DNA from: an uncultured Clostridia bacterium
GTDB lineage: Bacteria > Bacillota > Clostridia > TANB77 > CAG-508
NCBI GenBank assembly: GCA_904384245.1
Contig: CAJFJM010000002.1
Coordinates: 1 to 54,315 of the forward strand
DNA: 54,315 nucleotides
Direction: 5' to 3'
Each line of letters opens with the position of its first letter. Position 1 is the stretch's first letter. Below, one piece after another: positions 1 through 54,315 of the stretch. The notes below the pieces were generated by a model. The model searched no databases. It was given only the letters and a program-made list of their open reading frames with translations, and was not told the origin of the DNA. A program made the position numbers and the translations under genes.

Positions 1-1230
1 ATTTGCTCCATGTTCACTAAATGCCTTTCTTCCACTACAAAATCTTTTCTTTAATTTACTAAATATCTGACTTTCTTGTGTTCCCATATTTCTGTATTCC
101 ATTCCTTCTGGTGCCTCTGGTACTTCTACTATATCTTGGTACCTTTCTAGTCCACTACTTAAATAACTCTGTAATGTATTTAATTTTTTTACTGCTTTAT
201 ATTCTCCTCCTAATTCTACCTTTAATCCGTCTATTGCTTTTTCTATCTTATCATATTGTTTTGTTTTCACTAATTCTTCTATTATATTTCTATATTCTTT
301 TGGTACATCTCTTACTATTTCTTGCATTATATGAAATTGATCCTTTTGATATATTCCTCCTTTTGCTGTTATTCCTTTTGTTCATTTCGCTCCATCTCCA
401 TTTACTACTCTTAATTTTATTTTCTCTACATCATATTGTTGATATACTCTTGCATCTCTTAATTTCTTTATTTCTTTTGGCTTCATCATTCCTGCTATAT
501 ATTGCTTATTTATTAATGCATGCCTTTTATCATCTTTTTTCCATCCTTCATACATTACATGCAATTTTAATTCTGTTTTGATTTTTTGCTTTGGATTAAA
601 TTCTTTATTTTCTTTTTCACATTTCTTTTTATTTTTTTCTAATCTTTCCTTCCTGTCTTTTCCTTGTAAATTTATCCACAATCCATCTGCTTCTTCAAAC
701 AGTGCTGTTATTTGCTTTAATCCTGCCACTAGTTGTCCCTTATCTAACATTTTCCTTTCTTCTTTTTCTTTCTTTGTTATTTTGTCTCCTAATCTTACTA
801 CTATATTTCTTATCCATTCAAAACTTAATGTTGCATTTGTTGTTTCTTTTAGTACTGTTTCTGCTTTTCTGTATGAATCTGTTATTGGCACTGTTTCTAC
901 TATTTTTTCTACTAAATTTTCTGATGCCTTTCCTTCTGTATTTATATGCATTTTTTCATCTAACAAATATACTCTTTTCTTTATTCCTGCTTCTTCAACT
1001 TCATACATTGCTCTTACATATTCTACTTCGCCCATCACTGTTTTTATGGTGTTTTTTCTTAATCCTTTATGTCTGTATTTCTTGCTGTTTCTTGCTTTCA
1101 TTATTTTTCTATCATAGCTTTCTAGTATCAATTTTATTATTAGACATCCAAAACTACATACAAATTTAAATATTTTTTTCTCTAAATTATTGAATTTTAT
1201 TTCTTCTTCTGTTACAATTTCTTCAAACAT
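1..1230 (-). mobile_element. ISLre2-family (UPF0236-type) IS transposase gene. The C-terminal end runs off the window, and there is one in-frame TGA at 382-384.
   Basis: ORF 382-1230 (MFEEIVTEEEIKFNNLEKKIFKF...RVVNGDGAK) has the layout I associate with ISLre2 transposases. My translation of the minus strand from 381 to 1 continues in the same frame with no stops (TKGITAKGGIYQKDQFHIMQEIVRDVPKEY...GRKAFSEHGAN). A hairpin atgtaggc/gcctacat at 1316-1347 lies at the probable IS end. Confidence 0.7.
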
Positions 1231-1352
1231 AGATATTTTCCTTTCTTTTGTGTGGTTTGCAATTCACATTTTAAAGGATTATCTATGTTTTTTCAATATT
1301 TTTTAGATAAAAATTATGTAGGCATTTTTTTTATATTTTGCCTACATTAATT

Positions 1353-1487
1353 TTACACTAACTTTTCTAAATTCTTGATATGTTTTGTTACTGCAGGTTG
1401 TGAAATGTGTAAAATTTCACTTGCTTTTGACAAATTTTCTTGGTCTGCTACAATTTTAAAAATTCTATATAATTCTAAATTTATCAT
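1353..1487 (-). pseudogene. N-terminal HTH fragment (44 aa) of a LysR-family regulator, truncated next to the IS
   Basis: Hand translation gives MINLELYRIFKIVADQENLSKASEILHISQPAVTKHIKNLEKLV*. This is the canonical LysR HTH (SQPAVTKxIKxLE), and it stops where the effector domain should begin, immediately beside the IS end. Confidence 0.7.
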
Positions 1488-1502
1488 ATTATAACCTTCT
1501 TT

Positions 1503-1628
1503 ATAAGAAAAGTAGCAAAGCTACATAAGCTTAGCTCACGTGGGTCTTTTTAAAAGACTTTTTTCTTGTTGTATACGGAAAAATCCAATTAGGGTCGAGA
1601 AAGAAGTTGTTTTTTCTTATACAATAAG
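1503..1628 (+). repeat. Intergenic repeat family, copy A (~125 nt)
   Basis: It aligns along its whole length with 11388-11511: ATAAGAAAAGTA..GAAGCTACATAAGCTT.GCTCACGTG..TCTTTTTAAA...CTTTTCTTGTTGTATACGGAAAAATCCA......TTTTTCT(T)ATACAATAA. An internal stem is formed by cttgttgtata / tatacaataag. Confidence 0.8.
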
Positions 1629-1720
1629 ATATTGTTAATTACTATTAAAAATCAACTTAATTTTAATTTATTAGCTCCTTAAATTTTAATATTTCATTTA
1701 AATTATCAATTTTCATATTT

Positions 1721-2482
1721 TTAATCTGTTACATAATAAGCTAATTCTATAGCAATATCAAAATGTCCTGAATCATGTTGTGTTCCTGCAACTTCTCCTT
1801 TTTTATGCCTTTCATCCCATTTTGGTGCATCTAATAAATCACCACTTGTGAAAAATGTATATAGGTTAAGTCCTCTAAAATCACACATCGCCTGAATTGC
1901 TGAACATTCCATCTCTACAGATATACATCCATCTTCTTTATGTTTTTTAAAATTATTAACGGTTTCTCTATAAAAAGAATCTGTAGTCCAAGTTTTCCCT
2001 TTAACATAAGGAATATTGTTTTCCTTCATAAAATTTTCAACTATATTTGCATTTTTTATTTTTATATAATCTGAAGCTGGCGCATAATGATAAGAAGTTC
2101 CTTCATCTCTATAAGCTTCGGTTGGTATAATAACTCTTCCATGTGTTATTTCCTTATTTAAACATCCACATCCACCGAAAACTATATATTTATTAGTTTT
2201 TATTTCTGAAATAGTATCTTCTATTGAACCTACACATGCAGGTGCACCTACATAAGTTTTGTAAAAAGCAAATTTTTTTCCTTTGTATTCAATTTGATAA
2301 ATTGGTGTGATTCCAGTAGCAAATTTGAATTGTGCTATTTTATTGCATTGGTAGTTTTCTAAAACAAATTTTTCAATAACGTGTGAAAAAGTAATGATAC
2401 ATGCATCTACTATTGGTGCATTTTCCTTTGGATGAGGATTTATTATTGCTTCAGATTTATCATCAAAACTATCTATTATCAT
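1721..2482 (-). CDS. Nucleoside phosphorylase family protein (PNP/UDP-1 fold)
   Basis: 253 aa. Motifs typical of uridine/purine nucleoside phosphorylase-like proteins are present: FGGCGCL...PTEAYRDEGTSYHY...SVEMECSAI. Confidence 0.65.
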   Translation of the reverse strand: MIIDSFDDKSEAIINPHPKENAPIVDACIITFSHVIEKFVLENYQCNKIAQFKFATGITPIYQIEYKGKKFAFYKTYVGAPACVGSIEDTISEIKTNKYIVFGGCGCLNKEITHGRVIIPTEAYRDEGTSYHYAPASDYIKIKNANIVENFMKENNIPYVKGKTWTTDSFYRETVNNFKKHKEDGCISVEMECSAIQAMCDFRGLNLYTFFTSGDLLDAPKWDERHKKGEVAGTQHDSGHFDIAIELAYYVTD

Positions 2483-2546
2483 AGTTTTTCTCCTTTCAAT
2501 AAATACTTCTTTTTCTGCCTACTAATTACTAATTTTATACTAATTA

Positions 2547-5138
2547 TTAGTTTTTAATTATTAGTTTATTATTCTCACAATCTATTAACACTTTACTTGA
2601 AGGTGATATTTTTTGTTCTAATATATTTTGTGCAATTAATGTTTCTAGCTTTTTGGTTACAAATCTTTTTAATGGCCTTGCTCCATAAACTTGGTCATAT
2701 CCATTGTCTATTAGGTAGTTTTTTGCTTCTTGTGTTAATTCTAATGTTATATGTTTGTCTTCTAGCCTTTTTTCTAGGTCTTTTATTAGTAAGTCTAATA
2801 TTTTTGATATTTGTTCTTTTTGTAATGGTTTATAGAATATTATTTCATCTAGACGGTTTAGAAATTCTGGTCTGAAGCTTTTCTTTAATAGTTCATTTAC
2901 TTTTTCTTTGGCTTCTTGTGATATTTCTCCTTTTTCGTTTATTCCTTCTAATATATATTCAGATCCTAAGTTTGATGTTAGTATTATTATTGTGTTTTTG
3001 AAGTCTACTGTTCTTCCTTGCGAGTCTGTTATACGTCCATCGTCTAAGACTTGTAACAAAATATTAAATACGTCTGGATGTGCCTTTTCTACTTCATCAA
3101 ATAGTATTACTGAATATGGTTTTCTTCTTACCGCTTCTGTAAGTTGTCCTCCTTCTTCATATCCTACATATCCTGGAGGTGCTCCTATTAACCTTGATAC
3201 TGAGTATTTTTCCATGTATTCTGACATGTCTATTCTTATCATGTTGTGTTCGTCATCGAATAGGCATTCTGCTAGGCTTTTTGCTAGTTCTGTTTTTCCT
3301 ACACCTGTTGGTCCTAGGAATAGGAATGAACCTATTGGTTTTTTAGGGTCGCTTATTCCTGCTCTTGACCTCATTATTGCTTCTGATACGTCTTCTACTG
3401 CTTCGTCTTGGCCTATTACTCTTTTATGTAATAGGTCTTTTAGATGTAAGATTTTTTCTCTTTCGCCTTCCATTAGTTTTGTTACTGGTATTCCTGTCCA
3501 TTTTGATACTATTTTTGCAATTTCTTCTTCTGTTACTTTATTTCTTAGTAATACATTTTCTTTGTTATTTTCTTCTGCTTCTTCTTTTTCTAATTCTTTT
3601 TGGAGTTCTGGTAGTTTTCCATATCTTAGTTCTGCTACTTTGTTTAAGTCATAATTTCTTTCTGCTTGTTCTATTTCTCCATTTGTTTTTTCTATTTCTT
3701 CTCTTAATTTTTGTACTTTTTCTATTGATTGTTTTTCGTTTTCCCATTTTGTTTTCATTGAGTTGAATTTTGTTTTTAGTTCTGCTTTTTCTTTTTGAAT
3801 TTCTTCTAGTCTTTGTTTTGAAAATTCGTCTTTTTCTTTGCTAAGTGCTGTTTCTTCTATTTCTAGTTGCATTATTTTTCTTGATACTTCGTCTAGTTCT
3901 GTTGGCATTGATTTCATTTCTGTTTTTATTAGACTACATGCTTCATCTACTAGGTCTATTGCTTTGTCTGGTAAGAATCTGTCTGATATATATCTGTTTG
4001 ATAGTGTTGCTGCTGCAATTAGGCTGTTGTCTGATATTTTTACTCCGTGGAATACTTCGTATCTTTCTTTTATTCCTCTTAAGATTGATATTGTGTCTTC
4101 TACACTTGGTTCGTCTACCATTACTGGTTGGAATCTTCTTTCTAATGCTTGGTCTTTTTCTATATATTGTCTGTATTCATTTAGTGTTGTTGCTCCTATA
4201 CAGTGTAATTCTCCTCTTGCAAGCATTGGTTTTAGTAGGTTTCCTGCGTCCATTGCTCCTTCTGTTTTTCCTGCTCCTACTATTGTGTGTAGCTCGTCTA
4301 TGAATAGGATTATTTTTCCTTCACTCTTTTTTACTTCTTGAAGTACTGCTTTTAGTCTTTCTTCGAACTCTCCTCTATATTTTGCTCCTGCGACCAGTGA
4401 CCCCATGTCTAGTGCAAATATTGTGCTGTCTTTTAGTCCTTCTGGTACATCTCCTCTTACTATTCTTAATGCTAATCCTTCTGCTATTGCTGTTTTTCCT
4501 ACACCTGGCTCTCCTATTAGGCATGGATTATTTTTTGTTTTTCTTGATAGTATCATTATTACATCTCTTATTTCTGAATCTCTGCCTATTACTGGGTCTA
4601 ATTTTTGCTGACGGGCTAGTTCTACTAGGTCTTGCCCATATTTTTTTAGTACATCATATGTACTTTCTGGATTGTCACTTGTTACTCTTGTGTTTCCTCT
4701 TATGCTTGCTAGCGCTTTTAGGAATTCGTTTTTATTTAGTCCGTATTTTTTGAATAGATTTTTTAAGTTGCTATTTGCATTGTCTATTATTGCTAGCATT
4801 ATGTGTTCTACTGAGATGTATTCGTCTTTCATTTTGTTTGCTATTTTTTCTGAGTTTGTTAGTACAGCATCTACATCTTGTGATACATACATTGAGTTTG
4901 CTTGTCTTGCTCCTCCTGTTATTTTGGGGAAGCTGTTTATTTTGCTTTCTAGCTCTTCTTCAAACTTTTGTGGTATGTTCATCTTTTTTAGTAGTTCTTT
5001 TATGAGACTGTCTTCTTGTTTTAGTAGTGCTAGTAGTAGGTGCTCTTGTTCTATTTGTGCGTTTTGATATTCTATTGATAGATTTTGTGCTTCTTGTATT
5101 GCTTCTAGTGATTTTTGTGTGAATTTTTGTGCATCCAT
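2547..5138 (-). CDS. clpB: ATP-dependent chaperone ClpB
   Basis: 863 aa. It has a Clp N-domain, two AAA+ modules ([10 protein letters not shown] and [10 protein letters not shown] Walker A motifs), a long coiled-coil middle domain and the C-terminal D2-small domain. Confidence 0.97.
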
Positions 5139-5282
5139 TTTTAATTCCCCCTTTTTTATTTTTTATATTTACTTTATATTTATAGTCTAATTGAATTATA
5201 TCATATTTATCATTTTTATATGATTTTTTGTTGGCAATTTTGTGAAAATTTTGTGCTTTTTTATGTGTTGTTTCCTATACAA

Positions 5283-5313
5283 TAAAAAATTTAGAGGAGG
5301 TTTCCCCCCTCTA
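5283..5313 (-). terminator. Rho-independent terminator after the deaminase/HTH pair
   Basis: The minus strand reads tagaggggggaaacctcctcta followed by aatttttt. The GC-rich stem overlaps the stop codon of the mini-ORF. Confidence 0.6.
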
Positions 5314-5439
5314 TTCAATCTCTCCTCTATATCGGAGCTCATTTATGTCTCTTCGGATGGTCTCCTTAGATACCTCTAGTTCTTCTGCTATCTCTTGGTG
5401 AGTCATTCCTTCCTTAAGACATTCTTTTACAAGGCGCAT
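5311..5439 (-). CDS. 42-aa stand-alone helix-turn-helix mini-protein (DeoR/HTH_11-like N-terminal motif)
   Basis: Hand translation gives MRLVKECLKEGMTHQEIAEELEVSKETIRRDINELRYRGEIE*. The stretch EIAEELxVSxxTIRRDIxxL is a classic wHTH recognition segment. The segment is markedly more GC-rich than its surroundings. It is too short for the supplied ORF track. Confidence 0.4.
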   Translation of the reverse strand: MRLVKECLKEGMTHQEIAEELEVSKETIRRDINELRYRGEIE

Positions 5440-5474
5440 CCATTATTTACCATCTTAGTCCTGATACTTTTTTA

Positions 5475-8015
5475 TTATAAATCTATCTTCTTATATACAT
5501 TACTACCATTATCCACTATTTCTGGGTTGTCTTCTAATATTTTATTTACAATATTTTCTTTCATAGAAAAAGGTATTACATATCCTCCTAATGATTTTGC
5601 TTTTTCTCTTAGTGCTGTGTTTTCTTCATTTACATATATTTTTGATTTTCCTTTTCCGTTTTTTGCTTCTTGGACTAAATTAGATACTGGTGAGTTTCCA
5701 TCAAATGCTACTACAACTGAACTTCTGCGTTCAAATATTTCATAGTTGAAACTTTTGTATATTCCTGATTCTTCATTTTCAGTTGATATTCTTATTGCAT
5801 TTAAGTTTTCATTTTTTAAATTTTGTTCTACTTCTTCTGTTATCATTTTTGGTATGATTGCATCTATTTCAAATTTTTTATTTAGTTTTTTTGATATGTC
5901 TATTATTGCTTTTTCATATCCTTGCATTTTATGACCTATTACAAAATATGCTTTTTCATTATTTACTCTTTTTATTAGTTCTGTTAAAATTGCTTTTCCT
6001 TCTTCTGTTAGTACTGTTTCTCTTCCTTGTGCGTTAAAGCTTCCTCCTGCTATTATTATTGGTACTTTGTCTGTTGGTAGTTCTGCTATTTTTTCTTTTA
6101 GGACTTCTTCTGATTCTACTCCTATTCTTAGTCTTAGGTTCATTTTTTTGTTTTTGCTTTCTTCTTCGTTTTTTTGTTCTTCTTGCGTTATTGCTTCTTC
6201 TATTGTTCTTCCGTTTAGGAATTCTTGAAATTTTTTACTTTTTTCTGTAAAGTATTTTTCGTTTCTTTGCATTATTTCTTCTTCTACTTTTCTCATTGCT
6301 TCAAAATCGTTGTCATTTAAGTTTAATAGGTTTTGTAGTGCTAGTTGTTCGTCTATTGTGTCTGTTCCATAAAACCCGCAGCCATCTGTTCCTTGGACAC
6401 ATTTTATATTGTTTTTTAGATATGTTTTTAGAGGATGGTTTTCTAGGTTTGTTAAATTATTTAGTCTTACATTTGATGTTAATTGGAATTCTAGAACTGC
6501 TCCTGTTTTTTGCATCTTTTTGATTAGTGCTTTTCCTTTTTCTGAGTTTAAGTCTTGTGTGTAAAGTCCATGACCTAGTCTAAAGTTTGGTATTTTTTCT
6601 CCTGGTTTTAGTGAATTTAGTATACAATCTATTGATTTTTCTACATTTTCTCTTAAACTGTCATTTTCTCCTGCATGTATTCTTATTGTAAAATTTGGGT
6701 CTTGTTCTACAACATATCTTACTATTTCTGTTATTGCTGGTTGTAATTCTGATATGTCATTTATTTCTTCTCCTATAAAGTCACTTCCTGCTACATATGG
6801 ACTTTTTGCTATTGCTTTTAACACATCTATATTTTCTCTTAAATAATTACTACTTGTTTTTTGGTCTTTTATTATTGTTAGTGGTATTCTTCTTATTGCA
6901 ACTAGTAGTCTTATTTTTACTCCTGTTTCTTCTTCTATTTTTGGCATTATTTCATGCATTTGTTCTATTACTCTAATTCCTGGTTTGCCTTTTTTTGTTA
7001 GGTTAGTGTCTGCTATTTCTACATATTTTATTCCTTGTTTTTGATATTCTCTTGCTATCCAAAGTAGTTTGTTTTGGAAAAATGTGTTGTTTTTGTATGG
7101 GCTTGTTTCTTCTTTGTCTTTTAGCATTTGTTTTACCATTGCTTTTATGTCTTTTTCTGGGATTTGGTCTACTTTTTTTAAGTCCATTTTAATTTGTTCA
7201 TCACATTCTACTCCTCTTGCAAATACATATCTGTATAAATATAATTTTTCTAGGTTTGTAAATACTGCTTGACCGTCTTTTAGTATTGCTAGACTCGTTC
7301 TGATTTTTGATATGTTATATTCTGCATTTTCTAAGTTGTTTAGTATGAAATCTGCAAAATTTATAAATGTGTTATCATTTATTCTTCTTGTTAGATATTT
7401 TCCTGTTAACTCTGAATCTTCAAATTGTTTTGCTACTTCTTCTCTTTGTTTTAATATTTTTTCTTCTTGTGATTTTGTCATTTTTAGGTTTAATTTTTTT
7501 ATGTAGTATAATGGATATCTTATTTGATTTGCTATTCCTAGTGCTATTAGGCAGTCTGGCGTTAGGTTTGCATTCATATGTGTATGTAAATCTGTTCTGA
7601 ATTTTGATTTTTTTAGTATATATGATTTTACTATTGTTTTTTCTATTGGCAAGTTATATTCTTTTGTTTGTGACATTAGTGTTTTTGTTATTGCTGGTAT
7701 TTTTGCTTTTATTTCTATTTTTCCATCTTCAAAAATATTTGCAATTTTAAATCCACCAAGCCTGAAGATATATACTATCTCATTATCTCCATTTATACTT
7801 GCTGGTATTGTTCCTTTTATTATTTTCATATCATTTTCATTTTTTATTGTTTCAACATTACATAGCTTTGCTAAGTTTGTTATTAAATTTCCTGTATTGT
7901 GGTTTGGAGTTTCTAAAATATATGTTAGTTCATCTTCGTTTGTTTTGTATAGATTTACTATTATATCTTTTTCTTTGTCTAAATAGAATTTATTAAATAG
8001 ATTTAAATTATTCAT
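5475..8015 (-). CDS. Multidomain protein: unknown N-terminal domain, adenosine/AMP-deaminase-fold (amidohydrolase) domain, and C-terminal LOG/SLOG-like Rossmann domain
   Basis: 846 aa. Deaminase-fold motifs are RTDLHTHMN, IRIHAGEN, LGHGLY, LEFQLTSNV and VQGTDGCG. A charged linker (EEQKNEEESKNKK) follows. The C-terminus has IIIAGGSFNAQG ... VIGHKMQGYE ... VVAFDGNSPVSNLVQEA, which resembles the LOG/SLOG glycine-rich loops. Confidence 0.65.
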   Translation of the reverse strand: MNNLNLFNKFYLDKEKDIIVNLYKTNEDELTYILETPNHNTGNLITNLAKLCNVETIKNENDMKIIKGTIPASINGDNEIVYIFRLGGFKIANIFEDGKIEIKAKIPAITKTLMSQTKEYNLPIEKTIVKSYILKKSKFRTDLHTHMNANLTPDCLIALGIANQIRYPLYYIKKLNLKMTKSQEEKILKQREEVAKQFEDSELTGKYLTRRINDNTFINFADFILNNLENAEYNISKIRTSLAILKDGQAVFTNLEKLYLYRYVFARGVECDEQIKMDLKKVDQIPEKDIKAMVKQMLKDKEETSPYKNNTFFQNKLLWIAREYQKQGIKYVEIADTNLTKKGKPGIRVIEQMHEIMPKIEEETGVKIRLLVAIRRIPLTIIKDQKTSSNYLRENIDVLKAIAKSPYVAGSDFIGEEINDISELQPAITEIVRYVVEQDPNFTIRIHAGENDSLRENVEKSIDCILNSLKPGEKIPNFRLGHGLYTQDLNSEKGKALIKKMQKTGAVLEFQLTSNVRLNNLTNLENHPLKTYLKNNIKCVQGTDGCGFYGTDTIDEQLALQNLLNLNDNDFEAMRKVEEEIMQRNEKYFTEKSKKFQEFLNGRTIEEAITQEEQKNEEESKNKKMNLRLRIGVESEEVLKEKIAELPTDKVPIIIAGGSFNAQGRETVLTEEGKAILTELIKRVNNEKAYFVIGHKMQGYEKAIIDISKKLNKKFEIDAIIPKMITEEVEQNLKNENLNAIRISTENEESGIYKSFNYEIFERRSSVVVAFDGNSPVSNLVQEAKNGKGKSKIYVNEENTALREKAKSLGGYVIPFSMKENIVNKILEDNPEIVDNGSNVYKKIDL

Positions 8016-8113
8016 TTTTGACCTCCATTAAATTTTTTGATTACAAATAGTTAATCTATATTATATCATGGATTTTATTTTTATGCAATAATTATGTTAA
8101 CATTTTTTTGGGG

Positions 8114-8258
8114 CGGATGATAGGGACAGGCTATTTTGTCCGGATGAACGTTAGGGACACTCTATTTTGTTCACAAAACATTTTTTTATATTTTGTGAAC
8201 GAAATGGAGTGTCCCTAACGTTCATTTTTCGGACAAAATGGCCTGTCCCTATCATCCG
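8114..8258. repeat. Long near-perfect palindrome (~145 bp), copy 1
   Basis: The left arm cggatgatagggacaggctattttgtccgg..aacgttagggacactctattttgttcacaaaaca mirrors the right arm tattttgtgaacgaaatggagtgtccctaacgtt..cggacaaaatggcctgtccctatcatccg. Confidence 0.9.
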
Positions 8259-8268
8259 AATTCAGATT

Positions 8269-8730
8269 TTAATAGATTATGCCATTATTTTCTGTGTAAT
8301 TTTTAAAACTTTCTAAACATTCTTCCCTATCTATCTCTTTTAAATTTATTAAACTTTTATTTTTTCCTTTTAAATATTCATAAATCATATCATCTCTAAA
8401 TCCTATTTCTCCTGCGTCTTTTTTTGTGCATCCATAATATACATTTTTTATATTTGCCCATATTATTGCTGATAAACACATTGGACATGGTTCGCATGAT
8501 GTGTATAAAGTGTATTCTGATAAATCATATGTGTTTAATTTTTTACATGCTTCTCTTATTGCTGTAATTTCTGCATGTGCTGTTGGGTCATTGTTTTTTA
8601 GTACTTTGTTGTTTCCATATGCTATTATTTTATTGTTTTTGTCTACAATTACTGCTCCAAATGGTCCTCCTTCTTTGTTTTGCATTCCTTTGTCTGCCAT
8701 TTCTTTTGCTTTTTTCATAAATTCATTCAT
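8269..8730 (-). CDS. guaD: Guanine deaminase (CDA-fold nucleoside/nucleotide deaminase, B. subtilis GuaD type)
   Basis: 153 aa. GGPFGAVIV...DPTAHAEITAIREAC...YTSCEPCPMCLSAI contains the HAE / PCxxC zinc motifs, and overall it resembles GuaD. Confidence 0.7.
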   Translation of the reverse strand: MNEFMKKAKEMADKGMQNKEGGPFGAVIVDKNNKIIAYGNNKVLKNNDPTAHAEITAIREACKKLNTYDLSEYTLYTSCEPCPMCLSAIIWANIKNVYYGCTKKDAGEIGFRDDMIYEYLKGKNKSLINLKEIDREECLESFKNYTENNGIIY

Positions 8731-8837
8731 ATTTTTTCCTCCTTTATTTATTTGTGAATTTTATTTGTGAATTAAATGTTCACTTTTGTTTGTTCTATTT
8801 TTTTATTTATTAAATATATTGGTATAGGGGGATTATT

Positions 8838-9920
8838 GTGTTTATCCATTCTTTTGTTCTTAATAAAAATAAAAAAATGTTAGTTTTAATTTTTGCTATT
8901 ATTGTAGTTTTTTTGTCTTCTTCCCTTATTATTTATTTTTCTTTTTCTCATGATGAAGAAACATCTGATTCTTCTGATGAGTCAAGTAGTAATGATTATA
9001 TTAAATGGGTGGATTTTAATGTGACTTGTGAGGCTATGAAACTTACTTCTGCTTTGGATATTGAGTCTCATAATTCTGTTAATAATGATAATGTGGTTGT
9101 TTATAACTGGATTGAACTTCTTTCTTATCTTGCTTGTAAAAATGGTGGTAATTTTAAAAATTTTAAATCAAGTGATTTGGATGATTTAGTTTCTAAATTG
9201 GAAAGTGGAGAAAGTATGGAAGATTTAACTTCTTCTATGAAGTATTATTCTTATTATTTTGAGGCATATTCTGCTGTTTTGGGTGGTTTTATTGGTAATT
9301 ATTCTATAGATTCTTCCGCTTCCTCTTTAGATTCTAATACAGTTTCTTTTGAAAGTAAATATGGTTTAAAAGTTTTTTTGCCAATTGCTAAAAATTATAG
9401 TTTTAGTCATTATGATGATTTTGGTAATTCTCGTTCATATGGTTTTAGGCGTACTCATTTGGGTAATGATTTAATGGGTAGTATTGGTACTCCTATTATT
9501 GCTGTAGAGTCTGGTATTGTCGAACATCTTGGTTGGAATCAATATGGTGGTTGGCGTATTGGTATTCGTAGTTTTGATGGTAAGAGATATTATTATTATG
9601 CTCATCTTCGTAAAGATCACCCATATGTTGCTAATCTTGAGGAAGGTTCTACTGTTTTAGCTGGTGATGTTATTGGATACCTTGGAATGACTGGTTATAG
9701 TATAAAGGAAAATGTTAATAATATAAATGTTCCTCATCTTCATTTTGGTATGCAACTTATTTTTGATGAGTCTCAGGTTGATAGCCCTAATGAGATTTGG
9801 ATTGATGTTTATGAGATTGTTGAATTTTTAAAGCAGAATCGCTCTGAAGTTGTTCTTTCTGATTCTGAAAGTAAGGATTATTCTAGGAAATATTCTTTTT
9901 TTGAGGAAGGATTGGAATAG
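8838..9920 (+). CDS. Membrane-anchored M23 (LytM-type) metallopeptidase
   Basis: 360 aa with an N-terminal TM helix. M23 motifs are present: HLGNDL...GTPIIAVESG...YYYAHL...GMTGYS...PHLHFG. GTG start after the SD tagggggatt. Confidence 0.85.
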   Translation: MFIHSFVLNKNKKMLVLIFAIIVVFLSSSLIIYFSFSHDEETSDSSDESSSNDYIKWVDFNVTCEAMKLTSALDIESHNSVNNDNVVVYNWIELLSYLACKNGGNFKNFKSSDLDDLVSKLESGESMEDLTSSMKYYSYYFEAYSAVLGGFIGNYSIDSSASSLDSNTVSFESKYGLKVFLPIAKNYSFSHYDDFGNSRSYGFRRTHLGNDLMGSIGTPIIAVESGIVEHLGWNQYGGWRIGIRSFDGKRYYYYAHLRKDHPYVANLEEGSTVLAGDVIGYLGMTGYSIKENVNNINVPHLHFGMQLIFDESQVDSPNEIWIDVYEIVEFLKQNRSEVVLSDSESKDYSRKYSFFEEGLE

Positions 9921-9921
9921 G

Positions 9922-10071
9922 CCGGATGATAGGGACAGGTGATTTCGTCCGAGAAAAGAACGTTAGGGACCACTCCATTTCGTTCACAAAACATTTTTTA
10001 TATTTTGTGAACGAAATGGAGTGTCCCTAACGTTCTTTTTCCGGACAAAATCGCCTGTCCCTATCATCCGG
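9922..10071. repeat. Long near-perfect palindrome (~150 bp), copy 2
   Basis: ccggatgatagggacaggtgatttcgtccg...aacgttagggac...ttcacaaaacattttttatattttgtgaa...gtccctaacgtt...cggacaaaatcgcctgtccctatcatccgg. It is highly similar to 8114-8258. Confidence 0.9.
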
Positions 10072-10364
10072 TTCTTTTCTAAAATTAATTTTATCTCTTT
10101 ATTTATTTTTCCTCTTGTTACACTTAAAGTGACTTCATCTTTTGGTTTTTTTGTGTAAATATATTTTCTCAAGTCATTCATTGTGTTTAATTCTATTCCA
10201 TCAATTTTTGTAATTATATCTCCTTCTTTGAGTTCTGTGTTGTCTGCTGGGCTGTTTTTTGTTATTTGTGCTACATATAGTCCTTTTTCAAAATTTAGAC
10301 TTTTATTTAAGTATGGTATTACTTCTTTATCATATGCGTATATTCCTATTCCGGGTTTCTTCAA
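9984..10364 (-). CDS. htrA: HtrA/DegP-family protease, PDZ-domain fragment (second half of a frameshifted gene)
   Basis: KPGIGIYAYDKE...GLYVAQITKNSPADNTELKEGDIITKIDGIEL is a PDZ domain. It overlaps the protease-domain ORF in another frame. The last ~30 codons (RMIGTGDFVRKKNVRDTPFRSQNIKNVL) are encoded by the palindromic repeat. Confidence 0.8.
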   Translation of the reverse strand: MKKPGIGIYAYDKEVIPYLNKSLNFEKGLYVAQITKNSPADNTELKEGDIITKIDGIELNTMNDLRKYIYTKKPKDEVTLSVTRGKINKEIKLILEKNRMIGTGDFVRKKNVRDTPFRSQNIKNVL

Positions 10365-11193
10365 ATGTTCCTGTGTTTTTAAAACTTTCTATGATTGGTT
10401 TTACTATGTCTATTGGTATTGCAAATCCTATTCCTTCTGCTGATGATATTTTTACTGTGTTTATTCCTATCATTTCTCCATTTGCTGTAATTAACGGACC
10501 TCCACTGTTTCCTGGATTTATTGTTGCATCTGTTTGTATTAAATCTGTCATGTATGATACTTGGTCAATTTCTTGGATTTTTATTGTTCTATTTTTTGCA
10601 CTTATGATTCCTGATGTTACTGTTCTTCTAAATTCAAATCCTATTGGATTTCCTATTGCATATACTGTTTCTCCTACTCTTGTGTTTTCTGGCTCTCCTA
10701 ATGTTATTGTTTGTAAATTTTTTGCATTTATTTTTGTTATTGATAAATCTATATCTGAGTCACTCCACATTACTGTTCCATCATATGTGTTTCCATTTTC
10801 TAATGTGATATAACATTTACTGTATTTTCCGCCTGTTACATGTTCATTGCTTAAGATATATCCGTCTTCTGAAACTATTACTCCTGTTCCTAATCCTAAT
10901 TCTTCTTCACTGCTTGTTCCAAAAATTGAACTTCCTACATTTTTTAATTTTGATATCCCAACTACACTTTGGGTTGTTTTTTCTATTATGTCTGCAATTT
11001 TTGTGCTTTTTTCTTGTACTTCTTCCACAGTTTGTTCATTTTCTGTGGATAATGTTTTTTGAGTTTCATAGTCTGATGTTTTTATTTCTATTTTTGTGTA
11101 TGTAGTGTATAAATAAAATCCTAAAATCCATAATAATATGAGGATTATTGCTGTTATTATTATTTTCTTTCTTGTGTTTCTTCTTTTTCTCAT
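10330..11193 (-). CDS. htrA: HtrA/DegP-family serine protease, TM anchor plus trypsin-like domain (first half of a frameshifted gene)
   Basis: GTGVIVSEDGYILSNEHV...DSDIDLS...GNSGGPLI gives the His/Asp/Ser triad. The likely start is the ATG at 11193, 8 nt after the SD gaggtga (the ORF track starts at 11205). The frame breaks at the CCC run at 10353-10355. Confidence 0.85.
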   Translation of the reverse strand: MRKRRNTRKKIIITAIILILLWILGFYLYTTYTKIEIKTSDYETQKTLSTENEQTVEEVQEKSTKIADIIEKTTQSVVGISKLKNVGSSIFGTSSEEELGLGTGVIVSEDGYILSNEHVTGGKYSKCYITLENGNTYDGTVMWSDSDIDLSITKINAKNLQTITLGEPENTRVGETVYAIGNPIGFEFRRTVTSGIISAKNRTIKIQEIDQVSYMTDLIQTDATINPGNSGGPLITANGEMIGINTVKISSAEGIGFAIPIDIVKPIIESFKNTGTFEETRNRNIRI

Positions 11194-11387
11194 AGAAAAT
11201 ATCACCTCAAAATTATTATTCTCTTATTTTTTTATTTTAGTCATTTTATATGATTGTTTTTTTTATTTTCTTATTTTCTTTTAACATTAAAAATTTATTT
11301 TTTGTTCTATTATTCTAGTATTATATATTTATTTTTTGTTTAATTATTTTAGCATTTTAAATTTGTTCTTTTTTTTATTATTTTAAT

Positions 11388-11511
11388 ATAAGAAAAGTAA
11401 TGAAGCTACATAAGCTTGGCTCACGTGAATCTTTTTAAAGGATACTTTTCTTGTTGTATACGGAAAAATCCATATAGAGGCAAGGCAAAAGTTGATTTTT
11501 CTATACAATAA
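11388..11511 (+). repeat. Intergenic repeat family, copy B (~125 nt)
   Basis: Full-length match to 1503-1628, in the same orientation. Confidence 0.8.
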
Positions 11512-11637
11512 AAAAACAACAATAAAATGGAAAAAATAAAAAAAGATTGTTGAGCAAAATATTTTATATATACTTTGTCAACAATCTGAAATGACTTTAA
11601 ATATTTTTTAATTCATTTGCTTTTTTACTTAAAACTT

Positions 11638-13362
11638 TTATACCAATTCTTTTAATTCCTCATATCTTTTTACTTTTTGTGTTGTTGTTTTCTTTAGTCC
11701 TTGTGTTGTTATTGTTATACTTTTTATGTGTTTAAATATTGGTAATGTTTGATTTATTTTTTTGATTTCTTCCCAGATTATTTGCTTATATTCTTGTTCT
11801 GTTTTTTCTCCTAGATATTCTTTTATGTGTTCTTTGTCATATACTATTTTTGCACATAGCATTGTGTCTGTTGTGCTTTTGTCTCTTGAATATACTATTG
11901 ATTCTGCTACATATGGTATTTTATTTATTAGGAATTCTATTTCTTGTGGATATACATTTTTTCCGTTTTTTAATACTATTATATCTTTTTTTCTTCCTGT
12001 TATGAAAATAAATCCATCTTTGTCTATGTATCCGTAATCTCCTGTTCTAAACCAACCATTTTTTAAGACTTTTTTTGTTTCTTCTTCATTTTTGTAATAT
12101 CCTAGCATTACATTTGGTCCTTTTACTGTTATTTCTCCTTCTCCATTTTCGTCTTTGTCTTCTATTTTTACTTGGAGACTTGGAAGTGCTAGTCCTACTG
12201 AGCCTGGTCTTTTTTCTTTGTCTGTTTCTGCTGAGATTACTGGCGATGTTTCTGTTAGTCCATAGCCTTGTACTAATGATATTCCTAAATTATTATATCC
12301 TATAATTGTGTCTTTGTTCATTGGTGCTGCTCCATATAAAACTACTCTTAGATTTCCTCCAAAATTATCTAGAATTTGTTTAAATATTACTTTTCTTAAG
12401 TCAATTTTGCATTTTAGTAATGCATTTGAGATTTTTGTCATTTTGTTTATTAGTTTTGTTTTTCCTTTTTCTTCTATTGCTTTTAATATTTTTTTGTACA
12501 TTGTTTCTAATACTAGTGGTACTGCTACAAAGACTGATACTTTGTATTCTGCTAAATTTTTTTGTATGTATTTTAATCCATCACAAAAAGCTACTGTTGC
12601 TCCACTGTAAAATCCGTAAAGGAATGTTATTGTACATTCAAATGTGTGATGTATTGGTAAGAATGATAATAGTGTGTCTGTATCATAGATTTTTACAAAT
12701 GTTGCTATATCTGTTAAATCAGAGCATATGTTTTTCTGTGTTAACATGACTGCTTTTGGTTCATTTGTTGTTCCTGATGTAAATAGCATTATAGACATTT
12801 TATTTGGGTCAATTTTTATTTTTTCATATTTTGTATCTCCATTTTCTAGTAATTTTTTTCCTTCTTTTACTAATTCTTGTACAGTTTTGGATTTTTTATC
12901 ATTTTTTTCTGTGCATATGATTTCTTTTATTTTTTCTTCTGATTTTTGTGTTTCTAATGCAATATCTAAATATTTTTTGTCACATATAATTGCTTCTGCT
13001 CCACTTCTTATAATTAGTCTTTGCATTTCATTGTCTGGTAATGCTTTATCTATTGGAACTACTACCATGTTTCCACATGTTATTGCTAGATAGCTTATAC
13101 ACCATTCATAACTGTTATTTCCTACTAAAACTATTTTCTTTCCTTCTAATCCTAATTTTAATAATGTTGTACTTAATGCTTTTATATCTTCTCCTGTTTG
13201 TTTATATGTTTTTTCTATGTATTCAGGCTCTTTTGCTGTATAATCTTTTTTGTATTTATATGCTATGTTTTCAGCATAATGTGTACATGAATAATCTACT
13301 AAATCTCTATAGTCTTTTACTGGTCTTGATTCATAAACTTTTCTATTTTCATTATCACCCAT
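11638..13362 (-). CDS. AMP-dependent long-chain acyl-CoA synthetase / fatty-acyl-AMP ligase
   Basis: 574 aa. Adenylate-forming motifs are present: LFTSGTTNEPKAVMLTQKN, GYGLTETS, TGDYGYIDKDGF. It is divergent from the NRPS gene. Confidence 0.85.
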   Translation of the reverse strand: MGDNENRKVYESRPVKDYRDLVDYSCTHYAENIAYKYKKDYTAKEPEYIEKTYKQTGEDIKALSTTLLKLGLEGKKIVLVGNNSYEWCISYLAITCGNMVVVPIDKALPDNEMQRLIIRSGAEAIICDKKYLDIALETQKSEEKIKEIICTEKNDKKSKTVQELVKEGKKLLENGDTKYEKIKIDPNKMSIMLFTSGTTNEPKAVMLTQKNICSDLTDIATFVKIYDTDTLLSFLPIHHTFECTITFLYGFYSGATVAFCDGLKYIQKNLAEYKVSVFVAVPLVLETMYKKILKAIEEKGKTKLINKMTKISNALLKCKIDLRKVIFKQILDNFGGNLRVVLYGAAPMNKDTIIGYNNLGISLVQGYGLTETSPVISAETDKEKRPGSVGLALPSLQVKIEDKDENGEGEITVKGPNVMLGYYKNEEETKKVLKNGWFRTGDYGYIDKDGFIFITGRKKDIIVLKNGKNVYPQEIEFLINKIPYVAESIVYSRDKSTTDTMLCAKIVYDKEHIKEYLGEKTEQEYKQIIWEEIKKINQTLPIFKHIKSITITTQGLKKTTTQKVKRYEELKELV

Positions 13363-13469
13363 TTTTTATTCCTTCTTCCTTTTTTTCTTTTTTTGTTTAT
13401 TTTATATTATTTTATTAAAATTTACAAGTCCATGTTTTCGACATTTTTTTGCTTTTTTTTACAAAATAT

Positions 13470-13498
13470 TTGATTTTTCTTCATGCTACTAGTATAAT
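13470..13498 (+). promoter_or_regulatory. Sigma-70-type promoter upstream of the NRPS gene
   Basis: TTGATT (13470-13475), a 17-nt spacer, then TATAAT (13493-13498), about 107 nt upstream of the ATG. Confidence 0.55.
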
Positions 13499-13604
13499 AT
13501 GGTTAATGTTATTTTATTTATTGAATCAAGGTGTGGTTAGAAAGATTATACTTTCATATCAAAATGTGCCTTTTTTAATGAAATAAGGAAGGAATGAGAA
13601 TATT

Positions 13605-16600
13605 ATGAAAAAAAGTTATCCTTTAACAATCCCTCAAGAATCTATTTGGTTAACAGATAAATTTTATGAATATACTAGTATATCTAATCTTGGTGGAACT
13701 TTATTGATAAAAGAGAAAGTTGATTTTGATTTGTTAAATAAATCTATCAATTTATTTATAGAGCAAAATGATGGTATTAGACTTTCTTTTAATTTTGAGA
13801 ATGGCTCTCTTTATCAATTTGTTAAAGATTATTCATTTGAGAATTTTCCTGTTTTTGATGTCAATTCTGATGAGGAATTGCATAATTTGGAAAAGTCTTT
13901 TATGCATGAGAGATTTACTATTTCAAATTTGCCTTTATATAGATTTAATTTAATAAAATTGAAAAATGGTTTTGGTGGCTTTAATATTATTATGCATCAT
14001 CTTATTTCTGATGCTTGGAGTATGAGTCTTTTAGTTACTAAAATTATTGATATTTATTCTTGTTTATTAAAAAATCAAACAATTTCTGTTGAAAATGCTC
14101 CATCTTATATTGATTATATTGAGTCTGAGCAAAAATATTTAGAATCTGAAAAATTTAAAAAAGATAAATTGTTTTGGGAGGATAAATTTAATACTTGTCC
14201 ATCCTGTACTTCATTTTCGCAAAAAAATTCCCAGAATGCTTCTCAAAAAGCAAAAAGAAAAATATTCTCTTTAGATAATAGCTCTAAAATTGTCGAATTT
14301 TGTAAAAATACTGATTTATCAGTTTTTACATTTTTGATGAGTGTTTTTTCTATATATTTATATAGAATTTCTGGTGTAGAAGATATTATTATTGGTTCTC
14401 CTATTTTAAATAGGAATGGGCTTAAGGAAAAAAATATGATGGGACTTTTTATAAATACTTTGCCTGTAAAAATAGAAATACATGATAATCCATCTTTTTC
14501 TGCTTTGGCAAAACATGTGTCTGATACACAATTTTCTATGTTTAGGCATCATAAATTTCCTTATTCTAGAATATTGGAGTTTGTGAGAGATAAATATAAA
14601 TTTTCTAATAATTTGTATGATACAATTATTTCTTATCAAAATGCGAGAGATAATTCTGATACTTCAGATGTTAAATATACAACTAATTGGGACTTTAATG
14701 GCGCTATTTCTAATAGTTTGGATATTCATATATATGATTTAGATAATACTGGTATTTTGAAATTGTTTTATGATTATAGACTTGATAAATTTAGTGAAGA
14801 TGATATTAGTGATATTCATAATAGAATTTTATATATAATTGACCAAATTATTTCTAATCCTGATATTTTGGTTAATGATTTAGAAATTGTTACTCCAGAT
14901 GAAAAAAATAATTTATTGTATAAGTTTAATGATACTTTTTTAGATTATCCTAAAAATAAAACTATAAATGAATTGTTTGAAGATCAAGTTTTGGTAACAC
15001 CTGATAAAAAGGCTGTTGCTTTTGGTGATTCTACTTTGACTTATTATGAATTAAATAAAAAAGCTAACCAGTTGGCTAATTTTTTAAGAAAGGAAAAAAA
15101 TATAAAATCTAATACTTTTGTTGGTATTCTTACTAAACGTTCTTTAGAGATGGCTGTTGGTATTTTAGCTATTTTAAAAGCTGGTGCTACATATGTTCCT
15201 ATTGACCCAGAATATCCTGAAGATAGGGTTTCTTATATGATAGAAGATTCTGGTGCTAAACTTATTTTGGTAGATAATTATACACAAGATCTTTATAAAT
15301 TAAAAAATGTTGTTAATATTGATTTATCAAATGAATTTTATAATAATTATTCAGATGAGAATTTACCTGTTTTGAATACACCTGATGATTTAATGTATTT
15401 AATTTATACTTCTGGTTCTACTGGTAAACCAAAAGGTGTTATGTTGATGCATAAAAATGTTAATAATTATTTACATGGTTTAAAGGATAAAATCGATTTT
15501 TCTAGCGAAAAAGTGATTGTTTCTGTTACTACGATTTGTTTTGACATTTTTGTTACTGAATTTTGGGGTGGATTGTTAAATGGTTTAACAGTTGTAATTG
15601 CAAATGAGCAAGAACAGAATATTGCTTCTGATTTGAGCAAAATTTGTTCTAAATATAATGTTAATATGATACAAACAACACCTTCTAGATTTACTGCTTT
15701 ACTTGCGGAGAATTCGGACTTTTTGAATACTATTACAGATTTAATGGTTGGTGGTGAGGCTTTACCTAAAACATTGTTAAAACAATTACATAATTTCCCT
15801 TGGATTAAAATTTTTAATATGTATGGTCCAACTGAGACTGCTGTTTGGTCAACTATTAAAGAATCTCCTGTGGAAGAAAATATTACTATTGGTACTCCAA
15901 TTGCAAATACTGTTGTTTATATTTTAGATGATAATTTAAAATTACTTCCTCCAAATATTCCTGGAAATTTATATATTGGTGGAGATGGAGTTTGCAAGGG
16001 ATATTATAATAGACCTGACCTTACAAAAAATGTTTTTGTTAAATCTCCTTTTGATGATTCTATTATATATAATACTAAGGATTTGGCTTATATACAAAAA
16101 GATGGAGAGATTGTTCATTTGGGTAGAAGTGATTTTCAAGCTAAAGTTCATGGGTTTAGAGTTGAACTTGGTGAAATTGAGAATGCTATTATGACTTATC
16201 CTGATATTACTAATGCTGTTGTTTTGTTACAAGATAATTCTTTAAATGCTTTTATAGTTGCAAATTCTACTATTGAAGCACAGGATGTTATAACTTATCT
16301 TATGAAATCTTTACCTCATTATATGATTCCAAAAACTATAACACAAATTGATGAGATGCCTCTAACTCCTAATGGAAAAATAAATAGAAAAAGTCCTATT
16401 TTAAAAGCTACATATCAAGTTTCTAAAAATCAAGTTTTACCTAGAAATGATACTGAAAAATTGCTTTATAATTTGTTTAAGGAAACTGTTAATTTGGATA
16501 TTGGTGTTACTGATAATATATTTGAACATGGTGTGGATTCTTTGATGATTATTAAACTTGTAAGCAAATTATATCTTTATAATATAAATTTAAGCATACA

Positions 16601-17846
16601 GGATTTTTATAATAATCCATCTATTGAGGGAATTTCTAAATTGATTTGTGAACATACAAATAAAAGTGATGTGCCTGATTCTTCATCTTCTAAACATATT
16701 GTTAAAATTTCTGATATTCAGAAACCTTTGTATTCTGAATTATCTGATAAAAAAGATGGAATTCTATTAACTGGTGTTACTGGTTTTTTAGGTATACATG
16801 TACTAGAATCTTTAATTCTTCATTCTGATTATAAGATATATTGTAGTATTAGGACTAAAAATGGGCAGGCTTCAAAATCAAGACTTATTGATAGACTTAA
16901 TTATTATTTTGATGGTAAATATATTGATTTAATTGAGAAGAGAATTTTTGTTGTTGATTCTAATATTACTGATAATTATTTTGGTTTGACTTTGGATAAT
17001 TATAATAAACTTGGTAAGAAGATTTTTAGTGTTATACATTGTGCTGCTGATGTTAGACATTATGGCAATTATTCTTCTTCTGAAAAAATAAATATAACAG
17101 CTACTAAAAATATCATTCAATTTTGTTTAGATTTTAATGCTGTTCTTAATCATATTTCTACAATGACTGTTTCTGGATATGGTTTGGTTGATGTTAACTA
17201 TACTGGTATATATGATGAAGATAAATTTTATATTGGACAAAATTATGCCGATAATATCTATGTTAAAACTAAGTTTTTGGCAGAAGAAGAAGTTTTCAAG
17301 GCTTTGGATAAAGGGTTAATTGCAAATATTTATAGAATTGGTAATTTAACAAATAGATTTTCTGATTATAAATTTCAATTTAATTCATATGAAAATGGAT
17401 TTATAAATAAACTAAAATCTATTAAACATATTAGGTTATTGCCTGAATCTTTGAGAGATTATCAATTGGAACTTACTCCTGTTGATTTGTGCTCTGAGGC
17501 CATTGTTAAACTTGCTATTTCTTATAAGAAAAAATATAATGTTAATGTTTTTCATTTATATAATAATAATTATATTTCTATGAATATGATTACTAATATA
17601 TTGACTTATTATAATTTAAATGTTAAATTTGTACCTGATGATGAGTTTGAAAAAGCTGTTGCTTCTTCCATTGCAACATCTAAAGAGAATGCTGGATTTA
17701 TTGAGCAATTTAATATTAAAAATGTTCTTGGAACTAATCAATTTGCTTTTTCTAACGAGAAAACATTATCTATTCTTAAATCATTAGATTTTAGTTGGAA
17801 GAATATTACAGAAGATTATTTGAAATTTATAATAAGGGGACTTTAG
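13605..17846 (+). CDS. Single-module nonribosomal peptide synthetase, C-A-T-R (terminal thioester reductase)
   Basis: 1413 aa. C domain: MHHLISDAWS (HHxxxD). A domain: LIYTSGSTGKPKGV, YGPTE, GNLYIGGDGVCKGYY, PNGKINRK. PCP: FEHGVDSLMIIKL. R domain: LLTGVTGFLGIHVLESL plus YVKTK. Confidence 0.95.
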   Translation: MKKSYPLTIPQESIWLTDKFYEYTSISNLGGTLLIKEKVDFDLLNKSINLFIEQNDGIRLSFNFENGSLYQFVKDYSFENFPVFDVNSDEELHNLEKSFMHERFTISNLPLYRFNLIKLKNGFGGFNIIMHHLISDAWSMSLLVTKIIDIYSCLLKNQTISVENAPSYIDYIESEQKYLESEKFKKDKLFWEDKFNTCPSCTSFSQKNSQNASQKAKRKIFSLDNSSKIVEFCKNTDLSVFTFLMSVFSIYLYRISGVEDIIIGSPILNRNGLKEKNMMGLFINTLPVKIEIHDNPSFSALAKHVSDTQFSMFRHHKFPYSRILEFVRDKYKFSNNLYDTIISYQNARDNSDTSDVKYTTNWDFNGAISNSLDIHIYDLDNTGILKLFYDYRLDKFSEDDISDIHNRILYIIDQIISNPDILVNDLEIVTPDEKNNLLYKFNDTFLDYPKNKTINELFEDQVLVTPDKKAVAFGDSTLTYYELNKKANQLANFLRKEKNIKSNTFVGILTKRSLEMAVGILAILKAGATYVPIDPEYPEDRVSYMIEDSGAKLILVDNYTQDLYKLKNVVNIDLSNEFYNNYSDENLPVLNTPDDLMYLIYTSGSTGKPKGVMLMHKNVNNYLHGLKDKIDFSSEKVIVSVTTICFDIFVTEFWGGLLNGLTVVIANEQEQNIASDLSKICSKYNVNMIQTTPSRFTALLAENSDFLNTITDLMVGGEALPKTLLKQLHNFPWIKIFNMYGPTETAVWSTIKESPVEENITIGTPIANTVVYILDDNLKLLPPNIPGNLYIGGDGVCKGYYNRPDLTKNVFVKSPFDDSIIYNTKDLAYIQKDGEIVHLGRSDFQAKVHGFRVELGEIENAIMTYPDITNAVVLLQDNSLNAFIVANSTIEAQDVITYLMKSLPHYMIPKTITQIDEMPLTPNGKINRKSPILKATYQVSKNQVLPRNDTEKLLYNLFKETVNLDIGVTDNIFEHGVDSLMIIKLVSKLYLYNINLSIQDFYNNPSIEGISKLICEHTNKSDVPDSSSSKHIVKISDIQKPLYSELSDKKDGILLTGVTGFLGIHVLESLILHSDYKIYCSIRTKNGQASKSRLIDRLNYYFDGKYIDLIEKRIFVVDSNITDNYFGLTLDNYNKLGKKIFSVIHCAADVRHYGNYSSSEKINITATKNIIQFCLDFNAVLNHISTMTVSGYGLVDVNYTGIYDEDKFYIGQNYADNIYVKTKFLAEEEVFKALDKGLIANIYRIGNLTNRFSDYKFQFNSYENGFINKLKSIKHIRLLPESLRDYQLELTPVDLCSEAIVKLAISYKKKYNVNVFHLYNNNYISMNMITNILTYYNLNVKFVPDDEFEKAVASSIATSKENAGFIEQFNIKNVLGTNQFAFSNEKTLSILKSLDFSWKNITEDYLKFIIRGL

Positions 17847-17847
17847 T

Positions 17848-19845
17848 ATGAAAAAAATTTTTAATAAAATACCTACTAATATGAAATTGACTTTAGCTTG
17901 TGTTGCAGGATTGATAATTATTGGTTTAATGTATTTTCCTTTAATACCTAAACTTCTTAATTATCCTCCTGACTCAATAAATAATGATTTCCAAATAAAA
18001 GTTAACTTTTTTCATTATACAACACAATATGCTTCTATAGTTGCTTTTGCTATTATTACCTTTTTAATTGTTTTACCTATTTTATTTAGAAAAGTTAACA
18101 AAATTGATAATATTACTAATTTTGATTTAAATAAAAATTCTAAGGAATTATTGCCTATTATAAAGACTTGTTTTAATTTTCCTATATTTATGTTACTTGT
18201 GTTTTTAATTTTACCACCTTTACTTGTTTTTATAGGTTTGATTTTACTAAAGCAAGAATTTGTATTTTCACTTAAAACTACTTTTATTATATTTTCAATG
18301 TGTGCTTTACTTGCTTTACTAATTTATTCTTTTAGCCGTTTTCTTTTTGAAAAAGTGCTAAAGAAAATTAAAATTACTGATAATATGTATGGAATTAGAG
18401 TTAATTTAAAAAATAAGATTTTACTTCAACTTTTGCCTTTACTTTTATTTACAATTGTATTTACTTTTTTAATTTTGTATAGTCAACTTACAGAGATAAA
18501 AGGTGATTCATTAAATGATTATTATACACAGACATTAGTTAGTAAAATAGAAGATACAAATTTAAAGTCTGTTGATGAGGCAAAACAAATGTTAGAAAGT
18601 ATTGATTTACGTTCTCCTGATGATTCTATTTTTATACTTTCTGCAGATGGTGATACATATTATTCTGAAACTGAATTGTCTGACTTTTTTAAAACATATA
18701 TTTTCGATTTTGAAGAAAAACATCCTGGACATACATATGAATACTATGGAAATCCTGTTCAAGGGTCTTATATAAGAGAAAATATAAATGGTGAAGATTG
18801 GATTTTAGGTATTAGATATTCTGTTTTTACAAATGATACTCTATTTTCAATAATACCTTTATTTACAATTGTTATTTGTGTAAATTTTTTCTTTATTGTT
18901 GTTATTTCTGTTAATTACGGAAATGAATTAAAGGTTATTGCAGATGGTTTAAGTAGTATTTCTAGAAATTCTTCTAATTATATGACTTCTAAACTTCCTG
19001 TATATTCAAATGATGAAATAGGAGATTTGACTATTGCTTTTAATAGAATTCAAGATTTGACAAATAGCTATATTAAACAGCTTCATGATAATCAAGATAC
19101 TTTAATGGAAAAAGAGCGTCTTGCTTCTTTAGGACAACTTATTGGTGGTATTGCTCATAACTTAAAAACACCTATTATGTCTATATCTGGTGCTGCTGAG
19201 GGATTGACTGATTTAATTAAAGAATATGATGCTTCTATTGATAATCCTCAAGTTAATTCTCAAGATCATCATGATATTGCAAAAGATATGTCTTCTTGGG
19301 TTTCTAAAATTAAAGATTATACAAGCTATATGTCTGATATTATTACTGCTGTAAAGGGTCAAGCTGTTACTTTATCTGAGGTTCAGAATGTTAGCTTTGA
19401 TATTGAGGAACTTCTTAAACGTGTTGATATTTTGATGAAACATGAACTTAAAAATGCTTTAATTTATTTAAGAGTTTCTGTAAATGTGCCAGAAAATACT
19501 ACTCTTAATGGAGATATAAATAGCTTGGTTCAAGTTATAAATAATATGATTTCTAATTCAATTCAGGCTTATGATGGTAAACCTGAGCAAAATATAGATT
19601 TAAGTGTTTCTTTTGCAGATGATAATAAGAATATTGTTATTGCTGTTAAAGATTATGGACCTGGTTTGTCTGATAAGGTTAAGAGTAAATTGTTTAATGA
19701 GATGATTACTACTAAGGGTAAAAATGGTACTGGTCTTGGTTTATATATATCTTATTCTACTATTAAGGCTCATTTTAATGGAGATATTAAGTTCGAGTCT
19801 GAAGATGGTAAGGGTACTACTTTTTATATTATTTTACCTTTGTGA
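17848..19845 (+). CDS. Membrane sensor histidine kinase (multi-TM, extracytoplasmic Cache-like region, HAMP, HisKA-like, HATPase_c)
   Basis: 665 aa. DEIGDLTIAFNRI (HAMP), LGQLIGGIAHNLKTPI (H-box), NMISNSIQA (N-box), GTGLGLYISYS (G2). The ATG lies 1 nt after the NRPS stop codon. Confidence 0.9.
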   Translation: MKKIFNKIPTNMKLTLACVAGLIIIGLMYFPLIPKLLNYPPDSINNDFQIKVNFFHYTTQYASIVAFAIITFLIVLPILFRKVNKIDNITNFDLNKNSKELLPIIKTCFNFPIFMLLVFLILPPLLVFIGLILLKQEFVFSLKTTFIIFSMCALLALLIYSFSRFLFEKVLKKIKITDNMYGIRVNLKNKILLQLLPLLLFTIVFTFLILYSQLTEIKGDSLNDYYTQTLVSKIEDTNLKSVDEAKQMLESIDLRSPDDSIFILSADGDTYYSETELSDFFKTYIFDFEEKHPGHTYEYYGNPVQGSYIRENINGEDWILGIRYSVFTNDTLFSIIPLFTIVICVNFFFIVVISVNYGNELKVIADGLSSISRNSSNYMTSKLPVYSNDEIGDLTIAFNRIQDLTNSYIKQLHDNQDTLMEKERLASLGQLIGGIAHNLKTPIMSISGAAEGLTDLIKEYDASIDNPQVNSQDHHDIAKDMSSWVSKIKDYTSYMSDIITAVKGQAVTLSEVQNVSFDIEELLKRVDILMKHELKNALIYLRVSVNVPENTTLNGDINSLVQVINNMISNSIQAYDGKPEQNIDLSVSFADDNKNIVIAVKDYGPGLSDKVKSKLFNEMITTKGKNGTGLGLYISYSTIKAHFNGDIKFESEDGKGTTFYIILPL

Positions 19846-19905
19846 TTTTGAGTATTAGGATTTTATAATTTATAATTTGTGGCAATAAATATGTCACCTC
19901 AAAGA

Positions 19906-19957
19906 AGTTGTTATATAGACTTTAAAAATTTTAAAGTTTATATAACGACTTTTTTTG
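19906..19957 (+). terminator. Long hairpin plus T-run after the kinase gene
   Basis: agttgttatatagactttaaaa / ttttaaagtttatataacgact is a ~22-bp stem with two mismatches, followed by ttttttt. Confidence 0.6.
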
Positions 19958-20032
19958 AGACTACTCCACAATAATTAGAGTTTTGAACTATAAGTTTTGA
20001 CTTTTCTTATACATTAAATTTTACGAAACCTC

Positions 20033-20061
20033 TTGCTTTTTATTAAACTTATTTATATAAT
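20033..20061 (+). promoter_or_regulatory. Sigma-70-type promoter for the response-regulator gene
   Basis: TTGCTT, a 17-nt spacer, then TATAAT. The SD aagggggg follows before the ATG at 20094. Confidence 0.5.
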
Positions 20062-20093
20062 ATGTTTAAATTTAGGTATCAAGGGGGGTAAAT

Positions 20094-21155
20094 ATGAGAA
20101 TTGGTTCACAAAATACTCAAAATACTGAAAATTTTAAGTATAAAATTTTAGCAGTTGATGATGAAGAAGGAATTGTAGATTCTTTATCTATATTTTTAAA
20201 ACGTTCAGGTTATGATTATACAGGTGTTACTGATCCAATGAAAGCTATAGAACTTGTAAAATCTGAGCATTTTGATTTAATGATTTTGGACTTCATAATG
20301 ACACCTTTTCATGGAGACCAAGTTGTTGAAGAAATACGTAAGTTTAATAAAGATTTATATATTTTGTTACTTACAGGTCATAAGGATTTAGCTCCTCCAC
20401 TTGAAACTATTCGTAGATTAGATATTCAAGGGTATTGTGAAAAAAGTGATAAATTTGACCAGTTGTTGTTACTTATAGAGTCTGGTATAAAATCTATTGA
20501 ACAGATGAATAATATAAAGGAAATAAATGAGAAATTAGCTGAAACATATGAAAAGCTAGAACATGCTTATTTAGAGTCTATTCAGACTTTGCGTTATACA
20601 ATTGAGGCTAAAGATATTTATACTCGTGGTCATTCTGATAGAGTTGCTGCTTATTCTGTTTTGATTGGTAAAAAAATGGGATTGTCTGATGAAGATTTAA
20701 AGACTCTTCAAATTGGTGGATTATTCCATGATATTGGAAAAATTGGTGTGCCTGATAGTATTATTCAAAAAGCTGGTAAACTTAATGATGATGAGTATTC
20801 ACAAATTAAACAACATCCTAATATTGGTGTTCATATTTTGTCTAATGCTAGTATTTTTAAGGATATTTTGCCTATAGTTGAACATCATCATGAAAAATAT
20901 GATGGTACAGGATACCCTGGAAGACTTGCTGGTGAAGATATTCCATTCTTGGCTAGAATTGCTGCTGTTGCAGATAGTTTTGATGCTATGGCTTCTAAGA
21001 GGGCTTATCGTGATTCTTTGCCTATGGATAAGATTATCTCTGAGTTTATGCGTTGTCGTGGTACTCAGTTTGATCCTAAGATTGATGATGTTTTTATTGA
21101 TATTTTGGAGAATCATTTTGATGAGATTAGGGAGATTCAGGAGAAATATAAATAA
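20094..21155 (+). CDS. Response regulator with HD-GYP output domain (RpfG-type c-di-GMP phosphodiesterase)
   Basis: 353 aa. A REC domain (ILAVDDEEG...DLMILDFIMT) is followed by HD...HDIGKIGVP...HHEKYDGTGYPGRL. Confidence 0.9.
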   Translation: MRIGSQNTQNTENFKYKILAVDDEEGIVDSLSIFLKRSGYDYTGVTDPMKAIELVKSEHFDLMILDFIMTPFHGDQVVEEIRKFNKDLYILLLTGHKDLAPPLETIRRLDIQGYCEKSDKFDQLLLLIESGIKSIEQMNNIKEINEKLAETYEKLEHAYLESIQTLRYTIEAKDIYTRGHSDRVAAYSVLIGKKMGLSDEDLKTLQIGGLFHDIGKIGVPDSIIQKAGKLNDDEYSQIKQHPNIGVHILSNASIFKDILPIVEHHHEKYDGTGYPGRLAGEDIPFLARIAAVADSFDAMASKRAYRDSLPMDKIISEFMRCRGTQFDPKIDDVFIDILENHFDEIREIQEKYK

Positions 21156-21161
21156 AGCTAG

Positions 21162-21220
21162 AATAGAAAATGGAACAGGGACCGTCCCTTGTTCCCTGCT
21201 CTCCTGTTCCATTTTCTATT
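21162..21220. terminator. Bidirectional terminator hairpin between convergent genes
   Basis: The 18-bp stem aatagaaaatggaacagg / cctgttccattttctatt encloses a nested GGGAC-containing hairpin. Confidence 0.7.
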
Positions 21221-23401
21221 TTAGCATTTCATTGAAAGTCCAACTTTTTGTCTTTCTTTGTCTATTTTAATAACTTTTACTTTAACGATATCTCCTACAG
21301 ATACAATATCTGATGGATTTTTTATATATTTATCACTCATTTCAGAAATGTGAACTAATCCGTCATGTTTTACACCTATATCTACAAATGCTCCGAAGTC
21401 TATTACATTTCTTACTGTTCCTGTTAATATCATTCCTTCTTTTAGGTCTTCTAATTTTAATACATCACTTCTTAATATTGGTTTTGGCATGTCTTCACGT
21501 GGGTCTCTTCCTGGTTTGCTTAGTTCTGATATTATGTCTGTTAATGTCATCTCCCCTATTCCTATTTCTTGAGCTGTTTTTTCTATGTTTATTGTTTTTA
21601 ATTTTTGTTTTAATTCTTCTAGTTTTTGTTTGTCTCTTAGGTCTTCTTTGTTAAATCCTAAACTTTTTAATAGTTTTTCTGTTGCTTCATAACTTTCTGG
21701 GTGTACTGCTGTTATTTCTAGTGGATTGTCTCCGTCAAATATTCTTAAGAATCCTGCACATTGTTCATATGCTACTTTTCCTAGTTTTGGTACTTTTAAT
21801 AGTTCTTTTCTGTTTTTTAGTTTTCCGTTTTCGTCTCTGTATTTTACTATGTTTTTTGCTATTGTACTATTTATTCCTGATACATATGATAGTAGTGATG
21901 GTGTTGCTGTGTTTACATCTACTCCTACTTTGTTTACACTGTCTTCTACTACTCCTGTTAGACTTTCAGCTAGCTTCTTTTGGTTTACATCATGTTGGTA
22001 TTGTCCTACTCCTATTGCTTTTGGGTCTATTTTTACAAGCTCTGCTAGTGGGTCTTGTAATCTTCTTGCTATTGATATTGCTCCTCTTATTGATACATTT
22101 ATGTCTGGATATTCTTCTGTTGCAAGTTTTGATGCTGAATATACAGATGCCCCCGCTTCACTTACAATTACATAGTGTACATCTCTTTTTGCTTCTTTTA
22201 TCATGTCTGATACAAACATTTCTGATTCTCTTGATGCTGTTCCATTTCCTATTGCTATCATGTCTATTTTGTCTTTGTCTATTAGTTTTAATAGTTCTTT
22301 TTTTGCGTTTTCTACATCATTTTGTGGTTCTGTTGGATATACTGTTGTGTAGTCTAGTAATTTTCCAGTTTCATCTATTACTGCTATTTTGCATCCTGTT
22401 CTGTATGCTGGGTCAAATCCCATTACTGTTTTTCCTTTTATTGGGGCTCCTAGTAATAATTGTTTTGAGTTTTGTCCAAATACTTTTATTGCTTTTTCTT
22501 CTGCTTTTTCTGTTAGGTCTGCTCTTATTTCTCTGTCTATTGATGGTTCTATTAGTCTTTTGAAACTGTCTAGTATTGTTTCTTTTAACATTTGTGTGAA
22601 TTGTGTTTCACCTTTTATTATGTCTTTTTCCATGTATAATAATATTTTTTCTTCTGGTTTTTCTATTTTTACTTTTAAATATTCTTCTTTTTCTCCTCTG
22701 TTTATTGCTAAAATTCTATGGCTTGGGATGTGTTTTATTAGTTCTTGGTAATCATAGTACATTTCATAGTTTGATTTTTCGTCTTTTGTGTTTTTTGTTT
22801 GTATGCTTGCTTCTCTGTAGCATTGTCTTTTTATTTCTTTTCTGTATTTTGGGTTGTCTGATATGTTTTCTGCTATTATGTCTAATGCTCCATTTATTGC
22901 TTCTTCTGCTGTTGATACTACTTTGTCTTTGTTTTTCTTTTCTTCTTCATTTAATTTATCTATATTTATATATTCTTTTGCTATTTCTTCTATTGGTTTT
23001 GTTTCTTTTTGTTCTATTATGATGTTTGCAAGTGGCTCTAGTCCTTTTGCTTTTGCTACTGTTGCTCTTGTTTTTTTCTTTTGTTTGTATGGTCTGTAGA
23101 TATCTTCTACTTCTGCTAATGTTTTTGCTATTGCTACTGATTGCAAAATTTCGTCTGTTAGTTTTCCTTGCTCATCTATTGATTTTACTACTTCTTCTTT
23201 TCTTTGTTCTAAGTTTCTTAGGTAGTTTAGTCTTTCTCCTAAATTTCTTAGTGTTTCGTCACTTAGCCCTCCTGTTACTTCTTTTCTGTAACGTGCTATG
23301 AATGGAATTGTGTTTCCTTCATCTATTAGCTTTATTGCTGATTCTACTTGTGTTTCTTTTACATTTAATTCTTCTGCTATTGTTTTTGCTATTTTATTCA
23401 T
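21221..23401 (-). CDS. tex: Tex-like transcription accessory protein (S1 RNA-binding domain protein)
   Basis: 726 aa. The N-terminus IAEELNVKETQVESAIKLIDEGNTIPFIARYRKEVTGGL is diagnostic. YqgF-like and HhH regions are present, and there is a C-terminal S1 domain. Confidence 0.95.
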   Translation of the reverse strand: MNKIAKTIAEELNVKETQVESAIKLIDEGNTIPFIARYRKEVTGGLSDETLRNLGERLNYLRNLEQRKEEVVKSIDEQGKLTDEILQSVAIAKTLAEVEDIYRPYKQKKKTRATVAKAKGLEPLANIIIEQKETKPIEEIAKEYINIDKLNEEEKKNKDKVVSTAEEAINGALDIIAENISDNPKYRKEIKRQCYREASIQTKNTKDEKSNYEMYYDYQELIKHIPSHRILAINRGEKEEYLKVKIEKPEEKILLYMEKDIIKGETQFTQMLKETILDSFKRLIEPSIDREIRADLTEKAEEKAIKVFGQNSKQLLLGAPIKGKTVMGFDPAYRTGCKIAVIDETGKLLDYTTVYPTEPQNDVENAKKELLKLIDKDKIDMIAIGNGTASRESEMFVSDMIKEAKRDVHYVIVSEAGASVYSASKLATEEYPDINVSIRGAISIARRLQDPLAELVKIDPKAIGVGQYQHDVNQKKLAESLTGVVEDSVNKVGVDVNTATPSLLSYVSGINSTIAKNIVKYRDENGKLKNRKELLKVPKLGKVAYEQCAGFLRIFDGDNPLEITAVHPESYEATEKLLKSLGFNKEDLRDKQKLEELKQKLKTINIEKTAQEIGIGEMTLTDIISELSKPGRDPREDMPKPILRSDVLKLEDLKEGMILTGTVRNVIDFGAFVDIGVKHDGLVHISEMSDKYIKNPSDIVSVGDIVKVKVIKIDKERQKVGLSMKC

Positions 23402-23482
23402 TTTTTATATCATTCCTCTTTCTTTACTTTTTTATTTACAGTCTTATTATAACAATCAGTAGTTGTTTAGTCAATTGAATTT

Positions 23483-24784
23483 TTATTTTGTTATGCAAAA
23501 TACTGCATATAGAGGAACTGATTTTATTTTGTTTTCAATTCCAAAATTGTTGGCTGATATTCTTATTGCCAGGTCCTTTTTTGTGTTTTGCATAAAATAA
23601 TTTAGACTTTTTGATTTTTTGTTTTCATTTGCTTTTACTTCTATTGGAATAACACCTTTTTGTGTGTCAATTAAAAAATCTATTTCTGCAACTTGATTTT
23701 TTGCCCAATAATATAAACTAATCCCATTTGCTTGTAATTCATTTGCTACATAATTTTCTGCTATGACACCTTTATATTGAAAATTTTCATTTAGAAGAAT
23801 TTTATTTCTGGGAATTTCCAGTAATTCTGTTAATATTCCTGTGTCACTTAAATATAATTTGAATTTTTGTTCATCCATAAAACCTTTTAATGGTGTTTCG
23901 AATTTTTCTACAAAATAGCATGGTATTACTAATTTACTTGCTATAAGCCAATCTAAACTTGTTTCAAAGTCTCTTCTTCTTGCATATGGTTCTATTTTAG
24001 AAAATTGAAATTTTTTATTTTCTTTTGCAAGTTGATTTGGTATGTTTTTATATATTTTTTCTATTTTTATTGTTTCATAATAGTTTAATGTGTATTTTTC
24101 CATATCTGCTAAATATGCTTCAATAATTGATTTTAATAAATTATTATCAAATTTTAAGATTTCCAAATTGTTTTTTATTATATTATCTACTGCTATTGGC
24201 ATTCCTCCAGTTGCTAAGAATAGTCTATAATAATTTAATAATTTTTCATGAATAGGATTACTCATTTTTTTATTTTTGTTAAAACAGTCTTTTATTACTT
24301 CTATTGCTTGTTCATAATTGATTGCTTTTAAAAATTCTTCAAATGTCATTGGGTACATGTATTTTATTATCACTTTTCCAACTGGAAAAGAATTTTTAAA
24401 TCTTTTTAGTTTTACTCCTAATAGTGAGCCTGCACAAACTATTTTATATGGAAATTCTGCTTCGCAAAAATATTTAAGTGCTGATATTAAGTTTTCTGAT
24501 TCTTGTATTTCATCAAAAAATATTATGGTTTCTTCTTTTATTAAACGTCCCAAGTATAATTCCATTTTTTTTATTTTTTCTTCTGTGTTTATTGGTTCGT
24601 CAAATATTTCTATTATTCCTTTATTATTCATTAAATTTATATAGATATAATCATTATAATTTTCTTTGCAGAATTTGTTTATTATATATGTTTTTCCTAT
24701 TTGTCTTGCTCCTATTACCATTAGAGGTGTATTTTGATTTTTATTTTTCCATTCTTCTAATTCTCTTAAAAAGTTCCTTTGCAT
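23483..24784 (-). CDS. AAA+ ATPase with C-terminal DUF4143-type domain
   Basis: 433 aa. Walker A is GARQIGKTY and Walker B is IIFFDEIQ. The overall layout matches the common ATP-binding protein (AAA_14/DUF4143) family. Confidence 0.75.
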   Translation of the reverse strand: MQRNFLRELEEWKNKNQNTPLMVIGARQIGKTYIINKFCKENYNDYIYINLMNNKGIIEIFDEPINTEEKIKKMELYLGRLIKEETIIFFDEIQESENLISALKYFCEAEFPYKIVCAGSLLGVKLKRFKNSFPVGKVIIKYMYPMTFEEFLKAINYEQAIEVIKDCFNKNKKMSNPIHEKLLNYYRLFLATGGMPIAVDNIIKNNLEILKFDNNLLKSIIEAYLADMEKYTLNYYETIKIEKIYKNIPNQLAKENKKFQFSKIEPYARRRDFETSLDWLIASKLVIPCYFVEKFETPLKGFMDEQKFKLYLSDTGILTELLEIPRNKILLNENFQYKGVIAENYVANELQANGISLYYWAKNQVAEIDFLIDTQKGVIPIEVKANENKKSKSLNYFMQNTKKDLAIRISANNFGIENKIKSVPLYAVFCITK

Positions 24785-24897
24785 TTTTTTCCTCCTTTTA
24801 TATGAGTTTTTATCTTTTTATTAATTTTATTTTATTACTTTTGTTTTTATATTTTGTTATATTATTATTATATATTTTTTTAATTGTTTTTTCAAGT

Positions 24898-24981
24898 ATT
24901 TTCACGTTTTTATGTGTTTTTTTAGGTGTGATTTCACATTTTTATGTGAAATTATGATTTTGATTTCACATATTTTTGTGT
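24898..24981. promoter_or_regulatory. Three direct repeats with 32-bp phasing; the middle one forms a palindrome. They lie upstream of the AAA+ ATPase gene.
   Basis: TTCACgTTTTTATGTG starts at 24901, TTCACaTTTTTATGTGAAAT at 24933 and TTCACATATTTTTGTG at 24965. The palindrome atttcacat-tttt-atgtgaaat spans 24931-24952. Confidence 0.35.
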
Positions 24982-25170
24982 TTTGCGTTCTGTCAAATTT
25001 TTATTTTAGATATTACTTTATTTATGCATTTTTAAATTTTAGTAAGATTTTTATATTATGAAAATGAGAAAAAATACGAAACCAGAATTTAACATAAAAT
25101 TAAATCAACAAAAATTAAATAAGAAATAAAGTATAAAACTTGAATGATAGAATAAAAAGAAAAAAGCGAT

Positions 25171-25255
25171 AGTACCACGTTAATAAACTACAAATTTTCA
25201 TGGAACTCCTTGAAAAGGAATTCCATAAAATTTTGCAATTCACTAACGTGGTACT
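25171..25255. repeat. Long imperfect hairpin (~85 nt) in an intergenic region
   Basis: The outer stem agtaccacgtta / taacgtggtact encloses caaattttcatggaa...ttccataaaattttg. It is followed by a T-run on the plus strand. Confidence 0.55.
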
Positions 25256-25330
25256 TATTTTTTGCTTGAAAGGAGCTAATATTATCAAAATTAAATTCTC
25301 CTTATATATCTTGAATACTTACTTGCAATT

Positions 25331-25900
25331 CTATTTTGTTGTTTCAAATTCTATATAGCTTAACCTTTTCTTATCTATAATCTTACTATAATACCCATTT
25401 ATCCTATCAATAACTTCTTGTATATTTATTTCTTTATTCTCTTTTTGATAAATCATAATTTTAAAATTTACCATAAATAATTTTACATTTAAATTTGGTA
25501 CAATTTCAAAGTTTGATTTTTGATAGAATTTAATTCTTTTTTCTTGTATGTTCTTTTCTTTTTCTGTTTCTGCGAAGTCTGGATTTTCTACTTCTAGGAA
25601 AATTCCTTTTTTGTTTGAGTATTTTTCTTCTATCTCTTTTAATATTTTTGTTCCTATTCCCTGCCCTCTTGTTTCTTTGTATACTGCTAAAAATGATACT
25701 AGGACATATTCGTTTAAGTCTGCTATGATGCAATATCCTTTTTCTGTTTCATTTTCTTCATATATAAATACTTGTTCATTGTGTTTTAATATTCTTCTTC
25801 TGAATCCTTCTAGGTTTGGTCTTTCACTGCTGGGAAAATCTTGTACTATGCGTTTTCTGTATAAGTCTTTAAATTCTTTGAATTTTATTTTTCTTAACAT
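25331..25900 (-). CDS. GNAT-family N-acetyltransferase
   Basis: 189 aa with the acetyl-CoA-binding motif YKETRGQGIGTKILKEIEE. Confidence 0.75.
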   Translation of the reverse strand: MLRKIKFKEFKDLYRKRIVQDFPSSERPNLEGFRRRILKHNEQVFIYEENETEKGYCIIADLNEYVLVSFLAVYKETRGQGIGTKILKEIEEKYSNKKGIFLEVENPDFAETEKEKNIQEKRIKFYQKSNFEIVPNLNVKLFMVNFKIMIYQKENKEINIQEVIDRINGYYSKIIDKKRLSYIEFETTK

Positions 25901-25927
25901 TTTGTTTTCCTCTTTCTATTTACTTTA

Positions 25928-27511
25928 TTATTCAATTCCTAAATATTCATTATATGTAACTTCTCTATCTATTACTTTTCCATCTTCTTTTATGTCTATA
26001 ATTCTATTTGCTACTGTTTGTGTTAATTCGTGGTCATGTGATGTGAATAGAATATTTCCTGGGAATTTTTTCATTCCTTCATTTAGTGCTGTTATACTTT
26101 CCATGTCTAAATGGTTTGTTGGTTCATCAAATATTAAAAGATTTGCTCCTGATAACATCATTTTTGATAAAACACATCTTACTTTTTCTCCTCCTGATAG
26201 GACATTTACTTGTTTTAGTGCTTCATCTCCTGAGAATAGCATTCTTCCTAGAAAACTTCTTACATATGTTTCGTCTGGGTCTTTTGAGTATTTTCTTAGC
26301 CATTCTGTGATGTTTTCGTCTGTTTCGAATAAGTAGCTGTTATCCTTAGGGAAATAGTCTTTTGTTATTGTTGTTCCCCATTCTATTGTTCCTTCGTCTG
26401 GCTCTATTTCTCCTGCTATTATTTGAAATAAGACTGTTTTTGCTAGTTCATTGTCTGCTAAAAATGCTATTTTGTTGTCTTGTTTTACTGTGAATGATAT
26501 ATTGTCTAATAGTTTTACTCCTTCTACTGTTTTTGATATGTTTTTTACTTGTAAGATTTCTTTTCCTGGTTCTCTGTCTGGCTTGAAGTCTACATATGGA
26601 TATTTTCTGTTTGATGGTTTTATTTCGTCTAGTTCTATTTTTTCTAGTGTTTTCTTTCTTGATGTTGCTTGTTTTGATTTTGATGCATTTGCACTGAATC
26701 TTGCTATGAATTCTTGTAGTTCTTTTATTTTTTCTTCTTTTTTCTTGTTTTGTTCTCTAGCTTGTTTTAGCGCAAGTTGACTTGATTCATACCAGAAATC
26801 ATAATTTCCTGGGTATACTTTTATTTTTCCGAAGTCTACATCTGCTATATATGTACATACTTTGTTTAGGAAATATCTGTCGTGTGATACTACTATTACT
26901 GTGTTTTCATAGTTTATTAGGAATTCTTGTAACCAGTTTATACTTTTTAGGTCTAAGTCGTTTGTTGGTTCGTCAAGTAACAATACATCTGGATTTCCGA
27001 ATAGACTTTGTGCTAATAGGATTTTTACTTTTTCTTTGGCTTCTATTTCTTTCATTAACTTATAGTGGTTTTCTGGTATTATTCCTAAATCATTTAATAG
27101 CATTGATGCATCTGATTCTGCATTCCATCCGTCTAGCTCTGCGAATCTTTCTTCTAGTTTTGCTGCTTTCATTCCATCTTCTTCTGAGAAGTCTGGTTTT
27201 GCATATATTGCTTCTTTTTCTTTCATGATGTCATATAGTTCTTTGTTTCCCATTAGTACTGTGTCCATTACTGTGTTTTCTTCATATGCAAAGTGGTCTT
27301 GCTTTAGGATTGATAGTCTTTCTCCTTTGTCTAGTGTTACATCTCCTTTACTTGGTTCTATTTCTCCTGATAGAACTTTTAGGAATGTTGATTTTCCTGC
27401 TCCGTTTGCTCCTATTATTCCATAACAGTTTCCTTTTGTGAATTTTATATTTACGTCTTCAAATAATACTCTTTTTCCAAATCTTACGGTTACTCCATTT
27501 GCACTTAACAT
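25928..27511 (-). CDS. ABC-F family ATPase (two ABC cassettes, no TM domain)
   Basis: 527 aa with two Walker A / LSGGE signature sets separated by a charged linker. It looks like the YdiF/YbiT type. Confidence 0.9.
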   Translation of the reverse strand: MLSANGVTVRFGKRVLFEDVNIKFTKGNCYGIIGANGAGKSTFLKVLSGEIEPSKGDVTLDKGERLSILKQDHFAYEENTVMDTVLMGNKELYDIMKEKEAIYAKPDFSEEDGMKAAKLEERFAELDGWNAESDASMLLNDLGIIPENHYKLMKEIEAKEKVKILLAQSLFGNPDVLLLDEPTNDLDLKSINWLQEFLINYENTVIVVSHDRYFLNKVCTYIADVDFGKIKVYPGNYDFWYESSQLALKQAREQNKKKEEKIKELQEFIARFSANASKSKQATSRKKTLEKIELDEIKPSNRKYPYVDFKPDREPGKEILQVKNISKTVEGVKLLDNISFTVKQDNKIAFLADNELAKTVLFQIIAGEIEPDEGTIEWGTTITKDYFPKDNSYLFETDENITEWLRKYSKDPDETYVRSFLGRMLFSGDEALKQVNVLSGGEKVRCVLSKMMLSGANLLIFDEPTNHLDMESITALNEGMKKFPGNILFTSHDHELTQTVANRIIDIKEDGKVIDREVTYNEYLGIE

Positions 27512-27687
27512 TTAATCTCCTCCTTATCTTTGGCATTATACACTATATTTTCTTTAATTTCAAGTTTTGGGCAATTTATTATAGCTGTGACATTGCAATA
27601 AAAAAATATTATTAAAAATAGATGTTTTATGCTATTTTTTAATAATATTTTTAATTATTTTTATTCTTTTAAATTTTTAATTTACTT

Positions 27688-27882
27688 TTAATCATTATTT
27701 GTGAATAATAATCTTATTCCCCATAATCCTGAGATTCCTACTAATCCGTAGACTATTCTTGATAATACTGACATTTCTCCAAATAATGCTGCTACTAAGT
27801 CAAACTTAAATAATGCGATTAGCCCCCAGTTTATTGCTCCTATAATAATAAGTAGTAATGCTATTTTATCTATAACTTTCAT
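27688..27882 (-). CDS. DUF378 small membrane protein
   Basis: 64 aa. IALLLIIIGAINWGLIALFKFDLVAALFG is the typical DUF378 signature. Confidence 0.75.
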   Translation of the reverse strand: MKVIDKIALLLIIIGAINWGLIALFKFDLVAALFGEMSVLSRIVYGLVGISGLWGIRLLFTNND

Positions 27883-28080
27883 TTTCTTCTCCTTGTATAA
27901 TAGATTTAGGTTTTTAAAGGTTACCCATAAACCTTTATATGTTTTTAAAAAGTCAAAGATTTATGTTTTTATAATTGTATTTTATGCAATTTTGCTGTTT
28001 TTATTCTTTGATTGAAAAAATTTTATTTTTATGATAAATTATTTTTGAAAATTTATTTTTTAAGGGGATTGGGATTATTT

Positions 28081-29325
28081 ATGAAAAATTTTGTTAAAAA
28101 TAAAAATTTTGGTTTTTTTGTTAAATTTTTTATTATTATTTTAATTTTGATTGCAGTTTTTGTTTTTTATGATGATATATTAAATTTATTTTTAAAAAAG
28201 GGTAATGAAAATGTAGAAAATTTTAATTTTCTTGATGTAAATAATACTGGTAATAGTGTTAATACTGTTTCTGAGGAAATTTCTCCTGTTAATTTTAATT
28301 TAGTTGCTACTGGTGATATTTTGTGTCATAATACTCAGTATTTTGATGCTTATGATAGTTCTACTGGTACTTATGATTTTAATTATGTTTTTGATGATGT
28401 TGTTAAATATATTGAGCCTGCTGATATTGCTATTAGTAGCTTAGAGACTAGTTTTGCTGGTAGTGATGTTGGTTATAGTAATTATCCAAGATTTAATTCT
28501 CCTGATAGTTTAATTACTGCTGTTAAGAATATTGGTGTTGATATTATTTCTACTGCTGGAAATCATTGTTTGGATTATGGTTTTTCTGGTCTTAGTAGAA
28601 CTATTGATGTTTTAGATTCTAATGGATTGAGTCATTTGGGAACTTATAAATCTCGAGAAGAACAGAGTAAAATTTTGTATAAAGATATAGATGGTGTTAA
28701 AATTGCTTTCTTGAATTATACTTATGGAACTAATGGTATTCCTGTTCCTTCTGATAAGGATTTTTGTGTTAATTTGATTGATAAAGATTTAATGTCTTCT
28801 CAGATAAATTTAGCTAAAAGCGAGAATGCTGATGTTATAATTGCTTGTATGCATTGGGGTACTGAGTATAGTACTGTTCAAAATTCTGAGCAAGAGGATT
28901 TGGCTGATTTTTTATTTGAATCTGGTGTTGATATTATTATTGGTAATCATCCTCATGTTGCTGAACCTATGGAAAAAAGGTCTGTTACTTTGGAAGATGG
29001 TACTGTAAAGGATTGTTTTGTTATATATGCTTTGGGAAATTTTACGGCAGATCAAAATTATGATAATACTAGAAGTTCTGTTATTTTGAATTTGGATTTG
29101 ACTTTTGAAAATGATACTCTTAATATAAATTCTGCTACTTATACTCCTGTTTATATTTATAAAAATCCTAATGTTAGATATCATAAATTTAAGTTGATTG
29201 ATATGGAAGATGCTATTTTAAAATATGAATCTTCTGAAGATACTTCTATTGGTCAGAGTTTGTATAATACTTTGAAATCTGAATTAAATAGTATTACTAA
29301 AATTGTTGGTGATGAAATTTATTAA
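28081..29325 (+). CDS. CapA-family (PGA_cap) metallophosphoesterase-like protein, membrane-anchored
   Basis: ATGDILCHN...GNHCLDYG...CMHWGTEY...IIGNHPHV. I prefer the ATG at 28081 after the SD aagggga; the ORF track starts at 28012. Confidence 0.8.
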   Translation: MKNFVKNKNFGFFVKFFIIILILIAVFVFYDDILNLFLKKGNENVENFNFLDVNNTGNSVNTVSEEISPVNFNLVATGDILCHNTQYFDAYDSSTGTYDFNYVFDDVVKYIEPADIAISSLETSFAGSDVGYSNYPRFNSPDSLITAVKNIGVDIISTAGNHCLDYGFSGLSRTIDVLDSNGLSHLGTYKSREEQSKILYKDIDGVKIAFLNYTYGTNGIPVPSDKDFCVNLIDKDLMSSQINLAKSENADVIIACMHWGTEYSTVQNSEQEDLADFLFESGVDIIIGNHPHVAEPMEKRSVTLEDGTVKDCFVIYALGNFTADQNYDNTRSSVILNLDLTFENDTLNINSATYTPVYIYKNPNVRYHKFKLIDMEDAILKYESSEDTSIGQSLYNTLKSELNSITKIVGDEIY

Positions 29326-29333
29326 AAAGGTTG

Positions 29334-29390
29334 CTTTTCTTGTTGTATACGGAAAAATCTATATAGGTGTAAATTTTTACTATACAATAA
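29334..29390 (+). repeat. Intergenic repeat family, copy C (3' half only)
   Basis: cttttcttgttgtatacggaaaaatctatatag...ctatacaataa matches the hairpin half of copies A and B. Confidence 0.7.
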
Positions 29391-29548
29391 AAAATGGGAG
29401 AATTTAGATATAATATTTGTTTATTCTCCCAGTTTTTTATTTATATTTTTTATTTTTATTTTATTCTTTGTGTTATAATTAAATGTTCTGTAAACATATT
29501 GTATGTATGTTATTTGGAATCTAAAATTTTTTAGTTTTTATTATATTT

Positions 29549-30499
29549 TTAATTAAACATGTCTCTTTTCTTTAGCCACCATGTTACTATTAGAGTTGTT
29601 ACTACAGCTAATATTATCATTATTACAAACCCGAATGGGTTGTTTTCAAATGGTAATTTTACATTCATTCCCCAAAAACTTGATATCATTGTTGGAACTG
29701 CTAGTACTATTGTGATGGCTGTTAATGTTTTCATAACTCCATTTAAGTTATTTGATATTATTGATGCATATGCATCCATGGTTCCATTAAAAATATCTCT
29801 ATATATGTTTGCCATTTCTATTGCTTGTCTGTTTTCTGTAATGGCATCTTCTAGTATGTCTTCATCATCATCATATAATTTTATTATTTTTCCTCTCATT
29901 GTTTTTTCCATGACTAATTCATTTGATTTTAATGATGTTGTAAAATATACTAAACTCTTTTCTAAGTTTAATAATTTTAGCAATTCTTTATTTTTCATGG
30001 AGTTTTTTAAAATATATTCTGCTATTTCTGTTTCTTTGTTTATTTGCTTTAGGTATGTTAAATAATATGATGAGTTTAAGTATAATATTTGAAATATAAA
30101 TCTGGATTTTTTGTATGTTTGAAAATTTTTGATTTTTCGTTTTTCAAAATCTTCTATAACGCGGTTTTTTCTTAGTGATACTGTTATAAAAAAGTCGTCT
30201 CTTACTACTATCATTCCTAATGGCATTGTTGTGTACATTTCATTTTCTTCGTTTTTTTCTATAATTGGTACATCTACTACAAATAATATTGTGTTGTCAT
30301 CCTCTTCTGTGTCAATTCTTGCTTTTTCTTCGAAGTCTAATGCGTCTCTTATGAATTCTTCTTCCATTTGTACGTTTTCACATACTTTTTTTATTTCTGC
30401 TTCTGATGGGTTTACCAGGTTTATCCAACTTCCTTTTATAAATTGCTTTATTTCTTCTAAATTTCCTGTTTCTATGTTTGTATTGTATATTTTTAGCAT
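29549..30499 (-). CDS. corA: CorA-family magnesium/cobalt transporter
   Basis: 316 aa with two C-terminal TM helices carrying the FWGMN motif. Confidence 0.9.
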   Translation of the reverse strand: MLKIYNTNIETGNLEEIKQFIKGSWINLVNPSEAEIKKVCENVQMEEEFIRDALDFEEKARIDTEEDDNTILFVVDVPIIEKNEENEMYTTMPLGMIVVRDDFFITVSLRKNRVIEDFEKRKIKNFQTYKKSRFIFQILYLNSSYYLTYLKQINKETEIAEYILKNSMKNKELLKLLNLEKSLVYFTTSLKSNELVMEKTMRGKIIKLYDDDEDILEDAITENRQAIEMANIYRDIFNGTMDAYASIISNNLNGVMKTLTAITIVLAVPTMISSFWGMNVKLPFENNPFGFVIMIILAVVTTLIVTWWLKKRDMFN

Positions 30500-30545
30500 T
30501 TTTCACCCATCCTTTCATTTTTCATCTTTTTATATTTTTATTTTT

Positions 30546-30878
30546 TTATATTGTCTTATTATACATGTATTTTTTTTTGTATTTTGCTAATTCTTCATCT
30601 GTTATGTTGACTGATTTTTTTATTGTTTCATCATCTATTTTTAGTTTTAGCATGTTTTCTATTATTTCAATTTTCTTTTTCTCTTCTCCTTCCTTTAATC
30701 CTTCCTTTAGCCCTTCCTCTTTACCATGTCTTTCTGCTGATGCCATTCCAAAATTATAATTTATAATAGCTTTTTCTCTTTCTTCATACATTATTCTTTC
30801 TTCTTCACTTAGGTTCATTGTATTTAATTCATCTATTGTGTTTTCTACCTCTTTATTTTCTTTTCCTGCCTTCTTCAT
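30546..30878 (-). pseudogene. C-terminal fragment of an Rpn-family (YhgA-like PD-(D/E)XK) recombination-promoting nuclease/transposase-like protein
   Basis: 110 aa. LSEEERIMYEEREKAI...EEGLKEGLKEGEEKKKIEIIENMLKLKIDDETIKKSVNITDEELAKY is the repetitive tail typical of Rpn proteins. No nuclease domain lies upstream. Confidence 0.45.
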
Positions 30879-31258
30879 ATTATCATCCTCTCTTTCTATT
30901 TTATCAGACTAATAGATTTTTGCAATATATTAGTCTAAAATTTTTCTATTTTTTTATTTTTTTGTGATTTTTATTTAGATTTTTAATTTCTATTATTTTT
31001 AAATATTTTCTTTTGTTCTGTGTGACTAGAAAATGTGATTATAAATTTTATCTGATTTTTTATTGATAAAAAATTATTTGAAAAAATTAAAAAGATTCTT
31101 TGCTTTGGAGTAAGAAATTATTAAAAATATTCTTTGACTTTTGGTGAAAATCAGTGTAAGAAAATCTAGTGTGTGGAATAAAAAATCCACCACTAGATTT
31201 TTTAATGGCTTTTTCCAAAAATGATGGAAAAAGTATATTGAGCAATAAACAAAAAATA

Positions 31259-32002
31259 TTAAACTATATCATTCATATCATACACCCCATCCTTTTGCTC
31301 CACAATAAACCTTGCTGCTTTTATTGCTCCTTCTGCAAATACTTGTCTTGAATATGATGTGTGTTTTATTTCTAATGTTTCGTTTTCACTAAAGAATTTT
31401 ACTGTATGTTCTCCTACTATGTTTCCTCCTCTTATTGATGAGAAACCTATTTCATTTTTGTCTCTTTTTTCTCTTTTTTGCATTCTTTCAAAATTATATG
31501 TTTTTTCGTTGTTGAATACTTGATTTATGCTGTCTGCTAGCAAAATGGCTGTTCCGCTAGGGCTATCGATTTTTCTGTTGTGATGTGTTTCTATAATTTC
31601 TATGTCTGAGTCTTTTAATACTTTTGCTATTTTTTGAACTAGTTTTGCCATTAAGTTTATGTCTAATGACATGTTTGAACTTCTGAATATTGGTAACTCT
31701 TTAGAGTATTCTTTTATTTTGTTTAATTCTTCTTCTGTGAATCCTGTTGTGGCTATTACTATTGGTATATGTTTTTCTTTTGCATATTCTAAAATTTTAA
31801 ATGTTGCTACTGGTACAGAGAAGTCTATTATTACATCTATTTTTTCTTTTATTTTTTCTAAGTTAGAGTAAATTGGGAATTCTCCTGTTAGATTTTCTTC
31901 TCTGTCAAAACCGCATACAATTTTTAGTTCTTCTTGTTTTTTTATTGCTTCTTTTACTTCATTTCCCATTTTTCCTAATGCGCCATTTAATAAAACATTC
32001 AT
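31259..32002 (-). CDS. dapB: 4-hydroxy-tetrahydrodipicolinate reductase
   Basis: 247 aa. GALGKMG dinucleotide loop and EIIETHHNRKIDSPSGTA motif. Confidence 0.9.
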   Translation of the reverse strand: MNVLLNGALGKMGNEVKEAIKKQEELKIVCGFDREENLTGEFPIYSNLEKIKEKIDVIIDFSVPVATFKILEYAKEKHIPIVIATTGFTEEELNKIKEYSKELPIFRSSNMSLDINLMAKLVQKIAKVLKDSDIEIIETHHNRKIDSPSGTAILLADSINQVFNNEKTYNFERMQKREKRDKNEIGFSSIRGGNIVGEHTVKFFSENETLEIKHTSYSRQVFAEGAIKAARFIVEQKDGVYDMNDIV

Positions 32003-32238
32003 TTTTTTCTTTCCTTTCTTTATTTGACTTTATATAAATTTGCGTTTTTTTATTTTACTGTTTTTTATCTTTTATTTATTTGATTTTATTTTTATTATAT
32101 TATTTTTTATATTGTTTATTATTATATGATTTATTTTTGTATCATTTATTTTTATATTATTCTATTATTATTTTCTTTTTCTCTTCGCTTAAAGCATAAA
32201 TGATCAAAATAATTAATTTTTTTTTAATCCTTCTATTT

Positions 32239-33123
32239 TTATATTAAATTATGTTTTTTCATAATGTTACTTAGCTTTTCTTTATTTGCTTCTGATAATT
32301 CTATTAAAGGTAATCTTGGTTTTCCATAGTTATATCCCATTAGATTTAATGCGTGTTTTACTGGTATTGGGTTTACTTCGCAAAATAGTCCATCTACTAA
32401 ATCTAATACTTCTAATTGCATTTTTGCTGCTTTTTCTACATTTCCTTTAAAATATTCATATGTCATATTGTGTGTGAATTTTGGCATTACATTTGATAAT
32501 ACTGATATTACTCCTTTTCCCCCTAATGATAGTATTGGGACTATTTGGTCATCATTTCCAGAGTAAATATATAGATTGTCTCCACATAATTTTGCTATTT
32601 TTGCTATTTGAGATATATTTCCGCTTGCTTCTTTTACTGCTACTATATTTTTTATTTTAGATAGTTCAAGACATGTTTTTGGTTCTATGTTTACTCCTGT
32701 TCTGCTTGGGACATTGTATAATATTATTGGGATTTTTACTGAGTTTGCTATTGCTGTATAATGTGCTATTAGTCCTTGGCTTGTTGTTTTGTTGTAATAT
32801 GGTGTTACTACTAATAGTGCATCTGCTCCCGCTTCTTCTGCATATTTTGACATTTCTATTGCTGTTTTTGTGTTGTTACTTCCTGTTCCTATAATTACTT
32901 TTGTTCTTTTATTTATTTTATCTATTGCATATTTGATTGTTTTCTTTTTTTCTTCTGTGGTCATTGTTGATGATTCTCCTGTAGTTCCACATACTATAAT
33001 TGCATCAACTTTATTTTCTATTTGAAATTCTAATAATTTTCCAAATTCTTTAAAATTCACACCACTTTCTGTAAAAGGTGTTGATATTGCTGTTCCACAG
33101 CCTTTAAATACTAATTCTTTCAT
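32239..33123 (-). CDS. dapA: 4-hydroxy-tetrahydrodipicolinate synthase
   Basis: 294 aa. GTTGESSTMT, PYYNK and the VKEASGN active-site lysine region. Confidence 0.93.
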   Translation of the reverse strand: MKELVFKGCGTAISTPFTESGVNFKEFGKLLEFQIENKVDAIIVCGTTGESSTMTTEEKKKTIKYAIDKINKRTKVIIGTGSNNTKTAIEMSKYAEEAGADALLVVTPYYNKTTSQGLIAHYTAIANSVKIPIILYNVPSRTGVNIEPKTCLELSKIKNIVAVKEASGNISQIAKIAKLCGDNLYIYSGNDDQIVPILSLGGKGVISVLSNVMPKFTHNMTYEYFKGNVEKAAKMQLEVLDLVDGLFCEVNPIPVKHALNLMGYNYGKPRLPLIELSEANKEKLSNIMKKHNLI

Positions 33124-33137
33124 AAAAAATCACTCTC

Positions 33138-34307
33138 CTATATTAACATTTTATGCAATTCTTCTAAATAACTGTTTTCTAGTTCATCTAATATTATTTC
33201 TATTTTAGACTGATTTAAATTTATATCAAATATATAGATATTTTTATTTTTTAAAAATTCTATAATTTTAGATAATATAATATTATCTTGTGTTATTCCA
33301 TATCCAACTATGGTTAATTTAATATAATTATTTTGTACAATATTAAATTCGGGATATCTTTTTTCTAATATTTCTTGAACTTTATTTTGCTCGGACTTTT
33401 TTATTCTAAACTGTAAATAACTATTTTCCCTAGAAAAAGATTCGAGTATAATATTGCTTGATAATAAATCAGAATAAATTGAAAATACTTCTTTATTTGT
33501 AATTGGTTCATTTTTTTGCATAAAAATAGTTAACATTTTGTCATTTTTTACAATACTTTTTACTTCGCAATTTTCTATTTCTTTACAAATTTTAGTACCA
33601 CCTTCATTTGAAAATGTTGATTTGGCTACAATATTGCAGTTAAATTTGTTTCCTATGTGTATACATCTATTGTGCAATACTTTTGCTCCTGAATCTGCTA
33701 TTTCTTGCATTTCTTCAAAAGATATTTCATCTAGCCTTTTTGATTTTTTTATTATTTTAGGATCTGCGGAATAAATTCCATCTACATCTGAAAAAATATA
33801 GCATTTATCCGCATTAAGACTTGCTTGTAACGCTACTGCTGTTGTATCTGAGCCGCCTCTTCCAAAAGTAGTTATGTCGCTATTTTCATCAATTCCTTGA
33901 AATCCTGTTACTATTACAATGTTGCCTTGTTTTAATTCTTTTGTAATTCTTTCTGTGTTAATCTGTAATATTTTTGAATTTTGATGAATGGAGTTTGTTT
34001 CTATTCCTGCTTGCCAACCTGTAAGTGAAATAGCGGGATATCCCTTTCTATTTAATAGTATGCTTAGTTTTGATGCACTTATTTGCTCTCCTGTGGAAAG
34101 TAACACATCCATTTCTCTTTCATTTGGTACTGCAGATAATTCACAAGCTTCCTTAATTAGTGTATCAGTTGTTTTTCCTTGTGCTGATACAACCACAACA
34201 ATATTTTTTGCCTCCTTTTTTAATTCGATGATTTTATCTGCAACAATATTTAGTTTTATATTATCTGCTACAGAACTACCACCAAATTTTAATACTATTG
34301 TGTTCAT
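33138..34307 (-). CDS. lysC: Aspartate kinase (with C-terminal ACT domains)
   Basis: 389 aa. VLKFGGSSVA, GRGGSDTTA and ACT-like repeats at the C-terminus. It is adjacent to dapA and dapB. Confidence 0.88.
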   Translation of the reverse strand: MNTIVLKFGGSSVADNIKLNIVADKIIELKKEAKNIVVVVSAQGKTTDTLIKEACELSAVPNEREMDVLLSTGEQISASKLSILLNRKGYPAISLTGWQAGIETNSIHQNSKILQINTERITKELKQGNIVIVTGFQGIDENSDITTFGRGGSDTTAVALQASLNADKCYIFSDVDGIYSADPKIIKKSKRLDEISFEEMQEIADSGAKVLHNRCIHIGNKFNCNIVAKSTFSNEGGTKICKEIENCEVKSIVKNDKMLTIFMQKNEPITNKEVFSIYSDLLSSNIILESFSRENSYLQFRIKKSEQNKVQEILEKRYPEFNIVQNNYIKLTIVGYGITQDNIILSKIIEFLKNKNIYIFDINLNQSKIEIILDELENSYLEELHKMLI

Positions 34308-34467
34308 TTTATCACAACCTTTGTTTTTTAGAAAACATGATTTAATTATAAAAAATGTTGGTTTTCTATTAAGATTATATTATATATATTATTATGTTTC
34401 AAGAAAATTTATGTGATTTTTTTATTCTATTTTTATTTTATTTTTTCTGGTTTTTTGGCATCACTTA

Positions 34468-34496
34468 TTGACATTCTCTATAAAAAATATTATAAT
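34468..34496 (+). promoter_or_regulatory. Consensus sigma-70 promoter for tRNA-Lys(CUU)
   Basis: TTGACA, a 17-nt spacer, then TATAAT. The -10 element ends 18 nt before the tRNA 5' end. Confidence 0.75.
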
Positions 34497-34514
34497 GTTT
34501 TTTGTAAACTTTAT

Positions 34515-34590
34515 GGGCCATTAGCTCAGTTGGTAGAGCAGCAGACTCTTAATCTGACGGTCGGAGGTTCGAACCCTCTATGGCTCACCA
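34515..34590 (+). tRNA. tRNA-Lys (anticodon CUU), CCA encoded
   Basis: I folded it by hand. Acceptor gggccat/atggctc, D arm gctc-agttggta-gagc, anticodon loop ctCTTaa, T arm ggagg-ttcgaac-cctct, then ACCA. Confidence 0.9.
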
Positions 34591-34604
34591 AAAATTACAT
34601 ATAT

Positions 34605-34645
34605 AAAAAAACATTACTAAAACTTGTTTAGTAATGTTTTTTTCT
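34605..34645. terminator. Bidirectional rho-independent terminator
   Basis: aaaaaacattactaaa-acttg-tttagtaatgtttttt, with A and T runs on both sides. It lies between the tRNA and the convergent VanW gene. Confidence 0.8.
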
Positions 34646-34651
34646 TTTTGC

Positions 34652-36595
34652 TTATTCTTCTATATTATTTACTGTTGTGGATGTTTCTTCACTTGTCTCA
34701 TTTGCTGTAGAATTTTGTTCTTGACTTTCTGTTGGACTCTCTTCAGTTGGTGTTGTTGGTGTTGTTGGTGTTTGTGTGCTTTGTGTTGTTTCTTCTTGTG
34801 GTTGTGTTGTTGTTGATGAACTATTTGTTGCACCTTTTGTTCCTTTTAATATGATTTTTGGCATTGCATTATATGTATCTCTTGATACTAGTTCTCTTGA
34901 TACTACTTTTCCATTTAAAGATTTTACTAAATATGTTTCTGTTTTTACACCATTTGCTCCTGATTGTTTTACCTTTTCTGTTCCTACTGGTAAACTTGCG
35001 TCTTCTACATATTGTGTGGTTTTTGGTATTGTTGATATTTGTTTAACTTCTAAGGTTACATCATATTCAACTGCTTCTTTATTTCCATATATTGATATTG
35101 TTGCTATGCCGTTTTGTGCTGTTGCTATTATTTTTATTGGGTATGTTCTTGTATTTTTAAATTTAAAATCTGTCATACCATAAACAACTGTAGCATCTTT
35201 TCCTGCTGCTATATATGAGGTTACAAATTGATGGTTTCTTCTTTCTACTGTTTCTAAGTTTGCGTCAACAATTGCATTGTATAGTGTTGATGAAATTTGA
35301 CAGATTCCTCCTCCTATTCCATCTACTACTTGACCGTTTTCATATACTTTTGCATTTTTATATCCTGCTGCTATTGTTCTTTCTCCTAAAGTTTTGTTGT
35401 ATGAAAATGTTTCTCCTGCTAATACTACTTGATTATTTAATTTTTGACAGGCTAATTTTAAGTTAGTTGTTCTGTCTGTGTCTCTTTCATCATATCTTGT
35501 TGTACATGTTCCTAATTTATCTGGGAATGCTTCTGTTCCTATATCGTTTACTGTTACTGTTGGTTTTGTTATTGTTAATTTTACTGTGTATTCTTCTTTG
35601 TCTTCTTGTGCAATCATAGCTTTTACTTCATCTACATTAAAGTCTACTCCTTCTACTTCTGGATGTATTTCAAATGGATTTTTTGTATAATATGCATTTT
35701 TCATTTCTTTATATACTTCACTGTGTATTTTATCTACATCTATTGGTTCTGGAGTTTTTGTTGTTACTGGTATTTCTATATAGTCATTTTGTATTGCTAT
35801 ATCATCTAATCTTTCTTTTATTTTTGTAAGTAATCCTTCTGTGTCTATTTTTATTCCTTCTTTTCCTTTTGTTATTATTAGATTTTCTCCTTCTATATAG
35901 TAACTTGATTCTATTACAACTCCTGGTAGATTTGCTCCTGTGTCTTCTATTATTTTTCTTGTTGCTTCTTCATTTATTGTCATTTCTACATTTATATCTT
36001 TTTTTCCTATTAGTGTGAATAAGATGTTGTAGTTGTTTATAAATATATTGTTATTTCTTCCTACATTTATTGCTTCATCTACGGCTTTTTCTATATTATA
36101 GTTTAATTCTATCATGCTAGGATTTATACTTGATTCAAATTCATTGTATTTTATTGGTATTTCTTTTTCTTTCTTTTCATTATATACCGCTTCTAGTTTG
36201 GCTTTTGCTTCATCTTTAGAAAGTCCAGATATATCTATTCCTTCTATTTTTACACCACTTATTATTTTTGAGTTATTTATGTTTATTAGTGCAAATATGC
36301 TTGAAAATAATAATAAAAATAAAATGATGATTCCTATTGTTACACATATTATTACTTTTTTTCTTTTTTTATTTTTTGGCTTTTCCATTTCTTTTATATT
36401 TTCTTTTATTTTCTTTTTATTTTTTTGAGAATTTACTTTTATTTGTATGAATTTTTGACCTTTTTTTGGGTTTTCTTTTTTGGATATTTTTTTCTTTGTT
36501 TTTGTGTTTTCTTCTTTTTCTTCCATGTCTTTATCACCTTCTTTTGTTAATATTACACTATTCGTTTTTTGGTTAGTTATTCTTTCTTCTTTCAT
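34652..36595 (-). CDS. VanW-family protein with N-terminal TM anchor and C-terminal G5 domain plus a Thr/Pro/Gln-rich tail
   Basis: 647 aa. GGGICQISSTLYNA (VanW core), a G5-like segment (VGTEKVKQSGANGVKTETYLV), and the tail TTTQPQEETTQSTQTPTTPTTPTEE. Confidence 0.8.
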   Translation of the reverse strand: MKEERITNQKTNSVILTKEGDKDMEEKEENTKTKKKISKKENPKKGQKFIQIKVNSQKNKKKIKENIKEMEKPKNKKRKKVIICVTIGIIILFLLLFSSIFALININNSKIISGVKIEGIDISGLSKDEAKAKLEAVYNEKKEKEIPIKYNEFESSINPSMIELNYNIEKAVDEAINVGRNNNIFINNYNILFTLIGKKDINVEMTINEEATRKIIEDTGANLPGVVIESSYYIEGENLIITKGKEGIKIDTEGLLTKIKERLDDIAIQNDYIEIPVTTKTPEPIDVDKIHSEVYKEMKNAYYTKNPFEIHPEVEGVDFNVDEVKAMIAQEDKEEYTVKLTITKPTVTVNDIGTEAFPDKLGTCTTRYDERDTDRTTNLKLACQKLNNQVVLAGETFSYNKTLGERTIAAGYKNAKVYENGQVVDGIGGGICQISSTLYNAIVDANLETVERRNHQFVTSYIAAGKDATVVYGMTDFKFKNTRTYPIKIIATAQNGIATISIYGNKEAVEYDVTLEVKQISTIPKTTQYVEDASLPVGTEKVKQSGANGVKTETYLVKSLNGKVVSRELVSRDTYNAMPKIILKGTKGATNSSSTTTQPQEETTQSTQTPTTPTTPTEESPTESQEQNSTANETSEETSTTVNNIEE

Positions 36596-36900
36596 AATTT
36601 TACCCCTTTTATATTTTCTATTTTTATAGTACCACAGTTTCTTTTTTTTGACAATATCCTTTATAATTTTTGCTTTTTTGTGTTGTTTTTTTAATGATAT
36701 TTTATAGTTTATATTATTTCTTTATATTTTTATTCTTGTATGTTATTTAATTATTCTATTTTTTAATTTTTTATTTTTATTTTTTATATTTTTTATTTCT
36801 TTGAAGTTCTTGTAACCTTTGCAAATATTACATTTATGACTATTTTATCTTTTTTCAAAAGATAAAATGACAAAATTTTGAAAATTTTTTAAAAAAATAC

Positions 36901-36929
36901 TTGAACATTGTCAGATTTAATATTATAAT
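36901..36929 (+). promoter_or_regulatory. Sigma-70-type promoter
   Basis: TTGAAC, a 17-nt spacer, then TATAAT, 37 nt upstream of the ATG at 36966. Confidence 0.6.
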
Positions 36930-36965
36930 AGAGAAAGCAAAAGATAAAGTTAAGGAGCGAAAATT

Positions 36966-37439
36966 ATGGAATTAACAAAGAATATATTTTTTAATACTGA
37001 TAAATTAGTTGAAAACACTAATGTTAAACTATCTTATACTGGTGAGTTTTTTCAAGATAATTCATCAGAAGTTTTTCTTCATTATGGATTCGGTAACAAT
37101 TGGGATAATTTAAATGATATTAAAATGGAAAAAACAGAGTTAGGTTTTCAAGCTGAAATTCAATTAGGTGAAGGTGAGACTTTTAATTTCTGTTTTAGAA
37201 ATGATGCTAATAAATGGGATAATAATGATGGTAATAATTATATTTTTCCTCTTGAAAAAATCCAAAATGAATTATTAGTTTTAGAAGATGAACCAGTTTC
37301 TTTGGGTTCTGCTAGAAAATTAAGAAGATCTTATTTATGGAGCAAAAAAATTCGTTTAGCTGTTTATAAGATTATTACTTATTTACCTAAATTGATTTCT
37401 GGTAATTATAGGAAAAAAGCAAAAGTTTCTGAAGAATAG
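36966..37439 (+). CDS. Small protein with a carbohydrate-binding-module-like domain (CBM25/53-like, tentative)
   Basis: 157 aa. VFLHYGFGNNWDNLNDIKMEKTELGFQAEI...FCFRNDANKWDNNDGNNY resembles starch-binding modules. This is from memory, with no alignment run. Confidence 0.35.
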   Translation: MELTKNIFFNTDKLVENTNVKLSYTGEFFQDNSSEVFLHYGFGNNWDNLNDIKMEKTELGFQAEIQLGEGETFNFCFRNDANKWDNNDGNNYIFPLEKIQNELLVLEDEPVSLGSARKLRRSYLWSKKIRLAVYKIITYLPKLISGNYRKKAKVSEE

Positions 37440-37561
37440 TGTTTTTAGAAATGTTTTATATAAATTTTGATAACTGGAGCAGTGTTATATATGCAATGCT
37501 CTTTTATCTTTTTCTTATATGAAAAAATATATATTTGGTTAATATAAATTTTTGTATTATA

Positions 37562-37596
37562 AAAAGTGTCAATGTAAATATTATTGACACTTTTTA
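37562..37596. terminator. Bidirectional terminator hairpin
   Basis: aaaagtgtcaat-gtaaatatt-attgacactttt, between convergent genes. Confidence 0.75.
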
Positions 37597-37599
37597 TTT

Positions 37600-38331
37600 T
37601 TAATATATTACCCAACCACCATTTATGGAAATTATTTGTCCTGTTGTGTAATTGTCTTCTATTAGCCAATTAACGCATTTTGCAATATCTGTAGGTTCTC
37701 CTATTTTTTCTAATGGTATTGTTTTTAATATTTCATTTTTTTCTTCTTGTGTTACATCTTTATTTATGTCTGTTTCTATATATCCTGGTGCTATTGAATT
37801 TACTCTTATGTTTGATGGTCCTACTTCTTTTGCTAATGCTTTTGTGAGTCCATCCATTCCTGCTTTACTTATTGAATATACTACTTCTGTTGATGCTCCT
37901 ACAATTCCCCATATTGATGAGATGTTTATAATGCATCCTTTTTTATTGTGTATCATATTTGGTAATACTTCTTGACACATGCAAAATGCTGAGTATAGAT
38001 TTGTGTTTATTATTTCATTCCAATCATTTTCTGTTACTTCTGTTACTAATTGGTATTTATCTATTCCTGCATTATTTATCAATATATCAATTTTTTTGTA
38101 TTTTTCTAGAGTGTATTCTACTAATTTTTTGCATTCTGATTTTTTTGATACATCTGCTTTATATATTTCTATTTCATATCCTTCTTTTTGTAATTCTTTT
38201 TTTAAATTTTCTGCTTTTTCTTTTGAATGGTTATAATTTGCAATTACTTTTATTCCCTTTTTTGCTAAACTTTTTGCTATTTCTCTCCCTATTCCTCTTG
38301 ATGCTCCTGTTATTATTGCTACTTTTTCCAT
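37600..38331 (-). CDS. Short-chain dehydrogenase/reductase, FabG-like
   Basis: 243 aa. TGASRGIG, NNAG and the S...YSISK catalytic triad. Confidence 0.85.
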   Translation of the reverse strand: MEKVAIITGASRGIGREIAKSLAKKGIKVIANYNHSKEKAENLKKELQKEGYEIEIYKADVSKKSECKKLVEYTLEKYKKIDILINNAGIDKYQLVTEVTENDWNEIINTNLYSAFCMCQEVLPNMIHNKKGCIINISSIWGIVGASTEVVYSISKAGMDGLTKALAKEVGPSNIRVNSIAPGYIETDINKDVTQEEKNEILKTIPLEKIGEPTDIAKCVNWLIEDNYTTGQIISINGGWVIY

Positions 38332-38372
38332 ATTTATTTTGGTATTAAATTTTTTAATACCTTCCTCCTTTT

Positions 38373-39692
38373 TTATATTTTTATAATATCAGATATATTC
38401 TTTTTCAAAACTCTTTTATTTATGAAGAATGTATTTATACTTTCTATTAGAATTATGATAGAAAAAATAATTAGTACAATGCTATAATTTATTTTTTGTG
38501 GAATTTTTTTTATCAAGAAAAGTTGTTCCCTTATTTTATATAAAGTTAAACTTACTGTTTCTTTTTGGATTATGCAGTCTATTAAAAAATTCCCTATTAC
38601 TTGTAGTAATTTATATAAAATAAAAGCAATTATAAAACTTATTATACAAACAATTATATTTTCAAATATTGTAATTATTTGTATATATTTATCTTTATAT
38701 CCTTCTATTTTTAGAACTCCTAATTCTGTGGCTGATATATATGTTTTATTTACATTAGTTGCTACTAATATAAATATTAAAATCACAAATGAAGAGACTG
38801 ATAGAAAAAATGCTATATTTTTAATTATTTGTAATGTTTCTATATTGAGATTTGTTGTAGATATAAAATTTGTTTCTTCAATACCTACTTCTTTATCACT
38901 AGAAGCATCTATTTGTATTTTAGTTTTTTTTAAAATTCCTTCTTCTGTTAATTTATTTCTTACTTCATTTAGATTTTCTACTTTATCTACTACTACATTC
39001 ATATAATATTCTGAAAAAGAAGCTCCTAATTCTTCGTTTAATAATTTTATTGTTGTCTTAGGTATATATATAGTTTGAGTGTCATCATATTTACTACTAT
39101 CATAAATTCCTATTACTTTAAAATCTTTATAAAGTTCTTTATTGTCACCTTCTATTTTCATTCTAATATTTTTGCCTAATAATTCTTCTCCATTTATGTA
39201 TTCATCTTCTAATATTGGATTTTCAAATGTTCTATTTGTATTGCTATCTGCATATATTTTATCTGGTATTATAATAACATATTGGTCATCATCACTTATT
39301 TTTCTTCCCTTAATTACTTCTGGAGAGGTTTTTGCGTTTGTTGGTGTTTCGTAGACTTTTCCGTCTGTTTTTCCATTTTGGAATTTCTCGCATGTTACTA
39401 TTGCAACTATTCTAGATTCGTATTGATCTACTATCATATCTATATTGTTGATAAATAATAATTTTTCAATAATTTCTTTATAGTCTGCAGGTGTATAATT
39501 TATTCCAGAAATTGTCCTCATATTAATATTAAATCCTATATCAATGACATATGATTGCATTGAATATTGTATTGTTATTGAAAATAATATTAATATTATT
39601 ATAATAATTAAGGGAATAAGAATTATTGCATTTCTTTTTCTATTTTTTATTGCTCTTTGAATAGATAATTTCAATATTGTACTAAAATTCAT
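38373..39692 (-). CDS. FtsX/MacB-type ABC transporter permease with a large extracytoplasmic domain
   Basis: 439 aa. One N-terminal TM helix, a ~260-aa external domain and three C-terminal TM helices. The start abuts the stop of the ATPase gene. Confidence 0.75.
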   Translation of the reverse strand: MNFSTILKLSIQRAIKNRKRNAIILIPLIIIIILILFSITIQYSMQSYVIDIGFNINMRTISGINYTPADYKEIIEKLLFINNIDMIVDQYESRIVAIVTCEKFQNGKTDGKVYETPTNAKTSPEVIKGRKISDDDQYVIIIPDKIYADSNTNRTFENPILEDEYINGEELLGKNIRMKIEGDNKELYKDFKVIGIYDSSKYDDTQTIYIPKTTIKLLNEELGASFSEYYMNVVVDKVENLNEVRNKLTEEGILKKTKIQIDASSDKEVGIEETNFISTTNLNIETLQIIKNIAFFLSVSSFVILIFILVATNVNKTYISATELGVLKIEGYKDKYIQIITIFENIIVCIISFIIAFILYKLLQVIGNFLIDCIIQKETVSLTLYKIREQLFLIKKIPQKINYSIVLIIFSIIILIESINTFFINKRVLKKNISDIIKI

Positions 39693-40361
39693 TTATTTTA
39701 ATTTTCCTTCTTCTAAATTTAATATTATATCAGCATATTTTTTTACGACGTTACTATGTGAAACTATTATTACGCATTTTCCATTCTTGCTTAAGCTATT
39801 TAATATTTCAAAAATTTTTTGTTCATTATTTTTATCCAAATTTCCTGTTGGTTCATCAGCCAATATTATATCTGGTTTATTTGCTAATGCTCTTGCAATT
39901 GCAACTCTTTGTTGTTCTCCACCTGATAATTCCTTTGGATAATGCTTTTTTCTTTGGCTTAATCCCATCATTTCAATTAATTCGTTTGTTCTTTGCTTTT
40001 TTGCAGTTTTATCATATTCTTTATTTATGTACATTGGTTGCATTATATTTTCTTGAACAGTCATATATTGGTTTAAATAAAATTCTTGAAATATAAAACC
40101 TATTTTCTTCATTCTTATATATGCTTTTTCATTTTCTTTTAGTCTTAATATTTCTTCACTATCGATTAACATTTTTCCACTTGTTAGTACATCTAACGTT
40201 CCTAATATATTTAATAGTGTGGTTTTTCCACTACCGGAATTACCCATTATTGCATATGTTTTTCCTTCTTCGAATTTTGTATTAATATTATTTAAAACAA
40301 CTATTTTTTCTTTGTTTTTTATATATTCTTTATATCCATTTACAATTTCGATTTTTGACAT
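39693..40361 (-). CDS. ABC transporter ATP-binding protein (MacB/LolD-like)
   Basis: 222 aa. GNSGSGKTTLLN, LSGGEQQRVAIARAL, ILADEPTGNLD. Confidence 0.92.
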   Translation of the reverse strand: MSKIEIVNGYKEYIKNKEKIVVLNNINTKFEEGKTYAIMGNSGSGKTTLLNILGTLDVLTSGKMLIDSEEILRLKENEKAYIRMKKIGFIFQEFYLNQYMTVQENIMQPMYINKEYDKTAKKQRTNELIEMMGLSQRKKHYPKELSGGEQQRVAIARALANKPDIILADEPTGNLDKNNEQKIFEILNSLSKNGKCVIIVSHSNVVKKYADIILNLEEGKLK

Positions 40362-40619
40362 TTTTTTCTCCTAATTATTTAAAATATCTTGTAATTTAAA
40401 TTTTTATTTTTTAATATAATATAATAAAAATTATTTAATTACAAGATATTTTTTATTCTCTATATTTAATATTCTTATATAATAAATTTCTTTTACATTT
40501 TTTAATATGTTATTACAACATTCATAGGATTATAATATGTTCCATACATTGTAAAAAATACATATATATTTGTTTCACTGGTTAAGCTACTTGCTGGCCA
40601 GCTTAATGTATAATATAGA

Positions 40620-41429
40620 TTACTTAAAAAACTTTTTATTTAAGGTTCTTGTTTTAATGATAAAAATTGGTATTATTATTATTATCAAATTAATAATTAT
40701 CTCTCTAATAATATTTCTATAAATTTTTATTTTTAATATATCAGCAATAAGATATAAAAATAGTTGTGAAATAATTATTCCTAAAAAAAATCCTATAAAT
40801 GTTATTGAAAATAATTTTATAAAAATTATTGATTTAATCTTTCTTTTAGTATATCCAAAAATTACCAAATTTTTTATATCTTTAATTTCATTTTTTATAA
40901 CATTATTACATACTACAATAAAAATTAATACTGCTATAATAATTGAAAAATACTTTATAATATTAGAATAGCTTCTTACATTTTTATAGTTTTCGTAGAA
41001 TGTCTCTTCTGCTTGATAATATGTATCTATTCCTCTGTTATCTAAATACTGTTTTATATCAATACAATCCTTCCAGTCATTTAATTCTATATATATATAA
41101 TTTGCAGAACTTGTACCATAATTTACTTCTTTTGTTCTTATATTTTTTACTTGTTTTTTACCATTTAATATCTCTTTTAAATCTTCAACTGATGTGTTAG
41201 TACTATCAGACAATTGAAGTGTTTTAAATGAATTAACCAATTCATCATAGTTAATACTATACATTTCTATAGCTTCATTTATATAGTTTTCAACTTGATA
41301 ATTATAATAGGAATCTATGAAAGTTTTCAAATTTAATGATATGTTTAATATTATAAATAAAATGATTACAATTATTATATAGATTAAATTAGATTTATTC
41401 TTTAATGTAGATTTAATTTCATTTAACAT
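40620..41429 (-). CDS. Small FtsX-like permease / membrane protein
   Basis: 269 aa. TM helix, ~140-aa external segment, then three TM helices (FtsX topology). Sequence-level assignment is tentative. Confidence 0.5.
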   Translation of the reverse strand: MLNEIKSTLKNKSNLIYIIIVIILFIILNISLNLKTFIDSYYNYQVENYINEAIEMYSINYDELVNSFKTLQLSDSTNTSVEDLKEILNGKKQVKNIRTKEVNYGTSSANYIYIELNDWKDCIDIKQYLDNRGIDTYYQAEETFYENYKNVRSYSNIIKYFSIIIAVLIFIVVCNNVIKNEIKDIKNLVIFGYTKRKIKSIIFIKLFSITFIGFFLGIIISQLFLYLIADILKIKIYRNIIREIIINLIIIIIPIFIIKTRTLNKKFFK

Positions 41430-42370
41430 TTTTCATCACTCACTTTAATAATTAATAAATATTGGTAATAATTTTTTTCTTAAAGATTTTTTTAATTATT
41501 TTTTTACTAATTCTATACTATTGTGACTTTCAAAATCGACGTTATTTTATATAATAATACAAATTAATTTTAGAAAAGTAAAAAAAATTAAAAAAAATCT
41601 TGAATTTTGATTTCATCTTAACTATTAGTATATTCTTTGTAAAGTTCTTAATAAACTTTCTAAGGGATTTTTTTATCATTTCTATTCTATTTAATTTCAT
41701 TATTTATACTATAATGAAAATTAATAATCTAATATATACGAAAATCAAAAATTTAATGTTACAATTCTCTTAGAGTTCTTCTCTACAAAAATAAAGAATA
41801 TATTGTAGTTTTAAAAAGTAATCTCTAGATTTTGCTTAAAAATAGAATTTGCTTTACAAAATGTAAATATAAAAATTAAAACCTTTCGCTTGAAACATTT
41901 TTTAATTAGTTATTGATTAAATTATTTGTTAATAAAAAATACTCTTTTTTAGCTTCAATCTTAAGTATATATCAGAGTGAAATTTTTAGAATTAAAACAT
42001 TTTTTATAATTATTTAAATGAATATTCATATTATCAATAAGATAAGTAGAATTTTTTGAAAATTTATCAAATAATTATTAAACTGAGTAATTTTAGTTAA
42101 TAAATAACATATAACTAATTTTAAAACATTCTTAATTTTTATATTGCTAAAGTTACTGTATCTTTATTTTTTCTAATACTTTTCTATTTATTATATCACA
42201 ATAAGATGATAGAAAAACAAAAAAATAAAAAAAGCTAATAATTTTGGTTAATTACAAAAGTATATTCCAGTTTTAGGACAAATCTGGAATTTACTTTTAA
42301 CCTTAAATTGATGGAGAATTTTATGATATTACATTTGATAATTTCAATAGTATGATATAACCCGAGTATG

Positions 42371-43513
42371 TCAATCAAAATATGCTTGATAACCACCTAT
42401 TATTTCTCCTGTTGTAGCATCTATATAATAATATTTGTTCATTCCTTCTTTTACATATTGATTATGATCCATATAGTCTTTCCATTCTGCATCATGTTCT
42501 ACTTTTATTTTCCATACTTTTCTTGTTATATTTTCAGTTTTGTAATATGTTTCATCTTCCGTAGAACCTGTAATATCATATTTATCATTTTCAAGTTGAT
42601 ATATAAAAGCATTCATTTTTTCTATTGATAAACTGCTTGTAATATTAGTAATTTTATTTGGACTTAACTCTTGTTCTTTGTTTGTAGCAATATTTATGGC
42701 TTGTTCTTCGGTAATTACTACTGGATTATTTTGAAAAGTATTATCATTATTTACTGAAACTGAATTTAGATATACTTCTCCATTATAATTCAAAAAAGAA
42801 ACATTAAAAGATTCATTCTTATTTGGTATTCCATCATAATATTTATAGAAATTTGCAACTAATAATATATTTGTTTGATTTTGGAAAGCATTGTTTTCGG
42901 CACTGGTTTTAGATAAAGTATATTTACCTTCTTCTATACCTAACTTGTTATATATATCTGTGGCTACTTTGGCGATTTCTTCAGCATTTAATTCTTGTGA
43001 ATCAAGATGTTTATATTTTAAGTCCATATCATTAAATGCAATAAATTCTCCTCCTTTAGCATTTAATTGAACCATAAGACCTTCTTCATATCCCCATTTT
43101 GTTTTTAGCATGTAATAACTGTCAGTATCTTCATCATATCCTCTTTTTAATTCTATTCTATTTATTGTTTGATTTTTATAACCTAATTTTTCTAATATTT
43201 CTAGTCCTTTTTCTTTTGCTTCCTCTTCACTTATCAATTCTTTCTTTTCTTCTTCTGTGACTTCTTCTGGTGGTAATTCATTTATCATTTCTTCATGTGT
43301 ATAACTTTTTGGCTCTTTCCATATTTTTTCATATATATTTGTTGTGGCATATACTATTCCTGTTCCTAATCCTAATACAACTAATATTGTTGCAACTGAT
43401 TTTGATATTTTGTTTATTTTTGGCATACTTTTTTCCTCCTCTGTAAATTTGGATACAGCTATTTTCATTTGTGATTTTTCTATTATATTTTTAATTATTT
43501 TGTTTTCATTCAT
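42371..43513 (-). CDS. Membrane-anchored PepSY-repeat protein, putative anti-sigma factor
   Basis: 380 aa. A cytoplasmic N-terminus, a single TM helix (VATILVVLGLGTGIVY) and external PepSY-like repeats (ISEEEAKEKGLEILEKLG; ITEEQAINIA...YYIDATTGEIIGG). Its start overlaps the end of the sigma gene by 8 nt. Confidence 0.45.
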   Translation of the reverse strand: MNENKIIKNIIEKSQMKIAVSKFTEEEKSMPKINKISKSVATILVVLGLGTGIVYATTNIYEKIWKEPKSYTHEEMINELPPEEVTEEEKKELISEEEAKEKGLEILEKLGYKNQTINRIELKRGYDEDTDSYYMLKTKWGYEEGLMVQLNAKGGEFIAFNDMDLKYKHLDSQELNAEEIAKVATDIYNKLGIEEGKYTLSKTSAENNAFQNQTNILLVANFYKYYDGIPNKNESFNVSFLNYNGEVYLNSVSVNNDNTFQNNPVVITEEQAINIATNKEQELSPNKITNITSSLSIEKMNAFIYQLENDKYDITGSTEDETYYKTENITRKVWKIKVEHDAEWKDYMDHNQYVKEGMNKYYYIDATTGEIIGGYQAYFD

Positions 43514-43985
43514 AACTATACCCCCTTTTTTCTAATTCTTTTTTTAGTTTTTTTCTTATTCTGGATAATCTTGATTTTACTTTTATTTCTGATATGTTAA
43601 GTTCTTTAGATATTTCTTTTATTTTTTTTGAATAATAGTAATAATTTGTAAAAATTCTTCTATCTTCTTCTTTCATTTTTAATAGTTCTTCTATGATAAT
43701 TCTTGACTGCTCATCTTTTTCTGCTTTATTATGAATATCTATATTTTCATGTATGGATTTTTCAAAAACTTCTATATTTAATGTAGTTTTTTTAATTTTT
43801 TTTTGCTTTTTTAAAATTAAATTTTTTGTGATTCCTGCAATATATGGGGTTATTTCTTTGTTTATTTCTAATTTGTTTCTGCTTTGCCATATTGCAAGAA
43901 ATACATCTGAAGCTATTTCTTCTATATCTTCATTGTTAAAACCGTATTTACTATTTTTTATAATGACATAAACATATCCGAGCAT
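43506..43985 (-). CDS. ECF-type sigma-70 family sigma factor. The N-terminal 24 codons lie in another frame at 43984-44055, an apparent frameshift.
   Basis: Region 2 (DIEEIASDVFLAIWQS) and region 4 (KEISKELNISEIKVKSRLSRIRKKL) are present. An upstream ATG at 44055 gives MSNKKIKEYISNGQIDIEKIIKDYA, which joins GYVYVIIKNS if one C (plus-strand G at 43980) is removed. Confidence 0.75.
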   Translation of the reverse strand: MLGYVYVIIKNSKYGFNNEDIEEIASDVFLAIWQSRNKLEINKEITPYIAGITKNLILKKQKKIKKTTLNIEVFEKSIHENIDIHNKAEKDEQSRIIIEELLKMKEEDRRIFTNYYYYSKKIKEISKELNISEIKVKSRLSRIRKKLKKELEKRGYSYE

Positions 43986-44332
43986 AGTCTTTTATTATTT
44001 TTTCTATATCAATTTGTCCGTTAGAAATATATTCCTTTATTTTTTTATTACTCATTTTGTTTAGAGCTCCTTTTTAGATATCTATTTATATATTACCATT
44101 TTCTTTAAAAAGGTAACATTATTTTTAAAAATTGAAAAAATATTAAAATGATAAAGTAATAATTTATGTTATAATTGGTAAAATAGTTGAAAATTAAGAT
44201 GAAAAAAATATGAACAAAACAAATAAAGAGTATGAAAATTTTCTACTCTTTACTTATTATAAAATTTTATTAACTATATTTTTTAAGCTTTTATATAAAA
44301 ATATTTTATGGAATATTATCAATAGCATAAAA

Positions 44333-44983
44333 TTAATTAAATTTTATTACAAATTCTATGTCATCAAGTCCTAGTGATTTTGCTGGTTGAGAATTTATGC
44401 TATATTCTAAATCAAATAATCTTATTGTTAATTGTTTTGGACTAGATTTTAAGTTTGTTGCGAATGTTTTGCTAACTATAGATATATTTTGAGTAATATT
44501 ATCTTTTTCTCTTCCTATAGAAACCATATGGTCTGGAATGTTTTCATATGATGTTTCTGAATATTTTTCGTATAAGAATCCTTTCATGTATTTTAAACCA
44601 TTTTCAGAATGGTAATCTGCAGCTAATATATTATTTTTTTTATCAAATATTAAATATTGTAATGATTTTATAACAACTGGTAGGTTTGTTTCGTTTGAAA
44701 ATTTTATAGTTGTTAATAGTAAATTATTATCTTCTCCTTCTACACCAGTTGAATATTCATCATTTCCTTCTGGATAATATTTTAGACTTTCTAAACTTAT
44801 TGTTAAATCATCAAGTTCAATAGAATTATTTTCGGTAAAATCTATTACTTTACTAAGTGTTTTTCTGTTGTTGTAATCTTTAATATAGCTTGAATATATA
44901 ATTCTGTTCATTATGTATACAATGCCTAGTGAAACAATAATTACTGCGAGCATATTTAATATTATTTTTGATGATTTTTTCAT
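44333..44983 (-). CDS. Hypothetical membrane-anchored protein
   Basis: MKKSSKIILNMLAVIIVSLGIVYI is a signal anchor. The ATG at 44983 lies 8 nt after the SD aaggag. I recognise no motif. Confidence 0.5.
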   Translation of the reverse strand: MKKSSKIILNMLAVIIVSLGIVYIMNRIIYSSYIKDYNNRKTLSKVIDFTENNSIELDDLTISLESLKYYPEGNDEYSTGVEGEDNNLLLTTIKFSNETNLPVVIKSLQYLIFDKKNNILAADYHSENGLKYMKGFLYEKYSETSYENIPDHMVSIGREKDNITQNISIVSKTFATNLKSSPKQLTIRLFDLEYSINSQPAKSLGLDDIEFVIKFN

Positions 44984-45325
44984 AAAAACCACTCCTTTTC
45001 TTTATTTACAAAAGGTAAATATATAATTTAAAATCTTTTGTTTGAAGCTTTTTTTAATTTGTTATTGACTTTATTATTTTAAATCGCTTTATATTACTAT
45101 AATAGCAGACTTTTGCAAATTTTTCAAATGATGAAAAAAGTTTAAATCAGCAAACAAAAATAACCAACAAAAAAACACATCTGTAATTTGGCTGTTGTAG
45201 ATGTGTTTTTCATATTTGACATAGTTGGCATTTACCTTTGATGGTAGATGCTTTTTAAATACTATTTATTATATTACAAAAATGTGATATATTATTGTAA
45301 AATAATAAGTAAAGGATGCAGTGTT

Positions 45326-46270
45326 TTGAAAATAAATGATAAAGAATTAGAAAAAGTTTTTCTTGATATAAAACAAAATAAAATAAAAGGAATTGAAGAA
45401 TTATATAGCAAATATAAAAAAGTAGTTTATGGTGTAGCATTTACTATTTCTAAAAATAAAGAAGATAGTGAAGATATTATGCAAATGATATTTGCTAAGA
45501 TATATGAAATGGAAAATTCCAAATTGCCAACCAATAACTATGCTTCATGGCTTTATTCAACTACGAAAAATGAAACAATTAATTTTTTAAAAAAGAAGAA
45601 AAATCATATTCCAATAGACAAAATATATGAAATATCAGATGATAATAATGAACTAAATAAAGTAATTGATAATGTGGATTTTAATAAGTTAATAAGTAAA
45701 TTAAATGATAAAGAAAAAGAAATTATATCATTAAAAATAATATCTAATTTTTCATTTGAAGAAATATCAAAATTGTTAAAAGAGCCTGTTGGAACAGTAA
45801 AATGGAGATACTATAAAAGTATATATTCTCTAAAAGTAATTTTAGGAAACTTGGCAATGTTTATAGTATCTTTTGGAATAGGAATAAAAGCATTAGTATC
45901 AAACAGAAAAAGTGAAAATATTAGTCGACAAGAAAATGCAAAGCAAAATATACAAGTACAAGAAGATAAAACAAATACTACTATATCAGATGAGAATATT
46001 TTTCAAGACAAATCTGAAAGTTATAATAGTGAAACTACACTAGAAGAAAGTATTAGACAAGACATAAGTACTACTAATGGAACTACAAATATAACACAAG
46101 ATACTAATACTACTACTAAAGAAAATACAATTTATGAAGAACAACCAATCAATAATTATAATCAATATATAGGATATAGTTTTTTAGGTATATCTATTGT
46201 ATTTTTAGTAATATCTTTATATTTTTTCATAAAATGCCAACTAAAACACATAAGAAAATTGTCTAAATAA
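45326..46270 (+). CDS. Sigma-70 family (ECF-like) sigma factor fused to a C-terminal two-TM extension
   Basis: Region 2 (DSEDIMQMIFAKIYEM...ASWLYSTTKNETINFLKK) and region 4 (FSFEEISKLLKEPVGTVKWRYYKSI) are followed by a TM helix (LAMFIVSFGIGIKALV), an N/T/Q-rich spacer and a second TM helix. I prefer the TTG start at 45326 after aaagga; the ORF track starts at 45248. Confidence 0.65.
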   Translation: MKINDKELEKVFLDIKQNKIKGIEELYSKYKKVVYGVAFTISKNKEDSEDIMQMIFAKIYEMENSKLPTNNYASWLYSTTKNETINFLKKKKNHIPIDKIYEISDDNNELNKVIDNVDFNKLISKLNDKEKEIISLKIISNFSFEEISKLLKEPVGTVKWRYYKSIYSLKVILGNLAMFIVSFGIGIKALVSNRKSENISRQENAKQNIQVQEDKTNTTISDENIFQDKSESYNSETTLEESIRQDISTTNGTTNITQDTNTTTKENTIYEEQPINNYNQYIGYSFLGISIVFLVISLYFFIKCQLKHIRKLSK

Positions 46271-46293
46271 TAGAAAGGTAAAAGGTGGTATGA

Positions 46294-47004
46294 ATGAAAA
46301 AGAAAGTTTTAATTATTATAGGAATAGTAATCGTTTTATTGGTAGTAATATATGGAGTTATATTTTTTGTTGATTATAACAATGTTTCGAATGGTAAATT
46401 GCCTATTTTTGCAATAAAGTCTGATATAGAAAATTATCATGGACTAGGTTACGCAGTAAATGTAAAATACTATAAAAATACTAATAATATTGAAACAATA
46501 GATATGTCTGCATTTGGTAAAACAATAGCAGGAGCAATTTTTAATTATGATGAAGTGAATAATGATATTATCATTATTGAAGATGGGAAAATACAAAACG
46601 AAAATTTATTAGATACATTTCTAAAAAATGCAGGTAATAAAGAGCCTTCAACTTTACAAATAAATAATATTTCAAATGGAAGTACAGAAACAATTACATT
46701 AGAATATGTACCAGGTGAAAATGATATAAAAAATGATACTTTATCAGAAAATACAACTGTAAATTCTATTGCTCCTGATAGCGATTGGACTTCTGCAGAT
46801 TACCAAAAATATTATGGATATTATAAAATGATTAAAAATGATAAAGAAGAAAAATTTGATAAATTCCATTGGGGAATAAAAAGACAAACAACTGAAAATA
46901 CAGTACAAGTTATATTTTATACTGATTATTTTAAATTTGATTTACTTGAAATACCAGTAATATTTGAGATTATTTTAAATTTGATTTACTTGAAATACCA
47001 GTAA
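46294..47004 (+). CDS. Membrane-anchored hypothetical protein, 5' part of a gene split by a 44-bp tandem duplication (possible DUF4362-like segment)
   Basis: N-terminal TM helix. IIIIEDGKIQNENLLDTFLKNAGNKEPSTLQINNISNGSTETITLEY resembles DUF4362 (from memory). The frame is lost inside the duplicated unit. Confidence 0.55.
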   Translation: MKKKVLIIIGIVIVLLVVIYGVIFFVDYNNVSNGKLPIFAIKSDIENYHGLGYAVNVKYYKNTNNIETIDMSAFGKTIAGAIFNYDEVNNDIIIIEDGKIQNENLLDTFLKNAGNKEPSTLQINNISNGSTETITLEYVPGENDIKNDTLSENTTVNSIAPDSDWTSADYQKYYGYYKMIKNDKEEKFDKFHWGIKRQTTENTVQVIFYTDYFKFDLLEIPVIFEIILNLIYLKYQ

Positions 47005-47011
47005 TATTTGA
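46924..47011 (+). repeat. Exact 44-bp tandem duplication (2 copies)
   Basis: gattattttaaatttgatttacttgaaataccagtaatatttga occurs at 46924-46967 and again at 46968-47011. I checked it base by base. Confidence 0.95.
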
Positions 47012-47075
47012 ATATAATTTAGATAGTTCTTTATATGAAAAAACATATGATTTAACATATCATGGAAGAAAAGAT

Positions 47076-47444
47076 ATGGGAATAAAACAAATTGCAAAAG
47101 CCAATCAGTTTGATAATATTGATTATGAATTATACACACTTGCAGGAGATGTAACAGTTACAATAGAACAAGATATGGTATATTCATTAGAAGATGCGTT
47201 AAATCAGAAAATAATAAGTGTTCAAAGTATTTTAGATCAAGCAAAATTGGATGCAAAATATGGAATTTGTGAAATTGCATTTTATAGTGATGGTGGAAGT
47301 ATTGAATATAGATATAAAGATTATACATTATTAAAATTTAATTCATTAAATGACAATAAAGATTTAATAATAGGAATGCCTGGTTCTATTATAAATAATG
47401 AACTGTTAAAAAATGAAAGTTACAAAAATACAGATAATATTTAA
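47076..47444 (+). CDS. 3' part of the gene split by the 44-bp duplication
   Basis: Deleting one repeat unit joins ...EIPVIFE to YNLDSSLYEKTYDLTYHGRKDMGIKQIAK... in frame, giving 368 codons in total. Confidence 0.6.
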   Translation: MGIKQIAKANQFDNIDYELYTLAGDVTVTIEQDMVYSLEDALNQKIISVQSILDQAKLDAKYGICEIAFYSDGGSIEYRYKDYTLLKFNSLNDNKDLIIGMPGSIINNELLKNESYKNTDNI

Positions 47445-47474
47445 TATTATTTAATGTATTAGGAGGTGACTTAA

Positions 47475-47693
47475 ATGAAAAATAAAACATTAGTAGTTTT
47501 AATAATTGTAATATTGTTTATTTTATTAATACCAATACCAATGTACCTAAATGATGGAGGAACAGTTGAATATAAAGCAATACTTTATAAAATATCAAAT
47601 GTTCATAGATTAACGGGAGATTTAGGAAAAGAATATGAAGATGGAACTATAATAGAAATATTAGGATTTGAAGTTTTTAATAATGTTAAATAA
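47475..47693 (+). CDS. Small membrane-anchored hypothetical protein
   Basis: 72 aa with the SD aggaggtga 6 nt upstream and an N-terminal TM helix. I recognise no family. Confidence 0.55.
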   Translation: MKNKTLVVLIIVILFILLIPIPMYLNDGGTVEYKAILYKISNVHRLTGDLGKEYEDGTIIEILGFEVFNNVK

Positions 47694-47832
47694 AATAGAA
47701 GATAAGCAATTAGACAACGACTAAATTATGTAGTAATATATATTTTGATAGAATAGATTTCGCGGTCTACTCTATTATTATATAAAAAAGCCAATCATCA
47801 AGAGCTTCCCTCAAAACGAATGACTTTTATAA

Positions 47833-47909
47833 TGGAGCCACTTCCCAGATTCGAACTGGGGACCCTCGCATTACAAGTGCGATGCTCTGGCCAGCTGAGC
47901 TAAAGTGGC
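47833..47909 (-). tRNA. tRNA-Thr (anticodon UGU), CCA encoded
   Basis: Hand-folded. Acceptor gccactt/aagtggc, anticodon stem tcgca/tgcga with loop ctTGTaa, T arm cccag-ttcgaat-ctggg. Confidence 0.9.
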
Positions 47910-47925
47910 AATAATATTTAATTGT

Positions 47926-48000
47926 TGGTGACCCCGACGGGAATCGAACCCATGTCTCCGCCGTGAAAGGGCGATGTCTTAACCTCTTGACCACGGGGCC
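47926..48000 (-). tRNA. tRNA-Glu (anticodon UUC), CCA encoded
   Basis: Hand-folded. Acceptor ggccccg/cggggtc, anticodon loop ctTTCac, T loop ttcgatt. Confidence 0.9.
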
Positions 48001-48039
48001 TTATAAATAAAGAACTAAATGTTTATATATTTAGTTCTT

Positions 48040-54315: not shown

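What the first reader, a model, noticed from the sequence alone, without database searches (positions are those of the whole stretch)
5283..8015. Adenosine-deaminase-fold enzyme fused to a LOG/SLOG-like domain and co-transcribed with a 42-aa HTH mini-ORF: a possible ligand-gated purine-nucleotide deaminase
Seen in sequence:
- The ORF is 846 aa, whereas housekeeping adenosine deaminases are single-domain proteins of roughly 330-350 aa.
- It has a ~140-aa N-terminal domain with no motif I recognise.
- The central amidohydrolase/ADA fold retains the metal and catalytic motifs (DLHTH, IHAGE, GHG, TSN, TDG).
- A charged linker follows, then a ~200-aa Rossmann-like tail with the glycine-rich loops IIIAGGSFNAQG and AFDGNSPVSNLVQEA, reminiscent of LOG/SLOG domains.
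- 35 nt downstream lies a 42-aa ORF that is essentially a bare wHTH (EIAEELEVSKETIRRDINEL). It is conspicuously GC-richer than its surroundings.
- The stop codon of this ORF sits inside a GC-rich terminator hairpin, so the two ORFs look like one transcription unit.

Established knowledge: ADA-fold enzymes joined to sensor or oligomerisation modules act as immune effectors. Examples are RADAR RdrB, which deaminates ATP/dATP, and the CARF-deaminase Cad1 of type III CRISPR. The SLOG domain is the signal receptor of Thoeris ThsA.

Inference: an ADA-SLOG fusion could be a sensor-effector of the same logic, in which ligand binding triggers nucleotide deamination.

Caveats: no signal-generating partner (TIR, cyclase or RdrA-like ATPase) is adjacent. 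Purine-salvage genes (guaD at 8269, a nucleoside phosphorylase at 1721) are nearby, so a metabolic role is also plausible.
Basis: partly seen in the sequence, partly recalled or inferred. Interest (0 to 1): 0.7.

Follow-up and report, generated by a model that had tools for sequence, protein, structure and literature searches.

The report
Adenosine-deaminase enzyme fused to SLOG domain
This is a real, conserved gene for a three-part enzyme (unknown N-terminal domain, intact adenosine-deaminase core, nucleotide-sensor-type SLOG tail) from an uncharacterised bacterial family, but the small HTH gene beside it is a deletion-truncated bystander and nothing at this locus points to phage defence.

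Summary
The sequence observations hold. An 846-aa ORF (5475-8015, minus strand) has an intact ADA catalytic core and a C-terminal tail that folds as a SLOG domain. A 42-aa HTH ORF and a terminator follow it.

The ADA-SLOG fusion is real and defines a broad uncharacterised family (about 150 clusters at 50% identity with E<=1e-30). All six metal and catalytic residues are kept in 49-50 of 50 diverse members.

The "co-transcribed mini-HTH" is a strain-specific accident. Conspecific contigs carry a 58-aa HTH gene with its own promoter and RBS, behind a terminator that ends the ADA gene. The window has an exact 201-bp deletion that removes all of these and the first 16 codons. The HTH gene is found in only 2 of 23 related species.

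No signal-generating or defence partner is adjacent in any locus examined, and the family is absent from the phage and plasmid collections. In this clade the gene is chromosomal, 63-93% identical across 23 gut Clostridia species, and often follows a guanine-deaminase gene. Distant members sit beside purA, NUDIX, Ham1 or NAPRTase genes, and a few sit beside Cas9 or restriction-modification genes.

Best reading: a SLOG-regulated purine-nucleotide deaminase working in purine homeostasis. An immune role remains possible.

The parts
5475..8015 (-). Gene for the 846-aa three-domain protein (N-domain, ADA core, SLOG tail)
   Evidence: ORF list. Full-length homologues at 63-93% identity in 23 species. 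AlphaFold2 model with pLDDT 91.4 and pTM 0.91.
7611..8015 (-). N-terminal domain, aa 1-135: beta-rich with three helices, identity unknown. Conserved 'FYLDxxK' and 'NLxxNL' motifs.
   Evidence: Secondary structure. Iterative HMM shows homology to the N-termini of distant members P0301, P0272, P0380 and P0286. No Pfam or PDB sequence match.
6321..7604 (-). ADA-fold (amidohydrolase) catalytic core, aa 138-565, with about 100 extra, mostly helical residues between the HxH strand and the part that Pfam matches
   Evidence: Pfam PF00962. Foldseek top hits are mouse and human ADA, ADAL, AMP deaminase and Cad1. Invariant H144, H146, H447, E450, H482, D544. Alignment to Salmonella ADA 6n9m.
6096..6320 (-). 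Long charged helical linker, aa 566-640
   Evidence: DSSP helices 568-600 and 605-620 in the model. This is the least conserved stretch in A1.
5511..6095 (-). SLOG-fold C-terminal domain, aa 641-835 (closest Pfam family among relatives is LSDAT). Conserved K650, P652, G657, S659, G699, E701, K702, G773, N779, N786, K805.
   Evidence: AlphaFold2 model of aa 630-846, pLDDT 91. Foldseek hits to Moco-carrier protein, LOG, TRPM, DprA and ShosA. Pfam LSDAT_prok in 12 of 34 homologues. Column statistics.
8072..8100 (-). Promoter-like site (TTAACA-17-TAAAAT) upstream of the ADA-SLOG gene
   Evidence: Consensus scan, 10 of 12 matches. Pattern match only; the region holds no more such sites than shuffled sequence.
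5311..5439 (-). 42-aa HTH ORF: the 5'-truncated remnant of a 58-aa HTH_11/DeoR-type gene. Not part of the enzyme system.
   Evidence: Pfam HTH_11 and HTH_DeoR. The 58-aa form P0393 is listed on 62 contigs, the 42-aa form on 2. Deletion mapping.
5440..5441 (.). Junction of a 201-bp deletion relative to conspecific strains. It removed the ADA gene's terminator and the HTH gene's promoter, RBS, start codon and first 16 codons.
   Evidence: 60 nt before the junction are identical, and the rest after it differs at only 3 positions, against L031-L034. blastn shows collinearity of window 5441-11288 and 1363-5441 with L031 1-5846 and 6047-10125.
5292..5313 (-). Intrinsic-terminator-like hairpin followed by a T-run. 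It is the HTH gene's own terminator, and in this strain also the first terminator after the ADA gene.
   Evidence: Terminator scan: 9-bp stem, 5 GC pairs. The sequence is identical in conspecific contigs.
8269..8730 (-). Upstream co-directional neighbour: CDA-fold guanine (or guanosine) deaminase, 153 aa. Adjacent to the ADA-SLOG gene in about 10 related species.
   Evidence: PDB 1WKQ/1TIY guanine deaminase E 3e-38, against TadA about 1e-17. Synteny.

Best explanation
The gene encodes a stand-alone, chromosomally inherited enzyme with three domains.

Shown:
- The central ADA-fold domain keeps every residue needed for zinc-dependent hydrolytic deamination of a purine 6-amino group.
- The tail has a SLOG fold.
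- The ADA-SLOG architecture is conserved family-wide, and iterative HMM searches find a related N-domain in several distant members.
- The gene has no fixed partner gene.

Inferred:
- The deaminase differs from housekeeping adenosine deaminase at two substrate-contact positions. The Asp that binds the ribose 5'-OH is replaced by Asn, Ser, Ala or Thr. The second Asp of the 'TDD' motif is Gly. The substrate is therefore most likely a 5'-substituted adenine compound, that is an adenine nucleotide (AMP, ADP, ATP or a deoxy form), rather than free adenosine.
- The C-terminal SLOG domain (TRPM/LSDAT-like, with conserved glycine-rich loops at the usual nucleotide-binding edge) probably binds a nucleotide and sets the deaminase activity allosterically, possibly through oligomerisation.
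- In this gut Clostridia clade its most likely role is purine-pool homeostasis (adenylate to inosinate conversion, alongside guanine deaminase), not phage defence.
- The neighbouring 42-aa HTH ORF is a truncated bystander that became co-transcribed only through a 201-bp deletion in this strain.
For: Architecture and fold:
- Pfam ADA.
- Full-length AlphaFold2 model, pLDDT 91.4, with ADA, ADAL, AMPD and Cad1 as top structural matches.
- Tail model, pLDDT 91, matching LOG, Moco-carrier protein, TRPM, DprA and ShosA.
- LSDAT_prok, LSDAT_euk, YAcAr and LDcluster4 hits in tail homologues.

Catalytic competence:
- H144, H146, H447, E450, H482 and D544 are kept in 49-50 of 50 diverse members.

Substrate hint:
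- The family reads 'TDLHTHlsg' where Salmonella ADA reads 'TDIHRHLDG', and 'GtDGaG' where it reads 'NTDDPA'.
- The D19-equivalent position is never acidic and the D296-equivalent is Gly in 47 of 50.

Ligand site:
- G657, G699 and G773 are near-invariant. K650, P652 and K805 are kept in 43-44 of 50.

Vertical, non-mobile inheritance:
- 23 species at 63-93% identity, with synteny decaying gradually.
- No hits in viral contigs, BFVD, phage records or plasmids.

Purine-linked neighbours:
- Guanine deaminase immediately upstream in about 10 species.
- serA, ADA-SLOG, hisZ, purA order kept in three members that each represent a separate 50%-identity cluster.
- Nudt16-like NUDIX directly downstream in an Ignavibacteriales member.
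- Ham1 ITPase and a RelA_SpoT synthetase directly upstream in L024.
- NAPRTase upstream in three loci.

HTH as bystander.
Against: - No biochemical data exist. Substrate, ligand and allostery are all inferred.
- Gene neighbourhoods are heterogeneous. Most neighbours in the window's clade have nothing to do with purines (cohesin, sortase and dockerin surface genes, TetR/MMPL, sigma factor, MscS, QueH).
- Some distant members lie next to a resolvase plus a type II CRISPR-Cas9 locus (L040-42), or next to a restriction-modification pair plus KilA-N (L027). That fits defence or mobile islands.
- In the window's clade the SLOG loops are degenerate relative to the family consensus (GG to GH, G772D, D779N). 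Ligand binding here could be altered or lost.
- The window's own tail gives no Pfam SLOG hit. The link rests on relatives and on fold.
Confidence: 0.5

Rival explanations
1. Autonomous immune sensor-effector. The SLOG tail senses an infection-derived nucleotide, and the ADA core then deaminates ATP or dATP to ITP or dITP, arresting growth as Cad1 and RdrB do.
For: - The domain logic matches Cad1: a Rossmannoid sensor joined to an ADA core. Cad1 is among the structural matches, and PADLOC gives a weak CARF_ADA hit (5e-9).
- SLOG domains are ligand receptors in Thoeris ThsA and TRPM2 (established knowledge).
- Some distant members lie beside a resolvase and Cas9-Cas1-Cas2 (L040-42), or beside an ICEA/D12-methylase restriction-modification pair and KilA-N (L027).
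Against: - No TIR, CD-NTase, Cas10 or RdrA-like gene was found next to any of about 90 loci. Only selected neighbours were scanned against Pfam.
- The Cas neighbour is type II, which makes no cyclic oligoadenylate.
- No RdrB hit.
- The gene is conserved at 63-93% identity across 23 species in decaying synteny, like a core gene.
- It is absent from phages and plasmids.
- Several members are linked to purA, guaD or NUDIX genes.
Confidence: 0.2
2. Bifunctional salvage or catabolic enzyme. The SLOG tail is itself catalytic, a LOG-like nucleotide N-glycosidase (phosphoribohydrolase), and works in series with the deaminase. For example, AMP is split to adenine plus ribose-5-phosphate, and adenine is then deaminated to hypoxanthine.
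For: - LOG enzymes are among the closest structural matches of the tail, including AMP-bound LOG 5zbk and 5zbl.
- Distant members carry LOG-like motifs 'TGGTNHGVEK' and 'IGGGGVVRDMIQ' with a conserved acidic residue (D in 33 of 50).
- P0272 adds a nucleoside 2-deoxyribosyltransferase-like domain.
- Several members have purine-metabolism neighbours.
Against: - In the window's clade the LOG-type motifs are degenerate ('VIGHKMQGYEK', 'AFDGNSPVSN') and the acidic position is Asn.
- Pfam places the relatives nearest LSDAT, the ligand-binding TRPM type, and not the LOG family.
- No Pfam LOG (Lysine_decarbox) hit was obtained.
Confidence: 0.15
3. The ADA-fold core acts on something other than a standard adenine nucleotide or nucleoside, for example a modified purine, ADP-ribose or an NAD-derived adenine. 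The altered base-contact residue reflects this different substrate.
For: - The family-wide replacement of the N7-contacting Asp by Gly (47 of 50) and of the 5'-OH-contacting Asp departs from all classical ADAs.
- LSDAT/TRPM2-type SLOG domains bind ADP-ribose (established knowledge).
- NAPRTase is a neighbour in three loci.
Against: There is no direct evidence. By sequence, the closest solved relatives are ordinary bacterial and Plasmodium adenosine deaminases. Metal and general-acid residues are canonical.
Confidence: 0.1

Closest known systems
Cad1 (CARF-adenosine deaminase of type III CRISPR; PDB 8z3k, 9c6f, 9ebt)
   Same: An ADA-fold deaminase covalently joined to a Rossmannoid nucleotide-sensor domain. 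Cad1's ADA domain is a significant structural match (E about 3e-8) and a weak profile match (5e-4 to 1e-3).
   Different: The sensor here is a C-terminal SLOG domain, not an N-terminal CARF. There is an extra N-terminal domain of unknown fold. There is no type III CRISPR or Cas10 context. By sequence the core is closer to ordinary ADAs than to Cad1.
RADAR RdrB (ATP/dATP deaminase)
   Same: A large (about 800-900 aa) ADA-family protein with insertions relative to housekeeping ADA.
   Different: No PADLOC RdrB hit. RdrB is not among the top 50 structural matches. No RdrA ATPase gene is adjacent in any locus. RdrB has no SLOG tail (own knowledge).
LOG / Moco-carrier protein / TRPM N-terminal (LSDAT) SLOG domains
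   Same: The tail has the same Rossmannoid SLOG fold. Relatives hit Pfam LSDAT_prok and LSDAT_euk. The glycine-rich loops are conserved.
   Different: These domains are not known to be fused to an ADA core. The LOG catalytic motif PGGxGTxxE is not kept in the window protein. No ion-channel or Moco context.
Thoeris ThsA (SIR2-SLOG)
   Same: General logic of an effector domain joined to a SLOG receptor.
   Different: ThsA is not among the top 50 structural matches of the tail. The effector is an ADA core, not SIR2. No TIR-domain ThsB gene is nearby.
Housekeeping adenosine deaminase Add, and nucleotide-acting relatives (ADAL/MAPDA, AMP deaminase)
   Same: Same fold and the same metal and catalytic residues.
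   Different: It scores far below the NCBIfam Add equivalog cutoffs (51.5 against 216.55). It is 2.5 times longer. It lacks the two substrate-contact Asp residues. It has added N- and C-terminal domains.
Kongming KomA (dAMP deaminase; bioRxiv 10.1101/2024.12.20.629578)
   Same: An ADA-family enzyme acting on adenine nucleotides in bacteria. One relative (L024) has a Ham1-like gene nearby.
   Different: KomA's catalytic His residues are at positions 15 and 17, as in single-domain ADAs, and it is encoded in a three-gene operon with a HAM1-like gene (KomB) and a SIR2 gene (KomC). No SIR2 gene is present here or in L024.

Membership tests
Adenosine/AMP deaminase superfamily (Pfam PF00962, amidohydrolase fold) | Pfam model score above the gathering threshold | tested here: met
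   63.4 bits against a cutoff of 27, E 2.4e-17, aa 321-575.
Adenosine/AMP deaminase superfamily (Pfam PF00962, amidohydrolase fold) | Zinc ligands and catalytic residues: HxH, the His and Glu of HAGE, the His of GHG, and the metal-binding Asp | tested here: met
   H144, H146, H447, E450, H482 and D544 are present, and kept in 49-50 of 50 homologues. They align to Salmonella ADA.
Adenosine/AMP deaminase superfamily (Pfam PF00962, amidohydrolase fold) | TIM-barrel ADA fold | tested here: met
   Foldseek hits to 1fkw, 3iar, 8qch and 6n9m, E 6e-11 to 1e-9, TM-score on the target 0.68-0.76.
Housekeeping adenosine deaminase Add (NCBIfam TIGR01430 and PRK09358 equivalogs) | Score above the equivalog cutoff | tested here: not met
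   51.5 bits against a cutoff of 216.55. All other Add models are also far below cutoff.
Housekeeping adenosine deaminase Add (NCBIfam TIGR01430 and PRK09358 equivalogs) | Asp contacting the ribose 5'-OH (HxHLDG) and the second Asp of the TDD motif | tested here: not met
   N148 (S, A, N or T in the family) and G545 (Gly in 47 of 50).
SLOG superfamily | Rossmannoid alpha/beta fold matching known SLOG structures | tested here: met
   Nearly all top Foldseek hits are SLOG proteins: 2iz5, 1ydh, 7w2i, 5zbk, TRPM8/4/2, 4ljr and 8zva.
SLOG superfamily | Sequence-profile match to a SLOG family | tested here: inconclusive
   The window's own tail has no Pfam SLOG hit. Twelve of 34 homologous tails hit LSDAT_prok (best E 7.7e-6), 4 hit LSDAT_euk, 3 YAcAr and 3 LDcluster4. 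None was shown to exceed the gathering score.
LOG (cytokinin riboside 5'-monophosphate phosphoribohydrolase) | Catalytic motif PGGxGTxxE | tested here: not met
   The window has 'AFDGNSPVSNLVQE', with N779 at the acidic position. Distant relatives have 'GGGGVVRDMIQ'. The motif definition is from my own knowledge.
Cad1 (CARF-ADA, type III CRISPR accessory) | N-terminal CARF domain | tested here: not met
   The PADLOC CARF_ADA hit covers only aa 308-567 of the protein (profile positions 327-562), which is the ADA part. The N-domain has no CARF or Pfam hit.
Cad1 (CARF-ADA, type III CRISPR accessory) | Association with a type III CRISPR-Cas (Cas10) locus | tested here: not met
   No Cas10 was found in any examined locus. 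The only Cas neighbours are type II Cas9-Cas1 in L040-42.
RADAR (RdrA-RdrB) | Match to RdrB models and an adjacent RdrA AAA+ ATPase gene | tested here: not met
   No PADLOC RdrB hit. Immediate neighbours are guaD and clpB here, and varied non-RdrA genes elsewhere.
Thoeris (ThsA-ThsB) | SIR2 or TM effector joined to SLOG, with an adjacent TIR-domain ThsB | tested here: not met
   The effector domain is an ADA core. No TIR gene was found among the annotated or Pfam-scanned neighbours.
Kongming (KomABC) | Three-gene operon: ADA, HAM1-like and SIR2 | tested here: not met
   No SIR2 gene in the window or in related loci. Ham1 is adjacent only in L020-unrelated locus L024, without SIR2. Operon definition.
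   The HTH gene is present in 2 of 23 species. In conspecific strains a terminator and a promoter separate the two genes. The window has a 201-bp deletion.

The most novel reading that the evidence does not exclude
The family is a previously undescribed class of ligand-gated purine-nucleotide deaminases. A TRPM/LSDAT-type SLOG receptor switches an ADA-fold enzyme that converts AMP or ATP (or deoxy forms) to inosine nucleotides. This would be either a bacterial counterpart of the allosterically regulated eukaryotic AMP deaminase (a purine-nucleotide-cycle enzyme, consistent with purA linkage), or a self-contained nucleotide-depleting stress or immune effector that needs no partner gene.
Probability: 0.3. 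Interest if true: 0.7.

Novelty: new variant of a known kind. Interest (0 to 1): 0.45.

Why it matters
Sensor-fused adenosine deaminases (Cad1, RdrB) and nucleotide-acting ADAs (KomA) have only recently been recognised as regulators of bacterial nucleotide pools. An ADA core fused to a SLOG receptor would extend that principle to a new sensor type, and perhaps from immunity to ordinary metabolism. Bacteria are generally thought (my own knowledge) to lack a regulated AMP deaminase.

The family is large (about 150 clusters at 50% identity with E<=1e-30). It is common in gut Clostridia, and the sources that name it call it only 'hypothetical protein' or 'adenosine deaminase'. A defined activity would therefore correct many annotations.

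The case also carries a methodological lesson. An apparent operon seen in one strain can be the product of a small deletion.

Tried and rejected
- Direct Pfam, NCBIfam and PADLOC scans of the whole protein recognised only the ADA core.
- A PDB sequence search with the tail profile found nothing meaningful. Structure prediction was needed.
- The full-length Foldseek search was dominated by the ADA core and told nothing about the end domains. The tail was therefore modelled separately. Only two structure jobs were allowed, so the N-domain could not be searched by fold. Profile searches of it against Pfam and PDB were negative.
- A word-indexed search with the tail alone returned only fragments of the same family and no other architectures.
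- Viral contig scan, BFVD fold search, and phage and plasmid tblastn were all negative.
- The first metagenome scan with the 50-sequence alignment failed for lack of a conserved stretch. A 12-sequence sub-alignment worked.
- Literature searches for 'SLOG' with 'adenosine deaminase' and for 'LSDAT' with 'deaminase' found no description of this fusion. The 2015 Burroughs et al. SLOG paper is not held in the library, so prior mention there cannot be excluded.
- Kongming membership was considered because of the Ham1 neighbour in L024, and rejected because there is no SIR2 gene.
- TadA identity of the upstream deaminase was considered, and rejected in favour of guanine deaminase.

Full report
**1. 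Observation check**

The window has an 846-aa ORF at 5475..8015 on the minus strand. A 42-aa ORF at 5311..5439 follows it 35 nt downstream.

Pfam recognises only an adenosine-deaminase domain in the large protein (PF00962, aa 321-575, E 2.4e-17, 63.4 bits against a cutoff of 27). It recognises HTH_11 and HTH_DeoR in the small one. NCBIfam adenosine-deaminase equivalogs score far below their cutoffs (51.5 against 216.55), so this is not a housekeeping Add. PADLOC gives only a weak CARF_ADA hit, through the ADA core, and no RdrB hit.

A terminator-like hairpin at 5313..5292 (-) overlaps the small ORF's stop codon, and none lies between the two ORFs. A promoter-like site lies at 8100..8072 (-). 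The small ORF has 41% GC against 25.8% for the window, in the top 1% of 129-nt windows.

**2. The protein**

A scan of one genome per species found full-length relatives at 63-93% identity in 23 uncultured gut Clostridia MAGs. A 16-sequence alignment shows all three parts strongly conserved. The charged linker (about aa 600-640) is the most variable part.

An exhaustive HMMER search of 1.84 billion cluster representatives gave 781 hits at E<=1e-3 and 151 at E<=1e-30. These include many proteins of 750-1,070 aa, at 28-36% identity, that align across both the ADA core and the tail. Named examples are from Christensenellaceae and Ignavibacteriales, and are annotated 'hypothetical protein' or 'adenosine deaminase'.

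In a 50-sequence alignment the six ADA metal and catalytic residues (H144, H146, H447, E450, H482, D544) are kept in 49-50 of 50. Two substrate-contact positions differ from classical ADA across the family:
- The Asp of 'HxHLDG' is S, A, N or T and never acidic.
- The second Asp of 'TDD' is Gly in 47 of 50. The profile alignment to Salmonella ADA 6n9m shows this directly: 'TDLHTHlsg' against 'TDIHRHLDG', and 'GtDGaG' against 'NTDDPA'.

From my own knowledge, the first of these Asp residues binds the ribose 5'-OH in nucleoside-specific ADAs, and is non-acidic in nucleotide-acting relatives (AMPD, ADAL). This is a lead towards a nucleotide substrate, not a test.

**3. Structure**

AlphaFold2 on the 50-sequence alignment gave a confident model (mean pLDDT 91.4, pTM 0.91). 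It has four parts:
- a beta-rich N-domain (aa 1-135);
- the ADA barrel, with about 100 extra, mostly helical residues after the HxH strand;
- a long helical linker (aa 568-620);
- an alpha/beta tail.

Foldseek against the PDB returned ADA, ADAL, AMP deaminase and Cad1 for the core. By sequence profile the closest solved proteins are ordinary bacterial and Plasmodium ADAs (E about 1e-19). Cad1 is distant (about 5e-4 to 1e-3), and RdrB does not appear.

The tail was modelled on its own (aa 630-846, pLDDT 91). It matched SLOG-superfamily structures almost exclusively: Moco-carrier protein, plant and bacterial LOG (including AMP complexes), the N-terminal domains of TRPM8, TRPM4 and TRPM2, DprA and ShosA (E about 1e-4 to 4e-3, TM-score on the target up to 0.7).

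Scanning 34 homologous tails against Pfam gave LSDAT_prok in 12 (best E 7.7e-6), LSDAT_euk in 4, YAcAr in 3 and LDcluster4 in 3. All four are SLOG families. The closest sequence family is the TRPM-type LSDAT. ThsA was not among the top 50 structural matches.

Distant members carry LOG-like loops ('TGGTNHGVEK', 'IGGGGVVRDMIQ'). In the window's clade these loops are degenerate ('VIGHKMQGYEK', 'AFDGNSPVSN'; G772D, D779N). G657, G699, G773 and K805 remain conserved.

Iterative HMM searches show that the N-domain is homologous to the N-termini of several distant members. It matches nothing in Pfam or in PDB sequences, so its identity is unresolved.

**4. The HTH mini-ORF**

Among the 23 species, only the window's species and L003 have an HTH ORF between the deaminase gene and clpB.

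The protein database holds two forms:
- the 42-aa form, on 2 contigs;
- a 58-aa form, 93% identical, listed on 62 contigs.

Four conspecific contigs (same 846-aa gene, same neighbours) carry the 58-aa gene 188 nt after the deaminase stop codon. In that spacer lie an intrinsic terminator (GAAGGGTGG...CCCCATCCTTTTTT, -13.4 kcal/mol), a promoter-like TTGAGT-17-TGTGATAAAAT and a strong RBS AAAGGAGAA.

The window is identical to these contigs for 60 nt up to the junction. After the junction it differs at only three positions. In between it lacks exactly 201 bp, and blastn confirms the collinearity. The deletion removed the deaminase gene's terminator and the HTH gene's promoter, RBS, start codon and first 16 codons. 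The 42-aa ORF begins at what is Met17 of the intact protein.

The apparent two-gene transcription unit is therefore a strain-specific deletion product, not a design feature.

**5. Genomic context**

In the window's clade, about ten species share the upstream order acyl-CoA synthetase, HtrA, M23 peptidase, CDA-fold deaminase, ADA-SLOG. The 153-aa CDA-fold neighbour is a guanine or guanosine deaminase: B. subtilis GuaD 1WKQ at E 3e-38, against TadA at about 1e-17.

Downstream and elsewhere the neighbours vary and look like housekeeping genes:
- clpB;
- cohesin, sortase, dockerin and cadherin-like surface genes;
- TetR, MMPL and NUDIX;
- a sigma factor and CvpA;
- YlxM;
- an M18 aminopeptidase;
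- QueH-GNAT;
- MscS.

Distant members show the following contexts:
- serA, ADA-SLOG, hisZ, purA and a Ser/Thr kinase, kept in three members that each represent a separate 50%-identity cluster;
- a Nudt16-like NUDIX directly downstream;
- Ham1 ITPase and a RelA_SpoT synthetase upstream, with a CDA-fold deaminase two genes downstream;
- NAPRTase upstream, divergently oriented, in three loci;
- an unknown protein of about 150 aa downstream in four loci;
- a resolvase upstream and Cas9-Cas1-Cas2 downstream in L040-42;
- an ICEA/D12-methylase pair with KilA-N in L027.

No TIR, CD-NTase, Cas10 or RdrA-like gene was seen anywhere. Only selected neighbours of the metagenome loci were scanned against Pfam. 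No relative was found in viral contigs, BFVD, phage records or plasmids, apart from an ordinary add gene.

**6. Interpretation**

Shown:
- a real, conserved protein with three domains;
- an ADA core with a full catalytic set;
- a SLOG-fold tail;
- no fixed partner gene;
- no sign of mobility;
- an HTH ORF that is a truncated bystander.

Inferred:
- The substrate is probably an adenine nucleotide.
- The SLOG tail is a nucleotide-binding regulatory module.
- The role in this clade is purine-pool homeostasis alongside guanine deaminase. This is analogous to the allosterically controlled AMP deaminase of eukaryotes, and the purA linkage in a distant lineage fits a purine-nucleotide cycle.

I put about 0.5 on this. 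The rivals are:
- an autonomous immune effector of the Cad1 or RdrB type (0.2), kept alive by the Cas9, resolvase and restriction-modification contexts of a few members;
- a bifunctional enzyme in which the tail is a LOG-like glycosidase (0.15);
- a non-standard substrate (0.1).

**7. Comparison and novelty**

The protein is a member of the ADA superfamily, and its tail is a member of the SLOG superfamily at the fold level. It is not a member of Add, Cad1, RdrB, ThsA or KomA: defining features of each were tested and not met (see the membership table).

It works most like Cad1 in logic (sensor plus ADA), with a different sensor and no CRISPR link. I found no description of an ADA-SLOG fusion in the searchable literature. 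The founding SLOG paper could not be read, so prior mention there cannot be ruled out.

I rate it a new variant of a known kind, of moderate interest (0.45). The architecture is real, widespread and uncharacterised. The immune story and the HTH operon, which made the original finding striking, are not supported at this locus.

Noticed in passing
window 8111-8258 and 9920-10071: Two copies of a ~150-nt near-perfect palindromic element (arms such as CGGATGATAGGGACAGG...) flank the guaD-M23 gene pair, and one lies between guaD and the ADA-SLOG gene. Both copies are absent from conspecific contig L032 and arranged differently in L034, so the element looks like a mobile MITE-type repeat.
   Followed up: partly
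window 382-1487 (-): Only a 44-aa N-terminal fragment of a LysR-type regulator remains (1353..1487), followed by a UPF0236-family transposase-like ORF (382..1230). Conspecific contigs have an intact 292-aa LysR gene, and homology to them stops at window position 1363, so an insertion disrupted lysR in this strain.
   Followed up: partly
window 9984-11205 (-): The HtrA-like protease (trypsin domain, 10330..11205) and its PDZ domain (9984..10364) are separate, overlapping ORFs in different frames. The same split is seen in conspecific contigs and in several other species (L003, L006, L008, L019). It may be a conserved two-gene arrangement or a programmed frameshift.
   Followed up: no
L031 6001-6177 (and window 5311-5439): The intact 58-aa HTH gene sits just upstream of clpB and has its own promoter, RBS and terminator. 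Its window remnant is much richer in GC (41%) than the genome (26%), which suggests horizontal acquisition. Its function and any relation to clpB are unknown.
   Followed up: partly
L040-L042, about 4600-13700: In one distant lineage the ADA-SLOG gene lies between a serine resolvase plus an unknown 233-aa protein (upstream) and a type II CRISPR locus with Cas9, Cas1 and a ~109-aa ORF that may be Cas2 (downstream).
   Followed up: partly
L035, L036, L037 (about 5200-12100): The order serA, ADA-SLOG, hisZ-like, purA and a Ser/Thr kinase is kept in three family members that each represent a separate 50%-identity cluster (the hisZ-like gene is missing in L036). This is a possible functional link between the deaminase and adenylosuccinate synthetase.
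   Followed up: partly
L044 5795-6268 and 8094-8555; L045 3314-3760; L046 3104-3562; L053 5119-5559 and 9486-9944: A family of ~150-aa proteins with no Pfam match, carrying a conserved 'YNPDNIFKN' motif and a hydrophobic C-terminus, lies directly downstream of ADA-SLOG genes in four loci, sometimes in two copies.
   Followed up: no
P0272 (L025 8001-11051); P0360; L068: Some family members are much longer. P0272 (1,016 aa, Ignavibacteriales) adds a nucleoside 2-deoxyribosyltransferase-like domain after the SLOG tail. P0360 is 1,779 aa. My crude ORF caller gave a 3,956-aa ORF in L068, which was not verified.
   Followed up: no
window 11638-17846: An acyl-CoA/AMP-ligase gene (11638..13362, -) lies divergent from a 1,413-aa ORF (13605..17846, +) that looks like a non-ribosomal peptide synthetase (identified by eye from its AMP-binding motifs; no domain scan was run). 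The pair is conserved in several related species.
   Followed up: no

Follow-up and report, generated by a model that had tools for sequence, protein, structure and literature searches.

In the 54,315-nucleotide stretch of DNA from an uncultured Clostridia bacterium analysed here (the window, at its full length), a single-module NRPS is exchanged among related loci together with the sensor half of the histidine kinase encoded behind it, while the kinase core, the regulator and the flanks stay conserved. The locus is probably a signal-synthase/receptor cassette in which an N-acyl amino aldehyde would be sensed by its own kinase, and the system behaves like pherotypes for a cell-cell or self-sensing signal. 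Joint exchange between closely related gut Clostridia is the pattern expected for a pheromone maker and its receptor. The features of the locus are as follows.

9984-11205, minus strand: HtrA-type serine protease (Trypsin_2 and PDZ), a conserved neighbour of the cassette
11638-13362, minus strand: acyl-CoA-ligase-like adenylate-forming enzyme, 574 aa, divergent from the NRPS (Pfam)
13363-13604, no strand: divergent intergenic region of 242 bp, left edge of the variable cassette
13400-19000, plus strand: exchangeable cassette of the full NRPS and the kinase sensor half (sliding DNA identity, domain-wise protein identities, pairwise statistics on 27 loci)
13605-17846, plus strand: single-module NRPS, C-A-T-R, 1413 aa (Pfam, motif coordinates)
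13608-14918, plus strand: NRPS C domain, HHLISD at 13995-14012 (aa 131-136)
14976-16379, plus strand: NRPS A domain, code DITQMGMVWK
16464-16646, plus strand: NRPS T domain, Ser in GVDSL at 16530-16544 (aa 976-980)
16761-17828, plus strand: NRPS R domain, TGVTGFLG at 16770-16793 (aa 1056-1063) and YVKTK at 17259-17273 (aa 1219-1223)
17848-19002, plus strand: kinase sensor half, aa 1-385 (AlphaFold, Foldseek, Pfam)
19003-19845, plus strand: kinase transmitter half, aa 386-665 (Pfam HisKA and HATPase_c, motifs)
19905-19951, plus strand: intrinsic-terminator-like hairpin of 20 pairs with a T-run, 3' of the kinase gene
20094-21155, plus strand: response regulator, REC and HD-GYP (Pfam Response_reg, HD_5, HD; motifs)
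20145-20474, plus strand: regulator REC domain, acceptor Asp66 in MILDF
20598-21083, plus strand: regulator HD-GYP domain, HD in FHDIGK, HHHEKYDGTGYP

Pfam analysis of the NRPS placed Condensation at aa 2-438, AMP-binding at 458-801, AMP-binding_C at 857-925, PP-binding at 954-1014 and NAD_binding_4 at 1055-1300, and together with the motifs above confirmed the condensation, adenylation, carrier and reductase domains reported in a preliminary description of this DNA. The C domain paired with C1, not C2, in 100 of 100 dimodular relatives, and the T and R domains matched the final module of these proteins. The window C domain is therefore the counterpart of a starter-position C1, as had been supposed, in agreement with N-acylation of the product. 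GrsA, its fragment verified against 1AMU, served as the reference for reading the A-domain code, and 9 of the 10 code positions lie within the known Gly-code range; by similarity over these 10 residues the predicted substrate is Gly-like. The best reading of the product is an N-acyl amino aldehyde, here presumably N-acyl-glycinal or its alcohol. Only a dipeptide aldehyde whose amine is free can form a pyrazinone. The N-acyl product of a single module therefore cannot yield one, unlike the products of the gut dimodular family, and the pyrazinone previously proposed has to be dropped.

In the mechanism we favour, the C-A-T-R NRPS would load a single amino acid, for which the A-domain code is Gly-like, and the starter-position C domain would N-acylate it using a fatty acyl thioester. 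The thioester may be supplied by the neighbouring CoA-ligase-like enzyme, or by primary metabolism in loci without the ligase. Release by the reductase domain would then give an N-acyl amino aldehyde of lipophilic character, in this locus N-acyl-glycinal, which may be reduced further to an N-acyl-ethanolamine. The kinase, presumably made from the NRPS mRNA with its start 1 nt beyond the NRPS stop, would recognise the product or a close derivative through the variable sensor half, which comprises membrane and extracytoplasmic parts, and its conserved transmitter half would hand phosphate to the REC-HD-GYP regulator, which would then alter a cyclic dinucleotide level.

The divergent ligase gene and its 242-bp spacer to the NRPS ATG (13605) were found where they had been placed before. 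Pfam domains of the ligase were AMP-binding (9e-70) and AMP-binding_C_3, its top NCBIfam match was a long-chain-fatty-acid--CoA ligase under the cut-off, and its top PDB matches were CoA ligases (malonyl-CoA synthetase, FadD13), with weak FAAL matches. The gene occurred in about half of related loci regardless of cassette type; when L058 is compared with L051, it falls within the variable block. As it is missing from about half of related cassettes it is not the required partner assumed earlier; the ligase is an accessory, dispensable partner of the NRPS and not a universal one.

The NRPS stop codon (TAG, 17844-17846) is followed by the kinase ATG at 17848, itself preceded by AAGGGG, and a scan of the window DNA found no terminator-like site in this junction, so that the close coupling of the two genes described earlier stands. 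The AlphaFold model of the kinase (pLDDT 84.7, pTM 0.80) placed five membrane helices at the N-terminus. An extracytoplasmic alpha/beta domain that resembles PAS/PDC folds (aa ~236-328, nt 18553-18831) comes next, and beyond it lie another membrane helix, the sixth, and HAMP-like helices; the first of these closes the sensor half and the second is SNDEIGDLTIAFN at 19006-19044. The five N-terminal helices were absent from the preliminary description. Foldseek of the sensor returned just weak local matches to PAS/PDC/Cache sensor domains, and Pfam HAMP (E=0.0025) and dCache_1 (E=0.032) were both under curated cut-offs, which lends little weight to the Cache/HAMP label that the kinase had been given. 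The transmitter half has the H-box GGIAHNLKTP with His437 (19144-19173) and the N and G boxes of HATPase_c. The sensor region is common to 220 clusters at 50% identity.

Linkage of the two genes was surveyed in metagenome loci carrying a kinase of this family, taken as informative where at least 4.4 kb of upstream sequence was available. The C, A and R domains abut the kinase on the same strand in 56 of 56 informative loci, and the R domain was visible in 6 of 7 loci with shorter upstream flanks; gaps between NRPS and kinase were mostly -32 to +17 nt. The pair was intact when inverted as a block (L078/82/111), in the divergent rearrangement of L019/L020, which is without the response regulator or Tex, and in L103, where it sits beside a MacB/HlyD efflux system without the regulator, Tex or HtrA. 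A second, unrelated sensor type (HisKA_7TM) was located 3' of R-terminated NRPSs in L004, L024, L026 and L028, and the same transmitter class (55-65% identity, identical H-box) was present behind 7TM sensors beside dimodular NRPSs. The kinase was directly 3' in both of the two dimodular NRPSs sampled, and the locus of one dimodular relative (L031) has the window's gene order, NRPS-HK-RR(HD-GYP)-Tex. The adjacency is thus kept in relatives, and the NRPS-kinase link is not fortuitous.

Comparison of the window with L014, L021 and L023 showed the joint replacement: NRPS domains were 35-42% and sensor regions 32-41% identical, versus 84-88% for DHp, 70-82% for CA, 86-92% for REC, 86-90% for Tex and 67-79% for the ligase. 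Sliding DNA identity against L021/L023 fell from ~0.8 to ~0.55 starting at ~13400, and was ~0.5-0.65 within 13400-19000 and 0.75-0.9 outside. Between L051 and L058 the flanks were 99.0% and 97.7% identical and the cassettes non-homologous. In three independent pairs with differing cassettes, DNA homology restarted at kinase residue ~385-386. Among 27 non-redundant loci (351 pairs, which represent ~10-19 independent replacement events), NRPS identity was correlated with sensor identity (Spearman rho 0.62) and not with Tex (0.01); a partial Mantel test of sensor on NRPS given Tex gave r=0.63, matched by 0 of 2000 permutations. Kinase core identity followed the regulator (rho 0.74) and Tex (0.60) but not the NRPS (0.23). 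No pair out of 351 combined an NRPS below 50% with a sensor above 60%, nor the converse, and in the 88 close-host pairs (Tex >=84%, NRPS <50%) sensors were 24-38% and cores 61-93% identical. The distal C domain correlated with the sensor (0.56) as well as the adjacent R domain did (0.60). The kinase core, directly next to the sensor, correlated at <=0.24.

The predicted substrate shifts with sensor type, being Gly-like in the window and Asn, Thr, Lys and others elsewhere. With one exception, all members of a sensor cluster (19 clusters at 50% identity) shared a single A-domain code class, and these classes were Gly-like, Asn (DLTKIGEVGK), Thr (DFWNIGMVHK), Lys-like, His-like, Met-like and several further unassigned. 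The predicted Asn substrate occurs with three sensor clusters, so that the side chain alone cannot set specificity. Strains and species pair differing NRPS/sensor units with the same transmitter, regulator and chromosome, which points to pherotype-like specificity groups. Neither this cassette polymorphism nor the Gly-like code was part of the preliminary description.

NRPS and sensor-coding DNA are contiguous, and block recombination could therefore swap both without a functional tie. On such an account, which is possible although unlikely, the kinase would read an unrelated environmental or envelope cue and hitch-hike in the operon, and the right breakpoint would fall at the sensor/transmitter junction because a chimeric kinase matches the regulator only there. 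The small number of independent exchanges (19 sensor clusters) suits this account, as does the frequent presence beside the cassette of HtrA, a typical envelope-stress protease, and in a partial exception, L019, the sensor is ~49% identical to that of the window but the NRPS only 31%, with a different A-domain code and a separate carrier protein. However, the ligase, 242 bp off the other side of the NRPS, was not co-replaced in L014/L021/L023; in none of the 351 pairs did the right breakpoint fall between NRPS and kinase, the easiest site; linked pairs are found again in at least five genomic contexts and with two sensor architectures that are unrelated; and the extracytoplasmic domain of the kinase co-varies no less than its membrane part.

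Co-variation could also mark a protein interface, if the multi-helix N-terminus of the kinase docked the NRPS or served as its exporter and translational coupling aided co-assembly. The genes overlap or lie 1 nt apart, and the predicted product is lipophilic and must get to the membrane; both would agree with this, but the co-variation of the extracytoplasmic domain, the divergent NRPS and kinase genes of L019, the need for docking to evolve in two unrelated sensor folds and the dedicated efflux system alongside the L103 pair make it very improbable. Linkage, rearrangements and sensor-half co-variation all support the earlier proposal of a synthetase hard-wired to a kinase that is probably product-sensing.

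The HtrA gene is disrupted in the window by a frameshift near 10345-10365; it adjoins the cassette in most window-type loci, is still linked in the rearranged L019 and L078, and is missing from L103 and the 7TM-kinase loci. Its persistence across rearrangements, the reactivity of aldehydes and the relatedness to dimodular NRPSs that are probably the gut family of protease-inhibiting peptide aldehydes would all be in keeping with an aldehyde that mainly inhibits host, competitor or own (HtrA) proteases. The kinase would then self-monitor, tracking product level or producer damage and adjusting physiology rather than reporting cell density or kin. We consider this purpose improbable, as a damage sensor need not change along with amino-acid specificity and alternative cassettes within one species are a signature of recognition systems. 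A product-sensing kinase is retained in this alternative, which overlaps in mechanism with the signal cassette and differs only in purpose.

The REC-HD-GYP regulator is a probable partner of the kinase; it lies within 1.5 kb 3' of the kinase in 54 of 63 loci and is absent beside the pair in 9 of 63. Because a DNA-binding domain is lacking, the two-component system cannot be read simply as a transcriptional regulator of the NRPS gene. Its top PDB matches were V-cGAP3 (5Z7C, 5e-45), a 3'3'-cGAMP phosphodiesterase and the closest solved HD-GYP, and PmGH (4MCW, 1e-40), which acts on c-di-GMP. A scan of 20 other genes of the window revealed no GGDEF, EAL or PilZ gene, and there was no riboswitch in the window at Rfam gathering thresholds, so that c-di-GMP as the output named earlier was an assumption. 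The NRPS leader region of 242 bp matched nothing in Rfam, including at E<=1, and held no riboswitch. Neither there nor among the window features scanned was a feedback path found that would link the HD-GYP output back to expression of the NRPS.

The dimodular C-A-T-C-A-T-R proteins (~2470 aa) are homologues of the window NRPS at 33-47% identity, and by architecture and habitat they are probably the published gut peptide-aldehyde family. That family reportedly makes protease-inhibiting peptide aldehydes (Guo et al. 2017), and ruminopeptin was reported by Schneider and Balskus (2018). Reductase-terminated NRPSs of gut Clostridia yield (N-acyl) dipeptide aldehydes and pyrazinones, including ruminopeptin (PMC12327764). 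They share with the window reductive release and, in the two members sampled, a kinase directly 3'; the window differs in its one module instead of two and in its Gly-like code. The C-A-T-R order and reductive release of the window NRPS recur in MxcG (myxochelin) and in the terminal module of LgrD (linear gramicidin), neither of which is known to have an attached kinase. LgrD terminates in C-A(Gly)-T-R, giving glycinal that is then reduced to ethanolamine. The window NRPS aligned full length to the MxcG model at only 438 bits versus a cut-off of 2300 and is therefore not an MxcG; aryl carrier and DHB genes are also lacking, and organism and context differ.

In agr of Staphylococcus and comQXP of Bacillus, the signal genes and the N-terminal sensor half of the receptor form a hypervariable block, the kinase half and regulator are conserved, and alternative blocks occur within species. 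The window cassettes show the same division of variable synthase and sensor from conserved transmitter and regulator, with alternatives within species. Their signal, however, would be non-ribosomal and probably a lipid-like amino aldehyde instead of a ribosomal peptide, and their predicted output is a cyclic-dinucleotide phosphodiesterase instead of a transcription factor. In CqsA/CqsS (CAI-1), likewise, the synthase gene adjoins that of a multi-helix membrane kinase, which responds to a lipid-like carbonyl signal, although CqsA is a PLP enzyme and the window synthase an NRPS. PvfC of Pseudomonas is an A-T-R enzyme. The PvfC autoinducers are NRPS-derived, so autoinducer synthesis is within the reach of a small NRPS, and the Pvf receptor is still unidentified (PMC10194917), whereas the window has a candidate receptor beside the synthase. 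The Rpf/DSF system of Xanthomonas comprises the acyl-CoA ligase RpfB, the synthase RpfF, the membrane kinase RpfC and the REC-HD-GYP protein RpfG (PMC6337780), and like the window gathers in one locus an acyl-CoA ligase, the synthase of a signal that is lipid-like (in the window by prediction), a membrane kinase with several helices and a REC-HD-GYP regulator whose output is enzymatic. The window differs in that its synthase is an NRPS and not a crotonase, its kinase is not hybrid and its phylum is another, and no pherotype-like cassette exchange is described in PMC6337780. RpfB acts in signal turnover, and the window ligase may do the same. Rpf/DSF, agr/comQXP and Pvf are the closest analogies and were absent from the preliminary description. 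The NRPS/two-component/HD-GYP linkage had been put forward as undescribed; we likewise found no description of it, nor of the joint exchange of synthetase and sensor, in the searchable literature, the primary paper on the dimodular family being outside its coverage.

Within the divergent intergenic region a promoter-like TTGATT-17-TATAAT is located on the plus strand at 13470-13498; its hexamers are conserved in no loci beyond L001 and L034, the closest relatives. The regulator gene is preceded by the TTGCTT-17-TATAAT previously called a good promoter. The site is present, but TTGCTT agrees with the -35 consensus at just 3 of 6 positions, and promoter-like sites are no commoner in this 26% G+C DNA (75 observed) than in shuffles (77 expected), so that its quality is not above chance. 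The long hairpin and T-run after the kinase gene, also noted before, was upheld, with a fold z-score of -5.7 and equally good folds in 0 of 200 shuffles.

ORF calling placed all four genes of the proposed circuit where the preliminary description had them, in a window of ~26% G+C that is most closely related to uncultured Clostridia from the guts of chicken, other animals and humans:

11638-13362, minus strand: acyl-CoA-ligase-like gene (AMP-binding, AMP-binding_C_3)
13605-17846: non-ribosomal peptide synthetase (NRPS), 1413 aa (Condensation, AMP-binding, PP-binding, NAD_binding_4)
17848-19845: kinase, 665 aa (HisKA, HATPase_c)
20094-21155: regulator, 353 aa (Response_reg, HD_5 (HD-GYP))

The 242-bp gap proposed as a region shared by the ligase and NRPS genes was borne out, and the kinase ATG does lie 1 nt past the NRPS stop codon, preceded by AAGGGG. 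The hairpin and T-run reported after the kinase are real (19905-19951; z = -5.7, with 0/200 shuffled sequences folding as well). The 'good promoter' ascribed to the regulator is weaker than described: its -35 element TTGCTT fits the consensus at 3/6 positions, and a promoter scan found that promoter-like sites in the window are not enriched over shuffled sequence. Alignment of the ligase-NRPS intergenic region (13363-13604) showed conservation among the closest relatives only; relative to these, L001 and L034, the window is longer by ~75 nt between the conserved TTGATT-17-TATAAT and the ATG of the NRPS gene, a segment with no Rfam match. The NRPS leader gave no Rfam matches even at E<=1, and the only Rfam matches on the window were four tRNAs, with no c-di-GMP riboswitch among them; the window thus shows no feedback through such a riboswitch.

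The gene order HtrA-(ligase)-NRPS-kinase-regulator-Tex, where HtrA and Tex are conserved flanking genes, recurs in relatives reached via either the NRPS or the kinase. The adjacency of NRPS and kinase was surveyed by scanning metagenome contigs with a kinase alignment and analysing the best 80 of >458 matching loci, many of them from the human gut; in each of the 56 loci that had 4.4 kb or more of upstream sequence (redundant loci included in this and the following counts) the C, A and R domains abut the kinase on the same strand. The linkage is conserved among these loci. An R domain was also seen in 6/7 loci with shorter flanks, the exception being a divergent arrangement (L019/L020), and the regulator follows the kinase within 1.5 kb in 54/63 loci. 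The NRPS-to-kinase spacing is -32 to +17 nt in most cases.

The NRPS and kinase were also found side by side in rearranged loci and in different genomic settings. In three loci (L078, L082 and L111) the two genes have been flipped as one block with respect to regulator/Tex and ligase/HtrA. The kinase gene of L019 and L020 points away from those for a carrier protein, a C-A-R NRPS and a ligase, with the regulator and Tex not nearby. In L103, where the setting is unrelated, an HlyD/ABC/MacB-FtsX efflux system (1596-5252, minus strand), a candidate product exporter, is divergent from the NRPS-kinase pair, and the regulator, Tex and HtrA are not nearby. Kinases with a different sensor, of the HisKA_7TM type, also directly follow R-terminated NRPSs, including C-A-T-R enzymes in L024 and, with a 0-nt gap, in L004 (Clostridium sp. 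CAG:1219). In L026, from a Hadza gut sample, a 1947-aa NRPS (2158-8001; also in L027) has the order C-A-T-C-T-R, its second module being without an A domain, and the 7TM kinase starts on the last base of the NRPS gene. Both dimodular NRPSs sampled (n=2) were followed by a 7TM kinase, and the dimodular locus L031 repeated the full NRPS-kinase-REC/HD-GYP-Tex order. Between the window kinase and those of L028 and L031, transmitter halves are 60–64% identical, with the H-box LASLGQLIGGIAHNL in common, and the sensors are unrelated.

Several related loci contain disrupted genes. The NRPS gene is split into at least two ORFs next to an intact kinase in L017/L018 (5724-9996), L004 (7947-12289), L015 (5763-9932) and L106, with identical breaks across the two samples that gave L017 and L018; the breaks reflect either errors of assembly or signal-null 'listener' variants. 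The divergent NRPS/kinase pair of L019 lies between two ligase paralogues (2852-4773 and 12087-13843; also L020), both broken into 2–3 ORFs in L019, and L020, an independent sample, has the one beyond the kinase broken likewise. L019 (also L020) encodes a stand-alone 129-aa carrier protein ahead of the NRPS.

Pfam and motif searches recovered every domain claimed for the window NRPS. The C domain (Condensation, 9e-84, aa 2-438) carries HHLISD at aa 131-136; the A domain (AMP-binding, 3.5e-84, plus AMP-binding_C; TIGR01733 400 bits against a cut-off of 317) has the Lys517 equivalent; the carrier domain (PP-binding, 1e-08) has GVDSL with the phosphopantetheine-accepting Ser at aa 976-980; and the terminal reductase (NAD_binding_4, 2.4e-39) has TGVTGFLG at aa 1056-1063 and YVKTK at aa 1219-1223, its score against the TIGR01746 thioester-reductase model being 147 bits, under the cut-off of 213. 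We know of no reliable sequence predictor for aldehyde (2-electron) versus alcohol (4-electron) release. The 30 window genes that were scanned include no PPTase gene.

Single-module homologues of the NRPS form ~18 clusters at 60–98% identity, and further out there are many dimodular C-A-T-C-A-T-R proteins of ~2470 aa with 33–47% identity to the window NRPS, which we take to be, probably, the gut-Clostridia peptide-aldehyde family (Guo et al. 2017). That NRPS family is summarised in PMC12327764. BLAST comparison to 100 dimodular relatives showed that the window C domain best fits C1 (mean identity 40%, 329 bits) and not C2 (25%, 123 bits) in 100/100 cases, and that the T and R domains correspond to the last module. 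The C domain is N-terminal (it starts at aa 2) with no carrier domain upstream and occupies the starter position; its matches to solved structures included both types, the TycC LCL domain (4e-28) and the RzmA (8.5e-21) and SrfAA (1e-19) starter domains, and also CDA-C1 (6e-14). From the C1 and last-module matches, the window NRPS resembles a dimodular synthetase that has been cut down to C1-A-T-R.

Extraction of the A-domain specificity code, as the preliminary description had proposed, gave DITQMGMVWK when read against a GrsA fragment first verified against 1AMU, and close relatives have D-I-T-[QT]-[MLI]-G-[MI]-V-[WM]-K. Of the known signatures the closest is DILQLGMIWK, from which the window code differs at 239 (T for L), 299 (M for L) and 330 (V for I), and which the relative L091 has exactly. 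DILQLGMIWK is a Gly code in PMC12283262, where Gly-type domains have L/M at 299, L/M at 322, I/V at 330 and W at 331. Entries of the DIT or DILQ kind are absent from the supplement of the A-domain code paper. A 612-bit match to LgrA in the PDB was dropped as evidence for Gly, as it is the sum of two A domains and the Gly domain alone gave 331 bits, like other matches. The ligase is nearer to CoA ligases than to acyl-AMP ligases. The predicted product would be an N-acyl-glycinal, possibly further reduced to an N-acyl-ethanolamine; the pyrazinone suggested at first is impossible from one N-acylated residue. HtrA was considered as a target of the aldehyde, and is linked in window-type loci and absent elsewhere.

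The kinase has the sequence features expected of a class I sensor histidine kinase, with a DHp domain (HisKA 3e-06, 27.6 bits against a cut-off of 26.9) containing GGIAHNLKTP with the phospho-accepting His437, and a CA domain (HATPase_c 5e-20) containing NNMISNS, DYGPGL and GTGLGL (N and G boxes present). Its sensor had been labelled 'Cache/HAMP', for which Pfam support is sub-threshold (dCache_1 E=0.032; 14 bits, cut-off 45). The AlphaFold model of residues 1-420 (pLDDT 84.7, pTM 0.80) has, in this order, five membrane helices, a small alpha/beta extracytoplasmic domain of PAS/PDC-like topology (helix, two strands, helix, three strands), a sixth membrane helix and HAMP-like helices. Foldseek searches with the sensor model returned nothing below E=0.03, the weak local matches being to sensor domains of the PAS, PDC and Cache types. 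This sensor region is carried by 220 representatives in a library of 1.84 billion proteins with one representative per 50%-identity cluster.

The regulator (Response_reg 4e-16, HD_5 9e-38) has the acceptor Asp66, FHDIGK and HHHEKYDGTGYP (the HD and HHExxDGxGYP motifs), as expected for an RpfG-type HD-GYP response regulator, and lacks a DNA-binding domain. The nearest solved HD-GYP structure is a 3'3'-cGAMP-specific phosphodiesterase (5Z7C, 5e-45) and the next a c-di-GMP phosphodiesterase (4MCW, 1e-40). No GGDEF, EAL, PilZ or PPTase gene was found in the 20 other window ORFs scanned, a set ending before the last six ORFs (46294-54305).

Domain-by-domain protein comparison of the window with the related loci L014, L021 and L023 showed low identity for both the NRPS and the sensor parts of the kinase within otherwise conserved surroundings, a pattern of joint exchange, the low-identity DNA block covering window 13400-19000.

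Protein identity of the window to L014, L021 and L023
HtrA: 70–72%
Ligase: 67–79%
NRPS domains (C, A, T, R): 35–42%
Kinase sensor parts: 32–41%
DHp: 84–88%
CA: 70–82%
REC: 86–92%
HD-GYP: 77–85%
Tex: 86–90%

The A-domain code in these three loci is DLTKIGEVGK or DLTKIGEVCK, presumably an Asn signature. In PMC12283262 this code comes up solely with Asp/Asn-type domains, as one that also takes beta-cyano-alanine.

Pairwise statistics were calculated for 27 non-redundant loci (351 pairs). NRPS identity correlated with sensor identity (Spearman 0.62) and not with Tex identity (0.01), kinase core identity correlated with that of the regulator (0.74) and Tex (0.60), and a partial Mantel test of sensor and NRPS given Tex had r = 0.63, which 0/2000 permutations reached. 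None of the 351 pairs combined an NRPS identity below 50% with a sensor identity above 60%, or the reverse. Among close hosts with NRPS identity below 50% (88 pairs), sensors were 24–38% identical and cores 61–93%. The sensor was tracked equally well by the distal C domain and by the adjacent R domain, and was not tracked by the kinase core that abuts it. L051 and L058 are two loci whose flanks are 99.0% and 97.7% identical over 3.9 kb and 7.7 kb and whose cassettes are non-homologous, L051 having an Asn-code NRPS and sensor, and L058 a ligase, a DVAYLGGICK NRPS and sensor. In three independent pairs the sequences become homologous again at kinase residue ~385, where the second HAMP helix begins. 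At 50% identity 72 sensors clustered into 19, with one code class per cluster (L019 being a partial exception); the classes were Gly-like, Asn, Thr (DFWNIGMVHK), Lys-like, His-like, Met-like and several unknown.

This pattern of evolution matches a signal-synthesis gene paired with the part of its receptor that binds the ligand. Alternatively, and as the main rival interpretation, contiguous DNA may have been replaced as a block without any functional tie between NRPS and sensor, a view to which the number of independent exchange events, perhaps 10–19, lends some weight. Block replacement is made less likely by the absence of breakpoints at the NRPS/kinase junction, by the ligase on the other side of the NRPS not being co-replaced, and by the recurrence of the linkage with unrelated sensors.

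The specificity groups of agr and comQXP have the same evolutionary pattern of a signal-synthesis gene and a receptor ligand-binding half. As in those systems, the synthesis gene and sensor half co-vary here, also within species, with the transmitter and regulator conserved; their signal, however, is a ribosomal processed peptide whereas the synthase here is an NRPS, and the resemblance is one of evolutionary pattern and not of membership. The set of acyl-CoA ligase, signal synthase, membrane kinase and REC-HD-GYP genes parallels that of the Rpf/DSF system (PMC6337780), but the Rpf synthase is an RpfF-type crotonase, in place of which the window locus has an NRPS and no crotonase; the system would work like Rpf without being a member. 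Pvf provides a precedent for a small NRPS making an autoinducer, its receptor being still unknown (PMC10194917). Taken together, the agr/comQXP-like pattern, the Rpf/DSF gene set and the Pvf precedent favour product sensing, and from this comparative evidence we consider it fairly probable that the co-translated kinase senses the product of the NRPS and in turn signals to the HD-GYP regulator. More tentatively, there may be a large, hitherto unreported family of polymorphic cell-cell recognition systems in gut Clostridia, those of humans among them, in which single-module and dimodular R-terminated NRPSs would make N-acyl amino or peptide aldehydes, or the corresponding alcohols (here perhaps lipids resembling N-acyl-ethanolamine), as pheromones, each sensed by a co-evolving membrane kinase with an HD-GYP regulator behind it.

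The component parts are all of known kinds and their arrangement would belong with cell-cell or self-sensing circuits. The preliminary description knew of no earlier account of a linkage of NRPS, kinase and HD-GYP regulator, and none was found in the searchable literature, although a mention in the primary paper of the family is possible; searches of the same literature returned no systematic fusion of gut-Clostridia reductase-terminated NRPSs to sensor kinases, no HD-GYP output of such NRPS systems and no pherotype-like joint exchange of synthetase and sensor.

Gut-Clostridia peptide-aldehyde NRPSs are widespread and have been discussed mainly as sources of host protease inhibitors. If the polymorphic recognition family exists, these 'host-protease-inhibiting' gut peptide aldehydes would be first of all bacterial signals, and the NRPS amino-acid code would define the pherotype. 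The kinase behind the NRPS, with its ligand-facing half exchanged together with the synthetase, offers a testable receptor hypothesis, under which signals and receptors should come in matched pairs (Gly, Asn, Thr, Lys and others) that can be synthesised and assayed. Such a system would add a non-ribosomal, lipid-like aldehyde class to quorum-sensing chemistries, would give a Gram-positive counterpart of the Rpf/HD-GYP pathway and would be a natural source of orthogonal signal/receptor sets with which to engineer gut bacteria. A Gly-type product reduced to N-acyl-ethanolamine would resemble host endocannabinoid-like lipids.

Several further features of the window were recorded. A frameshift near 10345-10365 divides the HtrA gene (9984-11205, minus strand) into two ORFs, one with Trypsin_2 and one with PDZ; the gene is also split, elsewhere in the gene, in L006, L010 and L017, and is intact in L012, L014, L019, L021 and L023. 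Two ~150-nt intergenic copies (8113-8259 and 9922-10071) of a relatively G+C-rich, almost perfectly palindromic element have 49-nt arms that are 92% complementary and an inner 24–38-nt hairpin, with zero matches expected by chance, and the element looks like a REP- or MITE-like repeat. An AAA_14/DUF4143 ATPase gene (23483-24784, minus strand) lies between Tex and the GNAT/ABC-F genes, and its absence at this place in L006 and presence in two copies in L010 suggest a mobile or variable insertion. The remaining window genes are housekeeping (ClpB-like, dapA/dapB, aspartokinase, CorA, ABC-F), and the other elements were as follows:

382-1230, minus strand: truncated UPF0236 (transposase-like) ORF
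43506-43985, minus strand, and 45248-46270, plus strand: two sigma-70 family (ECF-like) genes
47836-48115, minus strand: cluster of three tRNA genes
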